Assembly: GCA_050117845.1 (NCBI GenBank) | Contig: JASFLY010000003.1 | Span: 124,949 to 188,948, forward strand | DNA: 64,000 nt | Direction: 5' to 3' | Source of the DNA: Candidatus Zixiibacteriota bacterium | GTDB lineage: Bacteria; RBG-13-66-14; B26-G2; WVWN01 | Shown here: positions 1-64,000 of the stretch, piece after piece | Layout of the letters: the number at the start of each line of letters is the position of its first letter | How positions within the stretch are numbered: position 1 is the stretch's first letter | Translations under genes and position numbers: made by a program | The notes under the pieces: generated by a model | Database searches by the model: none | Seen by the model: the letters and a program-made list of their open reading frames with translations, nothing else | What the model was told of the DNA's origin: nothing

Positions 1-1161
1 GCCGACGGTTCGGACCGAGTCAGGCTCAAGCTAAAGGGAGGTTTGTGGGGCGCGCCGCACTTCTCCCCCGACGGCTCGAAGATAGCGTTCATCGGCGACC
101 GCGAGTGCTTCCCGTACGGCAACGTATTCCTGGTCAACGTCGACGGGACCGACCTGAAGGCCGTAACCGCCTACGGCGACGACCCCTTTGAAGTTGACTA
201 CAATACCGGCCGGAAACTCGGCGTCCTCGACGCGGGCTTGACGTTCTCGCCCGACGGCGGCCGTATCCTTTACCTCTCGGACGAGTTCGGCTCCTCGGAT
301 ATCTACGCGATTAACGTTGACGGCACGGGGAAGACGCGCCTGACCGATTTCGCCGGCTGCGACGAATACAAACCCATCTTCCTCCCCGGCGGCGAGCTGC
401 TATTCACCGTAAAGGGGACTTGGGACAAGGCCGGCTTCTGGATTATGAACGCCGACGGCTCGGCCCAAAGGAGACTGGCGACCGGCGAAGACCTAGCGCT
501 GGTGGCGCTTTCGCCCGACGGCACGAAAAGGGCGTACGCAGGCCGCTTCGGCGAGGATTACGCCACCTACGTCGCCGATCTCGACGGCTCGGGCCGTTTC
601 AAGGTGGCGGACGGCGGCGTCTACCTCTCGTTCTCTCCCGACGGGGAAAAACTCGTATATTGCGATGACGACCGCGTTTACATCGTCAACGCCGACGGCT
701 CGGGCCGGAGAGCGCTGACGCCGGAATGGCCCATCGCGTACGGCGCGACCTTCGCCGCCGGCGGCGCGAAGATAATATTCCTGGGGCGTCCCGCCGGCGC
801 CGAGGAAATAGGACTCTATACCATGAACGCCGACGGATCGGAGCGGACGCCGTTCCGGGCCACGAAGGACATGTACGTCGGTGGGCCGGTCGACATATTC
901 GGCTCCTGTTGCGGCCTCGTGGTCTCCCCCGCAGGCGACAGGTTCCTCTTCAACGGCGATTATAAGGACTACGTGGGCGACGCCCCCGTCGACTACTTCG
1001 CCGTCAACGTCGACGGCTCGGGCCTCGCGCGCATCTCGGAGTACAACTACAAAACCAACCCGCGGCCGGAGGAAGAAGTAACGCCTTACGGCGGAGATCG
1101 CGCGGAGTCCGTAACCCCGGACCCGTCGCAAACGACGAAGGTCCATTGTCCCGATCGGTAA
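1..1161 (+). CDS. PD40/TolB-like beta-propeller repeat protein (5' partial, or TTG start at 43)
   Basis: Frame is open from base 1 to TAA at 1159-1161; repeated SPDG/VDG strand motifs (FSPDGSKIAF, LSPDGTKRAY, FSPDGEKLVY, VNVDGT, MNADGS) typical of PD40 repeats; hairpin terminator directly downstream. Confidence 0.6.
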   Translation, partial: ADGSDRVRLKLKGGLWGAPHFSPDGSKIAFIGDRECFPYGNVFLVNVDGTDLKAVTAYGDDPFEVDYNTGRKLGVLDAGLTFSPDGGRILYLSDEFGSSDIYAINVDGTGKTRLTDFAGCDEYKPIFLPGGELLFTVKGTWDKAGFWIMNADGSAQRRLATGEDLALVALSPDGTKRAYAGRFGEDYATYVADLDGSGRFKVADGGVYLSFSPDGEKLVYCDDDRVYIVNADGSGRRALTPEWPIAYGATFAAGGAKIIFLGRPAGAEEIGLYTMNADGSERTPFRATKDMYVGGPVDIFGSCCGLVVSPAGDRFLFNGDYKDYVGDAPVDYFAVNVDGSGLARISEYNYKTNPRPEEEVTPYGGDRAESVTPDPSQTTKVHCPDR

Positions 1162-1183
1162 CCGGCCTTCGGGCCGGCTTTTT
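1162..1183 (+). terminator. intrinsic terminator
   Basis: CCGGCC-TTCG-GGCCGG hairpin followed by CTTTTT, immediately after the stop codon. Confidence 0.6.
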
Positions 1184-1272
1184 AGTGCCCCGAAACCCCC
1201 TTGCCCTCCTCCCCCGCCTCGGTTATAATCGCGGCAGACGATAACTTCGCACTCGCAACCAAGGAGGGAACG

Positions 1273-2178
1273 ATGTCGCGATGTATAGTGGCGGCGACGC
1301 TCGTCGCCGCGGCGGCCTTCGCCGCCTGGCAATCCCCCGTTAATCTCGGCGCCGTTGTCAACTCCGCGTACGGCGACTGGTATCCGGTTCTCACCCCTCA
1401 CGGCGATTATATGTTTTTCGTTTCGTCGCGGCCCGGCGGCTACGGCAACGGCGATATCTGGTGCAGCGCGAACATCGGCGGCGTATGGCAGGCGCCGGTC
1501 AACTGCGGCGCGGCCGTCAACTCGGCCGGCCTGGACACCGGCATCGCGCTCAACCTGGCCGGGACCAGACTCTATTTCGCCTCCGACGCGGCGGGCACAC
1601 TCGGCGACCTGGACGTCTGGTACGCCCCGGTAACCGGCGGTACGCTCGGCGCCAAGGTTCATCTTCCCGCCCCGGTCAATTCGGTTTACCGGGAGTGTTG
1701 TCCGGTCATAGGCCCCGGCGGCGACGACGTCTATTTTTCCAGTGAGAAACCCGGCGGCCAGGGCGGCCACGATATGTACGTCTCGAGTTGGACCGGTAGC
1801 GGTTGGAGCGAACCGGTATCGCTCGGCGCCCCCAACAGCGCCTATAACGAGTGCCCCCGGTGGATATCCGACGACGGCCTAATGCTCGCTTACCTCTCCT
1901 GGCGGCCGGAGGGCGAGGGGGGCTGCGATTTATGGTACACGACCAAGACGGGCGATACGTGGAGCGAGGGCGTCAACTTCGGCGCCCCCATCAACTCCGC
2001 CGGGAACGAGTTCGGGCCGTGGTTCCATTGTAATCACGGCCAGATGCACGGCTTCATGTATTTCGGCTCGAGCCGCGAAGGCGGCCATGGCGACTTCGAT
2101 ATCTGGTACTCGGAGGACGGCGAATTCCACGCCGTCGACGCCACGTCGTTGGGCGGCGCCAAAGCGGCGTTCCGTTAG
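1273..2178 (+). CDS. secreted PD40/TolB-like beta-propeller repeat protein
   Basis: AAGGAGGG RBS 5 nt upstream of ATG 1273; N-terminal hydrophobic signal-like segment (CIVAATLVAAAAFAAW); repeated GDWYPVLTPHGDYMFF / NSAGLDTG / YFSSEKPGG motifs. Confidence 0.7.
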   Translation: MSRCIVAATLVAAAAFAAWQSPVNLGAVVNSAYGDWYPVLTPHGDYMFFVSSRPGGYGNGDIWCSANIGGVWQAPVNCGAAVNSAGLDTGIALNLAGTRLYFASDAAGTLGDLDVWYAPVTGGTLGAKVHLPAPVNSVYRECCPVIGPGGDDVYFSSEKPGGQGGHDMYVSSWTGSGWSEPVSLGAPNSAYNECPRWISDDGLMLAYLSWRPEGEGGCDLWYTTKTGDTWSEGVNFGAPINSAGNEFGPWFHCNHGQMHGFMYFGSSREGGHGDFDIWYSEDGEFHAVDATSLGGAKAAFR

Positions 2179-2202
2179 CTACCCGATCTTATTGTAGAAA
2201 AA

Positions 2203-2230
2203 CGGCGGCCTTCGGGCCGCCGTTTCTATT
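2203..2230. terminator. bidirectional intrinsic terminator
   Basis: 8-bp GC stem CGGCGGCC-TTCG-GGCCGCCG flanked by A-run upstream and TTTCTATT downstream; lies between convergent genes. Confidence 0.6.
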
Positions 2231-2356
2231 CGGTATCCCCCTTTGTCCTTACCTATAGAGCGCGCGTACGCGGCCGAGCGACGTCGGCTCGACCGCCACG
2301 TCCGTCACCTGCACCATCACGTCGTCCACGCCGGCGGCGTAGCTCAAGCCCGGCGT

Positions 2357-2869
2357 TCAACCCGTGCGGAGAGACGGCTGGACGGACAGGTCGGAAAAAG
2401 GCCGCGTTATCTTCTCGGCCGGAAAGGTTACGTAGTTCCATCCCTTGACGAGTTCGCCCCGCTCCGACGATAGGAGTATCTCGTTGCTCCCCAACGATAC
2501 CGTCAGGAACCAGGGATTGCCTTCCGTATCCGGCAAATAATACACCCACATACCGACCCGGGTCACGGCCCCTGCCGTTATCTCCCGGCCGAAGTTTTGC
2601 GTTATTTCGCCCCACACCGCCTGTTCGGCGTCGAAGCCCGGGGCGCCTGGGCGGCCGCAAGAATCGCCGCTTATTAGCTCATAGAAGTACGCGCCGTAGG
2701 ACCCGGTGCGGGCCCCGTCGGCGGAAATCCCCATGTTCGTCGTTACCCAGGGCGAGGCGTTCCCGGACTCGAAATCGCCGTTCTCTACCACGTTATCGGC
2801 CGCATACGCCGCACCGGCTGCGAATCCGGCGGCCAATACGATTATAGTTATCATTATCCGCTTCTTCAT
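2357..2869 (-). CDS. secreted hypothetical protein, possible carbohydrate-binding-like domain
   Basis: Clear N-terminal signal peptide (MKKRIMITIIVLAAGFAAGAAYA); NGDFESG motif reminiscent of CBM-type beta-sandwich domains; no other motif recognised. Confidence 0.55.
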   Translation of the reverse strand: MKKRIMITIIVLAAGFAAGAAYAADNVVENGDFESGNASPWVTTNMGISADGARTGSYGAYFYELISGDSCGRPGAPGFDAEQAVWGEITQNFGREITAGAVTRVGMWVYYLPDTEGNPWFLTVSLGSNEILLSSERGELVKGWNYVTFPAEKITRPFSDLSVQPSLRTG

Positions 2870-2951
2870 TTGCCTTCGTCCCCCTTCATATATGACTTAC
2901 TCTCTCATGTATATTATAACATATCCTCCATTAAAAACAAGGGAGCCGGCT

Positions 2952-2985
2952 AAAAAAAAAGACGCCCTTTCGGGCGCCGTTTTCT
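2952..2985 (-). terminator. intrinsic terminator (minus-strand reading)
   Basis: Plus strand A9 + GACGCCC-TTTC-GGGCGCC + GTTTTCT; on the minus strand the hairpin is followed by T9, just downstream of the Roadblock gene stop at 3004. Confidence 0.55.
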
Positions 2986-3003
2986 GCTCGCAACGTGAGG
3001 GTA

Positions 3004-3390
3004 TTAGTAAAACGCCTCCAGATCTCCCTTAAGTTCGTCGATAACGGCGGAGACGGCCGCTTTATTCCCCTCCCCCTGAGCCGACAAGGTCACGATGTAA
3101 AATTCTTCTTCGGCCTCGCCGGCGTGAATGAACGGATAGAACGTGAACACGTCTCCCGTCTCGCGCCGGATCTCGAGTTCCTCAACCTGGCCCAGGCCGA
3201 CCGCGACGGTACGACGGAATATCTCGGCCGCGGCGGCCGTCAGCGCGGCCACGTTCTCCTGCCGGTCGGCGGCGGCGGTTTTCGCCCATACTAGGCCGGT
3301 CCGGCTTATCAGGTACGCAACCCGATAACCGCCGGCCCCGACCAACTTCTCCAGCGCCCGGGCGAATAGCGTTTCGCGGTAAAATACCAT
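3004..3390 (-). CDS. Roadblock/LC7 domain protein (MglB-like)
   Basis: ~128 aa; start taken at internal ATG (MVFYRETLF...) rather than the 179-aa ORF-track extension; size and hydrophobic pattern fit the Roadblock fold; two further Roadblock genes in the window. Confidence 0.6.
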   Translation of the reverse strand: MVFYRETLFARALEKLVGAGGYRVAYLISRTGLVWAKTAAADRQENVAALTAAAAEIFRRTVAVGLGQVEELEIRRETGDVFTFYPFIHAGEAEEEFYIVTLSAQGEGNKAAVSAVIDELKGDLEAFY

Positions 3391-3872
3391 ACTCGTCAGT
3401 CGGGCCGTACAATGTAGCCCGGCCCTTTCGGGGAAAGCCCCCTGGCCGCCCCTTGTTCCGCAAACATTAACGTAAATACGACCGCCTGGCAAGTTTTTTA
3501 TCGCTACCCGGCCCGGGGTTAAACGGCGATGATAAATTTGCACCGGCCTTGGTATATATGATATATTTTTATGGGTTTACTATCGTCTTTTTCGCGGGAT
3601 TCAATGTTGGCAAGGGTACTTTCTCACGTTGAGGTAACCGGTCATATAAAACGCAAATAAACGGGGAAGCATAACTGACGCGTTTTAACGGAATATATAA
3701 CGTTCGGACCCGGCCGCTTCGCCCGACTCTAGCCCCCCTCTGCGTCAACATCCCCTCCTTACCTGACGTTATATTTCTCCCGTAAAAAAGTTATGGGGCG
3801 GCGACGCCGTTAACCAGCGGCCGACCTTCACGATTTACCGGCGCCGCGCCGGGCGACGAAGAGGAAAACACT

Positions 3873-6236
3873 ATGACGGGTAACGGCCTTCGCGTCCTTA
3901 TCGGATGGAAGGAGATCGCGAACTACCTGGGTTGTTCTACCTCGACGGCGGTACGCCGCGTGGACGACGGCCTACCGGTCTTCCGCGTGGGGGGAAGCGT
4001 CCGGGCCTTCGTCGACGACATCGACCGCTGGCTAGAGGGTGAACGTATCCGGAAGTTGGAGGAGCCGCCCAAGGCCGAGACCGATTACCCGGGGATCGTG
4101 GTCAACCGCGAAGAGCTCGGCGACACCATGGCCTCCTTCGCCCGCGAAAGGAAAGACGAACGCTTCGCCGTAATCCCACTGGGAATCGATACCTCCAAAT
4201 ACGAAAACATAGAACTTCGGCTGAAAACGGCCGAAGAAAAGTACCGTTGGTTGTTGGAGACTGTCCCGGTTTGGATTTGGGAAACGAACGCCGACGGAGA
4301 ATATACGTATTCCAACGTCGCTATAAGGGACATACTCGGATACCGGCCGGAAGAGCTCGCCGGTTTCAAACCGGTGGAATTCCTCGTCGCGCCGGCCGAC
4401 GTCGAGATACACAAAAACGAGACCGATAACCTCCGGCAGAATAAAAGAGTTATCCGTGACTTCCAATGTCGCTACATCCACCGGGACACCTCGATCAAAT
4501 GGTTGGAGACGGACGCCGAGCCGATTTTCGAGAGCGGTGGGGAGTTCTCCGGCATCCGGGGCGTCAGCCGCGATATCACCGTACGGAAGAGAGTCGAGGC
4601 CGCGCTCCGGCAAAGCGAGGGCCAGTATCGGACCTTGTCGGAAAACATCCCGGTAGGCGTATTCCGTATGGCCGCGGATCCCACGGGCCGTATCATATCG
4701 GCGAACCCGGCGTTGGCCCGCATGTTCGGGTTCGACAGGCCGGAGGACATGGTGGGCGAACGTATCGCCGATTTCTACGCTGACCCAACACGCCGTTCCG
4801 GGTTCGTCGGGGCCGTCGCCGTTAAGGGCGAGATTACGAACTTCGAGGCGCGCCTCAAACGCCGCGACGGGAGCGAGTTTTGCGGGTCGTTCTCGGCCCG
4901 GGTCGGCCGCGGCGAGGACGACGCCATCGTCCATTACGACGGCGTTTGCGAAGACGTCACGGAACGCCGCCGGGTCGAAACGGCCCTGCGCAAAAGCGAG
5001 CACGAAAAAACAGTTATCCTGGAAAGCATGGCGGAGCTGGTCGTCTACGTAGGCCGCAATCTCGAAATTATATGGGTGAACCAGGCCGCCGCCCGTTGGG
5101 CCGGGGCCGCCCCCGAGGACATGGTGGGCCGGCCGTGTTTCGAGGCTTGGTACGAGAGAAGCGAGATGTGTGCGGAATGCCACGTTAAGCGGGCCATAGA
5201 AACGGGCGAACCCCAGGAATTGGAGCTGACCACCGCCGACGGCAGCATCTGGCACGTACAATGCAATCCCGTACGGGACGAGGAGGACGGTATCTGCGGA
5301 GCGGTGGAGGTATCGCTGGACATCACCGAGCGCAAACGGGCCGAAGAGGCACTACGCGAAACGTTAACGAAAAACGACGCCCTCCTGGAAGCCATCCCCG
5401 ATTTGATGTTCATTCTCAAGCGCGACGGAACATGCGTCGATTTCAAGCGCGGCCCGGCTGAACTATTCGCCCTGCCGCCGGATCAATTAATAGGCGCGAA
5501 TATCCGGGATATCGGCTTTTCCCAAGCCGACGAACGGCGGGCCTTCGAGGCGATTGAGGAAACGATACGAACCGGCAAGACCAGCGTCATCGAGTACGAG
5601 CTCCCCATACCCGGCGGTCTGAAGACGTTCGAAGCCCGTCTGGCCAAACTCGACGACGACCGAGTCATATCCGTCGTGCGAGATATAACGGAAATAAAAA
5701 AAGCGGAACGGGCCCGGGCCGAACTCGTTTTCGAGAAGGCCGCCGCCGCCATCTCCCGGGAATTCATCCGCGCCCGGAATATGGACGAAGCAGTGGAAGC
5801 TTCGCTCGAGATAATGGTCAACTTCAACGGGGCCGGCCGCTCATACTTGCTTACTTTATCGGAGGACGGCAAGGAAATAACTAACACCTACGAGCGCCTG
5901 TCCCCCGGCGTAGGGCCACGACCAGAGGAATTACGCCGGGTTCCAACCGATCCGTACGTATGGGGCACGGCGCAACTCCGTCAGGGCGAACCTCTAAGTA
6001 TTTCCGACGTCCGGGCCCTGCCCCATGAAGCCGCAGCGGAGAAGAAAACCCTCGAGGAACTCGGCGTCAAGGCCGTTTTGGTATTGCCGTTGTTCACCGA
6101 AAAAGATGAGCTCCGCGGTTTCGTCGGTTTCGATAATTGCACCGCGCCCGGCGATTGGAAAGAAGTCGACCTTGATCTGCTCCGATATTTCGCCGAGACT
6201 TGGCAATACGCCGTAAGCCGTAACCTTTTCGAATAA
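3873..6236 (+). CDS. one-component regulator: N-terminal excisionase/MerR-like HTH + multiple PAS domains + C-terminal GAF-like domain
   Basis: N-terminus LIGWKEIANYLGCSTSTAVRRVDDGLPVFRVGGSVRAFVDDIDRWL matches HTH_17/excisionase-type DNA-binding domains; at least four PAS units separated by DITVRKR/DVTERRR/DITERKRAEEAL/DITEIKKAE linker helices; one PAS carries CFEAWYERSEMCAECH; no kinase domain. Confidence 0.8.
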   Translation: MTGNGLRVLIGWKEIANYLGCSTSTAVRRVDDGLPVFRVGGSVRAFVDDIDRWLEGERIRKLEEPPKAETDYPGIVVNREELGDTMASFARERKDERFAVIPLGIDTSKYENIELRLKTAEEKYRWLLETVPVWIWETNADGEYTYSNVAIRDILGYRPEELAGFKPVEFLVAPADVEIHKNETDNLRQNKRVIRDFQCRYIHRDTSIKWLETDAEPIFESGGEFSGIRGVSRDITVRKRVEAALRQSEGQYRTLSENIPVGVFRMAADPTGRIISANPALARMFGFDRPEDMVGERIADFYADPTRRSGFVGAVAVKGEITNFEARLKRRDGSEFCGSFSARVGRGEDDAIVHYDGVCEDVTERRRVETALRKSEHEKTVILESMAELVVYVGRNLEIIWVNQAAARWAGAAPEDMVGRPCFEAWYERSEMCAECHVKRAIETGEPQELELTTADGSIWHVQCNPVRDEEDGICGAVEVSLDITERKRAEEALRETLTKNDALLEAIPDLMFILKRDGTCVDFKRGPAELFALPPDQLIGANIRDIGFSQADERRAFEAIEETIRTGKTSVIEYELPIPGGLKTFEARLAKLDDDRVISVVRDITEIKKAERARAELVFEKAAAAISREFIRARNMDEAVEASLEIMVNFNGAGRSYLLTLSEDGKEITNTYERLSPGVGPRPEELRRVPTDPYVWGTAQLRQGEPLSISDVRALPHEAAAEKKTLEELGVKAVLVLPLFTEKDELRGFVGFDNCTAPGDWKEVDLDLLRYFAETWQYAVSRNLFE

Positions 6237-6277
6237 TCCCCGCCCGTAATTCCCTCTTCCAATGACGCCGTTCACGA

Positions 6278-6302
6278 AGCGCCCTCCGGGGCGCTTTTCT
6301 TT
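6278..6302 (+). terminator. intrinsic terminator
   Basis: AGCGCCC-TCCG-GGGCGCT hairpin followed by TTTTCTTT, 40 nt after the stop. Confidence 0.6.
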
Positions 6303-6630
6303 ACGATAAACGGCAAAATAGCATTAAATGAGTAATTTACTTAACATATATGATAAATTTTGAGTGAATTCGACAGGTTTTGACGAAAGCAGGACGATTT
6401 TACTCCGCTATATATATAATGGAATCAGTATTGGAACGTCGTTTATTACTGGGCCGCCCTAAAAGTCAACTATAGTCGGCCCAACTGTACCCCCCCCAAA
6501 GTAGTCCGCTCTTTAACCGTTCCCTAATGATTTCGAAGCCCCGGCGCAATGCCAGCCGGGTATCCCTTACGCCGTCGTGCCTACCGGCCGTCGGACAACC
6601 GATTAGTAATAACGCACAGGAGGATCGAGT

Positions 6631-7002
6631 ATGGCCAAATCCCGTTCTGAAACGCTAAGGAGCATCCTGAAAGACTTGGAGGCCGCGACACCCGATATCG
6701 AGGGGAGTTGCGTTGTGTCCTCCGACGGCCTGGTAATGGCCAGCGCCCTGCCGGCCGATGTCGACGAGGACCGGGTAGCCGCGATGGCGGCCGCCTTGTT
6801 GGCCCTCGGCGACCGAAGCGCGACGGAGTTGGACCGCGGCGAGTTGAGCGAGGTTTTCGTCAAAGGTGAACACGGTTATATCGTATTGATGGGCGCGGGG
6901 CGGGAAGCCGTACTGGGAGCGCTTTGTCGGGAAGACGCGAAACTGGGCATGATATTCCTCGATATGCGTCGCGCCTCCAAAGAAATCGGCGACCTGGTTT
7001 AA
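6631..7002 (+). CDS. Roadblock/LC7 domain protein (paralog A)
   Basis: AGGAGG RBS; 123 aa; near-identical to paralog at 8805-9176; pattern GSCVVSSDGLVMAS...GYIVLMGAGREAVLGALC fits Roadblock/LC7 (MglB/CvnB-like). Confidence 0.75.
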   Translation: MAKSRSETLRSILKDLEAATPDIEGSCVVSSDGLVMASALPADVDEDRVAAMAAALLALGDRSATELDRGELSEVFVKGEHGYIVLMGAGREAVLGALCREDAKLGMIFLDMRRASKEIGDLV

Positions 7003-7077
7003 CCAGCGCTCGTACGATAATCAACGCCGAGACCTTACGTTACGGCAACCAGGCATTATACGAGAAAGGAGAACAAA

Positions 7078-7563
7078 TTGGACGCACGAGGATATAATTC
7101 ACTACTTAACGTGACGATGTACGGTTTTGGGGCGGCCCTCAACAACCTGGTCGACCTCAACATGGTTCGTCTCGTCATCCGCCAGTTCGGAGACGCCCTG
7201 GTGGATTCCGAATTCGGCCCTAAATTCCTGAAAGGCATCGGATTCGAAGAACCAAAGGGTGACGACGTGCCTTCGCTGACTAAAGCGTACGCCGAGGAAA
7301 TGAAGAAATCCGGCATTACCCAGGTGTTCGACGTAGTCGAGGCCACGGACGAGAAACTCGTCCTGGATATCGGCATGTGCGTTTTCGCCTCCGCCACCGC
7401 GGCATTCAGGGCCGAAGGTATCGAAATTCCGCCCTGCCCCATCGTCGGGATCGTCCTGGCCGGCCTGAACAAACGGCTTAAGGTCAACGGCAAGGTAGCT
7501 TCGGCCGAATATAAATCGCAAGCCAATACGACGCTCTTCACTATCGACCTTTACGGCCGGTAA
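7078..7563 (+). CDS. hypothetical protein
   Basis: GAAAGGAG RBS 6 nt before TTG start; 161 aa; no confident domain; conserved Cys pair (MCVFASATAAF...PPCP). Confidence 0.5.
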   Translation: MDARGYNSLLNVTMYGFGAALNNLVDLNMVRLVIRQFGDALVDSEFGPKFLKGIGFEEPKGDDVPSLTKAYAEEMKKSGITQVFDVVEATDEKLVLDIGMCVFASATAAFRAEGIEIPPCPIVGIVLAGLNKRLKVNGKVASAEYKSQANTTLFTIDLYGR

Positions 7564-7700
7564 ACACCGCCTCCCGGGCGGAAGGCCGATTCGTGGACGA
7601 TGGGTTAGAAACTCGTCCGCCGACAAGGCCGAGGCGCAGTTACGGCGAAACCCGTAATCCGGGCGTCCTACGCCTCGGGAAGAAAGGAGTGCGGCGCCTA

Positions 7701-7835
7701 ATGGCGAATGAGAAATCCGATTGTAAATGGGCCCAGGGCGACCCCGACCCGACGGGCCTCTTCTGGTGCGATAAAATGGCGTGCATGGTCAACGGTAAAG
7801 AGAAACCGACCTGCACCCATTACGAGAAGGACTAA
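7701..7835 (+). CDS. small Cys-rich peptide, tandem copy 1 (44 aa)
   Basis: AAAGGAG RBS; MANEKSDCKWAQGDPDPTGLFWCDKMACMVNGKEKPTCTHYEKD; shares DCKW...WCDK...C.HY motif with the two following small ORFs. Confidence 0.45.
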   Translation: MANEKSDCKWAQGDPDPTGLFWCDKMACMVNGKEKPTCTHYEKD

Positions 7836-7910
7836 CGTCTAATTAAGGTTCCTAAGGCAATTAACCAATCCCAATCAACCGCGAAGCCCCCAGATTACGA
7901 GGAGTGAAGC

Positions 7911-8045
7911 ATGGCAAATTCGAAATCAGATTGCAAGTGGGCGCAGGGCGACCCGGATCCTACCGGCCTATTCTGGTGCGATAAACTGGGCCGTATGGTC
8001 AACGGCGAAGAAAAGCCGGTCTGCGAACACTACAGTTCCGAATAA
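7911..8045 (+). CDS. small Cys-rich peptide, tandem copy 2 (44 aa)
   Basis: GAGGAG RBS; MANSKSDCKWAQGDPDPTGLFWCDKLGRMVNGEEKPVCEHYSSE; below the ORF-track size cutoff, read directly from the sequence. Confidence 0.45.
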   Translation: MANSKSDCKWAQGDPDPTGLFWCDKLGRMVNGEEKPVCEHYSSE

Positions 8046-8101
8046 CGCAATCTAACACCCCTCTCGTCAGGGCAAGCTTCAAGGGCAAAGGACGTGGGAC
8101 G

Positions 8102-8227
8102 ATGAGTAAGGGAGACTGTAAGTACGCTGGCGAACCTAATGAATTGGGTCATACATGGTGCGACAAAATGGAGCGCTATGTACCCCCAAAGGACGAAGAA
8201 AACTGTGAGTTGTATGAACCCAAGTAA
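8102..8227 (+). CDS. small Cys-rich peptide, tandem copy 3 (41 aa)
   Basis: MSKGDCKYAGEPNELGHTWCDKMERYVPPKDEENCELYEPK; same CK(W/Y)A...WCDK...C.(H/L)Y motif, more diverged. Confidence 0.4.
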   Translation: MSKGDCKYAGEPNELGHTWCDKMERYVPPKDEENCELYEPK

Positions 8228-8804
8228 GTAAAGGCACCTCCTTTACTTAACGGCCGGCGGCGTAATAATACCTCCGTCAGGTATTATGGTACGCGTCGCC
8301 GGTTTATCTATTCCACGGCGTGAACGCCGGCCAACCGCACGGGAATAGTTGTTTCACCTATTGGGTTGTAATATACTAGAGCGCCGTTGAATTTATTTAT
8401 AGCCTCACGGCATACTACCCTATTATATTTACCCATACACCACGAGAAAAGAACTAACAACGAGCTAGTATTACATTTACTTGACTCGTACCGCATTTAG
8501 CTGTTATAATTTAATTCCCGCCCCCGAAAACCGGGACGTTATCCGTGGTAGATGATGACGAAATATGACTTATTTTGAACACGGCAACGGTCACAGGGCC
8601 TGTTATATATAATGAGAGGGGATTATTGACACTGTACGGATAACGTCGCGGTTAACGGGACATTCCCGTTTAGAATGCGAACGACTCTTACATGAAATCC
8701 ATTCCGAATCTTTAACGGTAACGTCGGTGAACCCGGCGGGGAATCATAATAACCGTTTCGGGTGAGCCGAACCAAACGAACTCTTAAGTAAAGGAGGTTG
8801 GATT

Positions 8805-9176
8805 ATGGCGAAGTCCCGCGCAGATACGCTCAGGGACATTTTAAAAGACCTCGAGGCTGCGACCCCCGATATCGAAGGGAGTGTCGTCGTCTCGGCCGAC
8901 GGCCTGGTAATGGCCAGCGCGCTTCCGTCGGACGTCGACGAAGACCGCGTAGCGGCCATGGCCGCCGCGCTGCTGGCCCTGGGAGACCGGAGTTCCACGG
9001 AACTCGACCGGGGCGACTTGAGTGAAGTTTTCGTAAAGGGCGAGAAGGGTTACATCGTCCTGATGGGCGCCGGCCGCGAAGCGGTACTCGGCGCTTTGTG
9101 CCGCGAAGACGCCAAATTGGGTATGATTTTCCTTGATATGCGTCGGGCGGCGAAAGACGTTGAATCGGTAGTATAG
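8805..9176 (+). CDS. Roadblock/LC7 domain protein (paralog B)
   Basis: AAAGGAGG RBS; 123 aa; ~85% aa identity to 6631-7002. Confidence 0.75.
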   Translation: MAKSRADTLRDILKDLEAATPDIEGSVVVSADGLVMASALPSDVDEDRVAAMAAALLALGDRSSTELDRGDLSEVFVKGEKGYIVLMGAGREAVLGALCREDAKLGMIFLDMRRAAKDVESVV

Positions 9177-9300
9177 CGTCTTATGCCGGAGATTGGCGGA
9201 TCCCCGGTAACGATTGACGAATTTCCCGGGTCCCCGAAAAGAAAGCTAAAACAGACAACCCCGGGACCAATGAGAGATAAGCTAAGGAGGTGCCTTATTA

Positions 9301-17978: not shown

Positions 17979-20900
17979 CTATTCTATCGGGAATTTTTCC
18001 TCCGGACTTATACCGTACTTTTTCATTTTGTACCTTAAGTTCGTTTCGGAAATCTCCAATTTACGGGCCGCGGCCGCTTTCACCCACCTCGCCTCCTCGA
18101 GCGCCTCGAGAATCATCTCGCGCTCCAGGTTGGCCAGAGACTCGTTCAGCGAGGAACTGCTCGTGCTACGGCCCGGCCTTCCCATTTTCCTCAGGTTAAC
18201 CGGGAGGGCATCGGGCTCGATAACGCGGCTCGACGTGGCCGTAAGGGCGTACCGTACGCAGTTTTCCAGTTCCCGCACGTTTCCGGGCCATTCGTACGCC
18301 GTCATTATCGCTACGGCCTCCGGTGAGAACCGGGGCCTGTCTTTCGCCTTCCCCTGGTAATATGTGGTCACGAAATGATTCAGGAGTTCCGGAATGTCCT
18401 CCCGGTGTTCCCGTAAAGGCGGACAACCGATAAGGAAGACGTTCAGACGGTAGAACAAGTCTTCCCGGAACTTGCCGCTGGCGATGGCCTCCGGCAAGTC
18501 GGCGTTGGTCGCGCTTACGACGCGGGCCTTCAACGGGATGGTTTGATGCGTGCGACTGCCGAGCCGGACGAACCTTTTCTCCTGGAGGACGCGGAGCAGC
18601 TTGGACTGGGTATTCATATCCATGGCCGCGACCTCATCCAGGAAGATAGTCCCGTCGCCGGCGCGTTCGAAGAGGCCGATCCTCTTGTCGACGCCGGTCG
18701 CCGTCCCCTTTTCGATCCCGAACAACTCGCTCTCCAGAAGCGCCTCCGGGATGGCCGCGCAGTTCACGCCGATGAACGGCGCGTCCGCGTTAGGGCTGAG
18801 CGTGTGGACCGTTCGGACGACGAGTTCCTTGCCGGTGCCCGACTCCCCGACGACGAGAACGTCGACGTTGGCCTGGGCCGCCGAAGCGACGGCGCCCCGC
18901 AATTCCTCCATGACCTGAGACGAACCGACGAGCAGGGGTTTGGCCGCTTCCTCCCGCGGCGCGATGCTTATGGTGGCGAAACTCTCCTCCGAGCGGCGAC
19001 GGCGCCGTTCGATTTCGTAGGCCGCGGCGCGCGCGAAGACCTGGGCGAAATTCAGGTCCTCCTCCGCGAAAAGGCTCTCGCGCTGAAGGCTGTCGAGGTA
19101 GACGACGCCCTGGAAGGCCCCGTCCCCCCCGGCGAGGGGGATACATATCAACGAACGGATTCCGTGGAGCTGGACGCTGGCGCTGTCCTTGAAACGGAAG
19201 TCCTCGGCGGCGTTGGGGCTGAACACGGCCTTCTTGGATTCGGCGACGTGGCCGATAATCGTCTTGCTTATAACGGACGCATCCTCGATGGTGGAGTCGT
19301 CGACGCCGGCGGTTCCCTTAATCCGCAGGACGTTGTTGTGCTCGTCCAGGAGGAAAATCACGCCGCGGTCGGCCTCCAGCCTTTCGGCCAGATACGACAG
19401 TATAAACTTCAGAAGATCGTCGAGGTCGGGCTGGTCGGACAGTTCCTTCAACCCGTCGGCCAGTTCCGCGAGTTTCTTCTCGCCTTCGTCGCTGTTGCGT
19501 TCCGCCATAAACAAGTTCCCTTCCAACTCGAATATTTTTACGCGGTACTTATTCACGCCAATCTCGCCGAATAGAGTCTTGGCCTTTTCGAGGTCGTTCC
19601 GCGCCTGCCTTATTATATCAACGTCTCCGGCCCCGCGTAAAGCCTTTAACTTCAATTCGGCTCGCGCCATGTAGCAGCGCCCGAGGAAATACTTGCTGCT
19701 CAGCGCCGTAAAAGTGGAGAGTGCCTGGTCGAGGTACGCTTCCCCGAGGTCGGCGTCGCCTCGTGCTCCCGAGAGCTCCCCCCGGGTAAGCAAAACCTTC
19801 GCGTGTTCCAATTTGTCCCCGGAGTCTTCCAGGTTCTTAAGACAGCGCGCCAATTCCTCCTCGGCCTCTTCGTAACGGCCGGCCAGGAATAGCACCCGGC
19901 CACGGAGGGAACGGGTATCGTCGACCTCCGTCCGGGCCCCTCGCTCCGTGAACGACTCCTCCGAACGTTTCAGGTGTTCCAACGCCTCGTCTAGTTCGCC
20001 GTTCTCGGCCGCGATTAGCGCCCGATAATAACTAGCGTACCCGGGGATCGCCCCGGCCAGGGACTCCTCGGCGTCCAACTCGTCCAGGTAGAACTCGGCC
20101 CGGCGGTACTCTCCGGCGCGTATCATGTTCGCCGCGGACCCGACGTAAATCGACGCCAGGAGTTCCGGATTGTCGATAAGTTTGCACTCCGCCTCGGCGG
20201 CCTCGAATTCCCGGGCGGCCCGTTTCACGTATCCCTGGTTGTGATATATCCGGGCCAGCCGGATGAGGGACGCGACCAGGGCGTAGCGGTCGTGGGCCCT
20301 CTTGGCCAGCTCGATGCTGCGCCGGGTCGCGTCTTCGGCCCGTTCCACGTCCGCCCTCCACAGCAGAACCTCGCCGGTCAGATTCAACGCGATGGAAGCC
20401 AGCCGGGGCTTGCCGGCCTCCTCGGCCAGTCGGGCCGTTTCGGCGAACGCGGCCAACGCGGCGTCGGCGTCGCCGGCGTAATAGGATATCGCGCCCTTGA
20501 CGTAATTCACGTACGCCACGAGGTCGGGACGGTCCACCGCCGCGGCCAATGCCTCCGCGTCTCGCGCCAGCGTTATCGCCCGGTCGAAATCCCGGTTGCG
20601 GAAGTAGGTCCAGGCCAGCAAGGCCTGTCGCAGAAACCTATCCCCCGCTTCCAACTCGTCGGGCGGGAGACCGTCCAGGTCCCGGGCCGGCGCTTCGAAG
20701 TCACCCAACACCAAACGTTCCCGCGAGAGTTGCAGCAGCGCTTTTCCGTAGCCGACCTGGCCGGGCTTCCGGCACCGCACCAGGGCGTCGTAGTAGCCGA
20801 GGGCCGAGGCGTGGTCCCCCATGGCGGAATAAGCCTCCGCCAAATCGGTGACCGCGTCCTCGTACGCCTCGCTGTACCAGTTGCCCTCGGTCGTCAGAGC

Positions 20901-22958
20901 CGCCTCCAGGAGTTCGACCGCGCGTTCGAAATCGTTCGTCCGGGCGGCGGCCCGGCCCGCCTCGAGGAGAGGGCCCCGGGCCTTGCGGCTCGACCCCATG
21001 CGGAGGTAGGCCCGGCCCTTCGCCTCCAGCGAATCGACGTCGCGGACGCCGTTTCGGTCCAGGAAGGCCACGACGCCGGCCGAGGCTTCCTCCAGATACT
21101 CCTCCCGAGCCCACTCCAGAACGTACTCCCTCACGGCGGCGTTCGCGAAGGAATACCCGGCGTCAGGCGTCTCCTCCTTGCTAATGACGCCCGCCTCCAC
21201 CAACCGGCCCAAGACGCCCCCGTCCTTAACCAACTCGCCCGGGAAATAATAGCCGTACGCCGCGGCCAGCGCCAGCGATTCCTTCTCGTTCTCCCCCAGG
21301 CGCTCGATAACGCCGACCAGATAGTCGTCCGGCGCCGGGCAGACGGTCGCGGTTTTCAGGCTGCCGTAATCGACGTGCCACCCGTCCAATCGGCGTATAA
21401 CCGTCTTCTCCGCGATAAGATGTTCTATAGTGCGGCGGAGGACGCCGGGGTTCCCTCGCGCCAGCCGCTTGACGTGGCGGGATAAAGCCGGGTCCACCTT
21501 GGGCACGCCGAGGGCGTATTCCAGATAACGCTCCGTCGTTTCTTCCGAGAAACCCTTTAATTCGAACTTCTTTACCGTTAACAACCCTTGCGGGCCGGCC
21601 AGGATTTTTTTCGTAAAGGCGCCGCCGGGCCGAGCGAGCGCGATTACGAACTTCACCCGGCCCCGGAACGGATAGTTCACGAGGCGCGTTACCGATTTCG
21701 CCGTTCCTCCGTCCTCCGCGTCGACGTTGTCGAGAGCCAGGACGGTCACGTCGTACTTCCCCGACGAGTCGTTCAGACTGCGGAGGACGTCGGCCTCGCC
21801 GGCGACGTCGTACGCCGGGGCCCCCATCAGGGCGGCCTCCAGCGAGCGCGAAATGCCGGTACCGTCGTAAGCCTCCGGGAAAGCGGCGCGGACGCGGACA
21901 CCGAGAACGCGACGCAACGCCCGTAATACGCCCTCGCCGGCGCCGCAGTCGACGTATAAAAAGGAACCCCGCTTTAACTGAGCGACCCGGCCTACTTCGC
22001 GCAAAAACGCCGTCTTCCCGACGCCCGCCGAACCCTCCACGATGAAGACCTCCGGCCCCTGATTATCGCCGGAAGGACGGAAAACGTCCGTCACCTCTTT
22101 CTCGTAACCGAAGAAACGGCCGGTCGCGAGGTCCGTTTCTATGCGCATCGTTTCGGGAAGAGGGATATCCTGAGCCCGGGCGAGTTCGGCCAGTTTCGTT
22201 ATGGCTTCGTACGCGGACGCGAACCGGTCCGCCGGATTGTGCTGGACCAACCGCGACGCGAAAACGTCCAATTCCGGGTAAACGTCCGGGGCGACCTCGC
22301 GCAAGCGTACGTAGTCGTACCTCGGCTTACGTTTGACCCGGGATATATCGTCGCCGGGCATGAACGGCAAGCGGCTTGTGATAACCCGGAAGAACAGGAT
22401 GCCGAACGAGTAAAGGTCGGACCGGGGATCGTCCATGACCCCCTGGAAGACCTCCGGCGCTATGTACTCCATGGTACCGGAGACGGGATAGCGGTCCTCA
22501 CCCTCGACCTGGCGGACAAGGCCGAAATCCCCCAGGATGAAGCGGCGCCGATCTTCAGCTTTGGCCTCGAAAACGTTACCCGGTTTCACGTCGCCGTGGA
22601 TTATGCCGCGCCGGTGGACGTAGTCGAGGGCGGACAATAGCTGCAGGGAGAAGTCGAAGAGGTATGGGAGGTTAATGTCCGGGCCGGCCTGGTCGAAGCG
22701 CCACCCGGCGTAATAATCCATCGTATAATAAATGAAATCCTGTTCTTCGCCGAAATCGTAAACGCGTACGATATTGGGATGGTCGAGGTACGTGAGGGTT
22801 TCGAACTCCCGTCTGAGAAGCTCGATGGGCCTTGCCCGGGATTTATCGACGGTTTTAATGGCGACGACCTTTTCCCGGCTACGGTCGAAGGCTTTTACCA
22901 CTTCCGACGTAGGAGTGCGGGCAATTTGTTCTATTATGTCGAACCTGTCGTCGAGCAT
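17979..22958 (-). CDS. multidomain regulator: Ser/Thr protein kinase-like + STAND/NACHT-type P-loop ATPase + TPR + GAF + sigma-54 interaction AAA+ domain + Fis-type HTH
   Basis: Kinase motifs VAIK, HGDVKPGN, DFG, APE (Gly-rich loop absent); Walker A VEGSAGVGKT; long TPR-like helical region; GAF (RGVIFLLD...GVVYLDS); EBP domain VLVVGESGTGKE, ESELFG, GAFTGA-variant GTATGV, C-terminal HTH. Confidence 0.85.
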   Translation of the reverse strand: MLDDRFDIIEQIARTPTSEVVKAFDRSREKVVAIKTVDKSRARPIELLRREFETLTYLDHPNIVRVYDFGEEQDFIYYTMDYYAGWRFDQAGPDINLPYLFDFSLQLLSALDYVHRRGIIHGDVKPGNVFEAKAEDRRRFILGDFGLVRQVEGEDRYPVSGTMEYIAPEVFQGVMDDPRSDLYSFGILFFRVITSRLPFMPGDDISRVKRKPRYDYVRLREVAPDVYPELDVFASRLVQHNPADRFASAYEAITKLAELARAQDIPLPETMRIETDLATGRFFGYEKEVTDVFRPSGDNQGPEVFIVEGSAGVGKTAFLREVGRVAQLKRGSFLYVDCGAGEGVLRALRRVLGVRVRAAFPEAYDGTGISRSLEAALMGAPAYDVAGEADVLRSLNDSSGKYDVTVLALDNVDAEDGGTAKSVTRLVNYPFRGRVKFVIALARPGGAFTKKILAGPQGLLTVKKFELKGFSEETTERYLEYALGVPKVDPALSRHVKRLARGNPGVLRRTIEHLIAEKTVIRRLDGWHVDYGSLKTATVCPAPDDYLVGVIERLGENEKESLALAAAYGYYFPGELVKDGGVLGRLVEAGVISKEETPDAGYSFANAAVREYVLEWAREEYLEEASAGVVAFLDRNGVRDVDSLEAKGRAYLRMGSSRKARGPLLEAGRAAARTNDFERAVELLEAALTTEGNWYSEAYEDAVTDLAEAYSAMGDHASALGYYDALVRCRKPGQVGYGKALLQLSRERLVLGDFEAPARDLDGLPPDELEAGDRFLRQALLAWTYFRNRDFDRAITLARDAEALAAAVDRPDLVAYVNYVKGAISYYAGDADAALAAFAETARLAEEAGKPRLASIALNLTGEVLLWRADVERAEDATRRSIELAKRAHDRYALVASLIRLARIYHNQGYVKRAAREFEAAEAECKLIDNPELLASIYVGSAANMIRAGEYRRAEFYLDELDAEESLAGAIPGYASYYRALIAAENGELDEALEHLKRSEESFTERGARTEVDDTRSLRGRVLFLAGRYEEAEEELARCLKNLEDSGDKLEHAKVLLTRGELSGARGDADLGEAYLDQALSTFTALSSKYFLGRCYMARAELKLKALRGAGDVDIIRQARNDLEKAKTLFGEIGVNKYRVKIFELEGNLFMAERNSDEGEKKLAELADGLKELSDQPDLDDLLKFILSYLAERLEADRGVIFLLDEHNNVLRIKGTAGVDDSTIEDASVISKTIIGHVAESKKAVFSPNAAEDFRFKDSASVQLHGIRSLICIPLAGGDGAFQGVVYLDSLQRESLFAEEDLNFAQVFARAAAYEIERRRRRSEESFATISIAPREEAAKPLLVGSSQVMEELRGAVASAAQANVDVLVVGESGTGKELVVRTVHTLSPNADAPFIGVNCAAIPEALLESELFGIEKGTATGVDKRIGLFERAGDGTIFLDEVAAMDMNTQSKLLRVLQEKRFVRLGSRTHQTIPLKARVVSATNADLPEAIASGKFREDLFYRLNVFLIGCPPLREHREDIPELLNHFVTTYYQGKAKDRPRFSPEAVAIMTAYEWPGNVRELENCVRYALTATSSRVIEPDALPVNLRKMGRPGRSTSSSSLNESLANLEREMILEALEEARWVKAAAARKLEISETNLRYKMKKYGISPEEKFPIE

Positions 22959-23836
22959 GGATTCCCGGTATCACAGGGTTAAGTTAACTTCGCCTGGCGT
23001 TCGGGTTATCTTACGATATTATTTTCCACTTTAATAATATATAATTTTACATAGCGCCGTCAAGGTTTTTACGCTCGTAAGCTTGGCAATAGAACGCTTT
23101 TATCTTCCGGCACTTACGACACGCGGCAGCGCCGCGGGCTCCCGATCCCGGCCTAACTCGCCGGGGCCTTCGTGAGCCGCAACCGAGGCGTTCCCATCGA
23201 AAGCTCCTCTTAGTTCAAACCGTATCATCAATACTCCTACCCTAATATATACGCGAATTCGGACCATCCGTTGCCGGAGCGCCGGAACGGATATTACGTA
23301 ATCCCCCGTTGCCTATTATAATCATTCCCGGCGTAGGCCGTAAGTGCTTAATTATCAATAGCATAGCTAGTATCGACGACAAGGGCTCCCGGGGCTAAAA
23401 TGGCCGCCGCCGCGCCAAGGTGTCACTGGACTTAATAAAAAGGCCGAGAAGCGCCGCCGATCCGGAATCTACCCGCCGCAACGCTGAACCGCTCTAACCG
23501 GATTCGCGGCAATCGCCTTTTCCCAACAGACTGTAACCTTACTTTATTGAAAATCGTCAAGTCATCGAACGCGGCGGCCTTCGTCGGAAATATAATGAAA
23601 ACTGGTATAAGAACTGAGTATTTTTATAACGGCCCTATGTCATAAATTGACATACTAGTAATATAATTATTGTACGAGAATTGGACGAGCCATAACTCTT
23701 TATGCTATAATAAATAATGGACAATTAAGTCGGCGAGGTATGACAAGATAAAACTTAGGTTAATCCTTTTTTGTAATGATGGGTTATACCCATAGGGAGG
23801 CTTGGTCTAACCGACTAAGTTAAAAGGACGGTATCT

Positions 23837-24829
23837 ATGTCCGTAAAGCGTGCGGAACGGCTCTTTCATATGATAAGTATATTAAGGACGGGACGGGGAT
23901 ATACCGGGGCCGAGTTGGCCGACGTCATGGGCGTTTCCCAACGGACGGTTTACCGAGACGTCGTCGACCTGTCGGGACTGGTGCCCATATATTACGACGA
24001 CGGGTACCGGCTCCTGTCCGATACTTTCCTGGCCAACCTCACTTTCACGCGCGAAGAATTGGTGGCCCTCAAGCTGGGCGTACAGATGCAGGCGCTGGCC
24101 GAAGCCTCTCACCTCGGCGCCGCGACCCAATCCGTCCTCGCGAAAATCGACGAACAGCTGGAACGCCGGTTCCAGGGCGAGGCGGACGACGGCGACGTAA
24201 TATCGGTCCACGTGAAGGCTCACCCGATGGGAGAGAAGACGGTGCGGGTCCTACGAGACCTGGAGGACGCGGTACGGCGCCGCCTGACCGTCGAATTCTC
24301 CTATTACACGCTCAGCCGAAACGAGAAGACCAAACGGACGGTCGACCCGTACGGCCTGACGTTCCGACGCCATAGCTGGTACCTGGTGGGCTATTGCCAC
24401 CTTCGCCACCAGGCGCGCGTATTCCGTCTCGATCGGATCTCCTCCGTTGCGGCCACGTCACACAAATTCGAACGGCCCAAGGACTTTTCGCTGGAAGAGT
24501 TCTTCGCCGATACCTGGGAGGTATTCGCCTCCGGCCCTCTGGCCGACGTCGCGTTGCGCTTTTCCCGGCACGCGGAATTCATCGCCCGGCCCACGCTGGG
24601 AGGCCGCGGCGAGTTCAACCTTGAACGAAAAAGCAATAAAATAGTATTTCGCGGAGAAGTCCCTGTAACGGACGAATTCGTACGTTGGCTTCTGACGCTT
24701 GGAGAGAACGTCGAGGTCCTCGAGCCGGCCGAACTCCGCGACAGGGTAGCTTCCCGCCATCGCTCCGCAGCCGAACTCTACGAGCCTATCGTCGCGGAGG
24801 CGGGTTCGCGAGGGATAAACACCGGGTAG
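23837..24829 (+). CDS. WYL-domain transcriptional regulator (HTH + WYL)
   Basis: AAAAGGACGG RBS; N-terminal HTH (YTGAELADVMGVSQRTVYRDV); WYL signature HSWYLVGYCHLRHQARVFRLDRI. Confidence 0.8.
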   Translation: MSVKRAERLFHMISILRTGRGYTGAELADVMGVSQRTVYRDVVDLSGLVPIYYDDGYRLLSDTFLANLTFTREELVALKLGVQMQALAEASHLGAATQSVLAKIDEQLERRFQGEADDGDVISVHVKAHPMGEKTVRVLRDLEDAVRRRLTVEFSYYTLSRNEKTKRTVDPYGLTFRRHSWYLVGYCHLRHQARVFRLDRISSVAATSHKFERPKDFSLEEFFADTWEVFASGPLADVALRFSRHAEFIARPTLGGRGEFNLERKSNKIVFRGEVPVTDEFVRWLLTLGENVEVLEPAELRDRVASRHRSAAELYEPIVAEAGSRGINTG

Positions 24830-24945
24830 GAGGCCGCTTCCCCGTCCCCGGGACGGGGCTGTTTAAGCAGGCGCGCCGCACTTTTCGGGGGATTATCGTC
24901 CGAATGCTCGAGCGACACGGGTACGTCGTAAAAAATAAGGCGGGC

Positions 24946-24966
24946 AACGAGCGCGCCTCGTTTTAC
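24946..24966 (+). terminator. weak terminator-like hairpin downstream of WYL gene
   Basis: AACGAG-CGCGC-CTCGTT followed by TTTTA; short stem. Confidence 0.3.
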
Positions 24967-25185
24967 GTTATCGATATTGTCCGTTTCCCTTCCGTTTTCC
25001 AAACCCTTACTAACGTCAAAGGCTTGTCCGAAGCCGTTACCAGGGCCGCCCCGTCGGCGTTCCACCGTACGACCGGGCGGACCGTATTGTAGCGCCGTTC
25101 CCCGAAAGCGGAACGGGCCGGCGAATAGGGCGGACGTAAGTCGCGCCCGACAATTTAAGATAGAAATTTGACAAGCGTAATGGGG

Positions 25186-25212
25186 GCCCGGGGATTACGG
25201 TCCGGGCTTTTT
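25186..25212 (+). promoter_or_regulatory. terminator/attenuator-like hairpin in the 5' leader of the RT-sensor gene
   Basis: GCCCGG-N10-CCGGGC + TTTTT ending 3 nt before the GAGGAGG RBS (25216-25222) and ATG 25231; a third CCCGGG at 25224-25229 allows alternative pairing over the RBS; TTGACA hexamer at 25168-25173. Confidence 0.4.
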
Positions 25213-25230
25213 CCCGAGGAGGTCCCGGGA

Positions 25231-28200
25231 ATGGACTTTTGTTCGGCGGACGACCTGGCGGCGGCGTGGCCCTACGCCCGTCGGGATGCCGCGGACAATT
25301 TCGTCTTCGACGTTATCGATTATGAAGACGTCAAACATAACCTGCCGCATATAATCCGGCGGCTCGAGCGCGAACTCCGGACGGACCAGTATAAACCGGC
25401 CCCCCTTCTGTCCGTCGATATACCGAAAAGGCCCTACACCATCCGCCCGGGCGCAGTCGTCTCTTTAATCGATTTAATCGTACTTTACGCCCTGGTCAGG
25501 AAAATAGCGCCGGCCCTCGACGCGAAATTATCGCCCGGCGTATTCTCCTACCGTTGGGTCCCCGAGGGAAAAAAGCCCAAGTGGTCCATCTTCTCGGAAT
25601 CGACCCAGGACGAATGCGGCATCGACGAAATCCTCCCCGCCGCGCCGTTCGCTCCGTACCCTCCTTTCGACGAGGCCGCGCCGGCGGGATGGTTCCGGGG
25701 GTGGATAGAATATCACGAGCGCGCGAAAGATTCCGCCGCCCGCTATAATTATTGCGCCGTCGGCGACGTTACAGCCTATTTCGAAAACGTCGCCGTGACG
25801 TCGCTCTTCAACCGTATAGGGGACCTCCTCGGCCCGGAGCACTCGGAAGCCCTCACCCGCCTCCGCCGCTTCTACGAGTATTGGGCCTGGCATCCAGCCG
25901 GTACGACCACGCGCGGCGAAGTCCTCCCCCAGGGCAACGATATATCGCTCTTCCTCTCGAATTTCTATCTGACGAAACTCGACGAGGCCATGGCGGCCGA
26001 AGTCCAGAACGACCCCCGCCGGTACTTTCGCTACGTCGACGACATCTGCGTCTTCACCGATACCCAGGAGCAGGCCCACCACTCCCTCCTCACCGGCGAC
26101 CGGGTGCTGCGCGATCTGGGGCTGAACCTTAATACGGAGAAGACCGGGATCGTTCCCACATCCCGCCTCTTCGACCGGGACGTGGAGCGCTGGCTCGAGG
26201 ACATGTCGCCCGTTACGGCCAACGCCGCCGAGAACGCCCGTGACTTCTTTAAGAACCGCTTCGACGCCGACGACGTCGAGAAGTGGGAACGCGCTTACCT
26301 GCGGGCCTTAACGACTCTCCAAAGAGCCGGCGACTGTTCGGTCGCCCCCGCCGCCCTTCAGGTTTTCCTGGAGAACCCCACGTACAAACTGCTGGTTAAA
26401 AATTTCGATTACCTTAGCTTCTTCGCGGAGCGTTTCCGATTCGGCGACGACGTCGCCCGCCGGATCACCGAGGGAACGTTCAACTTTCCATTCCACAAAC
26501 ACTACCTTTACCGCCTGGCTGCTTACTGCCGGCAGAACTCCCCTTCTCTCCGCGAGCAAGCTCTGGAAGAAGCCCGCGGCGACGCCGAATGGTACGTCCG
26601 AATCGCCGCGTTATACTGCCTGAACACGTTCAACCTTTCGCCCGACGAACTCGACGCCGTCGAGGAACTGGCGGGCAGCGAGGCCCACCCGCAAGTGGCC
26701 CGCGCCGCGCTCGTCGTTTTGCGACAACGGCCGGCCGACGAGGTCGCCTCGGCCGAGGATCATTTCCTCTTTACCACCGCGCCCGGCCAGGAGAACCTAC
26801 GCGAATATTTCTTCCGCCTCACGACCGAAGAGGAATTGGCGCGTGCCGTCCTCGAGCGGATCCGGAACCAGGAGGTGGCCTCGCGCGCTTTCCTGAACCG
26901 CCTCCACCAACTGGACCTCCTCAAGGGCAATCCCGCCGTCCGCGAGGAATACGGCCGGATCCTCGAACAAAAGATAGACGAATGCGACCCGGCCTGGACC
27001 CGCCTCTATAGCCGCCTCCGGCGCATCGCCGAACTGGCGTCGGTAAGTGCGTTGCGCGTTCGAAAAGCGCGCAAAATCGCCCGGGCGCAAGGCCACCTTC
27101 AAACCCTGCTGCGAAGCTCGCGCGAGGCCGTCCTTATAACCGGCCCGGGAGGAGACGTCCAGGTCTGGAACGACGCCGTGAACAAACTCCTCGGTTACGG
27201 CCGCCGCGAGGTCCGCGGGAAAGACGTGACCGACATCTTGCCTTCCCCCGGCGGCTTCGCGTCCGCGGACGAACTCACGGCATACGTCGCCGAGAACGGC
27301 GGATGGCTCGTCGAGGAGGCAACCCTTTACGAGCGGCCGGACGGCGCGCTGATTGACATTTCCACCACCTATTCCGTTATCACGGATCCCATTACGGGCG
27401 AGCCGGTCGGCCTCCTTATCCTTGTACGCGACGCGACCGCCGAAGTACGGGCCGCCCGCATCGAACAGGTACAAATCGCCACCGAACAAACCCTGGCCGA
27501 CGCCACGGTCCGGCTTGTCTCGCCGGAAGACCTGGACGCCGCCATTGAGCACACCCTGCGAGAGACGGCGGACGTGCTGAACGCGCAACGGGCCACCGTT
27601 TTCCGTTTCAGGGAAGGAACACTCGTCCTCGATGTAACCCACGAATGGTGCGCGCCCGGCGTCCCTTCGACCCGCGACTCCGGAGGAAAACTGGACCTCG
27701 GCGAACTCCCGGACGTCCGCGAGCGCTTGCATTCCGAGCGCGTCCTTTCGATATCGAACCTCTCCACTCCCAGCGCCGGGAGTCAACGGGTGATGAAGGA
27801 ACGGGGTGTCAAAGCGGCCCTCGTCGTCCCGTTCTATATTTCCGACGAGATGACCGGCCTAATAGCGTGCACCGATACGACCCGGCCTCGCGACTGGGCG
27901 TACGGCGAGGCCAATCTCCTCTTCGCCGTAACGGCGCTTATCTCGAAAGCTCTGGCGCGCCGGGAAGCGGAGGAGGAAAAGCTGGTGAGCGAGGTCCGCT
28001 ACCGGGCCGTCGTCGAAGACCAAACGGAGCTGATATGCAGATGGCGGCCCGACGGGACCCTTACCTTCGTTAACGAGGCTTACGGCCGGTATTTCGGGAA
28101 ATCGCCCGGCGAACTGGTGGGCCGGAGTTTCATCCATTTTATCTCGGAGGAGGATCGCGAAACCGTCGAGGCCGAATTCGCGTCTCTGGGTCCGGACAAA

Positions 28201-31200
28201 CCATCCTCGACGCATGAACATCGCGTTACGACGCCGGCCGGTGAAGTCCGTTGGCAGCAATGGACCAACCGCGTCATCATTGACGAGCACGGCGCAATAT
28301 CGGAATACCAATCCGTAGGCCGCGACATTACGGAGCGCAAACTCGCCGAGGAAGCCCTCGACTTCGAGCGCCGCCAACTCTTGTCGATCTACGATAGCGT
28401 CGAGGAAGTCGTTTACGTCGCCGACCCCCGGACCCACGAAATCATATACGCCAACGAGTACTTGAAATCGCTGTACGGAAAAGACATGGTAGGCGGCGTA
28501 TGTTACCGGGAATTCCAGGGGCTGGAGGCCCCCTGCGATTTCTGCACGAACGGAATAATACTCGAACAAAAAGGCAAGGCGTACCGTTGGGAATTCCACA
28601 ACGAAATACTAGACAAGTCCTTCCTGTGCACCGACCGGATAATTAAATGGCCCGACGGCCGGGACGCCCGGATCGAAATCGCCATAGACATCAGCGACCG
28701 CAAAACCGCCGAAGAAGCTCTGCGGAAGAGCGAAGAGGAATTCCGCGCGCTCGCGGAGCAGTCCCTCCAGGGAGTTACCCTCGCGACGGAGGATCGGACC
28801 ATCTTCGCTAATCGGGCTTTTTACAACATCACCGGCTACGAGCCGGACGAGATAATCGGCCTGACGCCGGGCGAAGTCGCCACCCTAATCATCCGGCCGG
28901 AGGACAGGGAAACCGTTAAAAAGAACTTCCGGCGCCGCATGGACGGAGAAAGCGCTCCTTCGCCGTACGCCGTGGGAATACTCCATAAGAACGGCTCCAC
29001 CCGGTGGGCCGAGTTATACTGCACGATCGTCGATATCGGAGGGCCGCCGGCGAATCTTACCACGCTCGTCGACATAACCGAACGGAAGCGGGCCGAGGAA
29101 GCGATCAGGGAAAGCGAGGTCAAGTACCGAACGTTGTTCGAGAACTCGCCGGACGCTCTTACGATACTCGACACCCGCGCGGTCATTAGCGACCTGAACC
29201 GGGCGACCGAAGAACTAACGGGGTACTCGCGGGAAGAGCTACTGGGGCGGCCCTTCGTAGAAATCCCGTCACTACGGGCCCAAAAACGGGCCCGCCTGCG
29301 GAAACTGCATTCCGACCTCGTCGCGGGCCGTGAGGCCGAACCGTACGAATTGGAAATCGTACGACGGGACGGGACCCGTCGATGGGTAAACGTTACGGTC
29401 GCCGCAATTAAAAAAGGGTCGGACCTTATAGGAACGCAGCTGATAGGCCGCGACGTTACCGAACGCAAACTCGCCGAAGAGAAGATAAAACGCCGTTTGG
29501 AATTTGAGGGCGTAGTCGCCCGCATCTCGTCGCGCCTCGTGGCTCCGGCGGACGTCGACCGGGCCGTAAACGAATCGTTGGCCGATATAGGCCGGTTCCT
29601 CGGAGCCGGCCGAGTACCACTATTCCTATTGAGCCGGGACGGCAGCGAGATGTCCATCAGCCACGAGTGGTGCGCCGCCGGCGTAAAAAGCCTGATCGGA
29701 GAGCTGCAAGGGGAGCCCACGTCGGGAATCCCGTGGTGGACGGACCGACTCGGCGGGGGGGAAGTGCTGCACATACCGGACGTATCGCGAATGCCGCCGG
29801 AAGCCGCCCCGGAACAGAAAATCCTGGAGGGACAGGGGATTAAATCCATCCTCGTATTGCCCGTCGAGATCGGCGGGAGTTTCAGCGGCTTCGTCGCGTT
29901 AGACAACGTCGAGGGAACCGGCGGCTGGGACGTGGACGACGTGGAACTCCTCCGCGTTATGGCCGCGGACCTCGGCCGGGCCTTCGAACGACAACGAGCG
30001 GAAAGCATCCTCCGGGAAAACGAGGAACGTTACCGCGACCTGGTGGAAGGTTCCCATGATCTCGTCCAAAGCGTCGCCCCCGACGCCCGCTTCCTATTCG
30101 TCAACCGGGCCTGGCTCAGGACGATGGGCTACGCCGAAAGCGAACTTCCGAACCTCACCCTTTTCGACGTTATTCATCCGGACTACGTCGGGCACTGCCA
30201 GGAATTGTTCCAGCATGTTATGCGCGGCGAAACCGTTAGCGATATCTCGGTCAAGTTCGTGACGAAGGACGGCCGCGAAATCATCCTCGACGGCACGGCG
30301 GGGCCGCGTTTCATGAACGGCGAAGTCGTGAGCACGCAGGGTTTCTTCCACGACGTAACCGAGCGTAAACGCGCCGAAGAAAAACTCAAGCGCCATAGCG
30401 AAGAAATAGCCGCCGTCAGCGAACTGGCCATAGAACTCGCCGGCGTCGATACGAGTGAAGAGATGTTCCCCCTTATCGCCCGCCGCCTCCGGGAGCTTAC
30501 CGGCGCTTTGGCCGTCCTGACGACGTCTTACGACTACGAGGCCGATGAATTGGCCGTCAACGCCGTCGAAGCCGACGTTAGCACCCTGGACAAAACGAAC
30601 GATATCCTGGGCGCGGAGCTTTCGACGATACGCTTCCCGTTTCCGATATATTCCCGCGAAGCCCTGGCTTCCGAACACGTCGCCGTAACGACGGGCATCC
30701 CCCACCAGGCCCACGCCGTCATTCCGAAAAACGCGTGCCGAGTAATCGAGGAAGCCTTCGGCATCGGCGACGTTTACATTTTAACGTTCCACTTCGGCGG
30801 GGACATGATCGGCGCTGCCGGCATTATTATGCAGCGAGAGACTACCCGGCCTTCCGTCGATACGCTGGAGGCCGCGGCCAACACGATCGCCACCACCCTC
30901 CGGTCCAAACTCGCGGAGGAAGCCCTGGTCGCCAGCGAGCGCGAGAAGACGACCATACTCGAATGCGTGGACGATATGGTCGTTTTCTGTAATTCGGAAA
31001 TGGAAACGGTCTGGGCCAATCCCGCCGCGGCCGCGTGGCACGACATGACGCCCGAAGAAATGGTAGGCCGCCGTTGCTACGAAGAACGCTACGGCCGGAC
31101 CGATCCCTGCGAGGACTGCGCGGAAGTCGAAGCGCTGAGAACCGGCGAACCCCGGGAAATCGAAACCACGTCCCCCGACGGCCGGTCATGGTACAACCGA

Positions 31201-34200
31201 AGCATACCCGTCACCGACGATTCGGGCGCCGTCGTCGGCGTCGTAACCACCACGCAGGAAGTAACGGCTCGTTACCACGCCAGGGAAACGTTAAAACAAC
31301 GGGCGACGAACCTGGCCGCGATAAACGACCTGGCCGTCGAGCTGGCGTCGGCTCCCTCCGCCGACGCGATCCGCCGGATAGCCGGCGACCGGTTGAGAAC
31401 GTTGGGCGGCGCCCTGGCCGCGATAGTCACGAGTTACGACGAAGAGGCCGGAGTTTTCGTCGTCCGCCATATTTCCGCCCCCGGCGACGTTTTCACCAAA
31501 GCCAATAAAATCCTGAACGGCACCGTTTACGACATTCGTTGTCCCGTTGACGACGACGCGTACGAAGAGATCCTGGCCCGCCGGGTTAAACCATACGAAG
31601 GCGTTTACGATCTGGCGTTGGGCGCCATTCCACGAAAATTGGCGACCGCCATCGAAAAAGCCCTCGGCCTCGGCGAAATAATCGCCGCCGGGTTCCGGCA
31701 CGGGGGACGCGTACTAGGCGGAATCTCCGTCGTCATGCCGGAAGGGCGCCCCGCGCCGGACGCCGAAATACTCGAAAACTTCGCCAACGTCGTATCGTCG
31801 GCGCTCGTCCGGCAGGCCGCCGACGAATGGCTCGTAAAAAGCGAACGGGAGAAATCGGCGATACTGGCGAACATGACCGGCCTCGTCGCCTACATGAAAC
31901 CGAACCTCGAAATCGTGTGGGCGAACGATGCCGCGGCCGACTGGGCGGGCCTCACGCCGCGAGAGATGGCCGGCCGGTACTGCTACGACGTCTGGTACGG
32001 ACGGACTAAACCCTGTAAGCGTTGTCACGTCGTACGCACGGTGGAAAGCGGCGAGGCCCAAACGTTCGAGACCGATTTCAGAGACGGCAGCGTCTGGCAC
32101 GTCCAATGCAATCCGGTACGTAACGCCGCCGGAGAAGTCGTGGGCATCGTCGAAACCTCTACGGACATCTCCGCCCGGAAACGGGCCGAAGAAAGCCGCC
32201 GCGAAACGGAAGCGCGGTACCGCGCGCTCGTCGATACCATGAATGATGGATTCATCGCGCACGACGAGCGGGGCGTAATCACGTACGTCAACGACCGTTT
32301 GTGCGAAATACTCGGCTTCCCGCGCGAGAATATCGAAGGCCGGCCGATGGACGACTTCCTCGATCGGGAAAACGCGGCAACCCTGCGGGAACGACGCCGC
32401 CTTAAAAAACCGCGGGCGGAAGCGTACGAACTTTGTTGGACAGGCGAAGGCGGCCGACGCGTATACACCGTAGTCTCGCCGGGAACCCTACCGAAGACCG
32501 AAGGCCGGTCCGCCGGCGGTTACGCCACGATTGCCGACATTACCGTCCGTAAACGAGCGGAAGAAAACCTCCAACGTCGAAGCGACGATATCGTAGCGGC
32601 CAACGGCCTTATCCTCGAACTCGCCGCGGCCCGCACGCCCGCGGAGGCCGCAGAGATACTTTGCGAAGGGTTGAAACGTCTCACCGAAGCACTCGCTATC
32701 GCCCTTTTGAAATACGACGTTAATACGCGCGAACTGGTTATCGAATACGTAGCCGCGGAAAACGACGTCAAATCCGAATCCGGGAAAATACTGGGGGGCG
32801 AACTGTCCTCGCTCCGCTTCCCGTTGGACCGAGCCGGGGCCGACGAACTCGTAAACCGCCGCGTCGCGGCAACGAAGGGTCTCCCCCGCAACGTTTACGG
32901 CGGTGTTCCGCGAAAGGACGTCCGCGCCTTCGAAGAAGCCCTGGGCTTGGGTGAAGTCTACGTCCTACCGCTCCAGCACCGGGAAGGACTGATGGGGACG
33001 GTCGCCATAGTGACCCGGGACGAAAACCCGCCCCTCTGGCCCGGAGCGGTTGAGGCCGTTGTCGCCGCCGCGGCGGCAGTACACGAACGCGTCGAAGCCG
33101 CCGAAAAACTCCGCGCGAGCGAGGAAACGGCGCAGGTCCTGCTGAACGCGCCCGCTAATTCGGCGTTCCTTCTCGACGCCGAAGGTACGATCCTCGCTTT
33201 CAACGAAACGACGCGATGCCGAACCCGCCTCGGCGCCGAAGATTTGCGAAGCGCGTCGTTGTGGGAAATCCTCCCGCCCGCGGTCGTCGACGCCCGGAAA
33301 GGCCAACTCGAAGAGGTCGTCCGTACAGGCCGCCCCGTCCATTTCGAAGAGAAGCGACCAGGCTCGGCCTTCGAAAGCTACTTCCACCCGATACGAGGGC
33401 CGCACGGCGTTACCAACGTCGCCCTATTTTCATGGCCCGTAACTCTCCGAAAAGAAATCGAAGAGAAACTGGCCGAGCCGAAAAAGGACTTCCGGCCCGC
33501 AGCCGAGGCTTCGCCGGTCGCGGCGTTGGTGCTAAACCACAGCGGGGGAATCTCCTGGGTTAACAAGGCCGCGCTAAGCCTATTCGGCTACGCCAAGAAA
33601 GGCCAAATGAAACGACTGCCGCTCCGGGAACTCTTCCACGCCGAGGACGAAAAAGAGATGGAGCGGGTAATGGACCTCGCGGCCGGTAGCGCTACGACGT
33701 ACGCCGGATTTACGGCTCTTACCGTCAACGGCGAAAGGCGGCCGACCGTCGCCCGGGCGGCGCCCGTATTCGAGGACGGTAAACGCCGGGGGGTACGGGT
33801 ACTCGTGGACGACGTAAGCGAACGCGTACGTACCGCGGAGGCCCTGGCCGCCGGCGTCGACCCGACGGAACTGCTGTCGACGCTAACGAGTTCTTACGCC
33901 GTTGTCGCGGACGGCAAGGGAGCCGTAACGGCCGTGAATACGAATACCGAAACGCGGCTCTGCAAACCGGCGGACGACGTTATCGGCACGCATTTCGAAT
34001 TTACCGTTCCGCGTGGGACGGAGGAGTCCAGGAAGCAGGCCTTCGAAGAAACGCTACGTTCGGGGAAAGCCGTGCTATTCGAGGACGAAACCACCGCCGC
34101 GACGTACGAGAACGACCTCTACCCCATACTAGACGGCGAGGGTAACGTCTCCCGCGTAGCGTTCTTCAGTCGCGACGTAACCGGGTCAAAAGCGACCGCC

Positions 34201-34656
34201 GAGGCCCTCAGCGCGACCGAAGCGAAGACCCGCCTCCTAGCCAACCAAATACCGGCGATTATTTGGACGACCGACGACGAACTCCGGATAACGTCCCTGC
34301 ACGGCGGCGGCCTGGCGTTTATCGAGACGCCGCCCGCGGAACTCCGGGGTAAAACGCTACCCGAGCTCTATGGCACCAACGAGGTCACGTCCACGGTCAT
34401 TGCGGCCCACCGGCAAGCGCTCCGGGGCGAAGTGGCGACTTACGACCAGGAAATCGGCTCTCGGACATTCCAGGCTACGGTGGAGCCGTGTAGGGACGGA
34501 GAGGGCCGCGTAGTCGGATGCGTCGGCGCGGCCCTCAACGGCCTGACGCTTTACGGCAAAATAAACGGTCCCGCCCGGACCGGCGGCGATCCCGGCGAGA
34601 AGTCAACGTCGCCGGAGTACCCGCCTCGACCCAAGCCGAGCTCGACGGGGTCCTAA
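25231..34656 (+). CDS. giant (~3141 aa) reverse transcriptase - PAS/GAF sensor-array fusion protein
   Basis: Start taken at ATG 25231 (GAGGAGG RBS 8 nt upstream) rather than TTG 25168; RT motifs in canonical order: NYCAVGDVTAYFENV, LPQGNDISLFLSNFYL, YFRYVDDICVF (YVDD at 26032-26043); then helical domain, then >=10 PAS units with DITERK(R/L)AEE-type linkers and ~5 GAF-like units; no kinase/GGDEF/EAL/HD/DNA-binding output. Confidence 0.85.
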   Translation: MDFCSADDLAAAWPYARRDAADNFVFDVIDYEDVKHNLPHIIRRLERELRTDQYKPAPLLSVDIPKRPYTIRPGAVVSLIDLIVLYALVRKIAPALDAKLSPGVFSYRWVPEGKKPKWSIFSESTQDECGIDEILPAAPFAPYPPFDEAAPAGWFRGWIEYHERAKDSAARYNYCAVGDVTAYFENVAVTSLFNRIGDLLGPEHSEALTRLRRFYEYWAWHPAGTTTRGEVLPQGNDISLFLSNFYLTKLDEAMAAEVQNDPRRYFRYVDDICVFTDTQEQAHHSLLTGDRVLRDLGLNLNTEKTGIVPTSRLFDRDVERWLEDMSPVTANAAENARDFFKNRFDADDVEKWERAYLRALTTLQRAGDCSVAPAALQVFLENPTYKLLVKNFDYLSFFAERFRFGDDVARRITEGTFNFPFHKHYLYRLAAYCRQNSPSLREQALEEARGDAEWYVRIAALYCLNTFNLSPDELDAVEELAGSEAHPQVARAALVVLRQRPADEVASAEDHFLFTTAPGQENLREYFFRLTTEEELARAVLERIRNQEVASRAFLNRLHQLDLLKGNPAVREEYGRILEQKIDECDPAWTRLYSRLRRIAELASVSALRVRKARKIARAQGHLQTLLRSSREAVLITGPGGDVQVWNDAVNKLLGYGRREVRGKDVTDILPSPGGFASADELTAYVAENGGWLVEEATLYERPDGALIDISTTYSVITDPITGEPVGLLILVRDATAEVRAARIEQVQIATEQTLADATVRLVSPEDLDAAIEHTLRETADVLNAQRATVFRFREGTLVLDVTHEWCAPGVPSTRDSGGKLDLGELPDVRERLHSERVLSISNLSTPSAGSQRVMKERGVKAALVVPFYISDEMTGLIACTDTTRPRDWAYGEANLLFAVTALISKALARREAEEEKLVSEVRYRAVVEDQTELICRWRPDGTLTFVNEAYGRYFGKSPGELVGRSFIHFISEEDRETVEAEFASLGPDKPSSTHEHRVTTPAGEVRWQQWTNRVIIDEHGAISEYQSVGRDITERKLAEEALDFERRQLLSIYDSVEEVVYVADPRTHEIIYANEYLKSLYGKDMVGGVCYREFQGLEAPCDFCTNGIILEQKGKAYRWEFHNEILDKSFLCTDRIIKWPDGRDARIEIAIDISDRKTAEEALRKSEEEFRALAEQSLQGVTLATEDRTIFANRAFYNITGYEPDEIIGLTPGEVATLIIRPEDRETVKKNFRRRMDGESAPSPYAVGILHKNGSTRWAELYCTIVDIGGPPANLTTLVDITERKRAEEAIRESEVKYRTLFENSPDALTILDTRAVISDLNRATEELTGYSREELLGRPFVEIPSLRAQKRARLRKLHSDLVAGREAEPYELEIVRRDGTRRWVNVTVAAIKKGSDLIGTQLIGRDVTERKLAEEKIKRRLEFEGVVARISSRLVAPADVDRAVNESLADIGRFLGAGRVPLFLLSRDGSEMSISHEWCAAGVKSLIGELQGEPTSGIPWWTDRLGGGEVLHIPDVSRMPPEAAPEQKILEGQGIKSILVLPVEIGGSFSGFVALDNVEGTGGWDVDDVELLRVMAADLGRAFERQRAESILRENEERYRDLVEGSHDLVQSVAPDARFLFVNRAWLRTMGYAESELPNLTLFDVIHPDYVGHCQELFQHVMRGETVSDISVKFVTKDGREIILDGTAGPRFMNGEVVSTQGFFHDVTERKRAEEKLKRHSEEIAAVSELAIELAGVDTSEEMFPLIARRLRELTGALAVLTTSYDYEADELAVNAVEADVSTLDKTNDILGAELSTIRFPFPIYSREALASEHVAVTTGIPHQAHAVIPKNACRVIEEAFGIGDVYILTFHFGGDMIGAAGIIMQRETTRPSVDTLEAAANTIATTLRSKLAEEALVASEREKTTILECVDDMVVFCNSEMETVWANPAAAAWHDMTPEEMVGRRCYEERYGRTDPCEDCAEVEALRTGEPREIETTSPDGRSWYNRSIPVTDDSGAVVGVVTTTQEVTARYHARETLKQRATNLAAINDLAVELASAPSADAIRRIAGDRLRTLGGALAAIVTSYDEEAGVFVVRHISAPGDVFTKANKILNGTVYDIRCPVDDDAYEEILARRVKPYEGVYDLALGAIPRKLATAIEKALGLGEIIAAGFRHGGRVLGGISVVMPEGRPAPDAEILENFANVVSSALVRQAADEWLVKSEREKSAILANMTGLVAYMKPNLEIVWANDAAADWAGLTPREMAGRYCYDVWYGRTKPCKRCHVVRTVESGEAQTFETDFRDGSVWHVQCNPVRNAAGEVVGIVETSTDISARKRAEESRRETEARYRALVDTMNDGFIAHDERGVITYVNDRLCEILGFPRENIEGRPMDDFLDRENAATLRERRRLKKPRAEAYELCWTGEGGRRVYTVVSPGTLPKTEGRSAGGYATIADITVRKRAEENLQRRSDDIVAANGLILELAAARTPAEAAEILCEGLKRLTEALAIALLKYDVNTRELVIEYVAAENDVKSESGKILGGELSSLRFPLDRAGADELVNRRVAATKGLPRNVYGGVPRKDVRAFEEALGLGEVYVLPLQHREGLMGTVAIVTRDENPPLWPGAVEAVVAAAAAVHERVEAAEKLRASEETAQVLLNAPANSAFLLDAEGTILAFNETTRCRTRLGAEDLRSASLWEILPPAVVDARKGQLEEVVRTGRPVHFEEKRPGSAFESYFHPIRGPHGVTNVALFSWPVTLRKEIEEKLAEPKKDFRPAAEASPVAALVLNHSGGISWVNKAALSLFGYAKKGQMKRLPLRELFHAEDEKEMERVMDLAAGSATTYAGFTALTVNGERRPTVARAAPVFEDGKRRGVRVLVDDVSERVRTAEALAAGVDPTELLSTLTSSYAVVADGKGAVTAVNTNTETRLCKPADDVIGTHFEFTVPRGTEESRKQAFEETLRSGKAVLFEDETTAATYENDLYPILDGEGNVSRVAFFSRDVTGSKATAEALSATEAKTRLLANQIPAIIWTTDDELRITSLHGGGLAFIETPPAELRGKTLPELYGTNEVTSTVIAAHRQALRGEVATYDQEIGSRTFQATVEPCRDGEGRVVGCVGAALNGLTLYGKINGPARTGGDPGEKSTSPEYPPRPKPSSTGS

Positions 34657-34674
34657 GTACTCCGGTACAAAAAA

Positions 34675-34700
34675 ACCCGGCCCTCAAAGGCCGGGTTCTT
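34675..34700. terminator. bidirectional intrinsic terminator between convergent genes
   Basis: ACCCGGCC-CTCAAA-GGCCGGGT hairpin with A7 upstream and TCTT downstream. Confidence 0.6.
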
Positions 34701-34719
34701 CGTAACACGGGACGCTTTC

Positions 34720-35985
34720 TCACGCGACCGGTGCGGCCGTACGAATACGTTCCTCTGTTGCGTCCGCGGTCAGGCCCTCGGCCGGGTCCGCCGTCGGCAG
34801 CAATCCGCCTTTCGTCGAAGCCAATACGTCGTAGTAGAGTTCCCGGATATCGCGGCCCAGGCGCTCGAGCGTAAAACGCCTCTCGTACGTCTCCCGGCCG
34901 AGCGCCCCCATCGACGCGGCCAGCGACGCGTCGTCAAGCGTGTGAGCCAGCGCCGCCGCCACTTCGCCGGCCGACCCGACGTCGGTTAAAAAGCCCTCGC
35001 GGCCGTCTTCCATGATTTCCGCGACGCCGCCCGCCCGCGCGGCCACGACCGGGACGCCGCGGGCCATAGCCTCCACTACGACGCGGCCGAAGGGCTCGGC
35101 CTTCACCGGCGTATGGACCAGGACGTCGAACGCCTCCATGGCCCGGGCCGCGCCGTCCAGTTGCCCCGGGAAACGGACCCGCGCTCCCAAACCCGCGCGA
35201 CGGACCCGGTCCAGGAGTTCCGCCCGGTACGAGTGGGCGCCGTAGAGCGGGCTCCCGATAACGACGAAATAAACGTCCGGGAAATCGGCCGCGAGGCGAG
35301 CCGCGGCGTCCAGGAAAACGTGTTGGCCCTTCCACGGCGCGAGTTGCCCCACGCAGCCCACGATTCGGGCGTCCGCCGGTATGGCCCACTCCTCCCGCCA
35401 CCGATCCCCGTCCCGGCGAGGATACGCCGGCGGACGGGCCACGGCGTTATACACGACGGCCACGCGCCGTCGCGCGCGACGGAACTGCCCGGCTACGGTC
35501 CGGGATATCGCGACGACGCGCTCGGCGCTTATAGCCGCCAAGAGGTCCATGATCCCCCGGGCGAAGCGACCCGGGAGAACGTCCCGCATGTGCCACACCA
35601 GCGGGACGTCCGAGGCCACCGCGGCGAGGGCCGCGAAGACGTGAGCTTTCTGGCTGTGAGTATGGATCAGGTGCGGCGAGGCCGCGTCTATAACGCGACG
35701 GAGACTACGGGCCGTCCCGAACGCCCGGAATACCTGGCGCCACCAGCTTACGGAAAGCGGAGAGATATCCTCGCGGTGAAAGGTTAACAGGGACGCGTCC
35801 GCCCGGTAATAGTAGATACGTTCGCCCCGCTCGGCCAGAGCCCGGGCCAACGGCCCCGGCCCCGGCACCGCGAACGATATTTCATAACGCTTGCGGTCGA
35901 AAGTCCCGGCCAACTCCATCATGCTCCGTTCGCCGCCGCCTACCGTAGTGGCGTGGTCGACGAATAACAACCGCGTCCTAACCAT
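34720..35985 (-). CDS. glycosyltransferase family 4 (GT-B)
   Basis: EPFGRVVVEAMARGVPVVAARAGG matches the GT4 E-x-FG...EAMA-x-G-x-PVV motif. Confidence 0.8.
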   Translation of the reverse strand: MVRTRLLFVDHATTVGGGERSMMELAGTFDRKRYEISFAVPGPGPLARALAERGERIYYYRADASLLTFHREDISPLSVSWWRQVFRAFGTARSLRRVIDAASPHLIHTHSQKAHVFAALAAVASDVPLVWHMRDVLPGRFARGIMDLLAAISAERVVAISRTVAGQFRRARRRVAVVYNAVARPPAYPRRDGDRWREEWAIPADARIVGCVGQLAPWKGQHVFLDAAARLAADFPDVYFVVIGSPLYGAHSYRAELLDRVRRAGLGARVRFPGQLDGAARAMEAFDVLVHTPVKAEPFGRVVVEAMARGVPVVAARAGGVAEIMEDGREGFLTDVGSAGEVAAALAHTLDDASLAASMGALGRETYERRFTLERLGRDIRELYYDVLASTKGGLLPTADPAEGLTADATEERIRTAAPVA

Positions 35986-35991
35986 ATCGGC

Positions 35992-37128
35992 TCACCTCGT
36001 ATCGCTGATGCGACCTACGACCGCCGCTTCGAAACTAGCCACTTGCGACGGCACGGTGAATTCCCGTAATACGCGCTCACGGCCGGCGTCGCCCAGACGC
36101 CGCGCCTCGCCCGGATACGTCAACAACGCCACTACCGCGGCGGCCACTTCCGCCGGACATTCCGGATCGACCAAAAGGCCCGTGTGGCCGTCGTCCACGG
36201 CGTCCAACGCGCCGCCGCACCGTCCCGCCACGACCGGCTTGGCGAAGAGCGACGCCTCCAAAAAAACCAATCCGAAACCCTCGTTCTTCTCGACTCCGTC
36301 CTCGACCACTCGTCGGTTCGGCATAACGAAGACGTCGCACGCCCGGTAGTACGGCGCCACGTCTTCCACTCGCCCCCAGAATACGACGTTGTCGGCCACG
36401 CCCGACTCCTCGGCGAGGTCGCGCAATCGGGCCTCGTCGTCGCCGGCCCCGACGATCCAGTAGTAACAGCGTGGGACACAACGGACTATGAGCGGCATGG
36501 CCCGGATCACGACGTCGTGCCCCTTGTAGCGCTCGTCGCCTCGCAGGCGCGCGACCGAAAGGATTACCCGTTCCCCCGCGTTCTTCAATCCCGGGCTCGA
36601 CCCCCCGTTGCCGGAAGCCTCCACCAACTCGGGCGCCACCCCCGGACGGATAACGTCGACGGCCTCCCGGGGCAGGCCGAACCGCGATACGACCAGACTC
36701 CGGCCGTAACGACTCCCGGTAAGGATCCCGGCGGCGCGCCTGAGCAGGAACGTGAACAGGCGTCGATATCGTTCCGGAGTTATCTCGAGCGCGTGCACGT
36801 AGACGAGATAGGGTTTGCGATATATGGTCCCGAGTAAGTACGCGGCCGGGGCCGCGGCGACGTGTCCGCAAAATAATACGTCGCAATCCGCCGCAAGCGG
36901 CGTCGCCGCCCGGGCCATGTTCGCCATCCGGCCCACCCGTGAGTCGGACGGGGCGTAACGGCGAACGCGGTAAATCAACCCGGCGTCAAACTCGTCGGCC
37001 CCCGCCGACGCCGGCGCCACCACCGTCACGTCGTTTCGGGCCGCGAGGCCTGCCGCGATCCCGGCCAGAAGCGTCTGCACGCCGCCCGGTTCGGGCGGGA
37101 AATCCGGAGTTAGGACGAGATAACGCAC
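35992..37128 (-). CDS. glycosyltransferase family 4
   Basis: EGFGLVFLEASLFAKPVVAGRCGG motif; N-terminal MRYLVLTPDFPPEPGGVQT typical of GT4. Confidence 0.8.
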   Translation of the reverse strand: MRYLVLTPDFPPEPGGVQTLLAGIAAGLAARNDVTVVAPASAGADEFDAGLIYRVRRYAPSDSRVGRMANMARAATPLAADCDVLFCGHVAAAPAAYLLGTIYRKPYLVYVHALEITPERYRRLFTFLLRRAAGILTGSRYGRSLVVSRFGLPREAVDVIRPGVAPELVEASGNGGSSPGLKNAGERVILSVARLRGDERYKGHDVVIRAMPLIVRCVPRCYYWIVGAGDDEARLRDLAEESGVADNVVFWGRVEDVAPYYRACDVFVMPNRRVVEDGVEKNEGFGLVFLEASLFAKPVVAGRCGGALDAVDDGHTGLLVDPECPAEVAAAVVALLTYPGEARRLGDAGRERVLREFTVPSQVASFEAAVVGRISDTR

Positions 37129-39020
37129 GGCACGGATTTAACCCTGAGGGTCGGGGGAAGGAATTCGTCGATAAACTGCCGGTGCCATAATTCCAGGCAG
37201 AACAGGTTCCACACCTGCTTGCCCCCGACGCCGCTTTCGAAATAGCGATCGAGGAGGGACGTTACCGCCCGGGCGTCGAAATAGCCGCGGCCTAGCGCCT
37301 CGGGCGAAGCGACGGTGTCGTATACCCAATCCCGCCGATACTCCCGCAGCCATCGGTCCACCGGTACCTCGAACGCGCGTTTTGGCCGTTCGACGACGGG
37401 CCGGGGTAAAAGGTCACGGGCGAATTCCCGCAGGAGTTTCTTCGTTATCCCGCGGCCCACGCGTTCCCGGTCGCTCAATTGGCTTACGTGCTCCACCAGA
37501 ACGTGGTCGAGGAGAGGCACGCGGGCCTCGATGGCCGTGGCCATGCTGGCCTTATCCACCTTCATCAAAACGTCGTCGACGAGCCAGGTTTTCATGTCCG
37601 CGGCCGTGAGACGTTGGAGGGGGCTCCGCCCGGCCCCTGCCCGGAAGTAGTTTTCGTAAAGGCGAGCCGCCCGGCCTCCCGCCGTCGTCGCGGCGAAGTC
37701 CTCGGTAAAGAGGGCCCGGCGTTCGGCCTCCTGGAAAATACTCAACCACGCCACGTTACGCGCCCAGGGCCGGGGAGCGGACGCGGCGAGCTTGGCGGCG
37801 TAACGCCACCACGGGTTGTCGGGCCGCCGGCCAGCAATTTCGCCGGCCGCGGCGGCGGCGACGTGCTTCGCGAACCCGGGAAGGTAGTGGTAGTAGTCGG
37901 CCGCGCGACTGAGGAGGTAACGGGGGTAGCCGGCGAACACTTCGTCGCCCCCCTCCCCCGTTACCAGTACGGACACGTGAGACTTCGCGTATTGGCAGAT
38001 GAGGTAAGTGGCCCAGGCCGCGGCGTCGGCGATGGGCTCGTCCAGATGCCAGATAACGCGGGGGATGGCCGCGAGGTCGTCGGGGCGCGCTTCCAGTTCG
38101 TGATACTCGTACGATAACGCCTCGGCGGTCGTCCGCGCGTATGCGGCCTCGCCCTCCTCCCCGGCGAAGCGGATGTGGAACGCGCGCACCGTCCCCGGGA
38201 GATACCGGCGAAGCAAGGCGGAAACGACGCTCGAGTCCAAACCGCCGCTTAGCAGCACGCCCACCGGGACGTCCGAAACCGTGCGGGTCTGCACGGCCTT
38301 GGCTATCAAATCGGGCACGTTTTCTTTCCCCGGGCCGTCGTTCGAGTGCCGCCCCGGCCCCCCGGGCGCCGGGACCTCCCAGTACCTGCTAACCCAACCG
38401 CCGTGGTGATTGATACGAAGCCAGTGGCCGCCGGGCAGTTTATATATACCCTTGAAGAGCGTCTTGGGCGCCGGGACGTATTGCAGCGTTAGATGGTCCT
38501 CCAGGGCCTCGGCGTCGACCTCCCGGCTTACGCCGGGCGCCAGCAGGAGCGCCTTTATCTCCGAGGCGAAATAGAATCTGTCGCCGACCCAGGTGTAGTA
38601 GAGGGGCTTGACCCCCAACCGGTCGCGGGCGATGAAGAGCGTGTCGCCGTCCCAGAGCGCGAAGGCGAAAATGCCGCGTAGCTTGCTAACGCAATCGCGG
38701 CCCAACTCCTCGTAGAGGTGGACGATAACCTCGGTGTCCGAGACGGTGCGGAAATGGTGGCCGCGGCGCCGGAGTTCCGCGCTGAGTTCACGGTAGTTAT
38801 AAATCTCGCCGTTCAGAACGACGGTTATACTGCCGTCCTCGTTCGAGATGGGCTGCCGGCCGCCCTCGAGGTCGATTATCTTCAGCCGCGTCATCCCGAG
38901 GCCCACCGGCCCGGCCGAGAAGGTCCCCCGGTCGTCGGGGCCGCGGTGATCCAGGGCCTCACACATCTCTTCCAGAAGGCCGTTCCGGCCGTCGTTGTAG
39001 TATCCGCAAATCCCGCACAT
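37110..39020 (-). CDS. asnB: asparagine synthetase (glutamine-hydrolysing)
   Basis: N-terminal MCGICGY (Ntn Cys2), PP-loop SGGLDSS, 636 aa; overlaps neighbouring gene ends. Confidence 0.8.
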   Translation of the reverse strand: MCGICGYYNDGRNGLLEEMCEALDHRGPDDRGTFSAGPVGLGMTRLKIIDLEGGRQPISNEDGSITVVLNGEIYNYRELSAELRRRGHHFRTVSDTEVIVHLYEELGRDCVSKLRGIFAFALWDGDTLFIARDRLGVKPLYYTWVGDRFYFASEIKALLLAPGVSREVDAEALEDHLTLQYVPAPKTLFKGIYKLPGGHWLRINHHGGWVSRYWEVPAPGGPGRHSNDGPGKENVPDLIAKAVQTRTVSDVPVGVLLSGGLDSSVVSALLRRYLPGTVRAFHIRFAGEEGEAAYARTTAEALSYEYHELEARPDDLAAIPRVIWHLDEPIADAAAWATYLICQYAKSHVSVLVTGEGGDEVFAGYPRYLLSRAADYYHYLPGFAKHVAAAAAGEIAGRRPDNPWWRYAAKLAASAPRPWARNVAWLSIFQEAERRALFTEDFAATTAGGRAARLYENYFRAGAGRSPLQRLTAADMKTWLVDDVLMKVDKASMATAIEARVPLLDHVLVEHVSQLSDRERVGRGITKKLLREFARDLLPRPVVERPKRAFEVPVDRWLREYRRDWVYDTVASPEALGRGYFDARAVTSLLDRYFESGVGGKQVWNLFCLELWHRQFIDEFLPPTLRVKSVPCVISS

Positions 39021-39093
39021 ATAATATCCCTAACGTCTTCCTGAGAACGCAAATAGCTTCCGTTTTTCTTCCCGACGGTAACAGGCCGGTATG

Positions 39094-40281
39094 TTAAAAA
39101 ACGTCATAAGTAAATTCTCCGGGTTCGACCCGCGCCCTAGCCGAAACCGCCGGCCGCCCCGTCGCAATAACACGTTCGAACGCCGCGGCGGCCCGGTCCC
39201 AGGTGAAGCGGCAGGCCGTCGCCCGGGCGCCCCGCTCCATCGAATGCCGGCGCTTCTCGTCCTCGAAGACGAGTTCCACCTTGGCGGCGATATCGCGGCC
39301 GTCGCGCTCGACGGCGAAGCCGTTGAACCCCTCGCACAAACAATCGTCGGCGCCGTTGACGCGGGAGAGGAGTACCGGCAGGCCGGAAGCCATCGCCTCC
39401 AGCGTGACCAAACTGAAGGCCTCGTAATAGGACGGCAATACGAAAACGTCCGCACCTCGGTAAATCGCGGCCACGTCCTTGCGGGAACCCAGGAAGTGGA
39501 CCCGCCGCCCCACGCCCACGTCTTCGGCCCGAGCTCGGTACGTCGCGTCGGGGCCTTTCCCGGCGATTACCAGATGGTAGCGCGAGGGCAGGAAGCGCAC
39601 GGCCTCGATAGCGTGCGACAGCCCCTTGAGCCACCACAGGCCGCCGACGAAGAGGACGACGCGGTCGTCCGCCGCGAGGCCCAGCGAATCCCGGAGCGCC
39701 GTTCTCGCCTCGTCCCGGCCGGTGTCGTTGAACTCGCCGCAGTCGACGCCGTTGTAAACGACGTTAAGCCTTTCGCGTTCGACCCGCGGATAATAGGCCG
39801 ACAGTTCGCGGGACGTTCCGCTCGAGACGCTGATAATCTCAGGACGCCGGCCGCGGAGCAGTCGTTTCTCGACCGCGCACGCGAGCGCGTACCACGCCTC
39901 CTCGCCCGCCCGCCTCGCCGGCCCCAGACGGACGCCGTTCCGCACCAGTTTGTGGAAAATGGCCCGCCGGCCGGCGTTGACGGTATGCACCACCATATAA
40001 TCGGCGCCCAGCGTGTTTATACCCTGGCCGATGACGGCGTCGAACTTCATCCGCTTGATCATCAACGTACTCAGGAGGGCGAAGGCCGGAACGCGGACGA
40101 GGGTCGGAAGGTCCGGCACGGGGACGCGGTGCCACGTTACGCCGGCGCCCTCGATGCCTTCGGCCGTCGCGGCGAAGACGTGGACGTCGTGCCTCGGGGC
40201 GAGCCGTGTCGCCAGTTCGTAGACCACGCGTTCGGTGCCGCCGCGCTTGTGAACGTCCTCGCATACGAGCGCGAGTTTCAT
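39094..40281 (-). CDS. glycosyltransferase family 4
   Basis: Start taken at internal ATG 40281 (GGAGGAAAA RBS; MKLALVCEDVHKRGGTERVV); YEAFSLVTLEAMASGLPVL motif; the 182-aa Arg/Gly-rich ORF-track extension is rejected. Confidence 0.75.
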   Translation of the reverse strand: MKLALVCEDVHKRGGTERVVYELATRLAPRHDVHVFAATAEGIEGAGVTWHRVPVPDLPTLVRVPAFALLSTLMIKRMKFDAVIGQGINTLGADYMVVHTVNAGRRAIFHKLVRNGVRLGPARRAGEEAWYALACAVEKRLLRGRRPEIISVSSGTSRELSAYYPRVERERLNVVYNGVDCGEFNDTGRDEARTALRDSLGLAADDRVVLFVGGLWWLKGLSHAIEAVRFLPSRYHLVIAGKGPDATYRARAEDVGVGRRVHFLGSRKDVAAIYRGADVFVLPSYYEAFSLVTLEAMASGLPVLLSRVNGADDCLCEGFNGFAVERDGRDIAAKVELVFEDEKRRHSMERGARATACRFTWDRAAAAFERVIATGRPAVSARARVEPGEFTYDVF

Positions 40282-41732
40282 TTTTCCTCCGACTCCTCCG
40301 GCCTCGTTAAAAACGACGCCGCTCCCGCCATCAACCAATAGCAAACTGGCGACAGGCCGGTGTAGAGCGGCATCCCGGTAAGCATCGGCAATAGCATCGA
40401 CAGGCAAAACGCGAACACGAACAGGGTTCGCCAATTCCGGTCCCAATCGACCCGGCCCAACTGGAAAAGCCGCGCCGGGACGGCCAATAAAGTCGTTACG
40501 AACAAAAGCAGGCCCGGCCACCCGAGCGAAACGAGTGCCGCGCCGTAACCGTTTTCTATGAACTTGAAACCGGAGGACCAGCCCTGCCCCGCGAAGATGC
40601 GCCCCACCTTCGCGGACGCCGTGATGCCCAGGCCGAAGGGATGTCCCTCTACCAGTTCGACGGCCCTGAACCAATCCCAGGATATCCGGGCCAACGTGTA
40701 CTGGTAGTTCGTGAAGACAAGCGTCAGGCGGTACAGGTAAACGCCCCGCGACATAAGCAGTACGACGACGATGCCGGCCAAAAGGCTCAAGGCCACGGCC
40801 ACGAGTTCCTTCCGCCGTCGACACCACAGGCCGAAGACGGCCACGCTGAGGAGGACGGGTACGTACGTCGTACGACTGCCAGTGAAGGCCAGCGCGGCGA
40901 AGAACAACCCGAGCGACGCGATGAGGATTACTTTATATCCCGGCTTTTTAACGTTCGTTATAAACGCGACGGCGATGACGATGGCGACGTGCATGGCGGC
41001 CGCCAGCTCGGCCGGCACGCTGAACGTCGAGAAGACGCGGCGTCGCAGCGCCTGATCGACGTCCATCCCGTACCACTGGCCGAAGGCCGCGATGTGTTTA
41101 TAATGGGGGGATACGGCGAAGAGATGGTCGAAGCCGACCCAATATTGAATAACGCCGTAAATCCCGGTAACCGCGGCCGCGCCCAAAAAGACGTAGCACA
41201 GTCGGTCGAAACGACGCCGCGAATTGATTACGTCGGCCCCCACGAAGAACAGCGGGATATTAGCGAGCCACCACCGGGCGCCGCCCAAACGGTAGAGGAG
41301 CGGGTCGGGCGTGAAGGGGATTATCGTTACGACCAGGGTGTAGAATACGAACGCGCCGACGACGAGTGAGATAGGTTTGTCGTAGCGGCCCCGCAGGCCT
41401 CGGGCCAATGGGTATTTCACAAACCACACCAGATATATAACGGTCAAGAAGATGTCCCTCAAGAAGAACGTTACCGGGTAGGGGTACGCATTCTTAACCA
41501 TACCCTCGACGAACATGAACGCGACGAATGCCGTCACGAAGATGTAGAGCCGCCTCGCCGCCAATAAAAGGCCCCCGAGGCCCAGGCCGCTAAGTATTAT
41601 GGTGTTGGACGTCGCCGGCCATACTATAGCGACTGAAGCGGCCGCGGCCGCGGCGCAGGCGACGGCTATAACCAGTAAACCCGGCCTGCTCCCGCCACGG
41701 TAGTCATCCCGACTGGAAATCGCGTGTTCCAC
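40278..41732 (-). CDS. O-antigen ligase / Wzy-type polymerase-like polytopic membrane protein
   Basis: ~10-12 hydrophobic segments, large loop near C-terminal third; GTG start uncertain. Confidence 0.6.
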   Translation of the reverse strand: MEHAISSRDDYRGGSRPGLLVIAVACAAAAAASVAIVWPATSNTIILSGLGLGGLLLAARRLYIFVTAFVAFMFVEGMVKNAYPYPVTFFLRDIFLTVIYLVWFVKYPLARGLRGRYDKPISLVVGAFVFYTLVVTIIPFTPDPLLYRLGGARWWLANIPLFFVGADVINSRRRFDRLCYVFLGAAAVTGIYGVIQYWVGFDHLFAVSPHYKHIAAFGQWYGMDVDQALRRRVFSTFSVPAELAAAMHVAIVIAVAFITNVKKPGYKVILIASLGLFFAALAFTGSRTTYVPVLLSVAVFGLWCRRRKELVAVALSLLAGIVVVLLMSRGVYLYRLTLVFTNYQYTLARISWDWFRAVELVEGHPFGLGITASAKVGRIFAGQGWSSGFKFIENGYGAALVSLGWPGLLLFVTTLLAVPARLFQLGRVDWDRNWRTLFVFAFCLSMLLPMLTGMPLYTGLSPVCYWLMAGAASFLTRPEESEEK

Positions 41733-41857
41733 TTTCGCCGGATTACCCTTTCTTCAAAACGATGCTGCTAATTCGCTCGATATCGTTTTATACGGGGCGC
41801 CTTGCCGTAGCGCATTAACGTGTTCACCAACCGAGTTCGCGTCCACGGCCCGCTCAA

Positions 41858-43828
41858 TCACAAGTACCCCAGGTCCCGGATTTGGCCTTTGGTATCGTCC
41901 GATATCACCGGCACGGCGCCCGCCTTGACCTTTTCGACATCGGCCGTAACCGCCGCCGTCCAACCGTCGAGTTCCCGCTTAAGGCGCTCAAACGTCGCCG
42001 GCTTGGTCGCCGCGATGTTTTCTTTTTCCCCTCCGTCGTTCTCGCGGTCGAATAACAGGTAAACGTCGCCGTCGTGGATTAGGGTGTATCGCTCGTCGCG
42101 GACCGACCGGTATTCCGGATGCAACGAAGCGCCGTCGGCGAAGACGCAACGGTTTGTTATACCCGACTCCGACAGACGAAACAGGTTCTCGCCGGGGAGC
42201 CCTTCCGGCGCCTCCACGCCCGCCAACGCCAATACGGTAGGTGCGACGTCGATCATGTTAACGTTAAGGCCGATCCGCCTCGGCTCGAGGCCCGCGTCCG
42301 GAACGCGCATCGCGAAGGGGACGGCGAATAATTCAGTATAATGGGAGGGCCCCTGGTCGCCGTGGCCGAACTTCCCGTGTTCGAAGAACTCCTCTCCGTG
42401 ATCGGCCGTCACGATAACGACCGTCCTCCCGGCCAGGCCCGTCTCGTTGAGCGCATTTAAAATAACGCCGAGTTGTTCGTCCACGTATTCCGTTTCGGCC
42501 CGGTACAGGTGGCGCAGCATGGCTTCGTCTTCCGGCACGTAGTCGGAAATATCCCCCGGGCGCCGGTGGTTGGTGGTTTCGATGAAGAGTTCGACCTCGG
42601 CGTCGCCCCGATACGGTTCCCCGATTAACTCCTCGGGGGGATTATAGGGATAATGGGGGTCCAGGTAGTGAAGCCACAAGAAAAACGGCCTCGCGTCGTC
42701 GTCGCGGATGGACCGTAGCGCCTTCGCCGTCAACGTCGCCGTCGTATCTTCGAAGAGGTACTTGTAAAGGAATTTCTCGGTGAACCTATTGACTACCTGT
42801 ATCAACGCCGCTTCGCGGAAAGCGCCGGTCGCGGGCGCGTCGTACGGCCCGGAGAACTTCTCGAAACCCCTGATAAACCCGTGTCCGGGAGTAATGACCG
42901 GCGTCGCGACTATGGCTTCCGTACGGTAACCGTTTTCGTGCAACAACTCCGGCAAGGTCCGGACCGAAGGCGTACAAGAAGCTTCCCACGTCGCCCCGTG
43001 GACCGAGGGGTACCGGCCGGTTAACATCGTCATCATCGACGGTACGGTCCAGGGCGCGTTGCTATAAAAACGATCGAAGACCAACGACTCATCGGCGAAA
43101 GCGTCGAAGTTGGGCGTTCGAACCGCCACGTCGCCGTAATACGAGACGCCGTCGCGTCGGAGCGTATCGATGGTGATAATCACGAAATTGGGGCGGCTCC
43201 CCGGCCCGGCGTCGGCGTTACCCGTTGGCCAGGCGGCCACCGCGACCACGCCCGCCATGGCCACGACGCCGCCCAATATACAACCGCCGTTATAAAGAAC
43301 CGGCCAAGGGCGGAACCGAGCCACGAGCCGGCGGCCCCGCGTTCCTATGACGTAAAAGGCCGCCGTCAACGGGATTACGGACGCGGCGAGTAAACCGTTC
43401 CATAAATACCCCCCCTTAGCGCCGATGGGCGGGAAGACGTAAGTATTCAACGGCAGGGACGCGTACAGCAAAACGACGAACGCCAAGGAGAACGCCACCG
43501 CCAGCGAACCCGGGGTAGCCTCTCCGGCTGGTCGCTTCCGGATTAATAACAACAAGCTAAACCCTACCCAGGCCGCGACGCCGACGCCCGAAATTACGAC
43601 GAAGGCAGCCGCGGCGTTCTGGAAAAAAGCCGCCGGGAAGGACAGACAGGCCGGAAACGCGCGGTCCGCAATATCGTCGGCAACGAATACGCCGACGACG
43701 CCCGCAAGGACGCTCCAAAACCATACGTTTTTCGCGGACGATAAAACCGTCTCCGCGAACCGCTTTACCCTCGTCGAATCGGCCTTTACCCTATTCATCA
43801 CGTTACTCCTCGTGGCGACGAGTGCCAC
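41858..43828 (-). CDS. membrane-anchored sulfatase / alkaline-phosphatase-superfamily protein (LtaS/phosphotransferase-like)
   Basis: N-terminal TM segments then FVIITIDTLRRD, HYLDPHYPY, VTADHGEEF metal-site motifs; start codon uncertain. Confidence 0.7.
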   Translation of the reverse strand: MALVATRSNVMNRVKADSTRVKRFAETVLSSAKNVWFWSVLAGVVGVFVADDIADRAFPACLSFPAAFFQNAAAAFVVISGVGVAAWVGFSLLLLIRKRPAGEATPGSLAVAFSLAFVVLLYASLPLNTYVFPPIGAKGGYLWNGLLAASVIPLTAAFYVIGTRGRRLVARFRPWPVLYNGGCILGGVVAMAGVVAVAAWPTGNADAGPGSRPNFVIITIDTLRRDGVSYYGDVAVRTPNFDAFADESLVFDRFYSNAPWTVPSMMTMLTGRYPSVHGATWEASCTPSVRTLPELLHENGYRTEAIVATPVITPGHGFIRGFEKFSGPYDAPATGAFREAALIQVVNRFTEKFLYKYLFEDTTATLTAKALRSIRDDDARPFFLWLHYLDPHYPYNPPEELIGEPYRGDAEVELFIETTNHRRPGDISDYVPEDEAMLRHLYRAETEYVDEQLGVILNALNETGLAGRTVVIVTADHGEEFFEHGKFGHGDQGPSHYTELFAVPFAMRVPDAGLEPRRIGLNVNMIDVAPTVLALAGVEAPEGLPGENLFRLSESGITNRCVFADGASLHPEYRSVRDERYTLIHDGDVYLLFDRENDGGEKENIAATKPATFERLKRELDGWTAAVTADVEKVKAGAVPVISDDTKGQIRDLGYL

Positions 43829-43850
43829 GCCGTCGTCGCGCGGCTCGACC

Positions 43851-45017
43851 TTACAACGCCTCCGCTACGCGAACGAAGACCTCCCGGTCCCACTGCTCGG
43901 CGATGCGGGGCCAGGCGAAGTACTCGTCGAACGTGGCCCGCGCCCGTTCTCCCATCGTACGGCGCAGCGCGTCGTTCCCGGCCAACCGCTCCACCGCGGT
44001 GGCCAGGGACGAAGCGTCGCCTTCGGGCACGACGATTATGTTGTCGCCGTCACGGAAGACGTCCTCCCGCTCCCGGCCGTCGTATGCCACGACCGGCAAG
44101 CCGTGGGCGTACGCGGCGATCAGCGATCCCCGGCGGCCGGACGGTCCGGCGGCCTCCGGCGAGACGAAGATATCGCTACGAGCCAGGTATCCCGAAACCG
44201 CGCCCGCCGACAAGGGCCCCGTTATCTCGACGCGGCCTTCAAGGCCGAGCTCGGCGGCCAAACGGCGGATCCGCTCGACGCGGCGCTCTTCGTTGCCGTA
44301 ACCGCCGACGAGGAAAAGACGCAACGGCCGCGGCGACGTAACCGCGCTGACGGCGTGTACCAATTCCTCGATCGCCCGGTCCTGGTTCCACAGGCCGAAC
44401 GACGTGATATACAATTCTTCTCTGTCTCGGGACGCCCGGCTCCTGATGCGGGCCGCCGGGATATTCGTGCCCACCGGAATCCTCGTTACTCTCTTCGAGT
44501 CGACGCCCGGCAACTCGCGCAGAAGCCGCTCGCGATACGAGTTCGTGACGACGGCCGACGCACAGCCCCAGACCGCCGCCTCGTAACACTTCCGGGACAT
44601 CCACGAGAGTACGGTCCCTTTGACGCCGGAGCGCCGCGGCCTGTATATCTCGTGCACGTTCAGTATCAACGGCCGTCCCACCCGGCGGCGAAACGCGTCG
44701 AAGAAAGCGACGAGCCAGGGCGCCACGCCGCCGCGGCCGTACATAAAGACGACGAATTCCAACACGTAGACGTCGGCCCCCACCGTCCGCAGGGCGCGGA
44801 TAAGCGCGGGGAGGTGCCGCAGGTTCCATTTATTAATAACGGGTAGGACTTGTCGAGGTCGCCCTTCGCCGCGGGAAGCTTTAACACCACGTCCCGCGGA
44901 CGTGACCACCGTGACGCCGTGCCCCCGGGCCGCCACTTCCCCCGACAGGTACCGTACGTAGTCGCCCACGCCGCCAATTTGCGGGGGGTACTCGGCAGTT
45001 ATGTAACAAATATCCAT
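43851..45017 (-). CDS. glycosyltransferase family 4
   Basis: N-terminal MDICYITAEYPPQIGGVGDYV; C-terminal GT-B motif region. Confidence 0.7.
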   Translation of the reverse strand: MDICYITAEYPPQIGGVGDYVRYLSGEVAARGHGVTVVTSAGRGVKASRGEGRPRQVLPVINKWNLRHLPALIRALRTVGADVYVLEFVVFMYGRGGVAPWLVAFFDAFRRRVGRPLILNVHEIYRPRRSGVKGTVLSWMSRKCYEAAVWGCASAVVTNSYRERLLRELPGVDSKRVTRIPVGTNIPAARIRSRASRDREELYITSFGLWNQDRAIEELVHAVSAVTSPRPLRLFLVGGYGNEERRVERIRRLAAELGLEGRVEITGPLSAGAVSGYLARSDIFVSPEAAGPSGRRGSLIAAYAHGLPVVAYDGREREDVFRDGDNIIVVPEGDASSLATAVERLAGNDALRRTMGERARATFDEYFAWPRIAEQWDREVFVRVAEAL

Positions 45018-45042
45018 TTATCCCCGTTTATCCCGCCGGCTG

Positions 45043-45873
45043 TTAACGCCCCGACACGCGGAGGACGTAGAACACCTGGGAATTGAGAAACCGGCCCAAA
45101 CAAGAGAACGGTGAAAAAGTCCGATTAACGATATCGAAGTCCATCTCCGCGAACTTACGCTCCAGAATCCGGAAATCGAAGCCGACGTGCGACAGGATAT
45201 ACGAACCGTCGCCCCGCCGGGCGACCGGGAGCCCCAGGAAGGACCGGGCCACGGTCGCCGGCGTCGTGTTCTCGTGGGCCTGGCCCAGAATCACGCGGGC
45301 GCAGTTCTTTAAAAGCGAGGCGAGGCCCACTTCCAACGGTACCGATATTATTGCAATACCGTTTTTCGCCAGGAGCCGCTTTATATTCTCCAGCGCTTTT
45401 TCCAAACTGGATTCTTCGAGGTGTTCCAATACCTCCAGACAGGTTATTTTTTCGAATGACCCGTTGTCCATTATAGATAGGTCATCGGTGAAACGTATCC
45501 CGCGAGTGGCGCCCGTAAATGTCTTGTTTACCTTATAATCCGACCACAGCGGGTCGTAACCGTACGCCCGTATCTTCGCCCCCGCGCCGTTAAGCAACTC
45601 GAGGAAATATCCGTCCGAACACCCGTAGTCCAGTATCCGTTCGCCGTTCCGGGGGGCGACCAGTTCTACCGCCTTCTTGAAGCGGGCGGAATGGGCGAAT
45701 CTCTTGAGGGCGGACCGATTGTCGGTGGTCCACTCGGCCGGTTTCATCGTCGCGATATATTCCGCTTCATCCATAATTCGACCGTCGAGACGCGCCGCTC
45801 CGTCGCCGTCTTCCGCGGCGGCCGCCGTGGAAGCGTTGAGGATTTGAGCGGCGACATCGTCCGAATACATCAT
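45043..45873 (-). CDS. class I SAM-dependent methyltransferase
   Basis: Motif I ILDYGCSDGYF and acidic motif II. Confidence 0.7.
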   Translation of the reverse strand: MMYSDDVAAQILNASTAAAAEDGDGAARLDGRIMDEAEYIATMKPAEWTTDNRSALKRFAHSARFKKAVELVAPRNGERILDYGCSDGYFLELLNGAGAKIRAYGYDPLWSDYKVNKTFTGATRGIRFTDDLSIMDNGSFEKITCLEVLEHLEESSLEKALENIKRLLAKNGIAIISVPLEVGLASLLKNCARVILGQAHENTTPATVARSFLGLPVARRGDGSYILSHVGFDFRILERKFAEMDFDIVNRTFSPFSCLGRFLNSQVFYVLRVSGR

Positions 45874-47090
45874 GGCTGCCCGCGCTTCCGCCGCCCGGCG
45901 CGTTCGTACACGGCGAGCGTCGCGTCCACGTGGCGGCCCAACGAATACTCCCCGACGGCCATTCGGCCGGCGGCCCCCATCGCCCCAGCTCTATCCGGGT
46001 CCTCCAAAAGTAGATTTAATTTCGCCGCCAGGTCTTTGGGGTCGGCCGACCTCGCCAGAAGGCCCACTTCACCGTCGGCCAGCCATTCCGGAATCCCGCC
46101 GACGCGGTACGCCACGACGGGCCGGCCGTGGCTCAACGCCTCCACGCCGACGTTCCCGAAAGCCTCCGGGCAGAGCGACGGCAGGGCCACGACGTGCGCC
46201 CGGCGGTAGAGTTCCGCCATCTCCTCGTAGCGGACCCACCCGGTGAAGCGCACCCGGCCGTTCAACCCCATCCGGCCGGCGAGCGATTTCAGATTATCCA
46301 GTTGCGGGCCGTCGCCGACGAGGGTGAGCGTTACAGCCTCCGGCAGCTTCGCCACCGCGGCGATTAGGTCGTCGAAGCCCTTTATATAGGACGCGCGGCC
46401 TACGGCGACGACGAGCGGCGGTCCGCCGTTCGCCGGGGCCGACTCCGGCGGGACGTCCACGGGCGGCGGAATGACGCGTACTAGGCTACCGTCCTGGCCG
46501 GCCGCGACGAGCATTTCCTTCATCCATTCGCTCGTGACGACGACGGCGCCCAGGCGCGCGTCCGCCCGACGGAAGGCGTAGCAGGCGGCGATCCTACGGA
46601 CCATCTCGGCGGCGCCGATGCTTCCGCCGTCCTCGCGCCGGCCGCACCCCCGACGGTTCCCGGCCGCGAGGCACCACCAGCCGAAAGGCCGGTCGCAAAC
46701 GCGGCGATCCACGGGCCAGTACTTGGTTCCGGTCGGGCAATAGGTCCACGGCGTGTGCACCGTGCGTACCGTCGGGAAGGACTTGCTTACTTCAAGCACT
46801 ACCCTCGGCGCGTCGAAATTCCGGAAGTGGACCACGTCCGGGTCGAAGCGGCCCAACGCGTCGGCGATATCGCGGAGCGCCGGTTTCCATCGGAACGGCG
46901 TCGCTTCGCGCACCGACGGGAAGAATACGCTACCCGGCTCGCCGGCGGCTTCGGCGTCGCCGTGGGCGACGAGGACGTCGTGGCCCTCGTCCCGCATCCG
47001 GTCGACGCAGCGCCGCATCGTCTTCTCGCTCCCGCCGACGATGCCGTACTTCTCGTTAATCTGGACGATCCTCATAAGGGGCCCCCGCAC
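45870..47090 (-). CDS. glycosyltransferase family 4
   Basis: EAFGNVGVEALSHGRPVVAYRVGGIPEW motif. Confidence 0.75.
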   Translation of the reverse strand: MRGPLMRIVQINEKYGIVGGSEKTMRRCVDRMRDEGHDVLVAHGDAEAAGEPGSVFFPSVREATPFRWKPALRDIADALGRFDPDVVHFRNFDAPRVVLEVSKSFPTVRTVHTPWTYCPTGTKYWPVDRRVCDRPFGWWCLAAGNRRGCGRREDGGSIGAAEMVRRIAACYAFRRADARLGAVVVTSEWMKEMLVAAGQDGSLVRVIPPPVDVPPESAPANGGPPLVVAVGRASYIKGFDDLIAAVAKLPEAVTLTLVGDGPQLDNLKSLAGRMGLNGRVRFTGWVRYEEMAELYRRAHVVALPSLCPEAFGNVGVEALSHGRPVVAYRVGGIPEWLADGEVGLLARSADPKDLAAKLNLLLEDPDRAGAMGAAGRMAVGEYSLGRHVDATLAVYERAGRRKRGQP

Positions 47091-48676
47091 CGGCTACGCC
47101 CGCGGCCCGATTCGTAGACGGCTCCGTCCGCAACCCTCAAGGCCGTCCGCAGCGGCACGCCGGTGACCAGTTCGGCCTCCGTCGGCAAATACCACCGCCA
47201 CGTTACGTTATCGAAGTACGCGATCACCGCCGACGTCCCATCGATTTCGCTCATACATTTTCCTAAATCATGTGGGTACGTTTCGTTGGGTAAACGCGAA
47301 GCGCCTACGAATTTTCGCGGAAGAAACCGAGTCGGCCTGCCGGTGTGGATATAAATGGCGTCGGGTGCGTTGGAATAAACTACGGTGCCGGGTTCTAGCC
47401 TCCCGACCGCGGCGACGAGTTCCGATTCCCGCCATTTCTCGCCGGTAAACTCCAAAACGTCGCCGCCCCTATACGCCTCGGTTACGACGGGGACGGCGCC
47501 CGATAACCCGCAGGCTACGAACAACGCGGCGGCCGCGGCCGCAGTCGCCCGAACGCCGACGCCCGGGCGCAAGCGGCGCCACAGGTAGTCGGCGATAACG
47601 GCCCCGAGCAAAAGGGACGCGACGTAAACGGACAAGAAGGTCCGGTTGCTCATCTGAACGCATACGTCCACGAACGTTATCGTGAAAAAGTAAATCGAAA
47701 TATAGGAGGCGATATACGCGGCGGGGACCGCGGCGACCCGGATTAGCTCTTTGAATCCGCCGTTGCCGGGCCCGTCCGTTGCCGGCGTCCGCCTTTTACG
47801 TAGCACTAGAAAACCCGTGGTCAACAACGCCGCCCCGGCGATTAGTATCAGCGCCCGTTTCGTCGCGGTCGTGGCCACAGGAACTGAATAGGCCAACGCC
47901 GCGGCGATGCCGCTTTTAACGTGATCCCAGGTTACGGGGTGGAACGCGATCGGCCTCGCGTCCACCGAACCGCCCCGGTAGTATTTCGCCGCCAGCCACA
48001 TAATCGCAGGTAAAACACTCAGCGTCATAAAAACCGCGAGCGCCGCAAGCCGCCGTTTCCGGTTTTCTTTACCAAGGAACAACAAGGCCGCCGCGCCGGC
48101 CGCTATGAGTGCCGCGCCGTCGTACCTCGTCAGGATGGCCAAGCCTACAATGAGCGCCCCCGCCGCGAGCAACCCGACCTCCCGCAGACGGGTATAGGCG
48201 ACGACCGTCGCGACGCCCGCCAAGCCGAGGAATATATAAAGCGGTTCGGTCCAGGCGAAGAAGTGGACGTTCCACGCGGCGGCCGACGATAGGACGGCGA
48301 GCGAGACGAACGCCGCGAGCCATCGCCGCCCCGTTAACCTGTATGCAACGAACCCCACCAGGAATACGTTGGCGGCGAAAAGGGCCGCGGCGAGGACCCG
48401 CGCCGCGTCGACCGCGTCGAGGCCCGGATAACTGACCGCCGCCAGAGCCATCGGGTAGAACGGCGGATGGTACGGCAAAAGCACCAGCCCGGCCTCGTCG
48501 GATAATACCGCGGCGCCGTTCCCGGCGACGATGTTCCGGGCGGCGCAAATGTAGGCCACGGAATCCGGAGAGATGCCCGGACCGTATCTTGTGCCGACTA
48601 ACACGACGGCGGATCCCGCCAGCGCCAGGCCGACGAGTAACGCGGCGAACCAACGCGTACGGCCGCCCTTTAACAT
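47072..48676 (-). CDS. polytopic membrane protein, putative GT-C-type glycosyltransferase (uncertain)
   Basis: Start taken at internal ATG 48676 (MLKGGRTRWFAALLVGLALAG); the 102-aa Arg/Gly-rich ORF-track extension is rejected; >10 hydrophobic segments plus soluble C-terminal domain. Confidence 0.5.
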   Translation of the reverse strand: MLKGGRTRWFAALLVGLALAGSAVVLVGTRYGPGISPDSVAYICAARNIVAGNGAAVLSDEAGLVLLPYHPPFYPMALAAVSYPGLDAVDAARVLAAALFAANVFLVGFVAYRLTGRRWLAAFVSLAVLSSAAAWNVHFFAWTEPLYIFLGLAGVATVVAYTRLREVGLLAAGALIVGLAILTRYDGAALIAAGAAALLFLGKENRKRRLAALAVFMTLSVLPAIMWLAAKYYRGGSVDARPIAFHPVTWDHVKSGIAAALAYSVPVATTATKRALILIAGAALLTTGFLVLRKRRTPATDGPGNGGFKELIRVAAVPAAYIASYISIYFFTITFVDVCVQMSNRTFLSVYVASLLLGAVIADYLWRRLRPGVGVRATAAAAAALFVACGLSGAVPVVTEAYRGGDVLEFTGEKWRESELVAAVGRLEPGTVVYSNAPDAIYIHTGRPTRFLPRKFVGASRLPNETYPHDLGKCMSEIDGTSAVIAYFDNVTWRWYLPTEAELVTGVPLRTALRVADGAVYESGRGRSRCGGPL

Positions 48677-49878
48677 AACGACGCCACTTCCCTCATCGCC
48701 CGGGCCATAGCCGCGACGTTCTTCTCGATGTCGAACTTCTCCTCGACGATCCGGGGGCCGGCCGGGAACCGGCCGCCGCCGTTCCAGGAATCGTCGTAGA
48801 CCTCTTCTATGGCCCCGGCCAGCGCTTCCGCGTCCCCCGGCGGAACCAGAATGCCGGCGCCGGCTTCGACCGCTTCGGGTATCCCGGAGATATCCGTGGA
48901 GACCACCGGGACGCCGGAGGCCATCGCCTCCTTGATGACCACCGGGCTCGAGTCCATATAACCCCCGGGGACGGGGACGCACGGCAGCACGAAAACGGCC
49001 GCCTCCCGTAAACGCTCCTTAACGTCATCGTGCGAGAGGGCCCCGGCGAAGGTTACGACGTCGGCCACGCCGAGTTCATCCCGCAAAGCTTCCAGGTCGC
49101 GGCGCAACGGCCCGTCGCCGACCAGGACGCATTCGAAGGCCAGGCCGCGCTCCTTCAAACGCCGCGCGGCCCGCAACAGGTACCCGAAACCCTTGGGCTC
49201 CACAAGATTGCCGACGGATAAGATGCGGAAGGGCCGGCGGCGGTGGGCGCTCGTCTTTTCGAATTCGCGCCGATCCACGCCGCAATGAATGGCGCGGACC
49301 TTTCCGTTCCCGCCGAACCGGCCCAGGAGGTCCTCTTGTATATATCGCGTCGCCGTGCGCACGAACGCGGCGTACCGCACCTTCTGTTTTAACATTACCG
49401 CCTCGGCCCGCGTGTCCCGGCCGGAGTGGGCCGCGAACGAGAAGGGGAGGCCGGAAAGCGCCGCGGCGAACATCGCCACCGTCGCCGGCTGGTCCGCGAA
49501 ACCGCCGTGGAGCAGGTCGACTCCGTGGCGGCGCAAGTGGAGGGCCGCCTTCCCCGCCTGGAGGAAATTAAGGCAGACTGCTTTCCTGCGGGAGAAGACA
49601 GCCGACAACAGCGTCCGAACGAACGCGACAGGCCGCCGTACCGCCAACGAGAACATCCGGAATAAAACCGTCAAGCGCCGCAGATTCGACGCCGGCAAAG
49701 AGCAGTCGACGGACGGGACGTCGGCTTCAACGCCCTCGACGAGGGAAGGCCGCGGCCGCGGCGGCTCGAGCGTGAACGCCGTTACGGCCACGCCCCGCCG
49801 CTCGAGCACCGCTATCTCGCCCGAGATAAAGGTCTCCGAGAGCTGGGGAAACGCGAATACTATATATCCTATACGCAT
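48670..49878 (-). CDS. glycosyltransferase family 4
   Basis: SPVVIKEAMASGVPVVSTDISGIPE motif. Confidence 0.75.
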   Translation of the reverse strand: MRIGYIVFAFPQLSETFISGEIAVLERRGVAVTAFTLEPPRPRPSLVEGVEADVPSVDCSLPASNLRRLTVLFRMFSLAVRRPVAFVRTLLSAVFSRRKAVCLNFLQAGKAALHLRRHGVDLLHGGFADQPATVAMFAAALSGLPFSFAAHSGRDTRAEAVMLKQKVRYAAFVRTATRYIQEDLLGRFGGNGKVRAIHCGVDRREFEKTSAHRRRPFRILSVGNLVEPKGFGYLLRAARRLKERGLAFECVLVGDGPLRRDLEALRDELGVADVVTFAGALSHDDVKERLREAAVFVLPCVPVPGGYMDSSPVVIKEAMASGVPVVSTDISGIPEAVEAGAGILVPPGDAEALAGAIEEVYDDSWNGGGRFPAGPRIVEEKFDIEKNVAAMARAMREVASLC

Positions 49879-49942
49879 AGTGGTTCTATTCGCTAGCGGG
49901 ATTAACCCGTCTTTACCACGGCAACGTATTGATGCGTGTTTT

Positions 49943-50737
49943 TTATTTTGGCTTCCGGCATATTAGGAGTTCCGTCGTAGGGCTTTCTTTAAATAGCGAT
50001 ACGCATATATTTTCGAAAGGGTATAGAACCATTCCGAATAAAAAACCGGATAATTCGTTCTTAGAGGCGACGCTAACTAACGCCCTCCAATTCGCCTTAA
50101 GGAAGCGGCTTTTCGTATCGATGGGGTCATTCATTAGGAATAGCAACGGAACCCGTTTTACTAATTCGAAGCCCGCTTCTTCCAAAACGAATTCCGTCGT
50201 TTCCAAAGGCCTCCATACGAAGTGCTCCGTTCGTACGGTACTTCCGTGGATAAAAACGTCGGAAAAAATTAATACGCCGCCCGGTTTTAATAACGAATAC
50301 AGGTTCGTTATCGCTTTAGCGAAACGGACATCGTCGACGATATGGTATAAAACGTCCAAGGCCGAAATCGCATCGTACGTACGGCCTGCTAACTCATTTA
50401 AGCCGCCCCCGATATCTAGACGGTAGAAAGGGTGATCTGGGTATTTCCCCCGTAGTTTTTCGATCGATATATTAGTAATATCTACGCCGGTCATTTTATC
50501 GACGCCGTTTTCTTTCCAGTTATCGAAACAAAAACCGGTCCCGACGCCTACATCTAATACCTCCTTATCCTGTAAATCCGGACCGATAGCTTTCATCTCT
50601 CGGGTCAGTACACGTTTCTTTACCCGATACATCCAATTATTGAAACTCTTACCAACCCCCAATCGGCCTACCGATTCGATACCGAAACTCCCCGTTAGTC
50701 TATTCTCCCAGTAATTCTCCGGGATAAACGTAGGCAT
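49943..50737 (-). CDS. class I SAM-dependent methyltransferase (compositionally atypical, lower GC)
   Basis: Motif I VLDVGVGTGF; gene and flanks visibly AT-richer than neighbours. Confidence 0.7.
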   Translation of the reverse strand: MPTFIPENYWENRLTGSFGIESVGRLGVGKSFNNWMYRVKKRVLTREMKAIGPDLQDKEVLDVGVGTGFCFDNWKENGVDKMTGVDITNISIEKLRGKYPDHPFYRLDIGGGLNELAGRTYDAISALDVLYHIVDDVRFAKAITNLYSLLKPGGVLIFSDVFIHGSTVRTEHFVWRPLETTEFVLEEAGFELVKRVPLLFLMNDPIDTKSRFLKANWRALVSVASKNELSGFLFGMVLYPFENICVSLFKESPTTELLICRKPK

Positions 50738-50797
50738 AGCATTACTCTCCTTTATACGCCGTATATTTCAAACTGGTGGGTACTGGGGGAACCGTAA

Positions 50798-52342
50798 TCA
50801 TATTCGGCCTTTCGCTTGGGAAATTATCCTATCGCCCTGGTACCCGTACCGGGCGAGAGTTAGACGAGCCCTCTCTCTCACAAACGAGACGGCAGTTATT
50901 ATTTCGGCACGTCGGTACGCGAAAGCGAAGATAGCGTAAACGAGTGTGGATACGAAAACTGAACCTGCTACGCTTGCCAAGGTACCGTAACGGGAATGTA
51001 GCACCCAACCCGTAAGGGAAGTACAGACGCCCACCGAGACAGAAGTAAAAACCGCCGGCATTACCGATTTTACGTATTGCCTCAGACGCAACCCGATAAT
51101 CCGGTTAGTAAAATACTGGCTTAAGCCGCCGGCTATCAATACGTACGCAGCGAATCCGATACCTACTCCGACTAAACCGTAACGGACACCTATGAACATA
51201 CCGGCTATTATTAATGGTAAGGAGAACATCGAAAGTTTTAACTCCAAACCGGCACGTCCTTTAGCTAAAACGACGGGCCCATTAAGAGTAATAACCGCGA
51301 CGGCGGCACCGGCAATACACATTAACCGGAGCGGCGTAACAATAAACAACCACTGGGAACCGAAGAACACTTCCACTACCGGCCCGGGATTGCCGGCGAC
51401 GAAGGCGAGCGCCGGCCACGTTATAAAGGCCGTCACGGATATAATTTTTATATACGCCCGCCGGAGCCTTTCGTCGTCGTCCTGGATGCGCGAGAAGCCG
51501 GGGAAACAAACCTTCGAGAGTATCCACGACACGCGCTGCTGGGGAGCCGTTATCAGGCGTTTCGTAATGTTGTACCCGCCCAGGAGGCCCGCGCCGAGAG
51601 CCCGGCCCACGATAAAGGTATCTGCCTGGAATCGGACGGCGTGGCACAAGTTGGAGGCGGCGTTCTTCGCGCCGAACGAGAACAGGGGTCGGAGAGACGA
51701 CGCGTCGAAGCGGCCGAAAGGCCGTTCCCGCGAAAGCCAGGTCAACACGACCACCCGGCCGACGGCCCCGCCGAGCTCGCCCCCGACGAGACTCCACGGG
51801 CCGAAGCCGGAGAGTGCCAGAGGGACGGCGACGGCGACGTACGAAAAAGCGTGCACCGCGTCGGCGACGCCGACCTCGCGGAACTTCATCTTTCGGCGCA
51901 GAACGGAATCCGGTACGACCGCCAGGGCGTTGATAACGAAACCGGCCGAGAAGACGCGGAGTAATGCTACCACTCGCGGCTCGCGGAACAGCGCGCCGAG
52001 GAGAGGGGCCGCCAGGACAGTTATCGTCGCGACGGCCGCGGCGAGCGCCAGGAAAACCCACGCGGCGGAACTCCGTTGGAGAGGCGTCAGCTCCCGGGCC
52101 TGTATCAGCGCGTTGGGCAATCCCATTTCGATAAAGATGACGGTTACGCCCGTCACGACGAAACACATCGCGACCAGGCCGAAGTCCCCGGGCGATAGTA
52201 TCCGCACCAGAACCAGAAGGCCGACAAAGCGGACACCCTGGACGAGCACCTGAGACGCCCCTACCCAGAAGGCGCCGCCCAGGATCCGATCCCGGAGTTC
52301 CGTCAATTTAAAAGATGCGGGTTGAGGAGTCTCGTTCGCCAA
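50798..52342 (-). CDS. polysaccharide/O-unit flippase (Wzx-like)
   Basis: 514 aa, ~12-14 TM segments, N-terminal LGGAFWVGASQVLVQGVRFVGLLVLVRIL typical of Wzx family; TTG start uncertain. Confidence 0.7.
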   Translation of the reverse strand: MANETPQPASFKLTELRDRILGGAFWVGASQVLVQGVRFVGLLVLVRILSPGDFGLVAMCFVVTGVTVIFIEMGLPNALIQARELTPLQRSSAAWVFLALAAAVATITVLAAPLLGALFREPRVVALLRVFSAGFVINALAVVPDSVLRRKMKFREVGVADAVHAFSYVAVAVPLALSGFGPWSLVGGELGGAVGRVVVLTWLSRERPFGRFDASSLRPLFSFGAKNAASNLCHAVRFQADTFIVGRALGAGLLGGYNITKRLITAPQQRVSWILSKVCFPGFSRIQDDDERLRRAYIKIISVTAFITWPALAFVAGNPGPVVEVFFGSQWLFIVTPLRLMCIAGAAVAVITLNGPVVLAKGRAGLELKLSMFSLPLIIAGMFIGVRYGLVGVGIGFAAYVLIAGGLSQYFTNRIIGLRLRQYVKSVMPAVFTSVSVGVCTSLTGWVLHSRYGTLASVAGSVFVSTLVYAIFAFAYRRAEIITAVSFVRERARLTLARYGYQGDRIISQAKGRI

Positions 52343-52420
52343 TTGGCCGACCTTATTCCGTAATATTTATCCCGTCGTTAAATCCGTTGAGCCGGACTAA
52401 CCCCGCCCCGTGACGTCGCG

Positions 52421-54331
52421 TCAATCCTTTACGTACGCCAGACTCTTCAGCCGGAATATCTCTTCCTCGGTTAATTTGACCGTCGCCGGGGCCGCGCACT
52501 CCCCCGCTTTCTCGGCGACGGCGAGGCGTTTCCGCCGGAGTTCGCCCAGCAGATCGTCGGCGTCGTCGAATCGGTATCGGTTTAAACGCTCGTCGGGGTC
52601 GTCCTCCCGATCGTAGAATTCGATCCGGCCCTTTTCTCGGTCGTCGATTATCGTGAAGCGCGCGGAGTGAAGGGCCGCCGGTTCGTCCGCGAAAGTGCGC
52701 GTTTCGGAATATACGAACCTCTCGCCCGCGGAAGCGGCCACGAGGGCGCCCAACGCCTTGCCCTCGAGGTCGGACGGCGCGGAGACGCCAGTGTGGGCGT
52801 AGACGGTCGGCGCCAGGTCCGCCAGGCTCACCGCGCCGCCGTACCAGCGGCAAGAAGCCAGCGGCCCGGCGGGAGCGCGGACCAATAACGGGACGCGGAT
52901 AACTTCGCGGTAATGCGTATCGTGCCCCAAAAAGCCGTGTTCCCTGAACATCTCGCCGTGGTCGGCCGTGACTATCACCAACGTGTTTTCGAAGAGGCCC
53001 CGCCCCTCGAAGGCGGCGAATACGTCTCCCAGGCGGTCGTCCACGTACGCCACTTCTCCCAGGTACAGCGCCCGCAGGACGTCGACCTCGGTAAACTCGT
53101 ACGAGTAGCCGTCCTCCACGTCACGGGTTAGTTTCTCCAGGGCCCGCCGTCGCAACTCCGGCGTACCGCGTACGAACTCGGCCGGCGGTGTATAGGGCAT
53201 GTGGGGGTCCAGGTAATGGGCGTACAGGAAAAAGGGACGGTCACCCTCGTAGGAGTCGAGGAAGTCAACCGTCTCGCGCGTCACCAAATCCGTTATTCGC
53301 TCTTCCCCCGGGCGGTTCGCCAGGAGGCGGACGGACGCGCCGTAAATACTATTGAACACGGTATCGTGGAACGCGGGGAAGGCGTCCGGTTCGGTTACCA
53401 TGTGGTAGTCGTCGAAGCCGCGGTTGAAACCCAAGGCCGGCCTCAGGACGTCGTTGCCGATTATCGCCCGGCAGTAGTATCCCTCCCGTGACAACGCCTC
53501 GGCGAGAGTGATCCAGTCGCCGCCGGGTGCCGCGTCGATCCGGGCCTTGTGAACGGTCGGGTACTGGGAAGTGAAAATCGTCATGACCGACCGATTGGTT
53601 TGGGGCGCGCAGGAATACGCGTTCTCGAAACGGCAGGCGCGGGCGGCGAAGCGGTCCAGGTTGGGCGTCGGCAGCGGCGCGCCGTAGCAAGAGAGCGCGT
53701 CGGCCCTCAGCGTGTCGACTACGATGAGGGCGACGTTCGGCCGCGGCGGCGGGGCGGCCGACGCCTCGGCGGCCAATCCGCCCGGCGCGAACAGGACCAG
53801 GGCCGAAAGCGCAACCGCGGCGGCCGCGGCGACCTGCAAGGTCCGGAAAACGCCCCAGGCCGCCAGGTGACGGAAGTATACGGCTAAAAGTTTTGCCGCG
53901 GGGTAAACGGCGACGGCGAAGGCCGAAAACAACGCCGCGTTCAATAGAAGGCTTTGCGCCGAGAGGAACCTCGCGTTCCGGCCTATGTAATAGAAATTAA
54001 CCGGCTCGAGGCATATAAGATAAGCGAGGCTCACGGCGGCCACGGCTGTCGGCCACGCCGGACCCGGCCGCCCCCCCTTGCCCGATATCCGCCGGACTAG
54101 CGCGGCCGCGCCGGCGACCACGGCCGTGACGGCGGCCATGAATATGAAATCGGCGAGCGTATTCTGGGCGAAATAAGAAAGCACCTGGGGACGGGTCGCC
54201 TCATGCAACGGCCCCCGGGCCAGCATCCAAAAATAATTACCAAGGACCCAATATTCGGCCAAAGCGCACGTGAGCGCCAGGAGGCCAAGCGTACCGAACC
54301 ACGTCAAATACCAACGATAGACTTTCCTCAC
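52421..54331 (-). CDS. membrane-anchored sulfatase / alkaline-phosphatase-superfamily protein (paralog of 41858-43828)
   Basis: N-terminal TM region then VALIVVDTLRAD, HYLDPHMPY, VTADHGEMF. Confidence 0.7.
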   Translation of the reverse strand: MRKVYRWYLTWFGTLGLLALTCALAEYWVLGNYFWMLARGPLHEATRPQVLSYFAQNTLADFIFMAAVTAVVAGAAALVRRISGKGGRPGPAWPTAVAAVSLAYLICLEPVNFYYIGRNARFLSAQSLLLNAALFSAFAVAVYPAAKLLAVYFRHLAAWGVFRTLQVAAAAAVALSALVLFAPGGLAAEASAAPPPRPNVALIVVDTLRADALSCYGAPLPTPNLDRFAARACRFENAYSCAPQTNRSVMTIFTSQYPTVHKARIDAAPGGDWITLAEALSREGYYCRAIIGNDVLRPALGFNRGFDDYHMVTEPDAFPAFHDTVFNSIYGASVRLLANRPGEERITDLVTRETVDFLDSYEGDRPFFLYAHYLDPHMPYTPPAEFVRGTPELRRRALEKLTRDVEDGYSYEFTEVDVLRALYLGEVAYVDDRLGDVFAAFEGRGLFENTLVIVTADHGEMFREHGFLGHDTHYREVIRVPLLVRAPAGPLASCRWYGGAVSLADLAPTVYAHTGVSAPSDLEGKALGALVAASAGERFVYSETRTFADEPAALHSARFTIIDDREKGRIEFYDREDDPDERLNRYRFDDADDLLGELRRKRLAVAEKAGECAAPATVKLTEEEIFRLKSLAYVKD

Positions 54332-54441
54332 GTCCTCTTCCTTCTGTCAACCCAACTCCGTAAACGATTCCGGCGTACCTGAAGATTGCGGCCCCGGCCT
54401 TGCGCCCCGGGCCAAAACGTACTTCTTTCGCATCGTCCGGG

Positions 54442-56643
54442 TTATTCTTTGAGTATCGGCTCGGCCTTATCTTTCCGGCCGTAACCGTAGCGGTAATAAC
54501 GATAGTACCCGTACCCGTATCCGTACGACTCTCCCAGTTCCGCGCAATTCAATACGATTCCGGCCACGTCGCCGCCGACCTGTTTGAGTGTGCGAACGGC
54601 CCGGTCCAACTCTTGCGCCCCGACGACCCCTGCCCGGACCACCATAATGAACTTCTTGACGGCCCCGGCCACAAGGGCGACGTCGGCCACCGGGAAGACC
54701 GGCGGAACGTCGAACAGCGTCAGGTCGAACTCCTCGCGGGCGGCCTTGATGAAGGCCGGGAAACGCGGCGAGGCCAAGAGCGCCGGCGACGCCGACGCGT
54801 TCGTTCCGGCGCCGACCACGACCAAGCCCTCGGCGTCGGTCTCGTTTTTAATATCTTCCCAACCGGCTTCGCCTCTCAAGAAATCGGCCAGGCCGGGGCC
54901 GCCGGCGACGCCCGCCAGCTCCCCGGTGGTGCGTTTTTCGAGGTCGGCGTCGACGAGCAGCGTGGGCGTGCCCAATTGCGCGAAGCTGCAAGCCAGGTTG
55001 GCGGCTACCGTCGATTTCCCCTCCTGGGCCCGGGAACTCGTGAGGCCCAGGATGACGCTACGGCTGCCGCCGTTGTTCCCAAACAGGTGCGTGAGTTGGG
55101 CGTAAAGCTGGCGATACGCTTCCGCGGCCGGGGACTTGGGCGCGTCCGCGACGACGCGGGCCGGGTGGACGTCGCCCCAACCGTTTCGCCCGTTGCGGTT
55201 CCCGGCCGACGCAGTCAAACTCCGCCGGGCGCCGAAATACGGGATAACGCCCAGGACATTGGCGCCGGCGACCTGTTGGGCGTCGCCGGCCGTTTTGACC
55301 GTACGGTCGAAATATTCCACGGCGGCTACGGCGGCGGAGCCGAACAACAAACCGCACAGAACGCCCAGCGCCAGGCTCTGCTTGCGGCGAGGCGCAAACG
55401 GGTACTGGGGCGGGACCGCGCTGCTGAATACGCGGGCGGTGCCGACCTCCGAGGCTTCGGCGATCCGCGCCTCCTCGCGCTTCTCGATAAGAAGCATATA
55501 TATGTTCTCGTTGGCTTCTTTCTCGCGGGTCAGGCGGGCCAGCTCGAACTCCTTTTCGGGCAGGGCCGCGAGCCGGCCTTCAGCCGTCGCCACGGTGACC
55601 GATAGTTCCCGCTCCGCCGTCTCGAGCGTCGCGACGTCGGTCCGTACGGCCTCGAGTTCCTCCGCCAGCGCTCCTACGCGCGTGAACAGGTCGAGGTTGT
55701 ACTCGTCCCCGACCACTCCCGCCGCAGCTTCGGCCAACTCTCCCCGGGCCAACGCGATTTCCTCGCCCAACGACTTTAATTCGGGATGGCTCGGGCCGTA
55801 GCCCTTCAGTACCAGGCTGGCGTACCGATACTCCAGAGTTACCAATTTCTTCTGCAGTTGCTCCGCCACCGGCGAGGAGACGTTGGTTCCGGAGGCCAGG
55901 AGCCGTTCTTTGGTCTCGCGCAATTCGTCTTCCAGATATCCGCGCTTGCGTTCGGCCACCGCCAGGTCCACCCGCGTTTTCTCGAGCGATTTTTCGAAGT
56001 CGGCGCCGGTTCGTATCAACTCGGTTGTCTCGGCCGGAAGCGACACGACGCCGCTCGAACGCTTGAACATCTCGAGCGCGAGCTCGCTCCGGGCCAGCCG
56101 TTCCTCGTACCCGTCCAGTTGCTTCTCTATAAATTCCTTCGCCGTGGATGCGCTCTTGCGACGGTGACGGAGGTGGGCGTCCATGAACGCCTCGGCCACG
56201 AGGTTAGCCAGCGCCGCCGCCCGGTCCGGGTCGCGGGCCTCGGTCGTAATCTCCACAATATCGGTATCGTTGAGCGCCCGGGCCTTGAGTGCGCCACCTA
56301 TCTCGGCCTCGGTGGGCGGGTCGTCCGGGTACAATTCCCGCCCCAGGGACGCGGCGTTGACCACCGTTTCCCTGCTCCGTATTAACTCCAGGTCGTTTTC
56401 GAGTTCGTTGGACCGGGGCACAAAGGCGGCCTCCAAGCCCAAGCTCTCGTTCTCGCGGTCGAAGATAACGCGGGCCGTCGCGGCGTAACGATCCGGTGCC
56501 TGAAGAACGTATATCACGGTGGCCGCGACGGGCAAGGCCGCGGCGGCGACGAACAGCCAACGCCGGCGCCATACCGCGCGCCACAGGCGGGCGAGTTGTC
56601 GGACTATGGGGTCGAAAGACCAATATGTCTGGTTTACGTACAT
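54442..56643 (-). CDS. polysaccharide co-polymerase / BY-kinase (Wzc/GumC-like)
   Basis: N-terminal TM + coiled-coil periplasmic domain, second TM, cytoplasmic P-loop AQEGKST, C-terminal Tyr cluster YGYGYGYYRYYRYGYG. Confidence 0.8.
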   Translation of the reverse strand: MYVNQTYWSFDPIVRQLARLWRAVWRRRWLFVAAAALPVAATVIYVLQAPDRYAATARVIFDRENESLGLEAAFVPRSNELENDLELIRSRETVVNAASLGRELYPDDPPTEAEIGGALKARALNDTDIVEITTEARDPDRAAALANLVAEAFMDAHLRHRRKSASTAKEFIEKQLDGYEERLARSELALEMFKRSSGVVSLPAETTELIRTGADFEKSLEKTRVDLAVAERKRGYLEDELRETKERLLASGTNVSSPVAEQLQKKLVTLEYRYASLVLKGYGPSHPELKSLGEEIALARGELAEAAAGVVGDEYNLDLFTRVGALAEELEAVRTDVATLETAERELSVTVATAEGRLAALPEKEFELARLTREKEANENIYMLLIEKREEARIAEASEVGTARVFSSAVPPQYPFAPRRKQSLALGVLCGLLFGSAAVAAVEYFDRTVKTAGDAQQVAGANVLGVIPYFGARRSLTASAGNRNGRNGWGDVHPARVVADAPKSPAAEAYRQLYAQLTHLFGNNGGSRSVILGLTSSRAQEGKSTVAANLACSFAQLGTPTLLVDADLEKRTTGELAGVAGGPGLADFLRGEAGWEDIKNETDAEGLVVVGAGTNASASPALLASPRFPAFIKAAREEFDLTLFDVPPVFPVADVALVAGAVKKFIMVVRAGVVGAQELDRAVRTLKQVGGDVAGIVLNCAELGESYGYGYGYYRYYRYGYGRKDKAEPILKE

Positions 56644-56654
56644 GTCGAGTTACC

Positions 56655-57176
56655 TCACTCTCCGCCGGCCACTTCGACGTACAAAATCACCGTACCGGCG
56701 ATTACGGCCAACTCCGACATAATTTTTACGAATTCCCGCCACGCGTATTTTTTATTGCGCCTAACGTAAATCGTATCCCCCGGTTGCAGTACGGGCAACC
56801 TGGCCACGTCGCCGGTATCGAGGTAGGCGTCGACGTCCACGGCCTCGTCTCCCCCGGCGCCCGGCCTCGTTAGCCGGACCGTCCCCAAATTGGCGAACTC
56901 GGTGGGGCCGCCAGCGTACGATATCAATCTCGTAACGTCGGACCCGTCCGGGATGCTGTAATACCCGGGATTCCGCACTTCGCCCCAAATACTAACCGGG
57001 ACCAACAACTCCTCGTCGAGGGGCCGGGTCGACCCGTACGACGCCCGGTATCCGGGGTCCGCTTCGGCGCCGGCGCTGGTCCATACGTACGAATCGCTTC
57101 CCGCGGCGACGCTCACGCCGAAAATCGTCGTCGCCGTGAGGACGCATATTCCCCTTTTTACCGCGTTAAGACTCAA
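56655..57176 (-). CDS. polysaccharide export protein (SLBB-type, short Wza/EpsA-like)
   Basis: Signal-like N-terminus; VSIWGEVRNPGYYSIPDGSDVTRLISYAGGPTEFANLGTVRLTR matches the export-protein beta-grasp pattern; TTG start. Confidence 0.6.
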   Translation of the reverse strand: MSLNAVKRGICVLTATTIFGVSVAAGSDSYVWTSAGAEADPGYRASYGSTRPLDEELLVPVSIWGEVRNPGYYSIPDGSDVTRLISYAGGPTEFANLGTVRLTRPGAGGDEAVDVDAYLDTGDVARLPVLQPGDTIYVRRNKKYAWREFVKIMSELAVIAGTVILYVEVAGGE

Positions 57177-57230
57177 GTTTCCCCTTTCAGTTAACCCAAG
57201 GCCGGAACCCGGCGCGCGATCGCGTACCCG

Positions 57231-57833
57231 TTATCGTATCGGTATTTGTAAGAGCTGCCCCGCGAATATCCAGTGCGGGTCCTTAATCTGGTACGCGTTG
57301 GCTTCGTAAATAACGGGCCACTCACCCGGATTGCCGTAGTACTTGTCGTAGCCGGCGATCTTCCCCAGGTACTCCCCTTCGACGACGCGGTGGATGGTGT
57401 GCGGCCCCGTATACCGGCCCGTGGGCCGCGGGTTTTCCCGTTCCCCCGAACCGGGATCCGTACCGGCCGGGCTCCGTTCCTCCGGCGTGGCCATCGCGAC
57501 GTCGTGCCGTATCTGGCCGCCGTCGCCGGCCGCCACGGTCGCGTACGCTTCGGCGCTATCCGGCGAATAACCCAACGCCTCCAGCTCGGCCCGTAGTTCG
57601 TCCCGTCGGGCCACGGCGACGCGGGTCGCCTCGTACTCATCGCGCATTTCCTGGAGTTGCTTCAAGAGCGCTTCCCGTTCTTCGGCGGAGCGGCCGCTTT
57701 CGGCTTCCAGAGTTTCCAACTCCTTCTCGAGGCCGAAAAGCTCGTCCTGCATCCCGGTGATCGACCGGCCGGTTTGGCACGCGGCGGTCATTAACGCCCC
57801 GATAGCTATCCCCGTCATTAGTAGCTTTCTCAT
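57231..57833 (-). CDS. lipoprotein with coiled-coil region and C-terminal LysM domain
   Basis: Start at ATG 57833 (GGAGG RBS 5 nt upstream); lipobox-like LMTAAC; C-terminal HTIHRVVEGEYLGKIAGYDKYYGNPGEWPVIYEAN...IFAGQLLQIP is LysM-like. Confidence 0.65.
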   Translation of the reverse strand: MRKLLMTGIAIGALMTAACQTGRSITGMQDELFGLEKELETLEAESGRSAEEREALLKQLQEMRDEYEATRVAVARRDELRAELEALGYSPDSAEAYATVAAGDGGQIRHDVAMATPEERSPAGTDPGSGERENPRPTGRYTGPHTIHRVVEGEYLGKIAGYDKYYGNPGEWPVIYEANAYQIKDPHWIFAGQLLQIPIR

Positions 57834-57880
57834 ACGAACCTCCAAGGGCTCGGCGCCCCGCGAAACCCGGGCGGCGTCCC

Positions 57881-58927
57881 TTATATCCCTCCGCCATTAT
57901 CGGGCGCATCTTCATACGGCTGGTTTTCGCGAGCCGCTTCAAGGGCGCGTTCCAACCTTTCGATTTCCAGATTGACGGCCGCCGCGGAGGACGGGTCGAT
58001 ACCCTGGTCCTTGTACTCAGCCGTCATCGCGTATACCTCTTCGCGCAGCGCCGCAACCAATTCCTGTTCGTCCTCGATTCGGCGCTTCAATACGTCTATC
58101 TCTCCCGTGGCCGAACGGATGCTACGCCGTGCCTGGAGGCGTTCCGGGCCGGTGTGCAGCGGCCGGGGACTGAACTCTATCGTAATTGAATAATACGGGT
58201 CGAAATCGGGCGACCAGAGCTGTTCGGCCTTCTCTATCGCGGCCCCCAGCGTGATCCAGGGGAAGATGTGCCGAACGCCCACGTTGACGTCGCGGCCGTC
58301 CTCCTCGATCATTATCTCGAAGGTCTTCCAAACACGTCGGTTATAGCCGGCGAATACGCCGCGCAGCTTCCTGCTTTGGGGCCCCTCGCCGACGAATCGG
58401 CCGGTACCCCATCCGACGTGGAAGGTCCCCACGGGGTCGATGGTTTTACTGAATACGCCGTAGGCCGTAATGTTGTCCTGGAAGTCGAGATCGTACGCCG
58501 CAGTGTCCCGCGGATGCCGGTTGCCGGCGTTCGATACGATACCGTCGCCGATCGTCAGGTGGTCCATGCCGACGGAAAACGCAGGTTGGTATTTAAAGAA
58601 GTGCTCTTCGTCAATGGCTTCGACTTTGAAGTGCGCAGCCAGGGCGACCTCTTCCCATACCGAATACGCCGCCACGCCTACCTCGGACATGCCGCCGATA
58701 CCGAAATTGAAATTCAGCGTACCGTAATCCGAGATTTCCTCCTCGGCCGATACGGCGATAATCAGGTCAATTTCGTATTGCATGTGGTCGAGATACTCGC
58801 TGGCCGGTACGTCCACCAGGCTGGTCGACGAATACCCGGCCGCGACCGGGGACACGGCCGCTAGAGCGAGCGCCGCGGCGGCGACCAACGTCGCACGCGC
58901 GTGAATGGAGACTCGTACCTTACTCAT
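57881..58927 (-). CDS. secreted hypothetical protein
   Basis: Signal peptide (ATLVAAAALALAAVSPVAA); 348 aa; C-terminal coiled-coil; no domain recognised. Confidence 0.5.
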   Translation of the reverse strand: MSKVRVSIHARATLVAAAALALAAVSPVAAGYSSTSLVDVPASEYLDHMQYEIDLIIAVSAEEEISDYGTLNFNFGIGGMSEVGVAAYSVWEEVALAAHFKVEAIDEEHFFKYQPAFSVGMDHLTIGDGIVSNAGNRHPRDTAAYDLDFQDNITAYGVFSKTIDPVGTFHVGWGTGRFVGEGPQSRKLRGVFAGYNRRVWKTFEIMIEEDGRDVNVGVRHIFPWITLGAAIEKAEQLWSPDFDPYYSITIEFSPRPLHTGPERLQARRSIRSATGEIDVLKRRIEDEQELVAALREEVYAMTAEYKDQGIDPSSAAAVNLEIERLERALEAARENQPYEDAPDNGGGI

Positions 58928-58945
58928 AACTGTTACCTCCCGGGA

Positions 58946-60160
58946 TTATTCGGTATACGCCGCTTCGACGTGGGCGGCCGACATACCGACCGGGGCGTCC
59001 AACGATTCAACATCCGCAAAGCCGACCGGGGCGGTGGCCCCCCGCCGGTACCGTTCGTAACACGAACTTACGAAATCCGCGAACCGAGACTTGAACCGGC
59101 TCGTGTCATACGTGACGGCGTGGCTCCTTACCATCTCAGGATCGTAGCGCCGGGCGTCGAAGTTCATAACCGCTTCCCGTAACGCTTTCGCCGTCTGCTC
59201 GTCGAAGAATGCGCCGCTTACGCCTTCTTTAACCGTATCCAGGGCGCCGCCGCCCCGATAAGCGATAATCGGTTTACCGCAGGCCATGGCCTCCACCGGC
59301 GCGATACCGAAATCCTCGAGCGCCGGCATAATGAACGCGAGTGCGTGGCGGTAATACTCCCTAACGGTTTCGTCGTCCGCGTCCAATACGAACTGGACGT
59401 TCGGGCCGGCCCTCTTCATTAACTCCTCCCTCGCCGGCCCGTCGCCGACTATTACAAGCCGACGCGAAAGGCCGCGGAACGCCTCGACCGCCAGATCCAC
59501 CCGCTTGTACTCCTTGAGACGGCAAACGACCAGGAAGTATGGCTCGAAGAAAGGCCGGCCAGGCCAGTCGCCGTTGCCGTTGGCCGTGGGCGTGAAGAAG
59601 GACGTGTCCACCGGGGGCGGTATGACCTCGGCGTGGCGGCCGTAATATTTCTGGATCCGGCCCTGAACGGCCCGGGAATTGCAGGACAGGAAGTCGACGC
59701 GCCGCGTCGCCACGACATCCCACATCCTGAGGTACGACATCGTGAAACGGAGCGGACCGCGGTAAAGACGCGGCAGCCGTTTCATGGTCTTGTGGTAATA
59801 ATCCCAGGCGAAGCGCATCGGCGTATGCAGGTACGAGACGTGGCACGTGGGAGGGAATGTCAATACGCCCTTGGCCCAGGCGCTGGAATCGCTGACGACC
59901 AGGTCGTATTCCGACAGGTCCATTTGCTCGATGAAGAACGGATACAGGGCCAGGTATTTTTCGTACCACCGCCGCGCGAACGGCATACGCTGAAGCCACG
60001 ACGGCCGCACGTCCATATCGTGGTAAAGGTCGCCCAGACGGTCCCGGTTCTCTATGAGCGTGTAGACCGGCGCTCGAGGAAACAACGCCGTGACGGCTTC
60101 CAGGACTTTCTCCGCTCCACCCATTTGATTTAAATAATCGTGAACGACTGCTACTTTCAT
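58946..60160 (-). CDS. glycosyltransferase family 4
   Basis: MKVAVVHDYLNQMGGAEKV N-terminus and EDFGIAPVEAMACGKPIIAYRGGG motif. Confidence 0.8.
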   Translation of the reverse strand: MKVAVVHDYLNQMGGAEKVLEAVTALFPRAPVYTLIENRDRLGDLYHDMDVRPSWLQRMPFARRWYEKYLALYPFFIEQMDLSEYDLVVSDSSAWAKGVLTFPPTCHVSYLHTPMRFAWDYYHKTMKRLPRLYRGPLRFTMSYLRMWDVVATRRVDFLSCNSRAVQGRIQKYYGRHAEVIPPPVDTSFFTPTANGNGDWPGRPFFEPYFLVVCRLKEYKRVDLAVEAFRGLSRRLVIVGDGPAREELMKRAGPNVQFVLDADDETVREYYRHALAFIMPALEDFGIAPVEAMACGKPIIAYRGGGALDTVKEGVSGAFFDEQTAKALREAVMNFDARRYDPEMVRSHAVTYDTSRFKSRFADFVSSCYERYRRGATAPVGFADVESLDAPVGMSAAHVEAAYTE

Positions 60161-60606
60161 ATCCCTACTCCGATCAATCCGCTGCTTATTGCTGCCGGTG
60201 TTCCTCTACGGTCCCATCCCCACCGGCGAACCCGGAGCCGGGCCCCGTTACGAGGGGGCCGCGGCCGGCGGCACAAAGACGACGTTGTGCAAGGCCGGCG
60301 TCATAACGATAACGCCGTGTGTCTGGAAGAAACCTATCTCCAGCGGCCTTTTGGCCGGAAGAGCGGCCGCCGCCGTCCCGAGTAAAAAGTAAGACGACCG
60401 GGTAGCGGCCCAGATCTCGTGCACGTATCGGGAGGCGTAATATTCATTTCCGAATCCTTTTTCGGAAATCGCCAAATCGGTCTTTCGGTCTGTCGCCATA
60501 AAAAGTCCCCGCTTTCTCCTTGCCCGCTTTTTTACCACGGCCCATTGTCAAAAAACGTCAGTCTACATTCTGATTTTTACCCTCTTTTTCTCTTTCGTAT
60601 GCTTTT

Positions 60607-61998
60607 TTAACGCCCGGCGGCCGGGCTCTCGACCGCCTCCTCCAACGCACCGTACCTTTTCAATTTCGCCCACAACGTAGTCCGGCTAATCTGTAACATC
60701 TTCGCCGCGCGCGAACGGTTGCCCTTCGCGATGGCCATAACGTCCAGGATATGCCGGCGTTCCAGCTCGTCCAACGATAGGCCGGCGTACGCGGCCGGGG
60801 CCGCGCCCGTCGTTTCCCCACTGCCGTTGGAGCGCGGCGGCCCGATCGTTATGGCGGATGGAAGGAGGACGTCCCCCTCCGTCAGGATAACCGCCCGCTC
60901 AATAACTCCCCGTAGCTCCCGGACGTTTCCGGGCCACCGGTAGCCCAGGAGAATCTCCTCCGCCTCCGGCGAAATCTCCGATACGCTTTTCTTAAATTCC
61001 GCGTTGAATATCTCGACGAAATACGTCGCGAGTGGGAGGATGTCCTCCGGCCGCTCCCTTAGCGGCGGTACGTAAACCGTGAAGACGTTGAGCCGGTAGT
61101 AGAGGTCCTCCCGGAACAACGCCTCGTCCACCATCGAGCGCAGGTCGCGGTTGGTCGCCGCGAGTATGCGTACATCCACCGTTATATCGTCGAGGCCGCC
61201 GACGCGCCGTATCGTCTTCTCTTCCACGGCCCGCAACAGCTTGGGCTGGAGCGACAACTGCATATCCCCGATTTCGTCCAGGAATAACGTTCCCCCGTCG
61301 GCGTATTCGAACAACCCCCGTTTTTCTTTGCGGGCGTCGGTAAAGGCTCCCTTGGTGTGGCCGAAGAGTTCGGATTCCAGGAGGTTCTCGGAGAGCGCGC
61401 TACAATTCACGGCGACGAACTGGCGCCGGGCGCGGGCGCTCCGCCGGTGGATTTCCCGGGCGATGACCTCTTTACCTGTGCCGGTTTCGCCGACTATCAG
61501 CACTTGCGTCTGGGGAGTGGCGCTCAAACGGTCGACTAGCGCGAGGGTCCGGCGCATTCCCGGGCTCTCGGAGACGATGTACTTGAACCTCTCGGATTGC
61601 CCGTTTTGCAACAGCGACAGCTCGCGCCGCATGAAATACGCGTGCAAAGCGTTTTCCACGAGGCGCAACATGTCGTCCGGCTCGAACGGCTTTTTAACGT
61701 AATCGTACGCCCCGTACTTAATGGCCTCCACCGCCGGCCGGATGTCGCCGAAGGCCGTCATCATTATCACGACGGTCGTCGGTTCGCGGAGTTTTATCTC
61801 CCGCAAAACCGCCAGGCCGTCCATCCCCGGGAGTTTCAGGTCGAGCAGTACGGCGTCCACGGCGCGCTCTTCGCAGATTCGAACGCCGGTCTCCCCGTCC
61901 TCCGCCTCCAATACGTCGTACCCGGCCTTCGTCATAAACTTGGCCAACGACCGCCGAAGAACCGCTTCGTCCTCCACTATTAATACGCTAGCCTTCAT
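60607..61998 (-). CDS. sigma-54-dependent response regulator (NtrC family)
   Basis: REC domain (LIVEDE...DLKLPGMDG), AAA+ EBP core (VLIVGETGTGKE, ESELFG, GAFTDA), C-terminal HTH. Confidence 0.85.
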   Translation of the reverse strand: MKASVLIVEDEAVLRRSLAKFMTKAGYDVLEAEDGETGVRICEERAVDAVLLDLKLPGMDGLAVLREIKLREPTTVVIMMTAFGDIRPAVEAIKYGAYDYVKKPFEPDDMLRLVENALHAYFMRRELSLLQNGQSERFKYIVSESPGMRRTLALVDRLSATPQTQVLIVGETGTGKEVIAREIHRRSARARRQFVAVNCSALSENLLESELFGHTKGAFTDARKEKRGLFEYADGGTLFLDEIGDMQLSLQPKLLRAVEEKTIRRVGGLDDITVDVRILAATNRDLRSMVDEALFREDLYYRLNVFTVYVPPLRERPEDILPLATYFVEIFNAEFKKSVSEISPEAEEILLGYRWPGNVRELRGVIERAVILTEGDVLLPSAITIGPPRSNGSGETTGAAPAAYAGLSLDELERRHILDVMAIAKGNRSRAAKMLQISRTTLWAKLKRYGALEEAVESPAAGR

Positions 61999-63469
61999 GG
62001 CGTACTCCCGTGACCGGCAACGTTACGGTCACTTCCGCGCCCAGTTCCCGGCCGGCGAGTCCGAGGTCGCCGCCGTGGGCTTTCACTATTTTCACGCACA
62101 ACGGAAGGCCCAGGCCCACGCCGTCGGCCTTCGTCGTAAAAAACGGCTCCAGCGCCCGGCGAGCCTCCTCGGGAGTTATCCCGGGGCCGGTATCCGCGAA
62201 GGTGAGTACCACGTTCGCCTCGGCGGCGTCCGCGCGCATACGGATAGTCAGGTTCCCGCCCTCGGGCATTATCTGCCGGGCGTTGACCACCACGTTCTCG
62301 AAAACGGATTTCATTAGGCCGCGGTCCAGCTGGAGCGCCGGCAAACCCTCCGCCAGATCGAACTCGACGGCCACGCCGGCGGCGACTAGCCGGGGCCCTT
62401 CCTCCTCGACCACCTCTCGCAAAAGAGCGGCAACGTCCACCGTTTCGCGCTCCGGCGACAGCGGCTTCGCGAAATCGAAGAACCTCTTGAGCAAAGCTTC
62501 TATCTTACGAACGCCCTCGACGATCCATTCCACGCTGTCGGTTTCGAGGCCGGCGGCCGCTAGTTCCTGCCTCGCCACCGCGGCCGACGTCGCGATCGCC
62601 GCCAGGGGATTACGCACCTCGTGCGCTATCCCGGATGTCATCTCGCCGATGGCCGCGAGGCGGTCCAGCCGTGCCAGTTCCTCCTCCATCCGCTTCTTTT
62701 CGGTGACGTCGCGGATGACGGCGGTGAACCCGCGGCTTCCGCCGCCGGCCGCCGCGGACAAGGAGATCTCGGCCGGGAATTCCCTGCCGCCGTGCCGAAG
62801 CAAAGGCACGGTTATAACGCCGCCGAGGCCGTTGCTCCGTCGCGCCAACTTCCGGTCGACCTGTCGCGCCACAACCGAACGCGCCGGCACGGGCACCAGC
62901 GTCTCAAACGGCCGCCCCTCGATATCTTCGGCCTCGTAGCCGAACATCCTCCGGGCCCCGGCGCTGAAGAACATTATCGAGCTTTTACCGTCGACGCTCA
63001 CGACCGCTTCCTCCGCCGTTTCGACCAGCGTGCGATACCGCTCCTCGGACGCCCGAAGCTCCTCCGCGAGTTTCACCCGTTCCCGGGCCAACGTAACGCG
63101 GTCCAGAACAGCGGTGACGGTCGTGGGGAGTTTCTGTACGTGTTTCACCGATTTGACGACGTAGTCGGCCGCGCCCCTTTTAATCGCCGCGGCCGCTATC
63201 TCCTCGCTGCCCGTACCGGTCAACAGAACGACCGGCGTATCGGGGGATAAATCCTGCACGACGTCCAGGACCTCGAGGCCGGTCAAGCCAAGGATGTTGT
63301 AGTCGGATATTACGAGGTCGAACGTGTCGCAAGAAAGCCTCTCTTCCAGATCGGCTCGGGACGCGGCCTCCACGACGTCGTACGTTTCATCCGCCCGGGA
63401 CAAAGCCCGTTTCACGAGCGCCCGGTCGGCCTCGCTGTCGTCGATGATTAAAGCCTTAATCGCCGGCAC
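61988..63469 (-). CDS. hybrid sensor histidine kinase (REC + PAS + HisKA + HATPase)
   Basis: N-terminal receiver (IIDDSEADR...ISDYNILGLTG), PAS, H-box IAHEVRNPLAAI, ATPase G-boxes (DTGPGI, GVGLGL); overlaps both neighbours. Confidence 0.8.
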   Translation of the reverse strand: MPAIKALIIDDSEADRALVKRALSRADETYDVVEAASRADLEERLSCDTFDLVISDYNILGLTGLEVLDVVQDLSPDTPVVLLTGTGSEEIAAAAIKRGAADYVVKSVKHVQKLPTTVTAVLDRVTLARERVKLAEELRASEERYRTLVETAEEAVVSVDGKSSIMFFSAGARRMFGYEAEDIEGRPFETLVPVPARSVVARQVDRKLARRSNGLGGVITVPLLRHGGREFPAEISLSAAAGGGSRGFTAVIRDVTEKKRMEEELARLDRLAAIGEMTSGIAHEVRNPLAAIATSAAVARQELAAAGLETDSVEWIVEGVRKIEALLKRFFDFAKPLSPERETVDVAALLREVVEEEGPRLVAAGVAVEFDLAEGLPALQLDRGLMKSVFENVVVNARQIMPEGGNLTIRMRADAAEANVVLTFADTGPGITPEEARRALEPFFTTKADGVGLGLPLCVKIVKAHGGDLGLAGRELGAEVTVTLPVTGVRHEG

Positions 63470-63926
63470 GCACTCGCACCTCGATTCCCGGCGGCGACGT
63501 ATTCAACGCCAGCCAATACTCCTCGATCCGGGCGACGACGCCCCGGAACTGGTCGAACGCGACCGGCTTCACGAGATAGCTGTTCGCGCCCAACTCGTAA
63601 CTGCGATCGATGTCCTTTTGTTCGCTGGACGACGTCAATATGACCACCGGAATCGGCTTCGTACGGGATGCTCTCTTGACGGTCTCGAGGACCTCGAAGC
63701 CGTCCACCCTGGGCATCTTCAAATCGAGGATAACGAGACGGGGAAGGGGGTACCTCCGGCGGTCGTCGTACGGCGGCCTACCCAAAAGATAATCCAACGC
63801 TTCACCGCCGTCCCTGGCCACCTCGACCCGCTTGGGTAGCTGCGTCTCCCGGAACGCCCTGCGAATTAGAGCCACGTCGTCGTCGTTGTCCTCCACTACC
63901 AGTATTACCGCCTCACCCTGATTCAT
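63456..63926 (-). CDS. single-domain response regulator receiver (CheY-like)
   Basis: VILVVEDNDDD...LVILDLKMPRVDG...YLVKP receiver motifs; 156 aa. Confidence 0.8.
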   Translation of the reverse strand: MNQGEAVILVVEDNDDDVALIRRAFRETQLPKRVEVARDGGEALDYLLGRPPYDDRRRYPLPRLVILDLKMPRVDGFEVLETVKRASRTKPIPVVILTSSSEQKDIDRSYELGANSYLVKPVAFDQFRGVVARIEEYWLALNTSPPGIEVRVRAGD

Positions 63927-64000
63927 CGCACCAACCTCGCGTGTACGCCGACGCCGCGGCGTTCGGCCTTACCGGTATACCCGTACCTCATGGGGCGGGG

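Follow-up and report, generated by a model that had tools for sequence, protein, structure and literature searches.

RoblA and a divergent HTH-PAS-GAF gene as members of a conserved small-GTPase cluster in Coatesbacteria-like bacteria

Genes and features of the locus

The 64-kb stretch of DNA analyzed here (the window) carries two divergently oriented genes, termed RoblA and REG, followed on the REG side by a series of genes transcribed in the same direction (Table 1). A preliminary description had placed a Roadblock gene opposite an HTH-PAS-GAF gene; both open reading frames (ORFs) were found where it put them, and both are real genes. Homologous loci that were compared with the window are numbered L001 to L030.

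Table 1. Features of the RoblA-REG region and the basis for each assignment
Feature	Position	Strand	Description	Basis
p170	2357..2869	-	170-aa secreted protein; signal peptide, NGDFE..W, beta-sandwich-like	ORF
RoblA intrinsic terminator	2961..2978	-	GGCGCCCGAAAGGGCGTC then T9	Sequence; equivalents 3' of RoblA in L002, L027, L029
RoblA	3004..3390	-	128-aa divergent Roadblock/LC7 (MglB-like) protein, monocistronic	ORF, homologues, model, Pfam
Shared RoblA/REG intergenic region	3391..3872	.	482 bp; back-to-back promoters and REG leader	Sequence
Predicted RoblA promoter	3464..3492	-	-35 TTGCCA (3487..3492), 17-nt spacer, -10 TAATGT (3464..3469), A-rich upstream	Alignment
Predicted REG promoter	3559..3567	+	Extended -10 TGATATATT; leader ~300 nt	Comparison between loci
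REG	3873..6236	+	787-aa predicted cytoplasmic one-component sensor	Pfam, model, family comparison
REG HTH_17	3897..4061	+	Winged helix, aa 9-63	
REG linker		+	aa 64-119, low-confidence in model	
REG PAS1	4230..4580	+		
REG PAS2	4620..4961	+		
REG PAS3	5001..5324	+	CAECH inside at 5169..5183	
REG PAS4	5364..5687	+		
REG GAF	5730..6233	+	C-terminal, 42.3 bits	
REG intrinsic terminator	6278..6303	+	AGCGCCC-TCCG-GGGCGCT then TTTCTTT	Sequence; matching hairpin 3' of L013 REG homologue
RoblB	6631..7002	+	Canonical Robl_LC7 paralog, 123 aa	Pfam, 69 bits
p161	7078..7563	+	Conserved 161-aa protein, no family match	53% identical orthologue in L023
Three tandem Cys-rich peptide genes	7701..8227	+	41-44 aa; 7701..7835, 7911..8045, 8102..8227	
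RoblC	8805..9176	+	Canonical Robl_LC7 paralog	
p162	9301..9789	+		
V4R protein 1	9808..10386	+		
V4R protein 2	10388..10999	+		
Class-V aminotransferase / cysteine-desulfurase-like	11001..12266	+		
p106	12511..12831	+		
PATAN/PatA_N protein	13110..13940	+		
MglA-type small GTPase	13956..14501	+		

Many genes downstream from REG recur together elsewhere. RoblB has ~80% identical orthologues, which are located after REG in L023 and L013 and at the start of the operon in L029/L030, and L023 contains all three Cys-rich peptide genes in unchanged order at 73-91% identity, with no match for these peptides in Pfam. The gene order from RoblC to the cysteine-desulfurase-like gene (8805..12266) is repeated in L028 at 74-84% identity, and orthologues of the genes spanning 12511..14501 occur in L028, L029/L030, L023, and L008 at 72-80% identity. 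Members of the MglA family are recognized by a P-loop, a G3 motif in which Thr replaces Asp (GTPGQ in groups 2-5), and an NKxD motif (PMC4316618). The small GTPase of the window carries all three, as GDVGAGKT (G1), GTPGQ (G3), and NKQD (G4). A feature rated more unusual lies elsewhere in the window (25168..34656), where a reverse transcriptase of the UG21 class is fused to 10 or more PAS domains as well as to GAF domains.

RoblA, a divergent Roadblock protein

The ORF originally listed for RoblA (3004..3543, minus strand) is too long, because all homologues begin at the ATG at position 3390 (MVFYRETLF...), which yields a protein of 128 aa. The extended reading of 179 aa was rejected because its N-terminal extension occurs in no homologue, and a 60-aa ORF on the same strand (3569..3751) was set aside because the corresponding stretch is missing from the shorter L002 spacer. 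A profile search of a protein collection recovered 12 clusters of RoblA homologues at 44-95% identity. The clade is tiny: when 1.84 billion representative proteins were searched, nine clusters were found at E<1e-6. A peptide-pattern scan of metagenomes returned no further RoblA loci. Between RoblA and its 95%-identical copy in L006, the codon differences comprise 12 synonymous and six nonsynonymous changes.

RoblA scores 22.6 bits against the Pfam family Robl_LC7 (PF03259), for which the cut-off is 23 bits, and its orthologues P0002 and P0023 bear a precomputed match to this family. Identity to the canonical Roadblock paralogs of the window is 31%. An AlphaFold model (pLDDT 85.3) displays the alpha-beta-beta-alpha-beta-beta-beta arrangement of Roadblock proteins and an MglB-like C-terminal helix (H2-18, E24-29, E34-37, H47-63, E72-75, E81-89, E95-103, H110-127). 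When this model was compared with the PDB by Foldseek, the best matches were MglB structures (6hjm, 1j3w, and 3t1s; E ~1e-6), and the probability was 1.00 for MglB, archaeal, and Streptomyces Roadblock structures. As modeled, RoblA has the Roadblock fold.

An Asp-Gly pair is conserved in MglB proteins that are coupled to MglA groups 2-5, where “coupled” denotes a location within four genes of an MglA-family GTPase (PMC4316618). RoblB and RoblC have DG at this position. RoblA-type proteins instead have T, E, A, or S before the Gly, with Asp present only in P0026 and P0032. By these sequence comparisons, RoblA is a divergent Roadblock paralog whose relatives mostly do not carry the Asp of the pair. 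In the window, approximately 15 genes separate RoblA from the GTPase gene at 13956, which places it outside the four-gene coupling limit, and the order RoblA<>RoblB-PATAN-GTPase in L029/L030 places RoblA within this limit.

The promoter pattern TTGC[CT]N-N17-TA[AT]NG[TG] aligns upstream of RoblA in 8/8 lineages, regardless of the divergent neighbor, and a consensus promoter scan also detected the copy in L027. RoblA is predicted to form a separate transcription unit throughout, bounded by a conserved sigma70-like promoter and a terminator of its own. The most common neighbor downstream from RoblA is p170, whose homologues occupy this position in L006, L005, L027, and L029/L030 at 44-95% identity. 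The p170 protein yields only a weak match to NTTRR-F1, and its gene in L027 is preceded by a separate promoter-like site located beyond the RoblA terminator. RoblA had been called a lone Roadblock gene, which is apt for a monocistronic gene with its own promoter and terminator, but two canonical Robl_LC7 paralogs reside nearby.

REG, an HTH-PAS-GAF sensor

The REG protein matches HTH_17 (PF12728; cut-off 27 bits) with 22.9 bits when searched at full length and with 28.6 bits when only its first 64 aa are used, and the same match was obtained for 13/13 N-termini of the REG family. The score against TIGR01764 is 23.2 bits, under the cut-off of 28.8. In the structural model (pLDDT ~75), the N-terminus adopts a beta-alpha-alpha-beta-beta-alpha arrangement, and both sequence and model indicate that it is a genuine HTH_17/excisionase-type winged helix. 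Sequence searches of the PDB with this domain, either alone or as a profile, returned insignificant matches only (RdfS, 8dgl, E 0.32; a Cas10 fragment, E 0.43). The earlier assignment of an excisionase-type HTH, at least four PAS domains, and a GAF-like domain was borne out by the finding of HTH_17, four PAS domains, and one GAF domain.

No kinase, receiver, or enzymatic output domain was found in REG, and models for HisKA, HATPase, and receiver domains gave no match passing curated cut-offs. REG thus has a one-component architecture in which HTH_17, four PAS domains, and a GAF domain are joined without phosphotransfer domains. Across the family the first PAS domain is conserved and the subsequent PAS/GAF array varies by lineage. 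The HTH_17 fold is also present in proteins other than classical transcription factors, including excisionases and terminase small subunits. An interpretation of the REG HTH as a mobile-element excisionase was rejected, since no integrase or phage genes are among the annotated neighbors and a PADLOC search gave no match for either REG or RoblA.

The REG linker contains a conserved motif, G-x-R-[FY]-[AV]-[VLI]-[VI]-[PS]-[LI], represented in the window by ERFAVIPLG (aa 95-104). This motif lends weight to the possibility that the linkage between RoblA and REG arises from a pathway shared by the proteins themselves, in which REG would communicate with the GTPase/Roadblock/PATAN machinery, for example by binding a Roadblock dimer or the GTPase via the linker motif or PAS1, with the HTH acting elsewhere or off DNA. 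Precedent is available from the actinobacterial conservon, whose sensor, Roadblock protein, and GTPase interact physically (PMC4316618). Such a pathway would also accommodate the constant presence of REG in the neighborhood despite its variable position within the cluster, and the operator search described below, which detected no operator upstream of REG genes. However, the most conserved part of REG is its HTH_17 domain, with 22/64 positions invariant, which fits a conserved nucleic-acid-binding role. On balance, we regard a purely protein-level link as unlikely.

The shared intergenic region

The region between RoblA and REG had been described as an AT-rich control region of ~480 bp. Its length of 482 bp agrees with this description, but its AT-richness is only moderate, because the GC content is 0.52 (0.47 for the core, 3451..3750) compared with 0.61 for the whole window. 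In L002 and L023, TGATATAAT is located at nearly the same distance from the RoblA start as the REG -10 element of the window, and the REG-side promoter of L025 reads TTGACT-N17-TATAAT. These comparisons suggest that the RoblA and REG promoters stand back to back and that their placement is conserved.

Several searches were made for a DNA element that REG might recognize. An inverted CGCCGTT(T)AACC is present at 3517..3528 and 3805..3815, and these are the only two copies in the window, both within the spacer. This element is a weak operator candidate only, because the 95%-identical L006 locus carries changes in both copies. Given that it was also derived from the same region, we rejected it as evidence for an operator. 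Gibbs sampling of seven REG-upstream regions at widths of 12 and 16 gave information contents of 12.6 and 14.5, compared with shuffled maxima of 12.4 and 14.8, and no operator motif shared among these regions stood above shuffled controls. Sharing and enrichment of k-mers were weak. The only standouts, the GC-rich palindrome CGGCGCC (11 observed versus 1.6 expected) and AACGTTA (5 versus 0.7), occur at inconsistent positions and were scored with a background model that ignores the patchy composition of the spacers. MAFFT alignments of the regions upstream of REG and of RoblB and RoblC across lineages revealed conservation limited to promoters, terminators, and ribosome-binding sites. The long leaders contain no structured RNA according to Rfam at the gathering threshold or at E<=1, and the predicted fold of the RoblA 5' region is not superior to those of its shuffled versions (z = -0.5).

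Conservation of the linkage

The divergent RoblA/REG pair is present in four lineages (window/L001/L006, L002-4, L023/24, and L025/26) with different outer neighbors, and the loci that carry it occupy two separate branches of the RoblA tree. Across these lineages RoblA is 46-55% identical, so the loci are not redundant assemblies of one population, and the REG N-terminus is 56-62% identical. L023 retains the whole order RoblA<>REG-RoblB-...-three peptides-...-PATAN, and Coatesbacteria bin961 retains REG-terminator-RoblB. Divergent pairs are common, and the RoblA genes of L005 and L027 face an unrelated pst-like ABC operon, so the adjacency could in principle be a coincidence between unrelated neighbors. 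We consider this highly improbable, given that the pair persists among such dissimilar surroundings at RoblA identities as low as 46% and that most sampled loci have REG-family genes in Roadblock/PATAN/GTPase neighborhoods.

In other lineages the arrangement differs. RoblA is directly opposite a Roadblock-PATAN-GTPase operon in L028 and L029/L030. REG is absent from the L028 contig, and in L029 it is found at the other end of the cluster, where REG-like genes flank the GTPase end. Long REG homologues without RoblA upstream are found in L012/L019, L013, and L014; these include the nearest REG N-termini (67-70% identity for L012/L019 and 65% for L013 and L014). Shorter HTH-PAS paralogs were also found in PATAN/GTPase neighborhoods. 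Because the pairing varies among lineages in this way, the adjacency signifies one functional cluster and by itself is no proof that REG controls RoblA transcription. RoblA and REG are two members of a larger conserved small-GTPase signaling cluster, specific to Coatesbacteria-like bacteria, whose core consists of an MglA-type small GTPase, a PATAN-domain protein, and several Roadblock/MglB-like proteins.

The same variation bears on which genes REG might regulate. REG could be a transcription factor for the Roadblock-PATAN-GTPase operons (RoblB at 6631, RoblC from 8805 onward) or for a dispersed regulon, with RoblA expressed constitutively from its own conserved promoter and REG simply sitting in an ancestral leader that separates RoblA from the operon. 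RoblB follows REG in the window, L023, and L013, and RoblA in L028 and L029 faces the Roadblock operon with no REG gene in between; in L028 this operon is predicted to be driven by a similar extended -10 element, TGATACATT. Furthermore, the RoblA promoter is of the same type in every context, and the AT-rich spacers preceding RoblB (GC 0.48) and RoblC (GC 0.45) match the RoblA/REG spacer in length. Against this proposal, the regions upstream of RoblB and RoblC have no conserved element in common with those upstream of REG, and L002 and L025/26 exhibit the RoblA/REG pair only, though their contigs are short or end there. REG also ends at its own terminator, and so cannot be regarded simply as the operon's first gene. 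Overall, this arrangement seems unlikely.

A possible role for REG

The reading we favor, to which we assign a probability of about 0.45, is that REG serves as the cytoplasmic one-component sensor and transcription factor of the cluster, acting at the back-to-back promoter region and perhaps at other Roadblock operons as well. By analogy with one-component factors that combine PAS and HTH domains, the lineage-variable PAS/GAF array, which follows the HTH_17 domain, a flexible linker, and the conserved PAS1, would sense a ligand or redox state and thereby change the oligomeric state of REG or free its HTH. The HTH might then bind the bidirectional promoter region and possibly also sites upstream of the RoblB and RoblC operons, such that REG would adjust its own abundance as well as the ratio of Roadblock regulators to the GTPase. 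In this scheme we infer DNA binding by REG, the promoters it targets, and the signal it perceives.

The preliminary description had suggested that the Roadblock gene is under sensory transcriptional control. Control of RoblA by REG is plausible, and it is consistent with the REG architecture, the genuine HTH_17 domain, the pairing kept in four lineages, and the back-to-back promoters. However, an operator was not found, and the RoblA promoter shows the same degree of conservation in lineages in which REG is not its neighbor. If true, such control would be an ordinary relation between regulator and target, and its value would lie mainly in opening up the cluster.

A more ambitious proposal, which we judge to be quite unlikely, is that RoblA, REG, and the downstream genes constitute one undescribed signaling device, in which a sensory transcription factor is wired to a small-GTPase/Roadblock/V4R (TRAPPC3-like) platform. 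In this device, Roadblock dosage would be set by REG, which might itself be controlled by the state of the GTPase and Roadblock proteins. Such a device would represent, in bacteria and encoded in an operon, an equivalent of the GTPase-Roadblock-TRAPP component set that has been discussed for Asgard archaea and eukaryotes. Because the partners are all encoded side by side, it would lend itself to experiments.

The analysis does establish that the genes are real, together with their folds, their domain content, the limits of the transcription units, and the conservation of the linkage. A 2014 survey listed hundreds of “orphan” prokaryotic MglB/Roadblock genes, none of which had then been characterized (PMC4316618). 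One orphan-type Roadblock subfamily now gains candidate partners, namely an MglA-type GTPase, a PATAN protein, two canonical Roadblock paralogs, and V4R proteins, and the cluster also offers REG as a candidate dedicated sensor-regulator. With these candidates defined, how Roadblock paralogs are deployed around a small GTPase in bacteria can be tested directly. Roadblock, V4R, and small-GTPase genes also share a single conserved operon in this bacterial cluster. For the Asgard archaeon MK-D1, genes for small GTPases have been reported not to be arranged, as a rule, in operons with Roadblock, longin, or TRAPPC3 genes (PMC10933270).

Comparison with known systems

Links between PATAN, MglB, and MglA genes have been documented previously (PMC4316618), and the window resembles the neighborhoods described by Makarova et al. 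(2006) and Wuichet and Sogaard-Andersen (2014) in having a PATAN gene beside an MglA-family GTPase gene with Roadblock genes near. The papers that we searched and read contain no description of RoblA, REG, the V4R pair, the cysteine-desulfurase-like gene, or the Cys-rich peptides as members of PATAN/GTPase clusters.

The MglA/MglB(/MglC) modules of Myxococcus xanthus and Thermus thermophilus likewise combine a Ras-like MglA-family GTPase (here with the G3 motif GTPGQ) with Roadblock-fold partners, and the best structural matches of RoblA are MglB crystal structures. Several Roadblock paralogs per system are another shared trait. M. xanthus has MglB and its paralog MglC, and the latter has been described as having a divergent role in motility regulation. 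In contrast, the identity of RoblA to MglB in structural alignments is only 10-20%, the GTPase gene of the window is ~10.5 kb from RoblA and adjoins the PATAN gene rather than a Roadblock gene, and a dedicated HTH-PAS-GAF gene lies inside the cluster. No motility genes were identified near it.

The actinobacterial conservon (CvnA-D/Mfp) also encodes a sensor together with a Roadblock protein and an MglA-group GTPase (PMC4316618). Unlike a conservon, the window cluster has neither a CvnA-type histidine kinase nor CvnC (DUF742) among its proteins; its sensor is a soluble HTH-PAS-GAF protein, and PATAN and V4R proteins are present instead.

REG shares with the HTH_17/excisionase family (Xis, RdfS; TIGR01764) its PF12728 match, its sub-cut-off TIGR01764 score, the beta-alpha-alpha-beta-beta-alpha arrangement, and a weak match to RdfS (8dgl). 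However, Xis and RdfS belong to mobile elements, where they act as small, stand-alone proteins with an architectural or recombination-directionality role, whereas the REG HTH is fused to a large sensor array and has no integrase among its annotated neighbors.

REG can also be compared with factors that unite a PAS sensor and an HTH output in one polypeptide, such as EL222 (LOV-HTH) and FG214 of Fimbriimonas (HTH-PAS; PMC13060918). FG214 has the same, rarer order as REG, with an N-terminal HTH preceding PAS, and it operates by signal-dependent HTH release and dimerization (PMC13060918). EL222 and FG214 have a LuxR-type tetrahelical HTH and a single PAS domain, whereas REG has an HTH_17 (MerR/excisionase-type) winged helix, a low-confidence linker of ~55 aa, four PAS domains, and a GAF domain.

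A divergent Roadblock gene with a predicted Roadblock fold

The reverse-strand ORF ending at position 3004 was listed as 179 aa. Comparison with homologues places its start at the ATG at 3390 (MVFYRETLF...), giving the 128-aa Roadblock/LC7 protein that we call RoblA. All RoblA homologues share this start, as do the genes called in two independent copies of the locus from metagenomes. RoblA scores 22.6 bits against Pfam Robl_LC7 (cut-off 23 bits) and is 31% identical to both canonical Roadblock paralogs of the window, RoblB and RoblC. Modeled with AlphaFold from four family members (pLDDT 85), the protein has an alpha-beta-beta-alpha-beta-beta-beta-alpha layout, and the top PDB matches of the model are MglB of Myxococcus and Thermus along with archaeal and Streptomyces Roadblock proteins (E about 1e-6, probability 1.00). 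The codon differences from a 95%-identical copy (L006), 12 synonymous and 6 nonsynonymous, are as expected under purifying selection. These data show that RoblA is a genuine gene, and modeling gives its product a Roadblock fold. The family is very small, comprising 12 clusters in a collection of 5.8 billion proteins and nine at E<1e-6 among 1.84 billion representatives.

An Asp-Gly pair is conserved in MglB proteins coupled to MglA groups 2-5 (PMC4316618). Its Asp is mostly absent from RoblA-type proteins and is kept in the two canonical paralogs of the window. We call RoblA an MglB-like, possibly accessory, Roadblock protein rather than MglB: it has the predicted fold but not the Asp-Gly pair of MglB proteins coupled to MglA, and in the window no MglA-family GTPase is encoded within four genes of it.

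REG is a soluble one-component sensor

The facing gene encodes REG, a 787-aa protein. Its N-terminal match to HTH_17 is sub-threshold when the full-length protein is scanned, and the first 64 aa scanned alone reach 28.6 bits versus a cut-off of 27. The N-termini of all 13 REG family members match HTH_17, and that of REG is modeled as a beta-alpha-alpha-beta-beta-alpha winged helix (pLDDT about 75). The linker that follows (aa 64-130) has low model confidence and is variable within the family, except for a motif kept at the same position in all members and predicted to form a small beta hairpin. Beyond it lie four PAS units, divided by the usual D-I/V-T-E-R-K-R-A-E linkers, and then a GAF domain. 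Domain scans found no kinase, receiver, cyclase, or other output domain in REG, which is a soluble one-component sensor. A CxxCH motif in a Cys-rich stretch of PAS3 hints at metal, heme, or redox sensing and may form such a site. Cys/His-rich stretches also occur in the corresponding PAS domains of the REG homologues in L012/L019, L013, and L014.

Features of the window and of homologous loci (L numbers; coordinates of the window unless stated)
Feature	Position	Strand	Remarks
p170 gene	2357..2869	-	L027 7571..8074; L029 6845..7333
RoblA terminator	2961..2978	-	strong, intrinsic; 3' of stop codon
RoblA gene	3004..3390	-	
RoblA/REG spacer	3391..3872		482 bp
RoblA predicted promoter	-35 3487..3492; -10 3464..3469	-	from conservation
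REG predicted promoter	3559..3567	+	extended -10 TGATATATT
REG leader	3574..3872	+	
REG gene	3873..6236	+	
REG linker motif	4155..4184 (aa 95-104)	+	G-x-R-[FY]-[AV]-[VLI]-[VI]-[PS]-[LI]-G; between HTH and PAS1
REG PAS units	about aa 120-236, 250-363, 377-484, 498-605		
CAECH motif	5169..5183 (aa 433-437)	+	in PAS3
REG GAF domain	about aa 620-787		after PAS units
REG terminator	6278..6303		own to REG; matching hairpin in L013
RoblB gene	6631..7002		
Three Cys-rich peptide genes	7701..7835, 7911..8045, 8102..8227	+	tandem; 41-44 aa, e.g. MANEKSDCKWAQGDPDPTGLFWCDKMACMVNGKEKPTCTHYEKD
RoblC gene	8805..9176		
Operon-like run	8805..14501	+	Roadblock, p162, two V4R, class-V aminotransferase, p67, p106, PATAN, GTPase; L028 1270..6582
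PATAN gene	13110..13940	+	
Ser/Thr kinase and sigma-54 activator multidomain protein gene	17979..22958	-	1659 aa
HTH_11-WYL-WCX regulator gene	23837..24829	+	directly upstream of RT ORF
RT ORF	25168..34656	+	3162 aa

Does REG regulate RoblA?

A preliminary description of this DNA had noted a Roadblock gene divergent from an HTH-PAS-GAF regulator across an AT-rich spacer. The ORFs, the domains, and the spacer are borne out, the AT-richness being moderate (GC 0.52 over the whole spacer, 0.47 in its core, and 0.61 for the window). In each of the eight lineages compared, the DNA upstream of RoblA can be aligned on the pattern TTGC[CT]N-N17-TA[AT]NG[TG] with an A-rich stretch ahead of it. The distance from the RoblA start to the extended -10 assigned to REG is nearly that found for TGATATAAT in L002 and L023, and L025 carries a canonical TTGACT-N17-TATAAT in its place. 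These promoters, which we infer from conservation, would stand back to back with about 65 bp between them, and transcription is predicted to start near 3457 on the reverse strand and near 3574 on the forward strand. RoblA is monocistronic, and terminators equivalent to the one that trails it are present in L002, L027, and L029.

From its predicted promoter, REG would have a leader of roughly 300 nt. A long leader (about 100-450 nt) is a constant of the gene opposite RoblA, whichever gene that is. The leaders in the window, L023, L025, and L028 share no detectable sequence conservation and have no Rfam match. The leaders yielded no known RNA family and no unusually stable structure.

The same description proposed sensory control of the Roadblock gene by its neighbor, a reading that the present evidence supports in part. 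Such control of RoblA transcription is plausible because the bidirectional pair is conserved, REG carries a genuine DNA-binding-type domain, and it has no other output domain. The search for an operator was negative. Orthologous spacers, once aligned, had no conserved part other than the promoters; shared and enriched k-mers were weak signals only; and Gibbs sampling with shuffled controls performed no better than the null. An inverted 11/12-mer, whose two occurrences in the window both fall inside the spacer, was rejected as evidence for an operator because it was derived from that same spacer and both copies are changed in the close relative L006. The RoblA promoter is equally conserved in contexts that lack REG, which makes it less likely that RoblA needs REG to be expressed.

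The pairing recurs in several lineages

RoblA faces a REG orthologue in four lineages, represented by the window with L001 and L006; by L002-L004; by L023/L024, where REG has 745 aa, five PAS domains, and no GAF; and by L025/L026, where REG reaches 2799 aa. The first 120 aa of REG are 56-62% identical among them, and RoblA identity falls to as low as 46%. These lineages occupy two separate branches of the RoblA tree, and their outer neighbors vary: RoblA is followed by p170 in the window, by a CBM9/DUF5916 gene in L023, and by a tRNA-like sequence (read by eye) in L002. Such recurrence argues against a coincidental pairing.

Other arrangements are also found. RoblA lies directly opposite the operon RoblC-p162-V4R-V4R-aminotransferase-p106-PATAN-GTPase in L028, opposite RoblB-PATAN-GTPase in L029/L030 (with REG-like genes past the GTPase end), and opposite a pst-like ABC transporter operon in L005 and L027. 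The L012/L019 and L014 contigs, which encode long REG homologues, contain no Roadblock gene. Among named organisms, the closest is Candidatus Coatesbacteria bin961 (RoblB 82%, REG N-terminus 65% identical), and the window probably derives from an uncultured bacterium related to it. On the bin961 chromosome, the REG homologue at L013 is followed by RoblB and not preceded by RoblA. Short HTH-PAS paralogs (about 240-260 aa) occur in or beside PATAN-gene neighborhoods, L008 among them also with GTPase genes.

The bin961 genome (CP070633.1) encodes three REG-family paralogs of 1488, 2185, and 239 aa (L013, L014, and L015), which have a common HTH-linker-PAS1 head and very different sensor arrays. 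The REG head thus resembles an output module that can be reused.

The most constant downstream neighbor of RoblA, itself a cytoplasmic protein, is p170, a secreted protein of about 170 aa with a signal peptide and an NGDFE..W motif. Besides the window, four lineages (L006, L005, L027, L029/L030) have its gene next to RoblA, set apart by a terminator and, in L027, also by its own promoter-like site.

A cluster of Roadblock, PATAN, and GTPase genes

Given these varied arrangements, the constant feature is a cluster of Roadblock paralogs, PATAN, and an MglA-type GTPase (G3 motif GTPGQ). Its recurrent members include RoblA and REG-family genes, the RoblA/REG spacer being one arrangement among several. 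The operon-like run is reproduced in L028 at 57-84% identity, except for the small, Cys-rich p67, which is neither matched nor called there. Its class-V aminotransferase is cysteine-desulfurase-like. In light of the discussion of Asgard archaea (PMC10933270), it is notable that one bacterial operon unites Roadblock, V4R (TRAPPC3-like), and small-GTPase genes. Residues 58-113 of the PATAN (PatA_N/DUF4388) protein resemble NF053729, an MshE-related c-di-GMP-binding motif, at 35.2 bits versus a 38-bit cut-off.

The window order RoblA<>REG-RoblB-...-p161-three Cys-rich peptide genes-...-PATAN is repeated in L023, where all three peptide genes keep their order at 73-91% identity. No family match was found for these peptides, which could be metal-binding or precursor peptides.

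Other genes in the window

A UG21-class reverse transcriptase (RT), full-length by its matches (PADLOC RT_UG21 240 bits, profile positions 2-482 of 503; Pfam RVT_1 53.5 bits), opens a 3162-aa ORF that continues into at least 10 PAS and two to three GAF domains, one GAF being 39% identical to that of REG. A survey of UG/Abi enzymes describes HEAT-like C-terminal repeats for UG21 and does not mention PAS or GAF (PMC9226505). The RoblA/REG finding may be less unusual than this fusion. Another large protein, of 1659 aa, combines a Ser/Thr protein kinase, AAA_16, TPR repeats, GAF, a sigma-54 activator, and a Fis-type HTH.

Comparison with known systems

The searched literature contained no work on the RoblA/REG cluster system. 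Functional parallels to the cluster are found in MglA/MglB(/MglC) modules and in the PATAN-MglB/MglA neighborhoods that earlier papers have noted. The cluster also has a common logic with the actinobacterial conservon but lacks the kinase and DUF742 proteins that define the latter. In presumed mode of action, the closest counterparts of REG are the PAS-HTH one-component factors, for example EL222 and FG214 (an HTH-PAS protein), from which it differs in HTH class and in its far larger sensor array. The cluster belongs to the small-GTPase/Roadblock/PATAN type; to this it adds an HTH_17-PAS-GAF one-component sensor embedded among the genes and a new subfamily of Roadblock proteins.

Follow-up and report, generated by a model that had tools for sequence, protein, structure and literature searches.

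The identification of three small open reading frames in a stretch of 64,000 nucleotides from a Candidatus Zixiibacteriota MAG contig (in the following called the window) points to a family of Cys-rich microproteins that probably represent a missing subunit of a Roadblock-GTPase molecular switch. This assignment is based on their constant position behind the gene for a partner protein of approximately 155 aa, because this pair is usually located within operons for Roadblock/LC7 proteins and small Ras-like GTPases, mostly in Asgard archaea. Both the microprotein and the partner family are undescribed, and the microprotein family has neither an entry nor a match in Pfam, NCBIfam or PDB. The genes of the window module are compiled in Table 1.

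Table 1. Features of the microprotein module and its surroundings in the window (positions refer to the window).
Feature	Position	Strand	Basis
HTH-PAS x4-GAF sensor protein, upstream of module	3873-6236	+	Pfam
Roadblock/LC7 protein 1, 123 aa	6631-7002	+	Pfam Robl_LC7, E = 2.7e-19
Partner protein, 161 aa	7078-7563	+	Between Roadblock 1 and pep1; undescribed family
pep1, type-A Cys microprotein, 44 aa	7701-7835	+	ORF and translation; MANEKSDCKWAQGDPDPTGLFWCDKMACMVNGKEKPTCTHYEKD
pep2, type-A Cys microprotein, 44 aa, pep1 paralogue	7911-8045	+	ORF and translation; MANSKSDCKWAQGDPDPTGLFWCDKLGRMVNGEEKPVCEHYSSE
pep3, type-B Cys microprotein, 41 aa	8102-8227	+	ORF and translation; MSKGDCKYAGEPNELGHTWCDKMERYVPPKDEENCELYEPK
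Sigma-70 promoter-like site, TTGACT-18-TATAAT, TG-extended	8481-8510	+	11/12 positions; consensus match only
Roadblock/LC7 protein 2, 123 aa	8805-9176	+	Pfam Robl_LC7, E = 1.2e-20
Cys-containing protein, 162 aa, family not assigned by Pfam	9301-9789	+	No Pfam match
V4R-domain protein, 192 aa	9808-10386	+	Pfam V4R, E = 2.4e-10
V4R-domain protein, 203 aa, tandem	10388-10999	+	Pfam V4R, E = 4.8e-08
SufS-like class-V aminotransferase/cysteine desulfurase family protein	11001-12266	+	Pfam Aminotran_5, E = 4.9e-109
PATAN (DUF4388/PatA_N) domain protein	13110-13940	+	Pfam DUF4388, E = 9.6e-28
Small Ras/Arf/MglA-like GTPase, 181 aa	13956-14501	+	Pfam ATP_bind_1, Arf, Ras

The preliminary description of this DNA had reported three ORFs of 41-44 aa, each with its own ribosome-binding site. 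All three were found again, and Shine-Dalgarno-like motifs, as read from the sequence, precede each start codon (GGAG 11 nt upstream of pep1, GAGGAG 6 nt upstream of pep2, and AAGGA 9 nt upstream of pep3). They had also been described as missed by the ORF track, but they are not unannotated everywhere: pep1 and pep2 appear at NCBI as the hypothetical proteins MGD8717860 and MGD8717861, pep3 is left out there, and JGI/IMG annotates all three genes; public collections contain the exact pep1 sequence under the same label of hypothetical protein. The high similarity of pep1 and pep2 was reproduced, however, their nucleotide identity is slightly lower than the formerly given value of about 80%, namely 75% over 135 nt and 78% over 123 nt in a second comparison. 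Codon position 3 holds 20 of the 34 differences between them, the differing codons comprise 14 synonymous and 10 non-synonymous ones, and the flanks are unrelated (identity 43-50%). Hence, the repeat is a coding one and not a DNA repeat. Similar patterns were obtained in comparison with the orthologues at locus L005, where 15 of the differing pep3 codons are synonymous and 4 are non-synonymous, with codon position 3 accounting for 19 of the 22 differences; the corresponding codon numbers are 13 and 7 for pep2 and 14 and 12 for pep1. The triple of 44, 44 and 41 aa was found again in related Zixibacteria loci, and the frame is preserved with conservative changes in the exact sequences and 47 close variants. 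Frames lost at homologous loci had been proposed as the sign of a non-coding repeat, but at these loci the frames are conserved and the changes are mostly synonymous. Judged by these substitution patterns, pep1, pep2 and pep3 are real coding paralogues under purifying selection. It is hardly conceivable that they are no genes at all and arose by chance or as a tandem repeat without coding function; their short length and the lack of an NCBI annotation for pep3 could be cited for this, but the codon patterns among paralogues and orthologues, the unrelated flanks, protein homologues with 40-55% identity in two domains of life, and the in-frame fusion of the microprotein sequence to GNAT domains all speak against such a reading, which was rejected as already refuted by the conservation pattern.

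The search for the motif in related genomes, which had been suggested as a check, recovered the family in 35 representative clusters among 1.84 billion representative proteins (exhaustive HMM search), while a profile search gave 31 clusters; pep1 matches the family HMM with E = 7e-24. The microprotein family is rare; its members come mainly from Asgard archaea and otherwise from Zixibacteria-like bacteria, the named ones belonging to Thor-, Prometh-, Frey- and Hermodarchaeota as well as Zixibacteria. Among the three window copies, pep3 represents the type closest to the Asgard type, and it matches the DNA pattern for DCKYAG-x5-G-xx-WC. The family signature reads S-D-C-K-[YW]-A-(x)-G-x5-G-x2-W-C-x-K-x4-V-x7-C-x2-Y with the invariant residues D7, C8, G19, C23, C38 and Y41, i.e. 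the invariant Cys residues are evenly spaced with 14 residues between neighbours and are accompanied by conserved Gly and aromatic residues. Conservation spans all 38-44 residues. A fourth Cys is optional and occurs at three different positions, as would be expected of a site with three constant ligands and an exchangeable fourth one. Of the site previously proposed, three conserved Cys plus His/Glu, the Cys residues proved invariant, whereas the His/Glu ligand is not conserved. Moreover, the microprotein unit of about 38 residues is also found as C-terminal domain of GNAT acetyltransferases (some of them GNAT+HEAT), which are encoded in the same Asgard neighbourhoods as the microprotein. These fusions indicate that the peptide domain is autonomous and reusable.

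In all 30 loci (24 of them distinct), the peptide gene is situated directly downstream of the partner gene on the same strand. For 23 of the 24 distinct cases, the gap between both genes measures -4 to +24 nt, and they often overlap; at L003, for example, an Asgard pair occupies positions 971-1477 (partner) and 1478-1603 (peptide). In the window, 137 nt separate the partner gene and pep1, so translational coupling is not applicable here. Loci retrieved by the partner alone also have the peptide, including copies missed by annotators. Uncalled Asgard copies are located at 3935-4063 of L023 and at 4481-4606 of L025. The pair is flanked by Roadblock and GTPase genes at all Asgard loci with enough sequence and at both loci of this MAG. 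On one bacterial contig, however, the pair occurs without Roadblock or GTPase genes nearby, which argues for partner plus peptide as the core unit. The former placement of the three ORFs between two paralogous Roadblock/LC7 genes is correct, except that the 161-aa partner gene intervenes before pep1. Roadblock 2 is indeed a paralogue of Roadblock 1, with 78% nucleotide identity to positions 6618-6917. In Zixibacteria, the operons additionally encode PAS sensors and a PATAN protein, whose gene precedes the GTPase gene at L005 and follows it at L030, and PAS sensors also flank the module at L003, L005, L024, L025 and L027.

In the window, the GTPase (44.5 bits with TIGR00231 small_GTP, over the cutoff of 42.5 bits) is encoded 5.7 kb further downstream, and a promoter-like site of its own lies in between. 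The site listed in Table 1 is located in a spacer of 577 nt that separates pep3 from Roadblock 2 and is AT-rich, with a GC content of 0.43-0.47 versus 0.55-0.65 in the genes; a search of the AT-rich spacers against Rfam gave no structured RNA match. For the 162-aa Cys-containing protein, a phmmer match of the same query family is the 156-aa protein between Roadblock and partner at L005, with only 35% identity in the alignment. The tandem V4R proteins have weak NCBIfam matches to MsvR/MobR V4R. The SufS-like protein scored 366 bits with TIGR01979 sufS, under the cutoff of 475 bits, and such a gene was not found at any other locus examined. The same window cluster contains another small ORF with 4 Cys, and an asparagine-synthase-like gene is situated about 30 kb away. 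PADLOC gave no matches, and a reading as defence system or toxin was dropped.

This gene environment bears on the proposal of the preliminary description that the ORFs could be precursor peptides. Tandem RiPP or bacteriocin-type precursors would also be small, Cys-rich and paralogous, and the asparagine-synthase-like gene could be quoted in their favour, but such an identity is very improbable and was rejected. Maturase, peptidase or exporter genes (radical-SAM, YcaO, lanthipeptide, peptidase, ABC exporter) are absent nearby, here and at 24 other loci, the Pfam/NCBIfam neighbours being Roadblock, V4R, aminotransferase V, PATAN, GTPase and PAS. Furthermore, the peptides are conserved over the whole length without a split into leader and variable core, the peptide domain occurs inside cytoplasmic GNAT enzymes, and the predicted fold is compact.

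The partner family comprises 57 clusters, all Zixibacteria-like or Asgard, with the invariant residues C101, T107, R111, PPC120, N150 and F154. It has no sequence match in Pfam (including V4R PF02830/Bet3), NCBIfam or PDB. The Pfam label RdxA_C (PF27323) was found precomputed on one Freyarchaeota homologue, and a literature search found no paper related to this label. The AF2 model of the partner (pLDDT 88, pTM 0.83) displays the topology H-H-H-H-E-E-H-H-E-E, that is, the two-layer alpha/beta fold of V4R, Bet3 and H-NOX proteins with four N-terminal helices on a 4-stranded sheet. Foldseek matched it to YslB, Bet3, TRAPPC3, the Thorarchaeota TRAPPC3 (7yh3) and MopR/PoxR with a probability of ~1 and TM values of 0.55-0.60, and further to the DmpR sensor domain and H-NOX (probability ~1.0). 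Hence, the partner is predicted to belong to the V4R/Bet3(TRAPPC3)/H-NOX fold superfamily. In the hhalign comparison with the V4R proteins of the window a probability of only 0.4 was obtained. PoxR and Thor-TRAPPC3 are reported to possess a four-ligand Zn site (PMC10933270). Among the Cys residues of the partner, only C101 and C120 are invariant. Some Thorarchaeota members have retained the element C-x8-C-E-F of the C-terminal hairpin; the Zixibacteria have lost it. It might be speculated that the peptide stands in for canonical V4R Zn ligands no longer present in the Zixibacterial partner; this idea stays speculation, because the partner has no sequence-level alignment to V4R.

Structure prediction, which had also been recommended, resulted in a confident compact fold of the microprotein (AF2, pLDDT 85.8). 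Foldseek found no significant match for this model. The top non-significant ones are zinc ribbons, for example PhnA, TFIIB and RPA, and the best TM value among them belongs to 2y8n_B, the Fe-S small subunit of a glycyl-radical enzyme (TMq 0.56). The microprotein resembles zinc-ribbon and zinc-finger microproteins as a Cys-rich unit of about 40 aa with a beta-hairpin, and its attachment to GNAT enzymes is reminiscent of the Zn-finger appendages of acetyltransferases. However, zinc ribbons have two CxxC knuckles, while the microprotein has three single invariant Cys, 14 apart, plus Asp; a CxxC knuckle occurs in some relatives only, at either end. The arrangement of zinc ribbons or classical Zn fingers, two CxxC or C/H knuckles with four ligands, is thus not found in the family, and the peptides did not match the Pfam zinc-ribbon models. 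High-potential iron-sulfur proteins (HiPIP) have the Cys spacing C-x2-C-x~16-C-x~13-C. Only the Cys spacing of the 4-Cys relatives is similar to it; neither ferredoxin nor HiPIP models of Pfam matched the peptides at E <= 10, PDB sequences searched with the peptide profile gave nothing, and no HiPIP was among the fold matches, so a HiPIP-like identity was dropped. The sole Pfam model touching the peptides is GcrA (PF07750), which was matched by pep2 only with E = 0.044 and 14.6 bits versus a cutoff of 26.9 bits. The motif C-x-W-x-x-G...F-x-C...C-x-H of the GcrA C-terminal region is similar to the peptide pattern, but the peptides are devoid of the GcrA DNA-binding domain. With a sub-threshold Pfam match and no PDB sequence match, the identity as GcrA is unproven, and the resemblance is regarded as due to chance or very remote.

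Regarding the function, we slightly favour the view that the microprotein binds a metal, attaches to the V4R/Bet3-like partner and serves the Roadblock-GTPase switch as an input or regulatory subunit. It would fold round one putative metal centre made of the three invariant Cys and Asp or the optional fourth Cys, the metal being most likely Zn2+, less likely an Fe-S cluster. It would bind to the partner as a small subunit, and this heteromer together with the Roadblock protein might form a platform that regulates the GTPase or passes an input to it. Redox or metal state could be sensed at the thiol/metal site, and the three Zixibacterial paralogues might give rise to alternative or mixed complexes. 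Both the metal binding and the peptide-partner complex are deduced from guilt by association. The interpretation of the preliminary description is partly supported: two of the functions considered there, small metal-binding proteins and GTPase-module ligands, fit the invariant Cys triad plus Asp, the facultative Cys and the strict synteny with the partner in Roadblock-GTPase operons.

It is unlikely that the peptides act on their own as small metalloproteins (a mini Fe-S electron carrier, a metallochaperone or an acceptor of persulfide or sulfur) and are co-regulated with the partner without forming a stable complex. The three invariant Cys beside aromatic residues, the vicinity of a SufS-like cysteine desulfurase and a 4-Cys small ORF in the window, and the Fe-S small subunit with the best non-significant TM value are consistent with such a role. 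But the desulfurase is absent from all other loci examined, no ferredoxin or HiPIP model was matched, the strict and often overlapping adjacency in 24 distinct loci is more typical of complex subunits, and the GNAT fusions suggest a docking role. The second alternative assumes metal-free thiol-switch or adaptor peptides, in which redox-sensitive, acylated or persulfidated Cys residues would control the V4R/Bet3-like protein. S-acylation occurs in Bet3 and regulation by thiols in MsvR, a V4R regulator, the synteny evidence is equal to that of the favoured docking of a metal-binding subunit, and the odd number of invariant Cys as well as the weak MsvR-type matches of the neighbouring proteins would also be compatible. 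Nevertheless, we regard it as distinctly improbable, because the fourth Cys at three alternative positions and the invariant Asp beside the first Cys better fit a four-ligand metal site. The regular 14-residue spacing, together with the conservation of Gly and aromatic positions and the compact domain predicted with confidence, also speaks against metal-free peptides.

Eukaryotic regulators of membrane traffic such as TRAPP and Ragulator are composed of Roadblock/longin proteins, Bet3/V4R proteins and small GTPases. The Asgard partners of Roadblock, Bet3 and GTPase proteins are hard to assign, since their genes were reported mostly outside operons (PMC10933270). The conserved operon joins a Bet3/V4R-fold protein, Roadblock and an Arf/Rab-like GTPase, and two undescribed families are found in it, one of them the Cys microprotein. 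It is a tentative and rather doubtful, though conceivable, idea that the Bet3-like protein, the microprotein, Roadblock and the GTPase form an ancient GTPase-regulating complex with two unrecognized core subunits, a prokaryotic equivalent of GEF platforms of the TRAPP/Ragulator type, possibly gated by redox state or metal, whose operon is conserved in several phyla of Asgard archaea with an exchange between them and Zixibacteria, and in which the metal-Cys3 microprotein serves as sensing or assembly switch. The four-protein set is suited for reconstitution, and the bacterial version from Zixibacteria may be easier to express. If the peptide is a mere structural zinc knuckle, the outcome would be a modest annotation of a new family. 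The microprotein of about 40 aa was overlooked by genome annotation in several of the retrieved records, and it provides a clear example of a conserved functional microprotein family outside Pfam, NCBIfam and PDB.

Among known GTPase systems, the actinobacterial conservons (CvnA-D) differ from the window, in which neither CvnC/DUF742 nor a histidine-kinase domain was found; the upstream HTH-PAS-GAF sensor has no HATPase, unlike the histidine-kinase-like CvnA. Genomic links of MglA, MglB and PATAN have been described (PMC4316618), and the window likewise contains two Roadblock/LC7 proteins, a Ras/Arf-like GTPase, PATAN and a PAS sensor, with two Robl_LC7 and one small_GTP/Arf/Ras matches within 7.9 kb. 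The Roadblock and GTPase genes are adjacent at L030 and at the Asgard loci. However, a V4R/Bet3-fold protein and a Cys microprotein are both missing from published MglA/MglB-type modules, and the peptide-partner pair can occur without a GTPase. An Asgard operon with Roadblock (LAMTOR1-like), Rab-like GTPase and DENN has been reported in text passages of a preprint (bioRxiv 10.1101/2020.10.19.343400), and the gene order of Roadblock, small GTPase and further Roadblock/longin-like genes described there is similar to L001, L003 and L010-L022. The protein of about 220 aa encoded downstream at these Asgard loci has no Pfam match and was thus not identified as DENN, and these passages of the preprint mention neither a V4R/Bet3-fold gene nor a microprotein. 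Finally, Bet3/V4R, Roadblock/longin proteins and small GTPases cooperate in eukaryotic TRAPP, and all of them are present in Asgard archaea (PMC10933270). In relation to the TRAPP core, a Rab GEF of Bet3-family and longin-type subunits, the predicted fold of the partner matches Bet3/TRAPPC3 including the Thorarchaeota protein 7yh3, and the Asgard operons of the partner also encode Roadblock-type proteins together with an Arf/Rab-like GTPase. This likeness is one of predicted fold; at the sequence level the partner has no similarity to V4R/Bet3, and a comparable microprotein is not among the TRAPP subunits. For MK-D1, it was reported that RB or TRAPPC3 genes as a rule do not share operons with the GTPase genes (PMC10933270), whereas the operon of partner, Roadblock and GTPase is conserved here.

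The three tandem Cys microprotein genes of the window, pep1, pep2 and pep3, are coding and conserved. The nucleotide identity of the type A copies pep1 and pep2 amounts to 75% over 135 nt (78% over 123 nt), third codon positions account for 20 of the 34 differences between them, and the differing codons comprise 14 synonymous and 10 non-synonymous ones. The flanking DNA of the two copies is unrelated (43-50% identity), hence the limits of the repeat coincide with the reading frames. An ordered triple of 44, 44 and 41/42 aa is also found in a related bacterial locus (L005) and in another locus of this MAG (L030), and the A-A-B order of the Zixibacterial paralogues, with pep3 as type B, is kept in three or more loci. 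Compared with L005, pep3 of the window differs by 15 synonymous and 4 non-synonymous codons (19 of the 22 nucleotide differences at position 3), pep2 by 13 and 7, and pep1 by 14 and 12. The two 90%-identity clusters holding the peptides have 29 and 18 members, all with the frame kept and with conservative substitutions. Conservation of the reading frame at homologous loci, which the preliminary description had named as the decisive test, thus favours coding, and a non-coding repeat is ruled out by the substitution pattern. It is virtually certain that pep1-pep3 represent a real protein family, and the proposal of three small peptide genes at 7701-8227 has been borne out beyond generic "small ORFs".

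The preliminary description had also regarded these genes as missed by the ORF track. This is only partly true of the public annotation, because the exact sequences of pep1 and pep2 are present at NCBI as hypothetical proteins and all three are found in JGI/IMG; the window itself is part of a 209-kb Candidatus Zixiibacteriota MAG contig carrying PVH29_ locus tags. No database gives the family a name. Uncalled copies on public Asgard contigs (see the table) indicate that the microprotein family is under-annotated.

Features of the module in the window and of the compared loci (L numbers)
Feature	Location	Strand	Remarks
HTH-PAS x4-GAF sensor	3873-6236		first in module order
Roadblock 1	6631-7002		directly before partner
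Partner	7078-7563	+	161-aa ORF between Roadblock 1 and pep1
pep1	7701-7835	+	44-aa ORF; Shine-Dalgarno-like GGAG, 11 nt from start
pep2	7911-8045	+	44-aa ORF; Shine-Dalgarno-like GAGGAG, 6 nt from start
pep3	8102-8227	+	41-aa ORF; Shine-Dalgarno-like AAGGA, 9 nt from start
AT-rich spacer	8228-8804		577 nt, GC 0.43-0.47; between pep3 and Roadblock 2
Roadblock 2	8805-9176		after AT-rich spacer
162-aa Cys protein	9301-9789		after Roadblock 2
Two V4R proteins	9808-10999		after 162-aa Cys protein
SufS-like cysteine desulfurase family protein	11001-12266		followed by two small ORFs
PATAN/DUF4388 protein	13110-13940		before GTPase
Small Ras/Arf-like GTPase	13956-14501		last in module order
GNAT(+/-HEAT)-Cys-microprotein fusion	L009 3750-4667		Promethearchaeota contig
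GNAT(+/-HEAT)-Cys-microprotein fusion	L014 87-1124		"uncultured archaeon" contig
GNAT(+/-HEAT)-Cys-microprotein fusion	L017 3984-5492		Promethearchaeota contig
GNAT(+/-HEAT)-Cys-microprotein fusion	L021 3367-4281		Promethearchaeota contig
Uncalled peptide gene	L025/L026 4481-4606		public Asgard contig; absent from annotators' calls
Uncalled peptide gene	L023 3935-4063		public Asgard contig; absent from annotators' calls

Some non-coding stretches of the array carry possible signals. The pep2-pep3 spacer (8046-8101) is 78% conserved in L005 (9136-9192) compared to only 54% for the pep1-pep2 spacer, and may be an RNA or translation-control element. Immediately behind the pep3 stop, an anti-Shine-Dalgarno-like sequence, GCACCTCCTTTACTTAA (8224-8250), forms a local 9-bp hairpin. 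It is also a perfect 15-nt complement of the Roadblock 2 ribosome-binding region (8784-8798), and its complementarity to the corresponding region of the 162-aa gene (9278-9296) is 89% over 19 nt. Such an element might exert long-range control of translation on a read-through transcript, or it might be the remnant of a duplicated ribosome-binding site. The AT-rich spacer has no Rfam match and contains a 24-nt inverted repeat (8523-8546/8636-8659) as well as a near-consensus, TG-extended, sigma-70 type promoter-like site (8481-8510), a consensus match only, which implies a leader of about 295 nt ahead of Roadblock 2.

Although genuine, the microprotein family is rare: 31 clusters emerged when 5.8 billion clustered proteins were searched with a profile, and in an exhaustive HMMER scan only 35 of 1.84 billion representatives reached E <= 1e-3. 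Apart from Zixibacteria, the named members belong to the Asgard archaea (Thor-, Prometh-, Frey- and Hermodarchaeota), and the degenerate DNA pattern DCKYAG-x5-G-x2-WC occurs at 15 loci of GTDB species representatives, by title 12 from Thor-, Prometh- or Hermodarchaeota and three only from an "uncultured archaeon". The family has no sequence match in Pfam, NCBIfam or PDB; within Pfam, only the model of the GcrA C-terminal region is touched, by pep2 and below threshold (E = 0.044; 14.6 bits versus a 26.9-bit cutoff). Among 28 diverse aligned members, D7, C8, G19, C23, C38 and Y41 are invariant and S6, K9, A11, G13, W22, K25 and V30 nearly so, while the His noted initially is restricted to type A copies. 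A fourth Cys is facultative and changes its position, forming an N-terminal CxxC (e.g. P0087, P0089 and P0097), a C-x-C (L014 and L027) or a C-terminal C-x-S-C (L020 and L022); where it is absent, the invariant Asp adjoins the first Cys. Three fixed ligands, a movable fourth and an invariant Asp would be the arrangement one expects around a single metal centre, and judged from these residues such a site is somewhat likely. A metal-free thiol switch is possible; however, the movable fourth Cys fits it less well than the putative metal site.

The unit of about 38 residues is also used as the C-terminus of eight representative proteins of 156-475 aa, where it follows a GNAT acetyltransferase domain that is in some cases preceded by HEAT repeats. 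The four Asgard fusion genes are situated 1.3-3.9 kb from a free peptide-partner pair, in or beside the same GTPase gene cluster. Its recurrence as a fusion C-terminus indicates an autonomous folded domain, which would most simply act as a docking or metal-binding module. A processed peptide is ruled out by these fusions, and the more specific reading as RiPP precursor fails because processing genes and a leader/core split are absent as well.

The closest genomic companion of the microprotein is the partner, a 161-aa protein without match in Pfam or NCBIfam that is 31-35% identical to the products of the genes directly preceding the Asgard peptide genes. Its family comprises 57 clusters with the same odd distribution, i.e. 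Zixibacteria-like bacteria and Asgard archaea, and the invariant residues N11, G55, C101, T107, R111, P118, P119, C120, N150 and F154. When both families were mapped by local HMMs across all loci retrieved, a peptide gene was found directly downstream on the same strand of 30 out of 30 partner genes (24 distinct sequences), with a spacing between -4 and +24 nt for 23 of the 24 and of 137 nt in the window, the one exception. In the reverse check, L025-L029, fetched via the partner alone, all carry a peptide gene, the uncalled copy of L025/L026 among them; five Thorarchaeota loci show the order peptide-partner-peptide. A bacterial contig (L028 6001-6626, GCA_040961635.1) has only the partner and one 45-aa peptide gene, flanked by ATP-synthase and DksA/bactofilin genes, and neither a Roadblock nor a GTPase gene occurs within 6 kb; hence, the two-gene pair is the core unit. 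Accordingly, we consider the microprotein quite probably a functional partner of the upstream protein.

The AF2 model of the partner (pLDDT 88, pTM 0.83) consists of four helices and a hairpin, followed by two further helices and another hairpin. Foldseek matched it with probability of about 1.0 and TM 0.55-0.60 to YslB, Bet3/TRAPPC3 including the Thorarchaeota TRAPPC3 structure 7yh3, V4R sensor domains (the phenol-sensor domains of MopR, PoxR and DmpR), H-NOX and BcsD. Because the likeness is confined to the predicted fold, with no sequence relation detected to either of the window's true V4R proteins (hhalign probability 0.4), we file it as a "V4R/Bet3-like fold, new family" rather than as a V4R or TRAPPC3 member. 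One Freyarchaeota MAG homologue (L023 3425-3910) bears the precomputed Pfam label PF27323 "RdxA_C", for which no literature was found; a very recent Pfam release may already have a model touching the family.

The partner-peptide pair is nearly always embedded in Roadblock-GTPase operons. L030 shows the compact order Roadblock, partner, 44, 44, 42, Roadblock, GTPase, FHA-PATAN, and L005 is similar; in Asgard loci, partner, peptide, Roadblock and GTPase are followed by one to three Roadblock-like proteins, often with a PAS sensor or PAS kinase nearby. The SufS-like gene in the window cluster lends some support to a free-standing Fe-S or sulfur-relay protein, but among the loci compared it is unique to the window. 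Its stop is overlapped by 8 nt by a 67-aa ORF with four Cys (12259-12462, +; C5, C11, C33, C42), the hypothetical PVH29_03495, which is conserved in a five-member cluster and has no Pfam match. PADLOC gave no support for a defence-system role.

Elsewhere in the window, a 3162-aa ORF (25168-34656, +) combines RVT_1 (residues 184-329, E = 3e-14), HEAT repeats, two GAF and more than 12 PAS domains downstream of a WYL/WCX/HTH regulator gene (23837-24829, +); a reverse transcriptase joined to a giant sensor array is unusual. A 1659-aa protein (17979-22958, -) carries Ser/Thr kinase, AAA_16 (STAND-like), TPR, GAF, sigma-54 activator and HTH_8 in that order.

Collectively, we lean slightly towards a composite picture in which a metal-binding microprotein serves as small subunit of the V4R/Bet3-like partner, as the close linkage of their genes in both Bacteria and Archaea suggests, and in which this heteromer joins Roadblock in acting on the GTPase. 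Each microprotein would bind one metal via Cys8, Cys23, Cys38 and Asp7 or an extra Cys; Zn2+ seems most likely, because of the analogy to zinc appendages of acetyltransferases and the zinc-ribbon flavour of the fold hits, while an Fe-S centre is possible. In this setting the heteromer might provide a redox- or metal-sensitive input, and the three Zixibacterial paralogues might permit alternative or mixed assemblies. Furthermore, the sharing of both families by Zixibacteria and several Asgard phyla suggests a possible gene transfer between Bacteria and Archaea, in either direction.

Roadblock/MglB, MglA-like GTPases and PATAN are already known to be linked (PMC4316618). According to PMC10933270, Asgard Bet3/V4R, Roadblock and Rab/Arf-like proteins were characterised one by one, and their genes in MK-D1 are generally not operonic; an operon of Roadblock, Rab-like GTPase and DENN is described in bioRxiv 10.1101/2020.10.19.343400 and may or may not overlap with the present one. 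Neither text, as far as accessible, mentions the microprotein or the partner's V4R/Bet3-fold family. The two linked, undescribed families add to the Roadblock-small-GTPase switch, a kind of system that is already known.

Follow-up and report, generated by a model that had tools for sequence, protein, structure and literature searches.

The intergenic spacer described here covers positions 22959-23836 (878 bp) of the analysed 64-kb stretch of DNA, referred to below as the window, and all coordinates are those of the window unless a related locus is named. It separates two divergently oriented regulator genes. The first one starts at 22958 on the minus strand and encodes a large fusion joining a Ser/Thr kinase to a sigma54 activator (the kinase/activator). 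The second one starts at 23837 on the plus strand and encodes an HTH_11-WYL-WCX regulator (the WYL protein). A preliminary description of the gap had placed its limits at exactly these two starts and a regulator gene on either side, and both statements are borne out by the ORF coordinates and by the Pfam domains found in the two ORFs. The WYL gene is followed by a giant gene encoding a reverse transcriptase (RT) fused to an array of GAF and PAS domains. The start of this gene was corrected to the ATG at 25231 on the basis of its SD sequence and of a comparison with the related contig L085. Its RT part matches the PADLOC RT_UG21 profile over almost the whole profile with an E-value of 1.2e-71. 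UG21 enzymes are Class 1 UG/Abi RTs with an alpha-repeat C-terminal domain, for which no function, regulator or ncRNA is described (PMC9226505). Homologous RT-PAS/GAF fusions of 1748 to more than 2455 aa are encoded in the related loci L002, L081, L084, L094 and L095. The fusion of an RT to a giant sensor array appears to be undescribed, and PMC9226505 makes no mention of PAS. The coordinates of all these features are collected in Table 1.

Table 1. Features of the spacer, of its surroundings and of related loci (CM, covariance model).
Feature	Position	Strand	Basis
Window module: terminator, sigma54 promoter and small ORF	17570..17975	-	motif scan, alignment
Ser/Thr kinase (Pkinase)-AAA_16 (STAND-like)-TPR-GAF-Sigma54_activat AAA+-HTH_8 fusion, 1659 aa	17979..22958	-	Pfam
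Predicted 5' UTR of the kinase/activator gene, ~70 nt	22959..23028	-	inferred from promoter prediction
Sigma70-like promoter of the kinase/activator gene	23034..23063	-	promoter scan
Core, 54.5% GC over 23064-23590	23064..23636		without ORF, periodicity or similarity
Hairpin/palindrome ATCCGTTGCCGG-AGCG-CCGGAACGGAT, 11 bp	23266-23292		unique in window
Weak promoter-like site	23373-23401	+	promoter scan
Perfect palindrome ATGTCA-TAAAT-TGACAT, predicted WYL operator	23637..23653		conservation among WYL loci
-10 box TATAAT, 8 nt 3' of the palindrome	23662..23667	+	alignment of loci
Predicted WYL mRNA leader, ~163 nt, 35% GC	23674..23836	+	inferred start; GC content
Second candidate promoter, extended -10: TGGACG-18 nt-TGcTATAAT	23682-23711	+	promoter scan
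HTH_11-WYL-WCX regulator (YafY/PafBC/DriD-like)	23837..24829	+	Pfam
UG21-type UG/Abi RT (intact YVDD)-HEAT/alpha-repeat-GAF-PAS (at least 12) fusion, 3141 aa	25231..34656	+	PADLOC, Pfam
Small ORF 3' of the sigma54 promoter	L001 8224-8319; L002 9690-9845; L081 4075-4248; L084 1959-2054; L094 7694-7789; window 17585-17737 (-)		
Small RNA gene of relatives	L001 6212-6342; L002 4727-4857; L081 1896-2022; L092 5239-5369, 5741-5868		CM
Small RNA gene of relatives	L093 1-100; L094 5453-5583; L095 785-915		CM

The 401-nt region located between the WYL and RT genes (24830-25230, plus strand) is unique to the lineage and 95% identical in L085. It displays no similarity to the WYL-to-RT regions of relatives, and neither a convincing sigma70 promoter for the RT nor a sigma54 promoter was found within it. 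GC hairpins are present in this region, namely CCCCGTCCC-CGG-GACGGGG and ACGAG-CGCGC-CTCGT, the latter being followed by TTTT. At the other extremity of the RT fusion gene, GT4-family glycosyltransferase genes are convergent to its 3' end (34720-37128, minus strand). The same arrangement is seen in L081-083 (L081 12109-13733, minus strand), and 'GT4-conflict' figures among the Pfam matches.

The spacer is non-coding. Its longest ORF spans 55 aa and its translation resembles out-of-frame junk. The period-3 power of the spacer is 0.9, compared to 1.0 for shuffled sequences and to 6.6-14.6 for coding controls of equal length. Searches for a protein remnant using tblastn with all the ORFs of the window and of the closest relatives, as well as tblastx, returned only noise. 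The earlier qualification of the gap as ORF-free is therefore confirmed, and the possibility of a pseudogene remnant was rejected on the basis of the same tblastn noise and of the absent period-3 signal.

Base composition required a more nuanced reading than the strongly AT-rich island in a ~65% GC context proposed initially. The mean GC content of the window is 60.9%, so that the earlier figure for the context was too high, and that of the spacer is 46.6%. The profile is patchy: the two ends are indeed AT-rich, with 38% GC (0.381) over 22959-23063 and 33% over 23591-23836, but the 527 nt lying between them (23064-23590) are not, with 54.5%. Other intergenic gaps of the window (3544-3872, 6237-6630, 7627-8804 and 17490-17978) range from 47.6 to 50.5% GC, and the overall composition of the spacer is thus typical of the non-coding DNA found here. 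The only unusual property of the spacer is its length, which ranks second after that of the gap 7627-8804. This longest gap (1178 nt, 49.4% GC) is located between genes of opposite strands and is also devoid of a period-3 signal. The lowest-GC kilobase of the window is found elsewhere (50001-51000, 46.6% GC) and harbors a 264-aa ORF (49943-50737, minus strand) whose GC3 of 0.51 is to be compared to 0.70-0.85 for its neighbors; this ORF may be foreign or recently acquired.

In order to place the spacer in an evolutionary context, 173 WYL loci were fetched. Comparison of the spacer with the window itself, these 173 loci, plasmids and phages using BLASTN and tblastx revealed similarity in the operator core only, which is described below. 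No record exists of the exact WYL protein, and the contig L085, which is 98% identical, begins 23 nt before the WYL ATG. Genome and metagenome scans returned no WYL relatives above 67% identity, and no homolog above 33% identity was found for the N-terminus of the kinase. The closest relatives therefore fail to span the spacer, and its lack of conservation holds only at the level of 65-70% WYL protein identity.

On the left side, a sigma70-like promoter of the kinase/activator gene was predicted within the 38% GC end. It reads TTGACG-16 nt-TATATT, or alternatively 18 nt-TATTAT, and matches 10 of the 12 consensus positions, with the reservation that the consensus of the host itself may differ. 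Minus-strand transcription would start near 23029. The gene under this predicted promoter occurs in two forms among relatives. A long-form homolog, 41% identical over 1531 aa, lies directly after the WYL gene in L092/L093 (L093 1725-6293), and a short GAF-AAA-HTH form of the activator is located between the WYL and RT genes in L002/L095.

The right side contains the most informative element of the spacer. A perfect palindrome, ATGTCA-N5-TGACAT, is located 200 nt before the WYL start and is immediately followed by a -10 box. This is a single site in the 64 kb of the window (both strands being covered by symmetry), compared to 0.08 matches expected. The palindrome is conserved upstream of the WYL gene: none of the 13 related RT-linked loci covering the position lacks it, and over the whole set of 173 WYL loci it is found in 51, including Chloroflexi homologs with only ~30% identity. 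In the Chloroflexi version, the palindrome is extended to GCGGATAT-ATGTCATAATTTGACAT-ATATCCGC and is followed by TATACT 10 nt further on. The palindrome and the -10-like box constitute the single block common to the WYL-upstream regions, as determined by BLASTN and alignment, and the -10-like hexamer is found 8-11 nt after the palindrome in the aligned loci. From the TGACAT-N8-TATAAT arrangement of the window, a transcription start can be predicted near 23674, relative to which the palindrome would span about -37 to -21 and the leader would measure ~163 nt. The fold of this leader is not significant (z -0.55), and a structure shared with the leaders of relatives is unconvincing (covariation term -0.93). 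In RT-linked loci, the ATG lies 107 to 219 nt away from the palindrome. Given this recurrence of the palindrome in front of WYL genes (51 of 173 homologous loci), it is most likely the operator of the WYL protein itself. Taken together, the sigma70-like site read from 23063 to 23034 and the block formed by the palindrome and its -10 box (23637-23667) support the divergent promoters suggested in the preliminary description.

The genetic linkage of the WYL gene follows protein identity. All the WYL homologs with at least 61% identity are RT-linked (L001, L002, L081-083, L084, L092/093, L094, L095 and L085). Those with 60% identity or less have short spacers and an unrelated gene context, PilZ-WYL-DPBB. 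In a Chloroflexia MAG (L047 7317-10942), the palindrome also accompanies a WYL homolog, which is divergent from an operon composed of a 240-aa Cys/His-rich ORF and of a 556-aa UG21-like RT, the latter being 27% identical to the 575-aa RT paralog of the window described below. The link between WYL and UG21 thus reaches beyond the lineage of the window.

Comparison with relatives also shows that the locus has been rearranged. The RT of six related loci lies directly downstream of a conserved module in which a terminator (AAAAACCGCC..GGCGGTT) and a canonical sigma54 promoter (TGGCAC/T-N5-TTGCT) are combined with a small ORF, whose product has a signal peptide and a Pro-rich tail. The module comes after the sigma54 activator gene in L002/L095. 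The window contains a homologous but relocated module, which aligns with that of relatives at 65% column identity and with the -24/-12 elements in register. Its sigma54 promoter, TGGCACGGGAATTGCG (17785-17770, minus strand), matches 10 of the 11 consensus positions, and its small ORF (17737-17585, minus strand) encodes 50 aa, likewise with a signal peptide and Pro-rich. The activator probably acts on this module. It is predicted to drive a 575-aa UG21 RT paralog (15762-17489, minus strand) in which YVDD is replaced by FRDK and which is 34% identical to the UG21 RT of the RT-PAS fusion over the whole RT and alpha-repeat module. The gene located after this paralog (14775-15680, minus strand) encodes 301 aa and produces a PADLOC match to bacterial gasdermin with an E-value of 2.8e-13. 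Because comparison with relatives reveals a rearranged locus, the gene set of the window is read here as consisting of two arms placed back-to-back, with the spacer as the predicted rearrangement junction between them.

Two observations concern the immediate surroundings of this module. The small ORF is kept directly 3' of the sigma54 promoter, before the RT, with a length of 31-57 aa, a K-K-L motif, a hydrophobic helix, an LLP motif and often a Pro-rich tail; its product could be a secreted or membrane peptide. In addition, a DUF4388 protein and a 181-aa protein are encoded beside the gasdermin-like gene (13110-14501, plus strand), and an Anaerolineales MAG (L037 10278-11678) encodes homologs of these two proteins (23% and 54% identity, respectively) next to a WYL gene.

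Another difference with relatives concerns a small RNA. A gene for an RNA of ~130 nt is present at the position equivalent to the spacer in all the related RT-linked loci whose sequence extends far enough upstream. Its location, 200-530 nt 5' of the palindrome, falls between the latter and the upstream gene, and it possesses its own sigma70-type promoter (TTGAC-N17-TATAnT). The 38 nt of its 5' part resemble the acceptor strand, D arm and anticodon arm (UGG) of tRNA-Pro, the T arm being absent. When compared to a real tRNA-Pro(GGG), 28 of 37 positions match, and the score of 17 is to be set against scores of at most 10 for other isotypes. The 3' part consists of an A-rich linker followed by an intrinsic terminator with one compensatory change. 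A covariance model (R1) was built from L001, L002, L081 and L092. It yields 110-145 bits in L001, L002, L081/083, L092 (two copies), L094 and L095, 74 bits in the 5'-truncated L093, and no match in the ~165 other WYL loci (1.77 Mb). This small RNA is absent from Rfam and is not called by ARAGORN, and it is a candidate UG21-associated RNA. It is missing from the window: with filters off, the best match of the model in the spacer is on the wrong strand and reaches 4.8 bits (E about 7), nhmmer returns nothing and Smith-Waterman scores fall within the range of shuffled sequences. As the small RNA accompanies the RT-linked relatives, the window constitutes an exception.

The presence of this gene in relatives nevertheless keeps reasonable the idea, already put forward in the preliminary description, of a non-coding RNA within the gap. 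The core (~23064-23636) could encode a lineage-specific ncRNA replacing the small RNA of relatives and acting as RT template, primer, cofactor or regulatory RNA, a reading we consider unlikely. Several UG/Abi RT systems do need an adjacent ncRNA (PMC9226505). With 54.5% GC, the core exceeds the other intergenic DNA of the window (47-51%) and is close to the small RNAs of relatives (53-60%), so that composition leaves room for an RNA gene. The weak plus-strand promoter-like site and the unique 11-bp hairpin listed in Table 1 would also fit with such a gene, as would a mildly stable fold at 23080-23229 (plus strand, z about -2.3). This fold is however the best of 60 sliding windows of 120 nt taken on both strands, none of which goes beyond chance, and folding its segment in isolation brings the z to -1.79. 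For a candidate minus-strand unit (23432-23592), the fold z is +0.07. No terminator-like site was found in the spacer, and homology searches of the spacer as RNA were negative throughout: neither Rfam, the covariance model, nhmmer and local alignment against the small RNA of relatives, nor BLAST revealed any sequence conservation outside the operator. Rfam gave no match in the whole window at gathering threshold, and the only sub-threshold match in the spacer at permissive settings was osmY (13.1 bits for a threshold of 46.9). The proposed ncRNA thus did not find confirmation in the core. The more elaborate version in which a core RNA serves the UG21 RTs (the RT-PAS fusion and/or the YVDD-less paralog), with an ssDNA product feeding back on the WYL protein through the operator, is given only a slim chance. 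Were it true, the spacer would be part of an undescribed RNA-dependent RT signaling or defence circuit.

The core could also be an extended protein-binding region, carrying additional operators or enhancers through which, DNA looping being one possibility, the two promoters would be coupled or insulated from each other. Possible binders are the HTH_8 domain of the sigma54 activator, nucleoid proteins and the WYL protein. The site at 23266-23292 also reads as an imperfect palindrome, ATCCGTT-N13-AACGGAT, and further inverted repeats are found at 23453-23510. As the former site is unique in the window, a REP, a MITE or a repeated hairpin was rejected for it. Both flanking genes encode DNA-binding regulators, and the spacer is long for two promoters. 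On the other hand, no candidate site recurs in the window or in relatives, and the WYL palindrome itself is single. An enhancer would moreover find no -24/-12 element to serve in the spacer, which contains no sigma54 site with at least 9 of the 11 consensus positions and none corresponding to the degenerate TGGC[ACT][CTG]-N5-TTGC[TA]. The best candidate for the element sought (TGGCAC-N5-TTGC) is weak (CGGACCATCCGTTGCC at 23260), and the only good sigma54 promoter nearby is the one at 17785, 5 kb away. A protein-binding core is therefore regarded as improbable.

A boundary of horizontally acquired DNA, as had also been proposed for the spacer, is very improbable: the GC content of the spacer is below that of coding DNA and its neighborhood resembles defence-island content (UG21 RTs, WYL regulator, gasdermin-like gene), but its composition is that of the other intergenic regions, GC and GC3 are the same in both arms (GC3 of 0.79 and 0.73 for the genes flanking the spacer, compared to 0.70-0.81 for most genes of the window), which argues against a compositional or transfer boundary, the flanking genes co-occur in relatives, no tRNA or tmRNA gene was detected by ARAGORN in the window or in the five closest loci, direct repeats are only short and at chance level, plasmid or phage matches are lacking, and if any island exists its edges are elsewhere than in the spacer.

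The interpretation favored here, with moderate confidence, is that the spacer is a control region common to two divergent arms, with the WYL operator at its right side and junction DNA in its core. The assignment of its two ends to the two promoters is proposed with good confidence. The left AT-rich end (22959-23063) would provide the kinase/activator gene with its sigma70-type promoter and a short leader. The right AT-rich end (23591-23836) would provide the WYL promoter, in which the palindrome would occupy the -35 position, and an AT-rich leader of ~160 nt. A dimer of the WYL regulator most likely binds its own palindrome, so that expression of the WYL gene, and probably also that of the downstream RT-sensor fusion, would be autoregulated in a ligand-responsive manner, be it by repression or by activation. 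The core, for its part, is most likely junction DNA and presumably neutral. A rearrangement would have brought the activator and WYL arms together, back-to-back, leaving this lineage-specific DNA behind, and the same event would have removed the small RNA gene that relatives keep at this place. Three points can be raised against the control region with a junction core: both promoters are matches to a consensus that may not apply to the host, which is possibly Zixibacteria-like, the spacing of 8-11 nt between the palindrome and the -10 box is loose for a fixed -26-type element, and 878 nt is long for two promoters.

Considered alone, the spacer ranks as an ordinary regulatory region between divergent genes, and its value is that of an anchor for the regulation of an uncharacterized gene set. 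The surrounding system, with its UG21 RTs, sigma54 module and gasdermin-like gene, is unusual. The analysis predicts a precise operator, ATGTCA-N5-TGACAT at the -35 position, for a WYL subfamily spanning several phyla. The WYL gene of this system is repeatedly linked to UG21 RTs, to a sigma54 activator and promoter, to a small predicted secreted peptide and, in relatives, to the tRNA-like small RNA.

The locus can be compared to several known systems. Like the ncRNA loci of UG/Abi systems (DRT2, DRT3, DRT9 and UG27), it displays a sizeable non-coding stretch near a UG/Abi RT (PMC9226505), and relatives carry a conserved small RNA gene at the position of the spacer. It differs from these loci in that a conserved or structured RNA was not detected in the window and that the WYL gene intervenes between the spacer and the RT.

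The closest resemblance in terms of promoter organization is with the hybrid promoters of PafBC ('sigma adaptation'), in which the WYL activator recognizes, next to a canonical -10, a -26 element in place of the -35 element (PMC8635444). The WYL protein shares the HTH-WYL-WCX architecture of PafBC, which is its best match among solved structures (6sj9, E-value of 3e-24), the other nearest structures being 7p5x and the DriD-like 8tp8. The site described here is likewise located directly 5' of a -10-like box, at the presumed -35 position, and no properly spaced -35 element accompanies it. PafBC is a heterodimer which applies one HTH to an asymmetric element, whereas the symmetry of the present site (6-N5-6 palindrome) suggests a homodimer. 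Unlike in PafBC promoters, the spacing to the -10 box is variable here, and the host is not an actinobacterium.

DriD/BrxR/CapW-type WYL regulators control stress-response and phage-defence operons. As with these proteins, a homodimeric-type WYL regulator is encoded here beside its presumed target genes, and an inverted repeat precedes the regulator gene itself (PMC9122601, PMC9186387). The operator sequence and the regulated genes, here a UG21 RT-GAF/PAS fusion, are different. The 200-nt gap between operator and start is also unusual, given that Chloroflexi homologs with the same palindrome have their ATG ~30 nt after the -10 box. DriD and PafBC are switched by ssDNA (PMC9186387, PMC11804915). 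By analogy, ssDNA would be the obvious candidate ligand for a WYL protein encoded next to an RT, and if the WYL protein senses ssDNA as PafBC and DriD do, the operator would tie RT output to transcription.

Follow-up and report, generated by a model that had tools for sequence, protein, structure and literature searches.

The locus studied here raises the question of whether a WYL-domain transcription factor controls the very large reverse transcriptase (RT) gene that follows it. Both genes lie in a stretch of 64,000 nucleotides from a Candidatus Zixiibacteriota bacterium, referred to below as the window. The WYL gene occupies positions 23837-24829 of the forward strand, from ATG to TAG, and encodes 330 amino acid residues. 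It stands directly upstream of the RT-sensor gene, as a preliminary description of this DNA had stated, on the same strand and separated by a gap of 401 nt. Control of the neighbouring RT gene by the WYL protein, as a defence accessory, was proposed in the same description and is only partly supported by the analysis presented here. The WYL protein taken alone is one more ordinary regulator of the wHTH-WYL-WCX type.

Identity and predicted fold of the WYL protein

The sequence HSWYLVGYC (residues 179-187, in the wider context RRHSWYLVG) had been read as the mark of a WYL ligand-binding regulator, and the HMM search for the WYL domain confirms this. The Pfam WYL model matches residues 138-204 with a value of 1.2e-24 and 86.5 bits, against a cutoff of 21.8. 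It is flanked by HTH_11 (residues 8-52, 4.6e-8) and WCX (residues 237-312, 4.8e-13), and the general WYL model of PADLOC matches the same protein at 1.6e-55. A protein search returned 1736 homologues at E<=1e-3, and the open reading frame is therefore a real, conserved gene. No sequence identical to the window's protein is on record according to an exact-sequence look-up. The signature residues Trp181, Tyr182 and Leu183 are kept in 24 of 24 orthologues, with Val replacing Leu183 in three of them.

The AlphaFold2 (AF2) model of the protein has a pLDDT of 86.5 and consists of a winged HTH (wHTH), three linker helices, a WYL sandwich and a WCX domain. [quoted passage not shown] Residues 3-59 form three helices and a β-hairpin, which corresponds to the winged HTH. 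In the WYL part, the helix 133-147 is followed by five strands of an Sm-like β-sandwich.

It is useful to compare this model with the WYL proteins of known structure. The top Foldseek match is DriD (8tp8) at 4e-18, with a TM score of 0.59 and 24% identity, and PafBC is second. The defence-associated proteins BrxR and CapW are found at about 1e-10, with TM scores of about 0.35 and identities of 12-16%. A similar order is seen by sequence: PafBC is the best match in the PDB (3e-24), mycobacterial PafB/PafC are also matched, and DriD is matched over its full length (residues 4-312, 4e-12), while BrxR reaches only 4.5e-4. In the literature the activators PafBC, DriD and SiwR are set against the repressors CapW and BrxR, and the repressors carry the motif variant RWHVR (PMC11662680). 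This variant is absent from the protein of the window, which has SWYLVG instead. Because sequence, predicted fold, ligand-pocket residues and motif agree, the protein is assigned, by comparison and modelling, to the DriD/DdaA/PafBC/SiwR branch of ssDNA-activated activators and not to the CapW/BrxR repressors. This counts against the suggestion that it acts on its neighbour in the manner of the defence-associated repressors.

Ligand pocket and DNA-reading residues

The roles of the DriD residues in ssDNA contact and in base reading are described in PMC10853764. The ssDNA-contact residues were taken from that source and mapped onto the WYL protein through a HMMER alignment, and their conservation was followed over 24 orthologues. 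Residues Tyr156, Arg167, Tyr182, Arg194, Phe196 and Arg197, which correspond to Tyr168, Arg178, Tyr192, Arg204, Trp206 and Arg207 of DriD, are conserved among these orthologues. The position of DriD Arg189 is taken by Arg177/178, of which Arg177 is invariant and Arg178 is Arg in 15 of 24. Phe230, in the position of DriD Tyr240, is either Tyr or Phe in the orthologues, and Ser160, in the position of DriD Ser172, is variable (14/24). As the pocket residues are kept among the 24 orthologues, the WYL ligand pocket is intact and under selection.

The pocket retains the residues by which DriD contacts the ssDNA backbone, and this makes single-stranded DNA the most likely ligand as judged from the alignment. 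Other ligands are possible for WYL domains. A c-di-GMP-binding WYL factor has been published (PMC11880434), which counts against simply assuming ssDNA.

Arg36 and Arg40 occupy the positions of Arg37 and Arg41, the two base-reading residues of DriD, and both are present in 24 of 24 orthologues. In place of DriD Glu40, the residue in contact with the outer C of the half-site, the WYL protein has Tyr39.

Predicted operator and promoter of the WYL gene

An alignment was made of the 350 nt preceding the WYL start in the window and in the orthologous loci. A conserved block emerged, ATGTCA-N5-TGACAT, with TATAAT or a hexamer like it 8 nt further on. In the window this block is part of a perfect 7-5-7 palindrome at 23636-23654, TATGTCA-TAAAT-TGACATA (19 bp, TATGTCATAAATTGACATA), with the core TGTC-N7-GACA at 23638-23652 and an AT-rich centre. 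It is the sole match with no more than two mismatches in the 64 kb, and the core, too, has a single perfect match there. The relaxed core yields no extra sites in the 64 kb, where its one-mismatch matches are at chance level (11 observed, 12.2 expected).

Every RT-linked orthologous locus, in all five lineages, has kept the palindrome ahead of its WYL gene. Of the first 89 loci retrieved, 27 carry the exact 12-base pattern, once in each and in every case at 35-217 nt before the WYL start, and these 27 include paralogues only 28-35% identical. By our own estimate (about 7e5 positions x 4^-12), some 0.04 occurrences would be expected by chance in the roughly 0.7 Mb of these loci. The carriers of the motif comprise the window's clade (65-98% identity within it), a second clade (62-90% within it, 28-35% to the window's clade), L084 (55-64% to the second clade) and L045/L065 (42-44% to the second clade), the last with a one-mismatch variant and not the exact pattern. 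The palindrome is absent upstream of deeper orthologues of 55-60% identity, which are found in PilZ-WYL-DPBB_1 operons without an RT.

A probable -10 hexamer, TATAAT, can be read on the forward strand at 23662-23667, 8 nt downstream of the palindrome. At 17-nt spacing from it there is no good -35 (GTCATA, 3/6). A -10-like hexamer (TATAAT, cGTAAT, aGTAAT, TATACT or TAGAAT) follows the palindrome in every clade at a distance of 8-11 nt that varies by lineage, the promoter geometry being read from consensus alone. A consensus scan also gave an alternative sigma-70-like promoter on the forward strand, TGGACG-18-TGcTATAAT at 23682-23711, with 10/12 matches. This second promoter is peculiar to the window and is not conserved among the aligned orthologous upstream regions.

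The palindrome at 23636-23654 is the likely operator of the WYL protein itself. Since a conserved palindrome is located within the intergenic region 22959-23836, the protein very probably binds local DNA. Autoregulation of the WYL gene is most likely positive, to judge from this layout; a palindrome over a promoter also fits an autorepressor, which is the less likely alternative.

Other elements were sought around the gene. Repeats common to both intergenic regions are limited to short chance-like matches, for example ATTACG-containing arms, and none of them is kept in relatives. The conserved block that precedes the WYL gene in relatives contains no tRNA according to ARAGORN. A known RNA family near the WYL gene was also considered and set aside, since Rfam returned nothing for the window, for 22800-25400 at E<=1 or for four related loci.

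The RT-PAS gene and its leader

The downstream gene, called RT-PAS here, is located at 25231-34656 on the forward strand. By Pfam and PADLOC it consists of a UG21-type RT, an alpha-repeat and an array of PAS and GAF domains. The ATG at 25231, with GAGGAGG ahead of it, is a more plausible start than the TTG at 25168; the protein has 3141 residues from the former and 3162 from the latter. Its N-terminus matches reverse transcriptase group UG21 at 1.2e-71 (PADLOC), and the catalytic motifs LPQGN and YVDD are intact. Only PAS and GAF domains are found past the alpha-repeat, and no output domain besides the RT was detected in the protein.

The leader between the two genes (24830-25230, forward strand, 401 nt) contains no match to the WYL operator, to a sigma-54 or sigma-70 promoter or to Rfam. 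The motif scan of the 64-kb window placed no operator-like site in it. Neither the sigma-54 promoter nor the small-peptide ORF known from relatives was found in the RT leader of the window, and the region has no nucleotide similarity to the corresponding regions in relatives. A structured ncRNA in the leader was considered and dropped, as the fold z-score of -1.19 is not significant and Rfam gives no match.

Two hairpins were found in the leader by folding. The first, at 24840-24858 on the forward strand, begins 11 nt past the WYL stop codon and has an 8-bp GC stem, CCCCGTCC-CCG-GGACGGGG, followed by CTGTTTAAG. It has no U tract, was missed by the terminator scan and may be a weak terminator at best. 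Canonical terminators with long U tracts are seen for comparison at 17950-17925 and in relatives. The second hairpin, at 25186-25212 on the forward strand, is terminator- or attenuator-like by sequence and minimum-free-energy fold (GCCCGG-N10-CCGGGC, then TTTTT). It is located 19 nt ahead of the RT-PAS start codon, just before the ribosome-binding site of the RT, and with its U5 run it is more terminator-like than the first. Read-through from the WYL promoter into RT-PAS is possible on this reading of the leader.

Gene order in related loci

The arrangement in relatives is different. In L003, L008, L010 and L096 the stretch from the WYL gene to RT-PAS begins with a strong terminator acting in both directions, continues with a sigma-54 promoter of the sequence TGGCAY-N5-TTGCTA and ends with a small signal-peptide ORF. 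The small peptide has a Pro-rich tail in most loci. In L001 and L011 a gene for a GAF-sigma-54 activator is inserted after the WYL gene, and in L093 the next gene after the WYL gene is of the kinase type. The latter resembles the divergent neighbour of the WYL gene in the window, which encodes on the reverse strand (17979-22958) a Ser/Thr kinase-AAA-TPR-GAF-sigma-54 activator of 1659 residues (kinase-EBP, assigned by Pfam). Each related locus has one WYL operator, ahead of the WYL gene.

Because a strong terminator, a sigma-54 promoter and a peptide ORF precede RT-PAS in all relatives, it is predicted not to be transcribed from the WYL promoter there. Its transcription in them appears to be driven by sigma-54 with an enhancer-binding protein (EBP), with insulation from the promoter of the WYL gene. 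This corrects the view of the RT locus, and an RT gene run from the WYL promoter finds no counterpart in these genomes.

The WYL gene is found at the 5' edge of the unit made up of EBP, peptide and RT-PAS genes in five lineages, at 61-70% identity. The genes upstream of it are different: the kinase-EBP gene in the window, NHL-repeat proteins in L001/L011 and in L093, a fervidolysin-like gene in L003/L004, and a molybdenum-cofactor operon in L008/L010/L096. That five lineages keep this position in four different upstream contexts points beyond passive synteny, and some functional link between the WYL gene and the RT-PAS locus is plausible from the gene order. As for the earlier proposal that the adjacent RT is a defence accessory under the control of the WYL protein, the conserved adjacency in five lineages speaks for it and the lack of an operator in 24830-25230 speaks against it.

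The wider survey of WYL-UG21 linkage gave two RT loci in the genome collection, and the protein search returned stand-alone UG21 RTs only. These had no WYL gene in the three contexts examined.

Proposed mechanism and comparison with known WYL systems

On balance we consider it probable that the WYL protein is an autoregulatory factor of the DriD type, with the palindrome as its operator and ssDNA as its ligand. This proposal has its direct basis in the domain architecture, the family placement, the conservation of residues, the conserved palindrome with its position, and the conserved gene order. What we infer from these is that the protein binds DNA, what its ligand is, whether it activates or represses, and how far, if at all, it controls the RT.

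The protein is presumably a homodimeric wHTH-WYL-WCX transcription factor. Its two recognition helices, with Arg36 and Arg40, would read the G and C of each half-site at 23636-23654. If TATAAT is the -10 hexamer, the operator spans about -38 to -20 and no usable -35 is present. The WYL protein could then stand in for -35 recognition and activate its own gene when the WYL pocket is occupied, presumably by ssDNA. Since the -35 is missing and the operator would cover -38 to -20, activation by replacing -35 recognition seems most likely. The sole direct local target in the window would be the transcription unit beginning with the WYL gene. RT-PAS, 401 nt downstream, would be reachable only through read-through of the weak hairpin.

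DriD, the ssDNA-activated WYL activator of Caulobacter crescentus, is the closest model for this mechanism. It has the same wHTH-3HB-WYL-WCX architecture, and both of its base-reading arginines and nearly all of its ssDNA-contact residues are kept in the WYL protein. The DriD motif, CGxC-N7-GxCG with an AT-rich gap, has the core GxC-N7-GxC in common with the operator of the window. The driD promoter carries its own site, as does the WYL promoter, and DriD sites overlie a missing -35, which is the arrangement predicted for 23636-23654. However, DriD is only about 24% identical to the WYL protein. The outer base of the half-site is C in DriD and T in the window, and the WYL motif is canonical in the window's protein but NYL in DriD. 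Targets of the didA, recA or bapE type are not visible in the window, nor are any DNA-damage genes carrying the motif within the 64 kb; the neighbours, unlike those of DriD, are the RT-PAS gene and sigma-54 activators.

DdaA, from Acinetobacter and the Moraxellaceae, is a WYL activator of DNA-damage and anti-phage genes, which shows that such a factor can also drive defence systems. Its box, CGWCA-N5-TGWCG, differs from TGTCA-N5-TGACA at the outermost base of each half-site only, the comparison with DdaA being one of binding motifs. The DdaA motif is found about 50 bp upstream of transcription starts, while the site in the window abuts the -10. The operator TGTCA-N5-TGACA is common to WYL factors as low as 28% identical and is close to the DdaA and DriD boxes. 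This would extend the recognition code of DdaA and DriD to an uncultured lineage, and it provides a ready-made probe for experiments.

PafBC of the Actinobacteria is the best PDB match by sequence, as noted above. However, it takes the form of a heterodimer or a fusion in which one HTH is sequestered, and its -26 element is not a palindrome, whereas the window has a single-copy gene and a perfect palindrome. The layout of the window resembles that of SiwR, also of the Actinobacteria, whose 19-bp palindrome is placed between -10 and -35 and which relies on the -26 region. SiwR senses ssDNA through conserved WYL arginines. The genes that it controls, adjacent and DinB/YfiT-like, are unlike the neighbours of the WYL gene.

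CapW and BrxR, the defence-associated WYL repressors, share the superfamily and the domain order with the WYL protein and also bind ssDNA. They are encoded directly upstream of the systems they control, with the operator in the promoter of the adjacent defence operon. In contrast, the WYL gene shares no promoter or operator with the gene downstream of it.

Alternative explanations

The WYL protein may instead be a global DNA-damage activator like DriD or DdaA, with its targets elsewhere, so that its adjacency to RT-PAS is inherited gene order without functional meaning. We regard this as rather unlikely, although several observations suit it. The operator differs little from the DdaA box, and conservation extends to the ssDNA pocket. 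Paralogues of the second clade with the same operator adjoin Y-family polymerase (dinB) and GyrI-like genes, and the polymerase neighbour also speaks for the DriD-type mechanism proposed above. DriD and DdaA each have a site in their own promoter or regulon and no neighbouring targets. In addition, the downstream GT4 genes are conserved at the RT-linked loci where visible, which would fit one syntenic block in one lineage. The order of the flanking genes argues the other way. The upstream neighbours differ in the four ways described above, but the EBP, peptide and RT-PAS unit is always found downstream, so the WYL gene behaves as the 5' edge of that unit.

It is less probable still, and we think it doubtful, that a CapW/BrxR-like WYL protein represses the adjacent RT as a defence or accessory gene and releases it on infection or DNA damage. 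The position of the WYL gene, directly upstream of the RT on the same strand, would suit such a repressor, as would the adjacency kept in five lineages and the match of the RT to the PADLOC DRT models. No canonical terminator or other recognisable promoter was found between the two genes in the window, so co-transcription is possible there. Defence systems are known to be controlled by WYL activators, DdaA among them, and a bGSDM-like gene is located nearby. However, the WYL protein has SWYLVG and not RWHVR, its likeness to BrxR and CapW in fold and sequence is far below that to DriD and PafBC, the RT leader is without an operator, and the two genes have a strong terminator and a sigma-54 promoter between them in relatives.

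The nature of the RT is also important here. The idea that it is a regulated accessory or defence system has some support in the PADLOC match of the RT to UG21, a Class 1 UG/Abi group with an alpha-repeat domain. The defence role of this group, on the other hand, has been judged 'inconclusive' (PMC9226505). The genes downstream of RT-PAS are two GT4 glycosyltransferase genes, AsnB and Wzy-like genes, which form a polysaccharide cluster and not a defence island. As for the bGSDM-like gene, it is a component of the other RT module, and in a related genome that module shows no linkage to the WYL gene.

The least probable explanation, that the two proteins are a signalling pair in which a PAS/GAF-gated RT makes ssDNA and the WYL factor senses it and switches on transcription, agrees with the intact catalytic motifs, with the RT as the only output domain, with the Class 1 UG/Abi placement of UG21 (PMC9226505), with the ssDNA-contact residues of the pocket and with an adjacency kept although the genes are not co-transcribed in relatives, but it is entirely inferential, protein-primed DNA would stay bound to the enzyme that made it, the WYL subfamily is also found where there is no RT, and stand-alone UG21 RTs occur without a WYL gene. 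The characterised Class 1 enzymes AbiK, Abi-P2 and AbiA do make ssDNA, which is template-independent and protein-primed (PMC9508834 and PMC11077055). If this explanation were true, RT-made ssDNA would be an intracellular signal and thus a new kind of signal transduction. It would explain the adjacency in five lineages without co-transcription, and also why a sensor of 3141 residues has the RT as its lone output. With a regulator of the predicted ssDNA-sensing type adjoining a giant PAS/GAF-fused RT, the notion of RT-made DNA as a signal becomes testable.

The second RT module of the window

The window contains a second RT, also on the reverse strand, at 15762-17489. It is UG21-like and has 575 residues; YVDD is changed to FRDK and LPQGN is lost. 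The kinase-EBP gene at 17979-22958 is a member of the same module. Its module and the WYL locus are on different contigs in a related assembly, and it is therefore not part of the WYL unit. A relationship between the bGSDM-like protein of this module (14775-15680, reverse strand) and the product of the gene after the RT in L090 was considered and rejected, since the two are unrelated on comparison. The module has a sigma-54 promoter at 17785-17770 on the reverse strand and includes an ORF for a Pro-rich peptide of 50 residues.

The RT-PAS gene

The protein encoded by the giant RT-PAS gene (25231-34656, + strand) consists of a UG21 reverse transcriptase with an alpha-repeat region, followed solely by PAS and GAF domains. 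Its chain length is 3141 amino acid residues from the ATG at 25231, or 3162 residues if an upstream TTG is used. The LPQGN and YVDD motifs of the reverse transcriptase part are both intact. The protein showed no known output domain, whether kinase, cyclase or of another kind.

A hairpin that resembles a terminator (GCCCGG-N10-CCGGGC, then TTTTT; 25186-25212, + strand) precedes the start codon by 19 nt. CCCGGG repeats close by could pair in alternative ways over the ribosome-binding site of RT-PAS, and the hairpin may therefore be an attenuator. Convergent with RT-PAS lies a polysaccharide-type cluster (34720-43828, - strand) containing two GT4 genes, an asparagine synthase gene and a Wzy_C-like gene. 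The synteny of the GT4 genes is also found in two loci from related genomes, L001 and L003.

The second reverse transcriptase and its neighbors

A second, stand-alone UG21-like reverse transcriptase of 575 residues is encoded at 15762-17489 (- strand; PADLOC RT_UG21, 5.8e-23). By tblastn and MAFFT it shares 35-38% identity with the N-terminus of RT-PAS. This enzyme looks catalytically degenerate from its sequence, because FRDK replaces YVDD, the LPQGN motif is missing and deletion has removed about 43 residues. Intact versions are present as orthologues in the related loci L090 and L092.

A conserved cassette precedes UG21-type reverse transcriptase genes and is formed by a sigma-54 promoter, TGGCAY-N5-TTGC, and then a small ORF of 31-57 codons, typically about 50. 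The product is a signal peptide, which in most loci carries a Pro-rich tail, for example PPIIPPPQSPPPDG. In the window the cassette (17583-17785, - strand) is located before the degenerate-looking gene. In relatives it is located before RT-PAS. It occurs in L001 (9628-9845), L003 (4035-4248), L008 (8157-8319), L010 (11625-11789), L090 (7713-7905) and L092 (3415-3610).

Immediately downstream of the stand-alone gene, the product of 14775-15680 (- strand) resembles a bacterial gasdermin at the sequence level. It matches most of the PADLOC bGSDM profile (2.8e-13), and residues 9-258 match the gasdermin of PDB 7n51 (8e-4). Pfam gave no match for this product, and it has no relationship to the L090 gene at the equivalent position.

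The WYL gene in related loci

A conserved block of about 125 nt precedes the WYL gene in L001 (about 4730-4870), L003 (about 1910-2030), L008 (about 6215-6350) and L093 (about 5745-5860), and is absent from the window. Its start resembles a tRNA 5' half (GGCGTAGCGCAGGCCGGCAGCGCG...) and its end is a terminator; neither ARAGORN nor Rfam identifies it.

The next-closest WYL orthologues (L005, L006/L007, L094 and L095; 55-60% identity) have the conserved order PilZ-WYL-DPBB_1. This arrangement, the overlap of the WYL stop with the DPBB_1 start and the absence of the palindromic predicted operator are a hint of different wiring, with a possible link to c-di-GMP. The identical palindrome occurs 47 nt upstream of the WYL start in a distant clade (L054, 5062-9699; similarly L036, L052, L027 and L082). 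There the WYL gene directly follows a Y-family DNA polymerase gene, and is itself followed by a 324-residue gene (no Pfam match) and by GyrI-like/Cass2 genes.

Follow-up and report, generated by a model that had tools for sequence, protein, structure and literature searches.

We propose that a sediment bacterium, represented by a Candidatus Zixiibacteriota MAG, encodes a DNA polymerase whose activity would be set by signals, with an active class 1 UG/Abi polymerase and a PAS/GAF sensor array residing in the same polypeptide. The gene occupies positions 25231-34656 of the + strand of the window, i.e., of the whole 64,000-nucleotide stretch of DNA analysed here, and is one uninterrupted 9.4 kb ORF of 3,141 aa plus stop (MGD8717875.1). 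In NCBI it is labelled "PAS domain S-box protein" and nothing more, a label that conceals such enzymes in the databases. Since the protein would combine a DNA-making module with a sensor array, it can be taken as a one-component signalling protein having DNA synthesis as its output; with the gating by the array read from the architecture alone, we put the chance that signals set the synthesis at about even.

Polymerase and sensor array are genuinely fused in one conserved polypeptide; neither an assembly chimera nor a frameshift accounts for this, because the junction with the same linker recurs in independent assemblies. By an exhaustive HMMER scan of representative proteins, proteins of the form RT-alphaRep-PAS-GAF-(PAS/GAF)n, with lengths of 1,177-3,053 aa, were found in six or more further assemblies. 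When the junction (residues 531-940) was used in a word-index protein search, one irrelevant histidine kinase was returned, and a scan of genome contigs gave three relatives only, all distant. If the gene were instead an artefact, be it a chimeric contig, two genes read through as one or a pseudogene in decay, defects such as the one in-frame stop in the RT of a relative (L017), or the 617-aa clade member P0004 that stops 29 nt short of its contig end, might be expected. However, the same junction is present in six or more assemblies made independently from different samples (P0021/L015, P0022/L003-5, P0023/L006, P0025/L007-9, L016 and L017), the 9.4 kb ORF is unbroken, the composition is uniform and the catalytic motifs are kept, and we regard the chance of an artefact as negligible. 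A dead paralogous lineage, which has lost the motifs, illustrates the effect of relaxed selection in this family. The sequence-only reading, which had described a single ORF of about 3141 aa with an RT followed by PAS/GAF domains and had named a chimera or frameshift as what would undo it, is borne out on these points.

The seven fusion proteins, from independent assemblies, form a single clade with a bootstrap of 75, whose sister is a standalone activator-linked clade (98), in an RT tree that takes in this subfamily only; the fusion is old and has one origin. The RT, the alphaRep domain, PAS1 and GAF1 are collinear in all fusion proteins, with the window protein being 58% identical over 923 aa to P0021 and 53% identical over 1,176 aa to L016. 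The collinearity with the closest relative ends at residue ~1166, beyond which the arrays, of 4 to 18 domains across the fusion proteins, are shuffled. Some relatives of the fusion clade are standalone proteins of ~620 aa without PAS/GAF.

The N-terminal module (residues 1-605) belongs to the class 1 UG/Abi enzymes (UG21-like) and is predicted to be a catalytically competent DNA polymerase of the RT type. Its RT fingers and palm (residues 1-330, positions 25231-26220, +) carry every catalytic motif, namely the motif A aspartate D179, LPQGND at 232-237, YVDD at 268-271 (nt 26032-26043) and the motif D/E EKT, and these four are retained in all fusion proteins at 41-68% identity. They are followed by an alphaRep, i.e., HEAT-like helical, domain (residues 331-605, positions 26221-27045, +), at the end of which the standalone homologues stop. 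An alpha-helical HEAT-like (alphaRep) domain C-terminal to the RT marks class 1 UG/Abi RTs (PMC9226505), and the module thus has both class 1 features, this domain and an RT with catalytic YxDD. Among the PADLOC profiles RT_UG21 ranks best (E 6.7e-72), followed by UG32 (6.9e-43) and UG23 (1.6e-42), with the UG groups scoring far above the retron and group II models, and the full-length structural matches are DRT6, DRT4, AbiA, AbiK and Abi-P2. Thus the RT domain that had been recognised from its motifs stands, and the "helical domain" noted behind it is identified by profile and structure prediction as alphaRep. Marks of a retron, group II intron or DGR are absent, with no Rfam match in 13000-36000 and no maturase or endonuclease domain. 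A disordered loop predicted at residues 111-154 bears a clade-conserved Pro-Tyr (Y143); this tyrosine is a candidate for priming, and across the clade the candidate does not fall in a single alignment column.

Behind the polymerase, residues 623-3101 comprise 13 PAS and 5 GAF-fold domains, where at least 10 and about 5 had been estimated before, so that the polypeptide has the one-component architecture of many sensors and one enzymatic domain. A helical connector (residues 606-622) and PAS1 (623-738), together at positions 27046-27444 (+), lead to GAF1 (767-909, positions 27529-27957, +), with PAS1 and GAF1 each orthologous in every fusion protein. The connector is gap-free in the alignment of five of six fusion proteins, and the last helix of the predicted structure (590-611) extends past the C-terminal end of the model. 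The distal array (residues 924-3101, positions 28000-34533, +) runs PAS2, PAS3(Cys), PAS4, PAS5, GAF2 (1441-1586), PAS6, U179, PAS7(Cys), U179, PAS8(Cys), PAS9, U179, PAS10-13, and is followed by a 40-aa Pro/Gly/Ser low-complexity tail without domain (34534-34653, +). In three of the PAS units a C-x10-11-C-x2-C motif is conserved, which may point to metal or redox chemistry; no cofactor or ligand motif was recognised in PAS1 and GAF1. The 179-aa unit U179 (first copy residues 1727-1905, positions 30409-30945; others at 31315-31851 and 32593-33129, all +) has no Pfam match; it was considered as a hidden output domain and ruled out by its predicted GAF fold. Pfam searches of the window protein and of the L016 protein gave no other output domain, which agrees with the earlier view of the RT as the only candidate output.

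Based on these features, the following pathway can be envisaged. The N-terminal module would need no RNA template for making DNA and would prime it on one of the protein's own residues, as the characterised class 1 enzymes do. The invariant PAS1-GAF1 pair, joined via a fixed-length helix that would continue the last alphaRep helix, may set the activity or the oligomeric state of the polymerase according to intracellular ligands or redox state, and the variable distal units may contribute additional inputs. In the relatives, a kinase-STAND-GAF sigma-54 activator would add a transcriptional gate. No specific set of signals is conserved, because the arrays beyond residue ~1166 are not collinear even in the two closest proteins.

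It had been suggested before that the protein performs signal-gated cDNA synthesis, with the array gating an RT that copies a specific RNA. The fusion of RT and sensors stands, with the gating being a matter of architecture only, and the cDNA part is not supported in that form: PMC12783706 and PMC13174585 describe the characterised class 1 enzymes (AbiK, Abi-P2, AbiA, DRT4, DRT6) as template-independent and protein-primed, and PMC13174585 places the UG/Abi systems that copy RNA templates in class 2, whereas the fusion protein has the alphaRep domain of class 1. The enzymes behind this reasoning are 10-14% identical to the fusion RT in structural alignment. Moreover, no conserved RNA lies alongside: the upstream regions are unalignable among seven loci (no alignment among the regions upstream of five RT genes, nor between those of the window and L016), the Rfam E-value scan of 13000-36000 had no match close to the RT-PAS gene, and downstream the space is too small, with the stop lying 63 nt from a convergent glycosyltransferase gene. 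Across these comparisons, which included blastn of three intergenic regions against all loci, conservation was confined to the palindrome that goes with the activator of the paralogous module described below. The copying of a specific RNA is therefore distinctly unlikely.

A little less unlikely, but still improbable in our view, is that the polymerase is active and the array acts as a dimerisation or scaffolding arm for assembly, localisation or partner binding, or is itself monitored, e.g., as the target of a phage factor. The shuffling of distal arrays of 4 to 18 domains among close relatives would agree with this, as would the fact that no cofactor motif is recognised; multi-PAS regions are able to drive oligomerisation (PMC3949515), and the class 1 RTs with solved structures (DRT6 and DRT9, both hexameric, and AbiK) are oligomeric. 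By contrast, PAS1-GAF1 is orthologous and fixed in position in all fusions, as a transmission module would be, the cysteine motif in three PAS units hints at metal or redox chemistry, and all 2,500 aa of the array are still open reading frame. It is also noted, against signal-set synthesis, that the standalone relatives function without any PAS/GAF, and the array could serve assembly.

Now we turn to the locus. Directly upstream of the fusion gene, on the same strand, lies a gene for an HTH_11-WYL-WCX regulator (23837-24829, +), and in L003/4, L015 and L016 the RT-PAS locus likewise follows a WYL orthologue (62-67% identity). The locus adjoins a polysaccharide cluster and lies at the same chromosomal site across relatives, so that the synteny which the sequence-only reading had proposed to look for does exist. 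The neighbours have diverged about as much as the RT (WYL 62-67%, GT4 52-62%, RT 45-68% identity). Unlike mobile defence islands, the RT-PAS locus is inherited vertically.

In relatives, the RT-PAS gene is preceded by a giant kinase-STAND-GAF sigma-54 activator with its palindromic site, a sigma-54 promoter and a secreted peptide of 48 aa, and the order activator, palindrome, promoter, peptide and RT is present in both clades, with the activators having diverged in step with their RTs. The window has such a module, with its genes and promoter on the - strand: a 1,659-aa activator of the S type, Pkinase-AAA_16-TPR-GAF-Sigma54_activat-HTH_8 (17979-22958), divergent from the WYL gene; the palindrome CCGCCAAAATTGGCGG (17929-17944), which is probably bound by the activator, lies ~145 nt upstream of the promoter and is conserved upstream of RT genes in 10 other loci; the sigma-54 promoter TGGCACGGGAATTGCG (17771-17786); an ORF (17588-17737) whose 49-aa product has a signal peptide and a Pro-rich tail, conserved elsewhere between promoter and RT gene; a paralogous UG21-like RT of 575 aa (15762-17489) with a destroyed active site (QGN to ADGAS, YVDD to FRDK); and, as the last gene of the operon, a 301-aa gasdermin-like protein (14775-15680). 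The S-type activator belongs to this paralogous module and not to the RT-PAS gene. Both RT paralogues in one genome are seen in the window only; SDBS01 (GCA_004196295.1), considered as a second such MAG, was rejected as a whole metagenome assembly. The gasdermin-like gene is also no conserved partner of the dead RT, as it occurs neither in the sister locus L013 nor in any other locus. The sequence-only reading had mentioned neither the sigma-54 activator, nor the WYL regulator, nor the dead RT paralogue 8 kb away.

No sigma-54 promoter or palindrome was found near the RT-PAS gene (22900-25300 searched), and tblastn between the WYL and RT-PAS genes gave no trace of an F-type activator or peptide that had been lost. 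Matches outside this region, at 5250 and 32095, are chance products of coding sequence, both falling within PAS domains (WHVQCN). In five lineages, on which any relation of array size to the loss of the activator is based, the activator is of full length with fusions of 1,177 and 1,951 aa, truncated with one of 1,745 aa and absent with those of 3,053 and 3,141 aa. In the window genome the sigma-54 layer thus appears to have been lost, leaving only the WYL regulator upstream of RT-PAS, and we therefore propose that the control has shifted to the array in cis.

As to the biological role, we lean slightly towards a domesticated function in stress or growth control over a mobile anti-phage system. 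In the latter case, that of a classical abortive-infection or DRT system, the WYL repressor would free expression on infection and the RT would make toxic DNA, and we give this a substantial chance, somewhat below even. The RT family itself is UG/Abi, a more distant relative (L010) adjoins a type I restriction-modification system, the RT of another relative (P0003) is fused to HNH, a gasdermin-like gene follows the paralogous RT, and CapW and other regulators of the HTH-WYL-WCX type sense ssDNA and govern defence systems (PMC11662680). Nevertheless, the locus is vertical, at one chromosomal site by the polysaccharide cluster with neighbours diverged as the RT, sigma-54/activator control and PAS/GAF sensors typify physiological regulation, the association of UG21 with defence was inconclusive in the UG/Abi survey (PMC9226505), and the gasdermin-like gene is found in this window only. 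As a long shot, we also offer a reading in which the protein, instead of acting in immunity as an effector, writes a DNA signal of the cell's own: redox or metabolite cues would act via PAS/GAF, untemplated ssDNA would be made and read by the adjacent ssDNA-sensing WYL regulator, and transcription would be reprogrammed. Zixibacteria would thereby possess a "DNA second messenger" pathway that is passed on vertically and derives from an activator-controlled Abi-like module, the control having moved from transcription (by the sigma-54 activator) into the enzyme. WYL regulators of the CapW/BrxR/DriD/PafBC kind are ssDNA-binding proteins that control neighbouring genes for defence or damage response (PMC11662680, PMC9186387, PMC11804915), and they are encoded, as here, immediately upstream and on the same strand; in contrast to those loci, the putatively regulated gene here would itself be a likely producer of ssDNA.

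An RT with YVDD followed by alphaRep is common to the fusion protein and the UG21/class 1 RTs (AbiK, Abi-P2, AbiA, DRT4/UG15, DRT6). The fusion differs in an RT plus alphaRep ~100 aa longer than the UG21 model, in the additional 2,500 aa of PAS/GAF, in its vertical locus and in the sigma-54/activator control of its relatives. As in the "large" class 1 fusions (AbiA-HEPN, UG9-protease, UG10/DRT7 primase, UG25/35 methylase, UG32-HTH; PMC9226505), the extra domain occurs in some clade members only; the known ones, however, gain catalytic effector or DNA-binding domains, and the present one a purely sensory array. PAS is absent from the fused domains listed in that survey (PMC9226505), and no description of RT-PAS/GAF fusions was found in the literature searched, in line with the earlier claim that such arrays are undescribed for prokaryotic RTs.

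UG/Abi RTs write unusual DNA, i.e., random ssDNA, homopolymers and new genes, and to our knowledge their switching is understood for a few phage-triggered cases only. A clade with the polymerase hard-wired to PAS-GAF is a natural system in which the trigger would be a small molecule or redox state and not a phage protein, and with it the allosteric control of a class 1 RT becomes directly testable in vitro. The fusion also suggests a physiological, non-defence use of class 1 RTs and might serve as a starting point for DNA writers switched by a ligand or by light.

Finally, the fusion shares with one-component PAS/GAF proteins (multi-PAS histidine kinases, cyclases, PpsR-type) the tandem PAS/GAF domains, the DITERKxAEE-type helices, the PAS with Cys motif and the fast duplication and shuffling, whereas its sole enzymatic domain is an N-terminal nucleic-acid polymerase, with no HisKA/HATPase, GGDEF/EAL, cyclase or HTH. 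Note also that its sensors lie C-terminal to the presumed output, opposite to most signalling proteins, and that in the same genome a protein with HTH_17, four PAS and a GAF (3873-6236) likewise has an N-terminal output and a C-terminal PAS/GAF array.

The RT-PAS gene (25231-34656, forward strand) is a single ORF without interruption, encoding the 3,141-aa protein MGD8717875.1 of NCBI (from a 209-kb contig), which is annotated as 'PAS domain S-box protein'. The start ATG at 25231 is preceded 8 nt upstream by a GAGGAGG ribosome-binding site and matches the start position in all homologues, and the composition is constant across the RT-PAS junction (GC 0.60-0.64, GC3 0.71-0.78). Standalone homologues of ~620 aa, with 36-44% identity, have their C-terminal end at window residue ~605. 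When 1.84 billion representative proteins were scanned exhaustively with HMMER, four further long proteins (1,745, 1,951, 1,195 and 1,177 aa) came up besides the window protein; in each of them the RT spans 1-605 and is followed by a PAS at ~620-735 and then a GAF at ~760-908. A metagenome scan gave two more fusions: that of locus L016, a 3,053-aa protein from Loki's Castle sediment, which has an RT 68% identical to that of the window protein and likewise no output domain other than the RT, and a partial RT-alphaRep-PAS1-GAF homologue with 64% identity (L017:40-2325). The fusion is thus genuine and recurrent.

A neighbour-joining tree built on 590 columns groups the fusions in a single clade (clade F, bootstrap 75), whose sister clade (bootstrap 98 for the sister relation) consists of standalone RTs (clade S); the 617-aa homologue P0004, the contig of which ends 29 nt past the stop codon, nests within clade F. 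The order RT-alphaRep-PAS1-GAF1 is collinear across all fusions, the alphaRep-PAS1 linker is free of indels in five of the six, and the last helix of the model of residues 1-612 runs past the C-terminal end, towards PAS1. Past residue ~1166 the collinearity is lost even between the two giants (3,141 aa in the window, 3,053 aa in L016), and the distal array evolves by duplication and shuffling. Note also that L017 has one in-frame stop just upstream of motif A, which may stem from a sequencing error or else mark a pseudogene or recoding, and that GCA_004196295.1 (SDBS01; L001/L028, L016) is a whole metagenome assembly of Loki's Castle sediment and not a genome, so that its S- and F-type modules need not come from one cell.

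The N-terminal module (residues 1-605) belongs to a known type of polymerase, the class 1 UG/Abi RT. Pfam gives RVT_1 at 163-308 (3.2e-14), and the three RT motif strings quoted in the sequence-only reading are all found, with YVDD at residues 268-271 (nt 26032-26043). In PADLOC the best match is to RT_UG21 (E 6.7e-72), which covers residues 4-509 and model positions 2-482 of 503, the runners-up being UG32 and UG23 at ~1e-43; UG21 is a class 1 UG/Abi family, and the defining feature of class 1 is that the RT is followed by an alpha-helical, HEAT-like domain, the alphaRep (PMC9226505). The confident AlphaFold2 model of residues 1-612 (pLDDT 84.6, pTM 0.86) has an RT core, an all-helical part at 316-611 and a single disordered loop at 111-154, and, together with the profile match, it places an RT fold within residues 60-330, where the lack of one would have counted against the sequence-only reading. 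The motif A Asp, LPQGND, YVDD and the motif D/E Lys are intact in every clade F protein, whereas in clade S motif A has Glu, the motif D Lys is absent and, in one sub-lineage, both QGN and YVDD are gone. Because the catalytic motifs are kept in F and eroded in S, the F-clade polymerase appears catalytically competent and is under purifying selection, which argues against a purely structural role of the RT.

The remainder of the protein (residues 606-3141), in which Pfam recognises PAS_4 in twelve stretches and GAF in two, was mapped using profiles built from the protein's own units and Pfam runs on single segments. The order is PAS1 (623-738), a first GAF (767-909), PAS2 (924-1036), PAS3 (~1050-1160, nt 28378-28710, a weak match), PAS4 (1171-1285), PAS5 (1299-1412), a second GAF (1441-1586), PAS6 (1601-1712), a 179-aa repeated unit, U179 (copy 1, 1727-1905), PAS7 (1906-2014, nt 30946-31272), U179 copy 2 (2029-2207), PAS8 (2208-2316, nt 31852-32178), PAS9 (2330-2440), U179 copy 3 (2455-2633), PAS10-13 up to residue 3101 and a low-complexity tail of 40 aa (3102-3141). 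U179 has no Pfam match and, since two relatives end with it, was considered as a hidden output domain; this is ruled out by its predicted structure (pLDDT 85.6), a GAF fold that resembles the GAF domains of phytochromes (TM 0.64, E 6e-10). With U179 so placed, all residues of the protein are assigned. Since kinase, cyclase, phosphodiesterase and DNA-binding domains are also missing from the Pfam results, the earlier claim that no other output domain is recognisable holds, and the polymerase is, by these predictions, the sole enzymatic domain.

Domains known to be fused to class 1 RTs are methylase, protease, primase, HTH and HEPN (PMC9226505), a list outside which the PAS/GAF array falls, and no description of an RT-PAS/GAF fusion was found in the full-text literature searched, in agreement with the sequence-only reading. 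What is new is that a class 1 UG/Abi RT carries a sensor array in cis and was, ancestrally, under sigma-54/activator control.

The same reading had proposed cDNA synthesis, which our analysis does not favour. The characterised class 1 enzymes AbiK, Abi-P2, AbiA, DRT4 and DRT6 make ssDNA without template, primed on a protein tyrosine (PMC12783706), and a 2026 preprint gives as a general rule that class 1 enzymes use no template and those of class 2 a non-coding RNA (PMC13174585). No conserved RNA was found beside the RT-PAS gene by upstream alignments among loci, blastn of intergenic regions and an Rfam scan. Based on this analogy and this absence, untemplated, protein-primed DNA synthesis would be slightly favoured for the RT of the fusion, our confidence being held there by the great distance of the relatives on which the analogy draws. 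Within the disordered loop, a conserved Pro-Tyr (Y143, FAPYPPF) offers a candidate priming residue. The PAS1-GAF1 pair would gate the activity or assembly of the polymerase, as we infer from the orthology of the pair, the fixed linker and the absence of another output, and from a second protein of the same genome with N-terminal output and C-terminal sensors (3873-6236, forward strand; 787 aa, HTH_17, four PAS, GAF). Alternatively, the array may be mainly a scaffold instead of a gate.

A motif C-x10-11-C-x2-C (e.g. GRYCYDVWYGRTKPCKRCH), which may be a metal or redox site, is present in PAS3, PAS7 and PAS8, in the 787-aa protein, where the PAS that carries it is 36-42% identical to PAS7/PAS8 with 'WHVQCNPVR' in common, and at the C-terminus of the homologue P0025. 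Two near-perfect sigma-54 consensus matches (5250-5265 and 32095-32110, forward strand; TGGCACGTxCAATGCA) lie within PAS-coding sequence for WHVQCN and, as coding coincidences, were rejected as promoters.

In the relatives' loci the order is an HTH-WYL-WCX regulator (some loci only), a 1,672-aa Pkinase-AAA_16-TPR-GAF-Sigma54_activat-HTH_8 activator, a palindrome, a sigma-54 promoter, a 48-aa ORF with signal peptide and Pro-rich tail, the RT-PAS gene and, convergent to it, the polysaccharide genes GT4, GT4, AsnB and Wzy. The arrangement from activator to RT also occurs in clade S, an S-type activator-RT pair being found in a Zixibacteria MAG (L012) too. S-type activators share 55-56% identity with the window activator, F-type ones 40-42%, and activators and RT partners diverged together. 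S- and F-type loci have a perfect palindrome, CCGCCAAWWTTGGCGG, ~115-165 nt upstream of the sigma-54 promoters (window 17929-17944; L007:7384, L012:9537, L018:7979, L025:9535, L035:7120, and twice, at L016:9101 and 9179, where no activator of its own adjoins the gene); it is probably the binding site of the kinase-STAND-GAF activator. The 48-49-aa ORF between promoter and RT gene is kept in both clades (window 17588-17737, reverse strand; L001:7756-7905, L004:7071-7217, L008:6980-7126, L013:258-407), with a signal peptide, an AxA cleavage site and a PPPPP-rich mature part, and could encode a secreted signal with a link to the activator.

By contrast with this layout, the window F module consists of WYL (23837-24829) and RT-PAS and nothing more, with no sigma-54 promoter, palindrome, peptide ORF or activator remnant within 22900-25300. 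The activator is full-length with the fusions of 1,177 and 1,951 aa, truncated with that of 1,745 aa and absent with the two ~3,000-aa proteins, a small series which suggests that control moved from transcription into the RT-PAS protein. Upstream of the 1,745-aa gene (L015:2258-5493), the 506-aa GAF-sigma54-HTH activator appears to be what truncation has left of the long one; tblastn homology to the latter begins ~200 nt upstream of the ORF, and a 1.7-kb gap comes after WYL. The 878-bp AT-rich region between the divergent activator and WYL of the window (22959-23836, GC 0.47) has five sigma-70-like promoter matches versus 1.4 expected, no Rfam match, and homology in other loci limited to a 41-nt match in L015.

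A complete S module is headed in the window by the S-type activator (17979-22958, reverse strand), followed by the palindrome, a sigma-54 promoter (17771-17786), the 49-aa peptide ORF, a 575-aa UG21-like RT (15762-17489; RT_UG21 5.8e-23, 40% identical to the homologue P0008) with a dead active site (YVDD to FRDK, QGN to ADGAS) and a 301-aa gasdermin-like protein (14775-15680; PADLOC bGSDM 2.8e-13, PDB 7n51 at 8.5e-4). The stretch 14775-17944 (reverse strand) has a sigma-54-driven operon layout ending in the gasdermin-like gene, which has no adjacent protease gene and no counterpart in the sister locus L013 or any other locus compared; dead RT and pore-former may together make up a separate system. 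A 170-aa protein encoded 12 kb away from the S module (2357-2869, reverse strand) has no Pfam or PADLOC match and is 47% identical to a 160-aa ORF directly downstream of the standalone RT in L001 (L001:10118-10600).

That the RT-PAS locus is a defence system would be consistent with the UG/Abi family of the RT, with its CapW/BrxR-like WYL regulator (PMC11662680) and with distant relatives that adjoin a type I restriction-modification system or carry an HNH fusion. However, the synteny next to the polysaccharide cluster is kept, with neighbours as diverged as the RT, physiological regulation is where sigma-54/activator control and PAS/GAF inputs are typically met, and the published UG21 defence score is inconclusive. 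As WYL regulators bind ssDNA (PMC9186387, PMC11804915, PMC11662680), which the neighbouring RT probably makes, a feedback or signalling reading is permitted, in which the regulator would read RT-made ssDNA; we consider it quite improbable. Near the locus, Roadblock/LC7 (MglB-like), DUF4388 and small Ras-like GTPase (MglA-like) genes (3004-3543, reverse strand; 13110-14501, forward strand) and two V4R-domain proteins (9808-10999) suggest a polarity- or motility-type regulatory neighbourhood.
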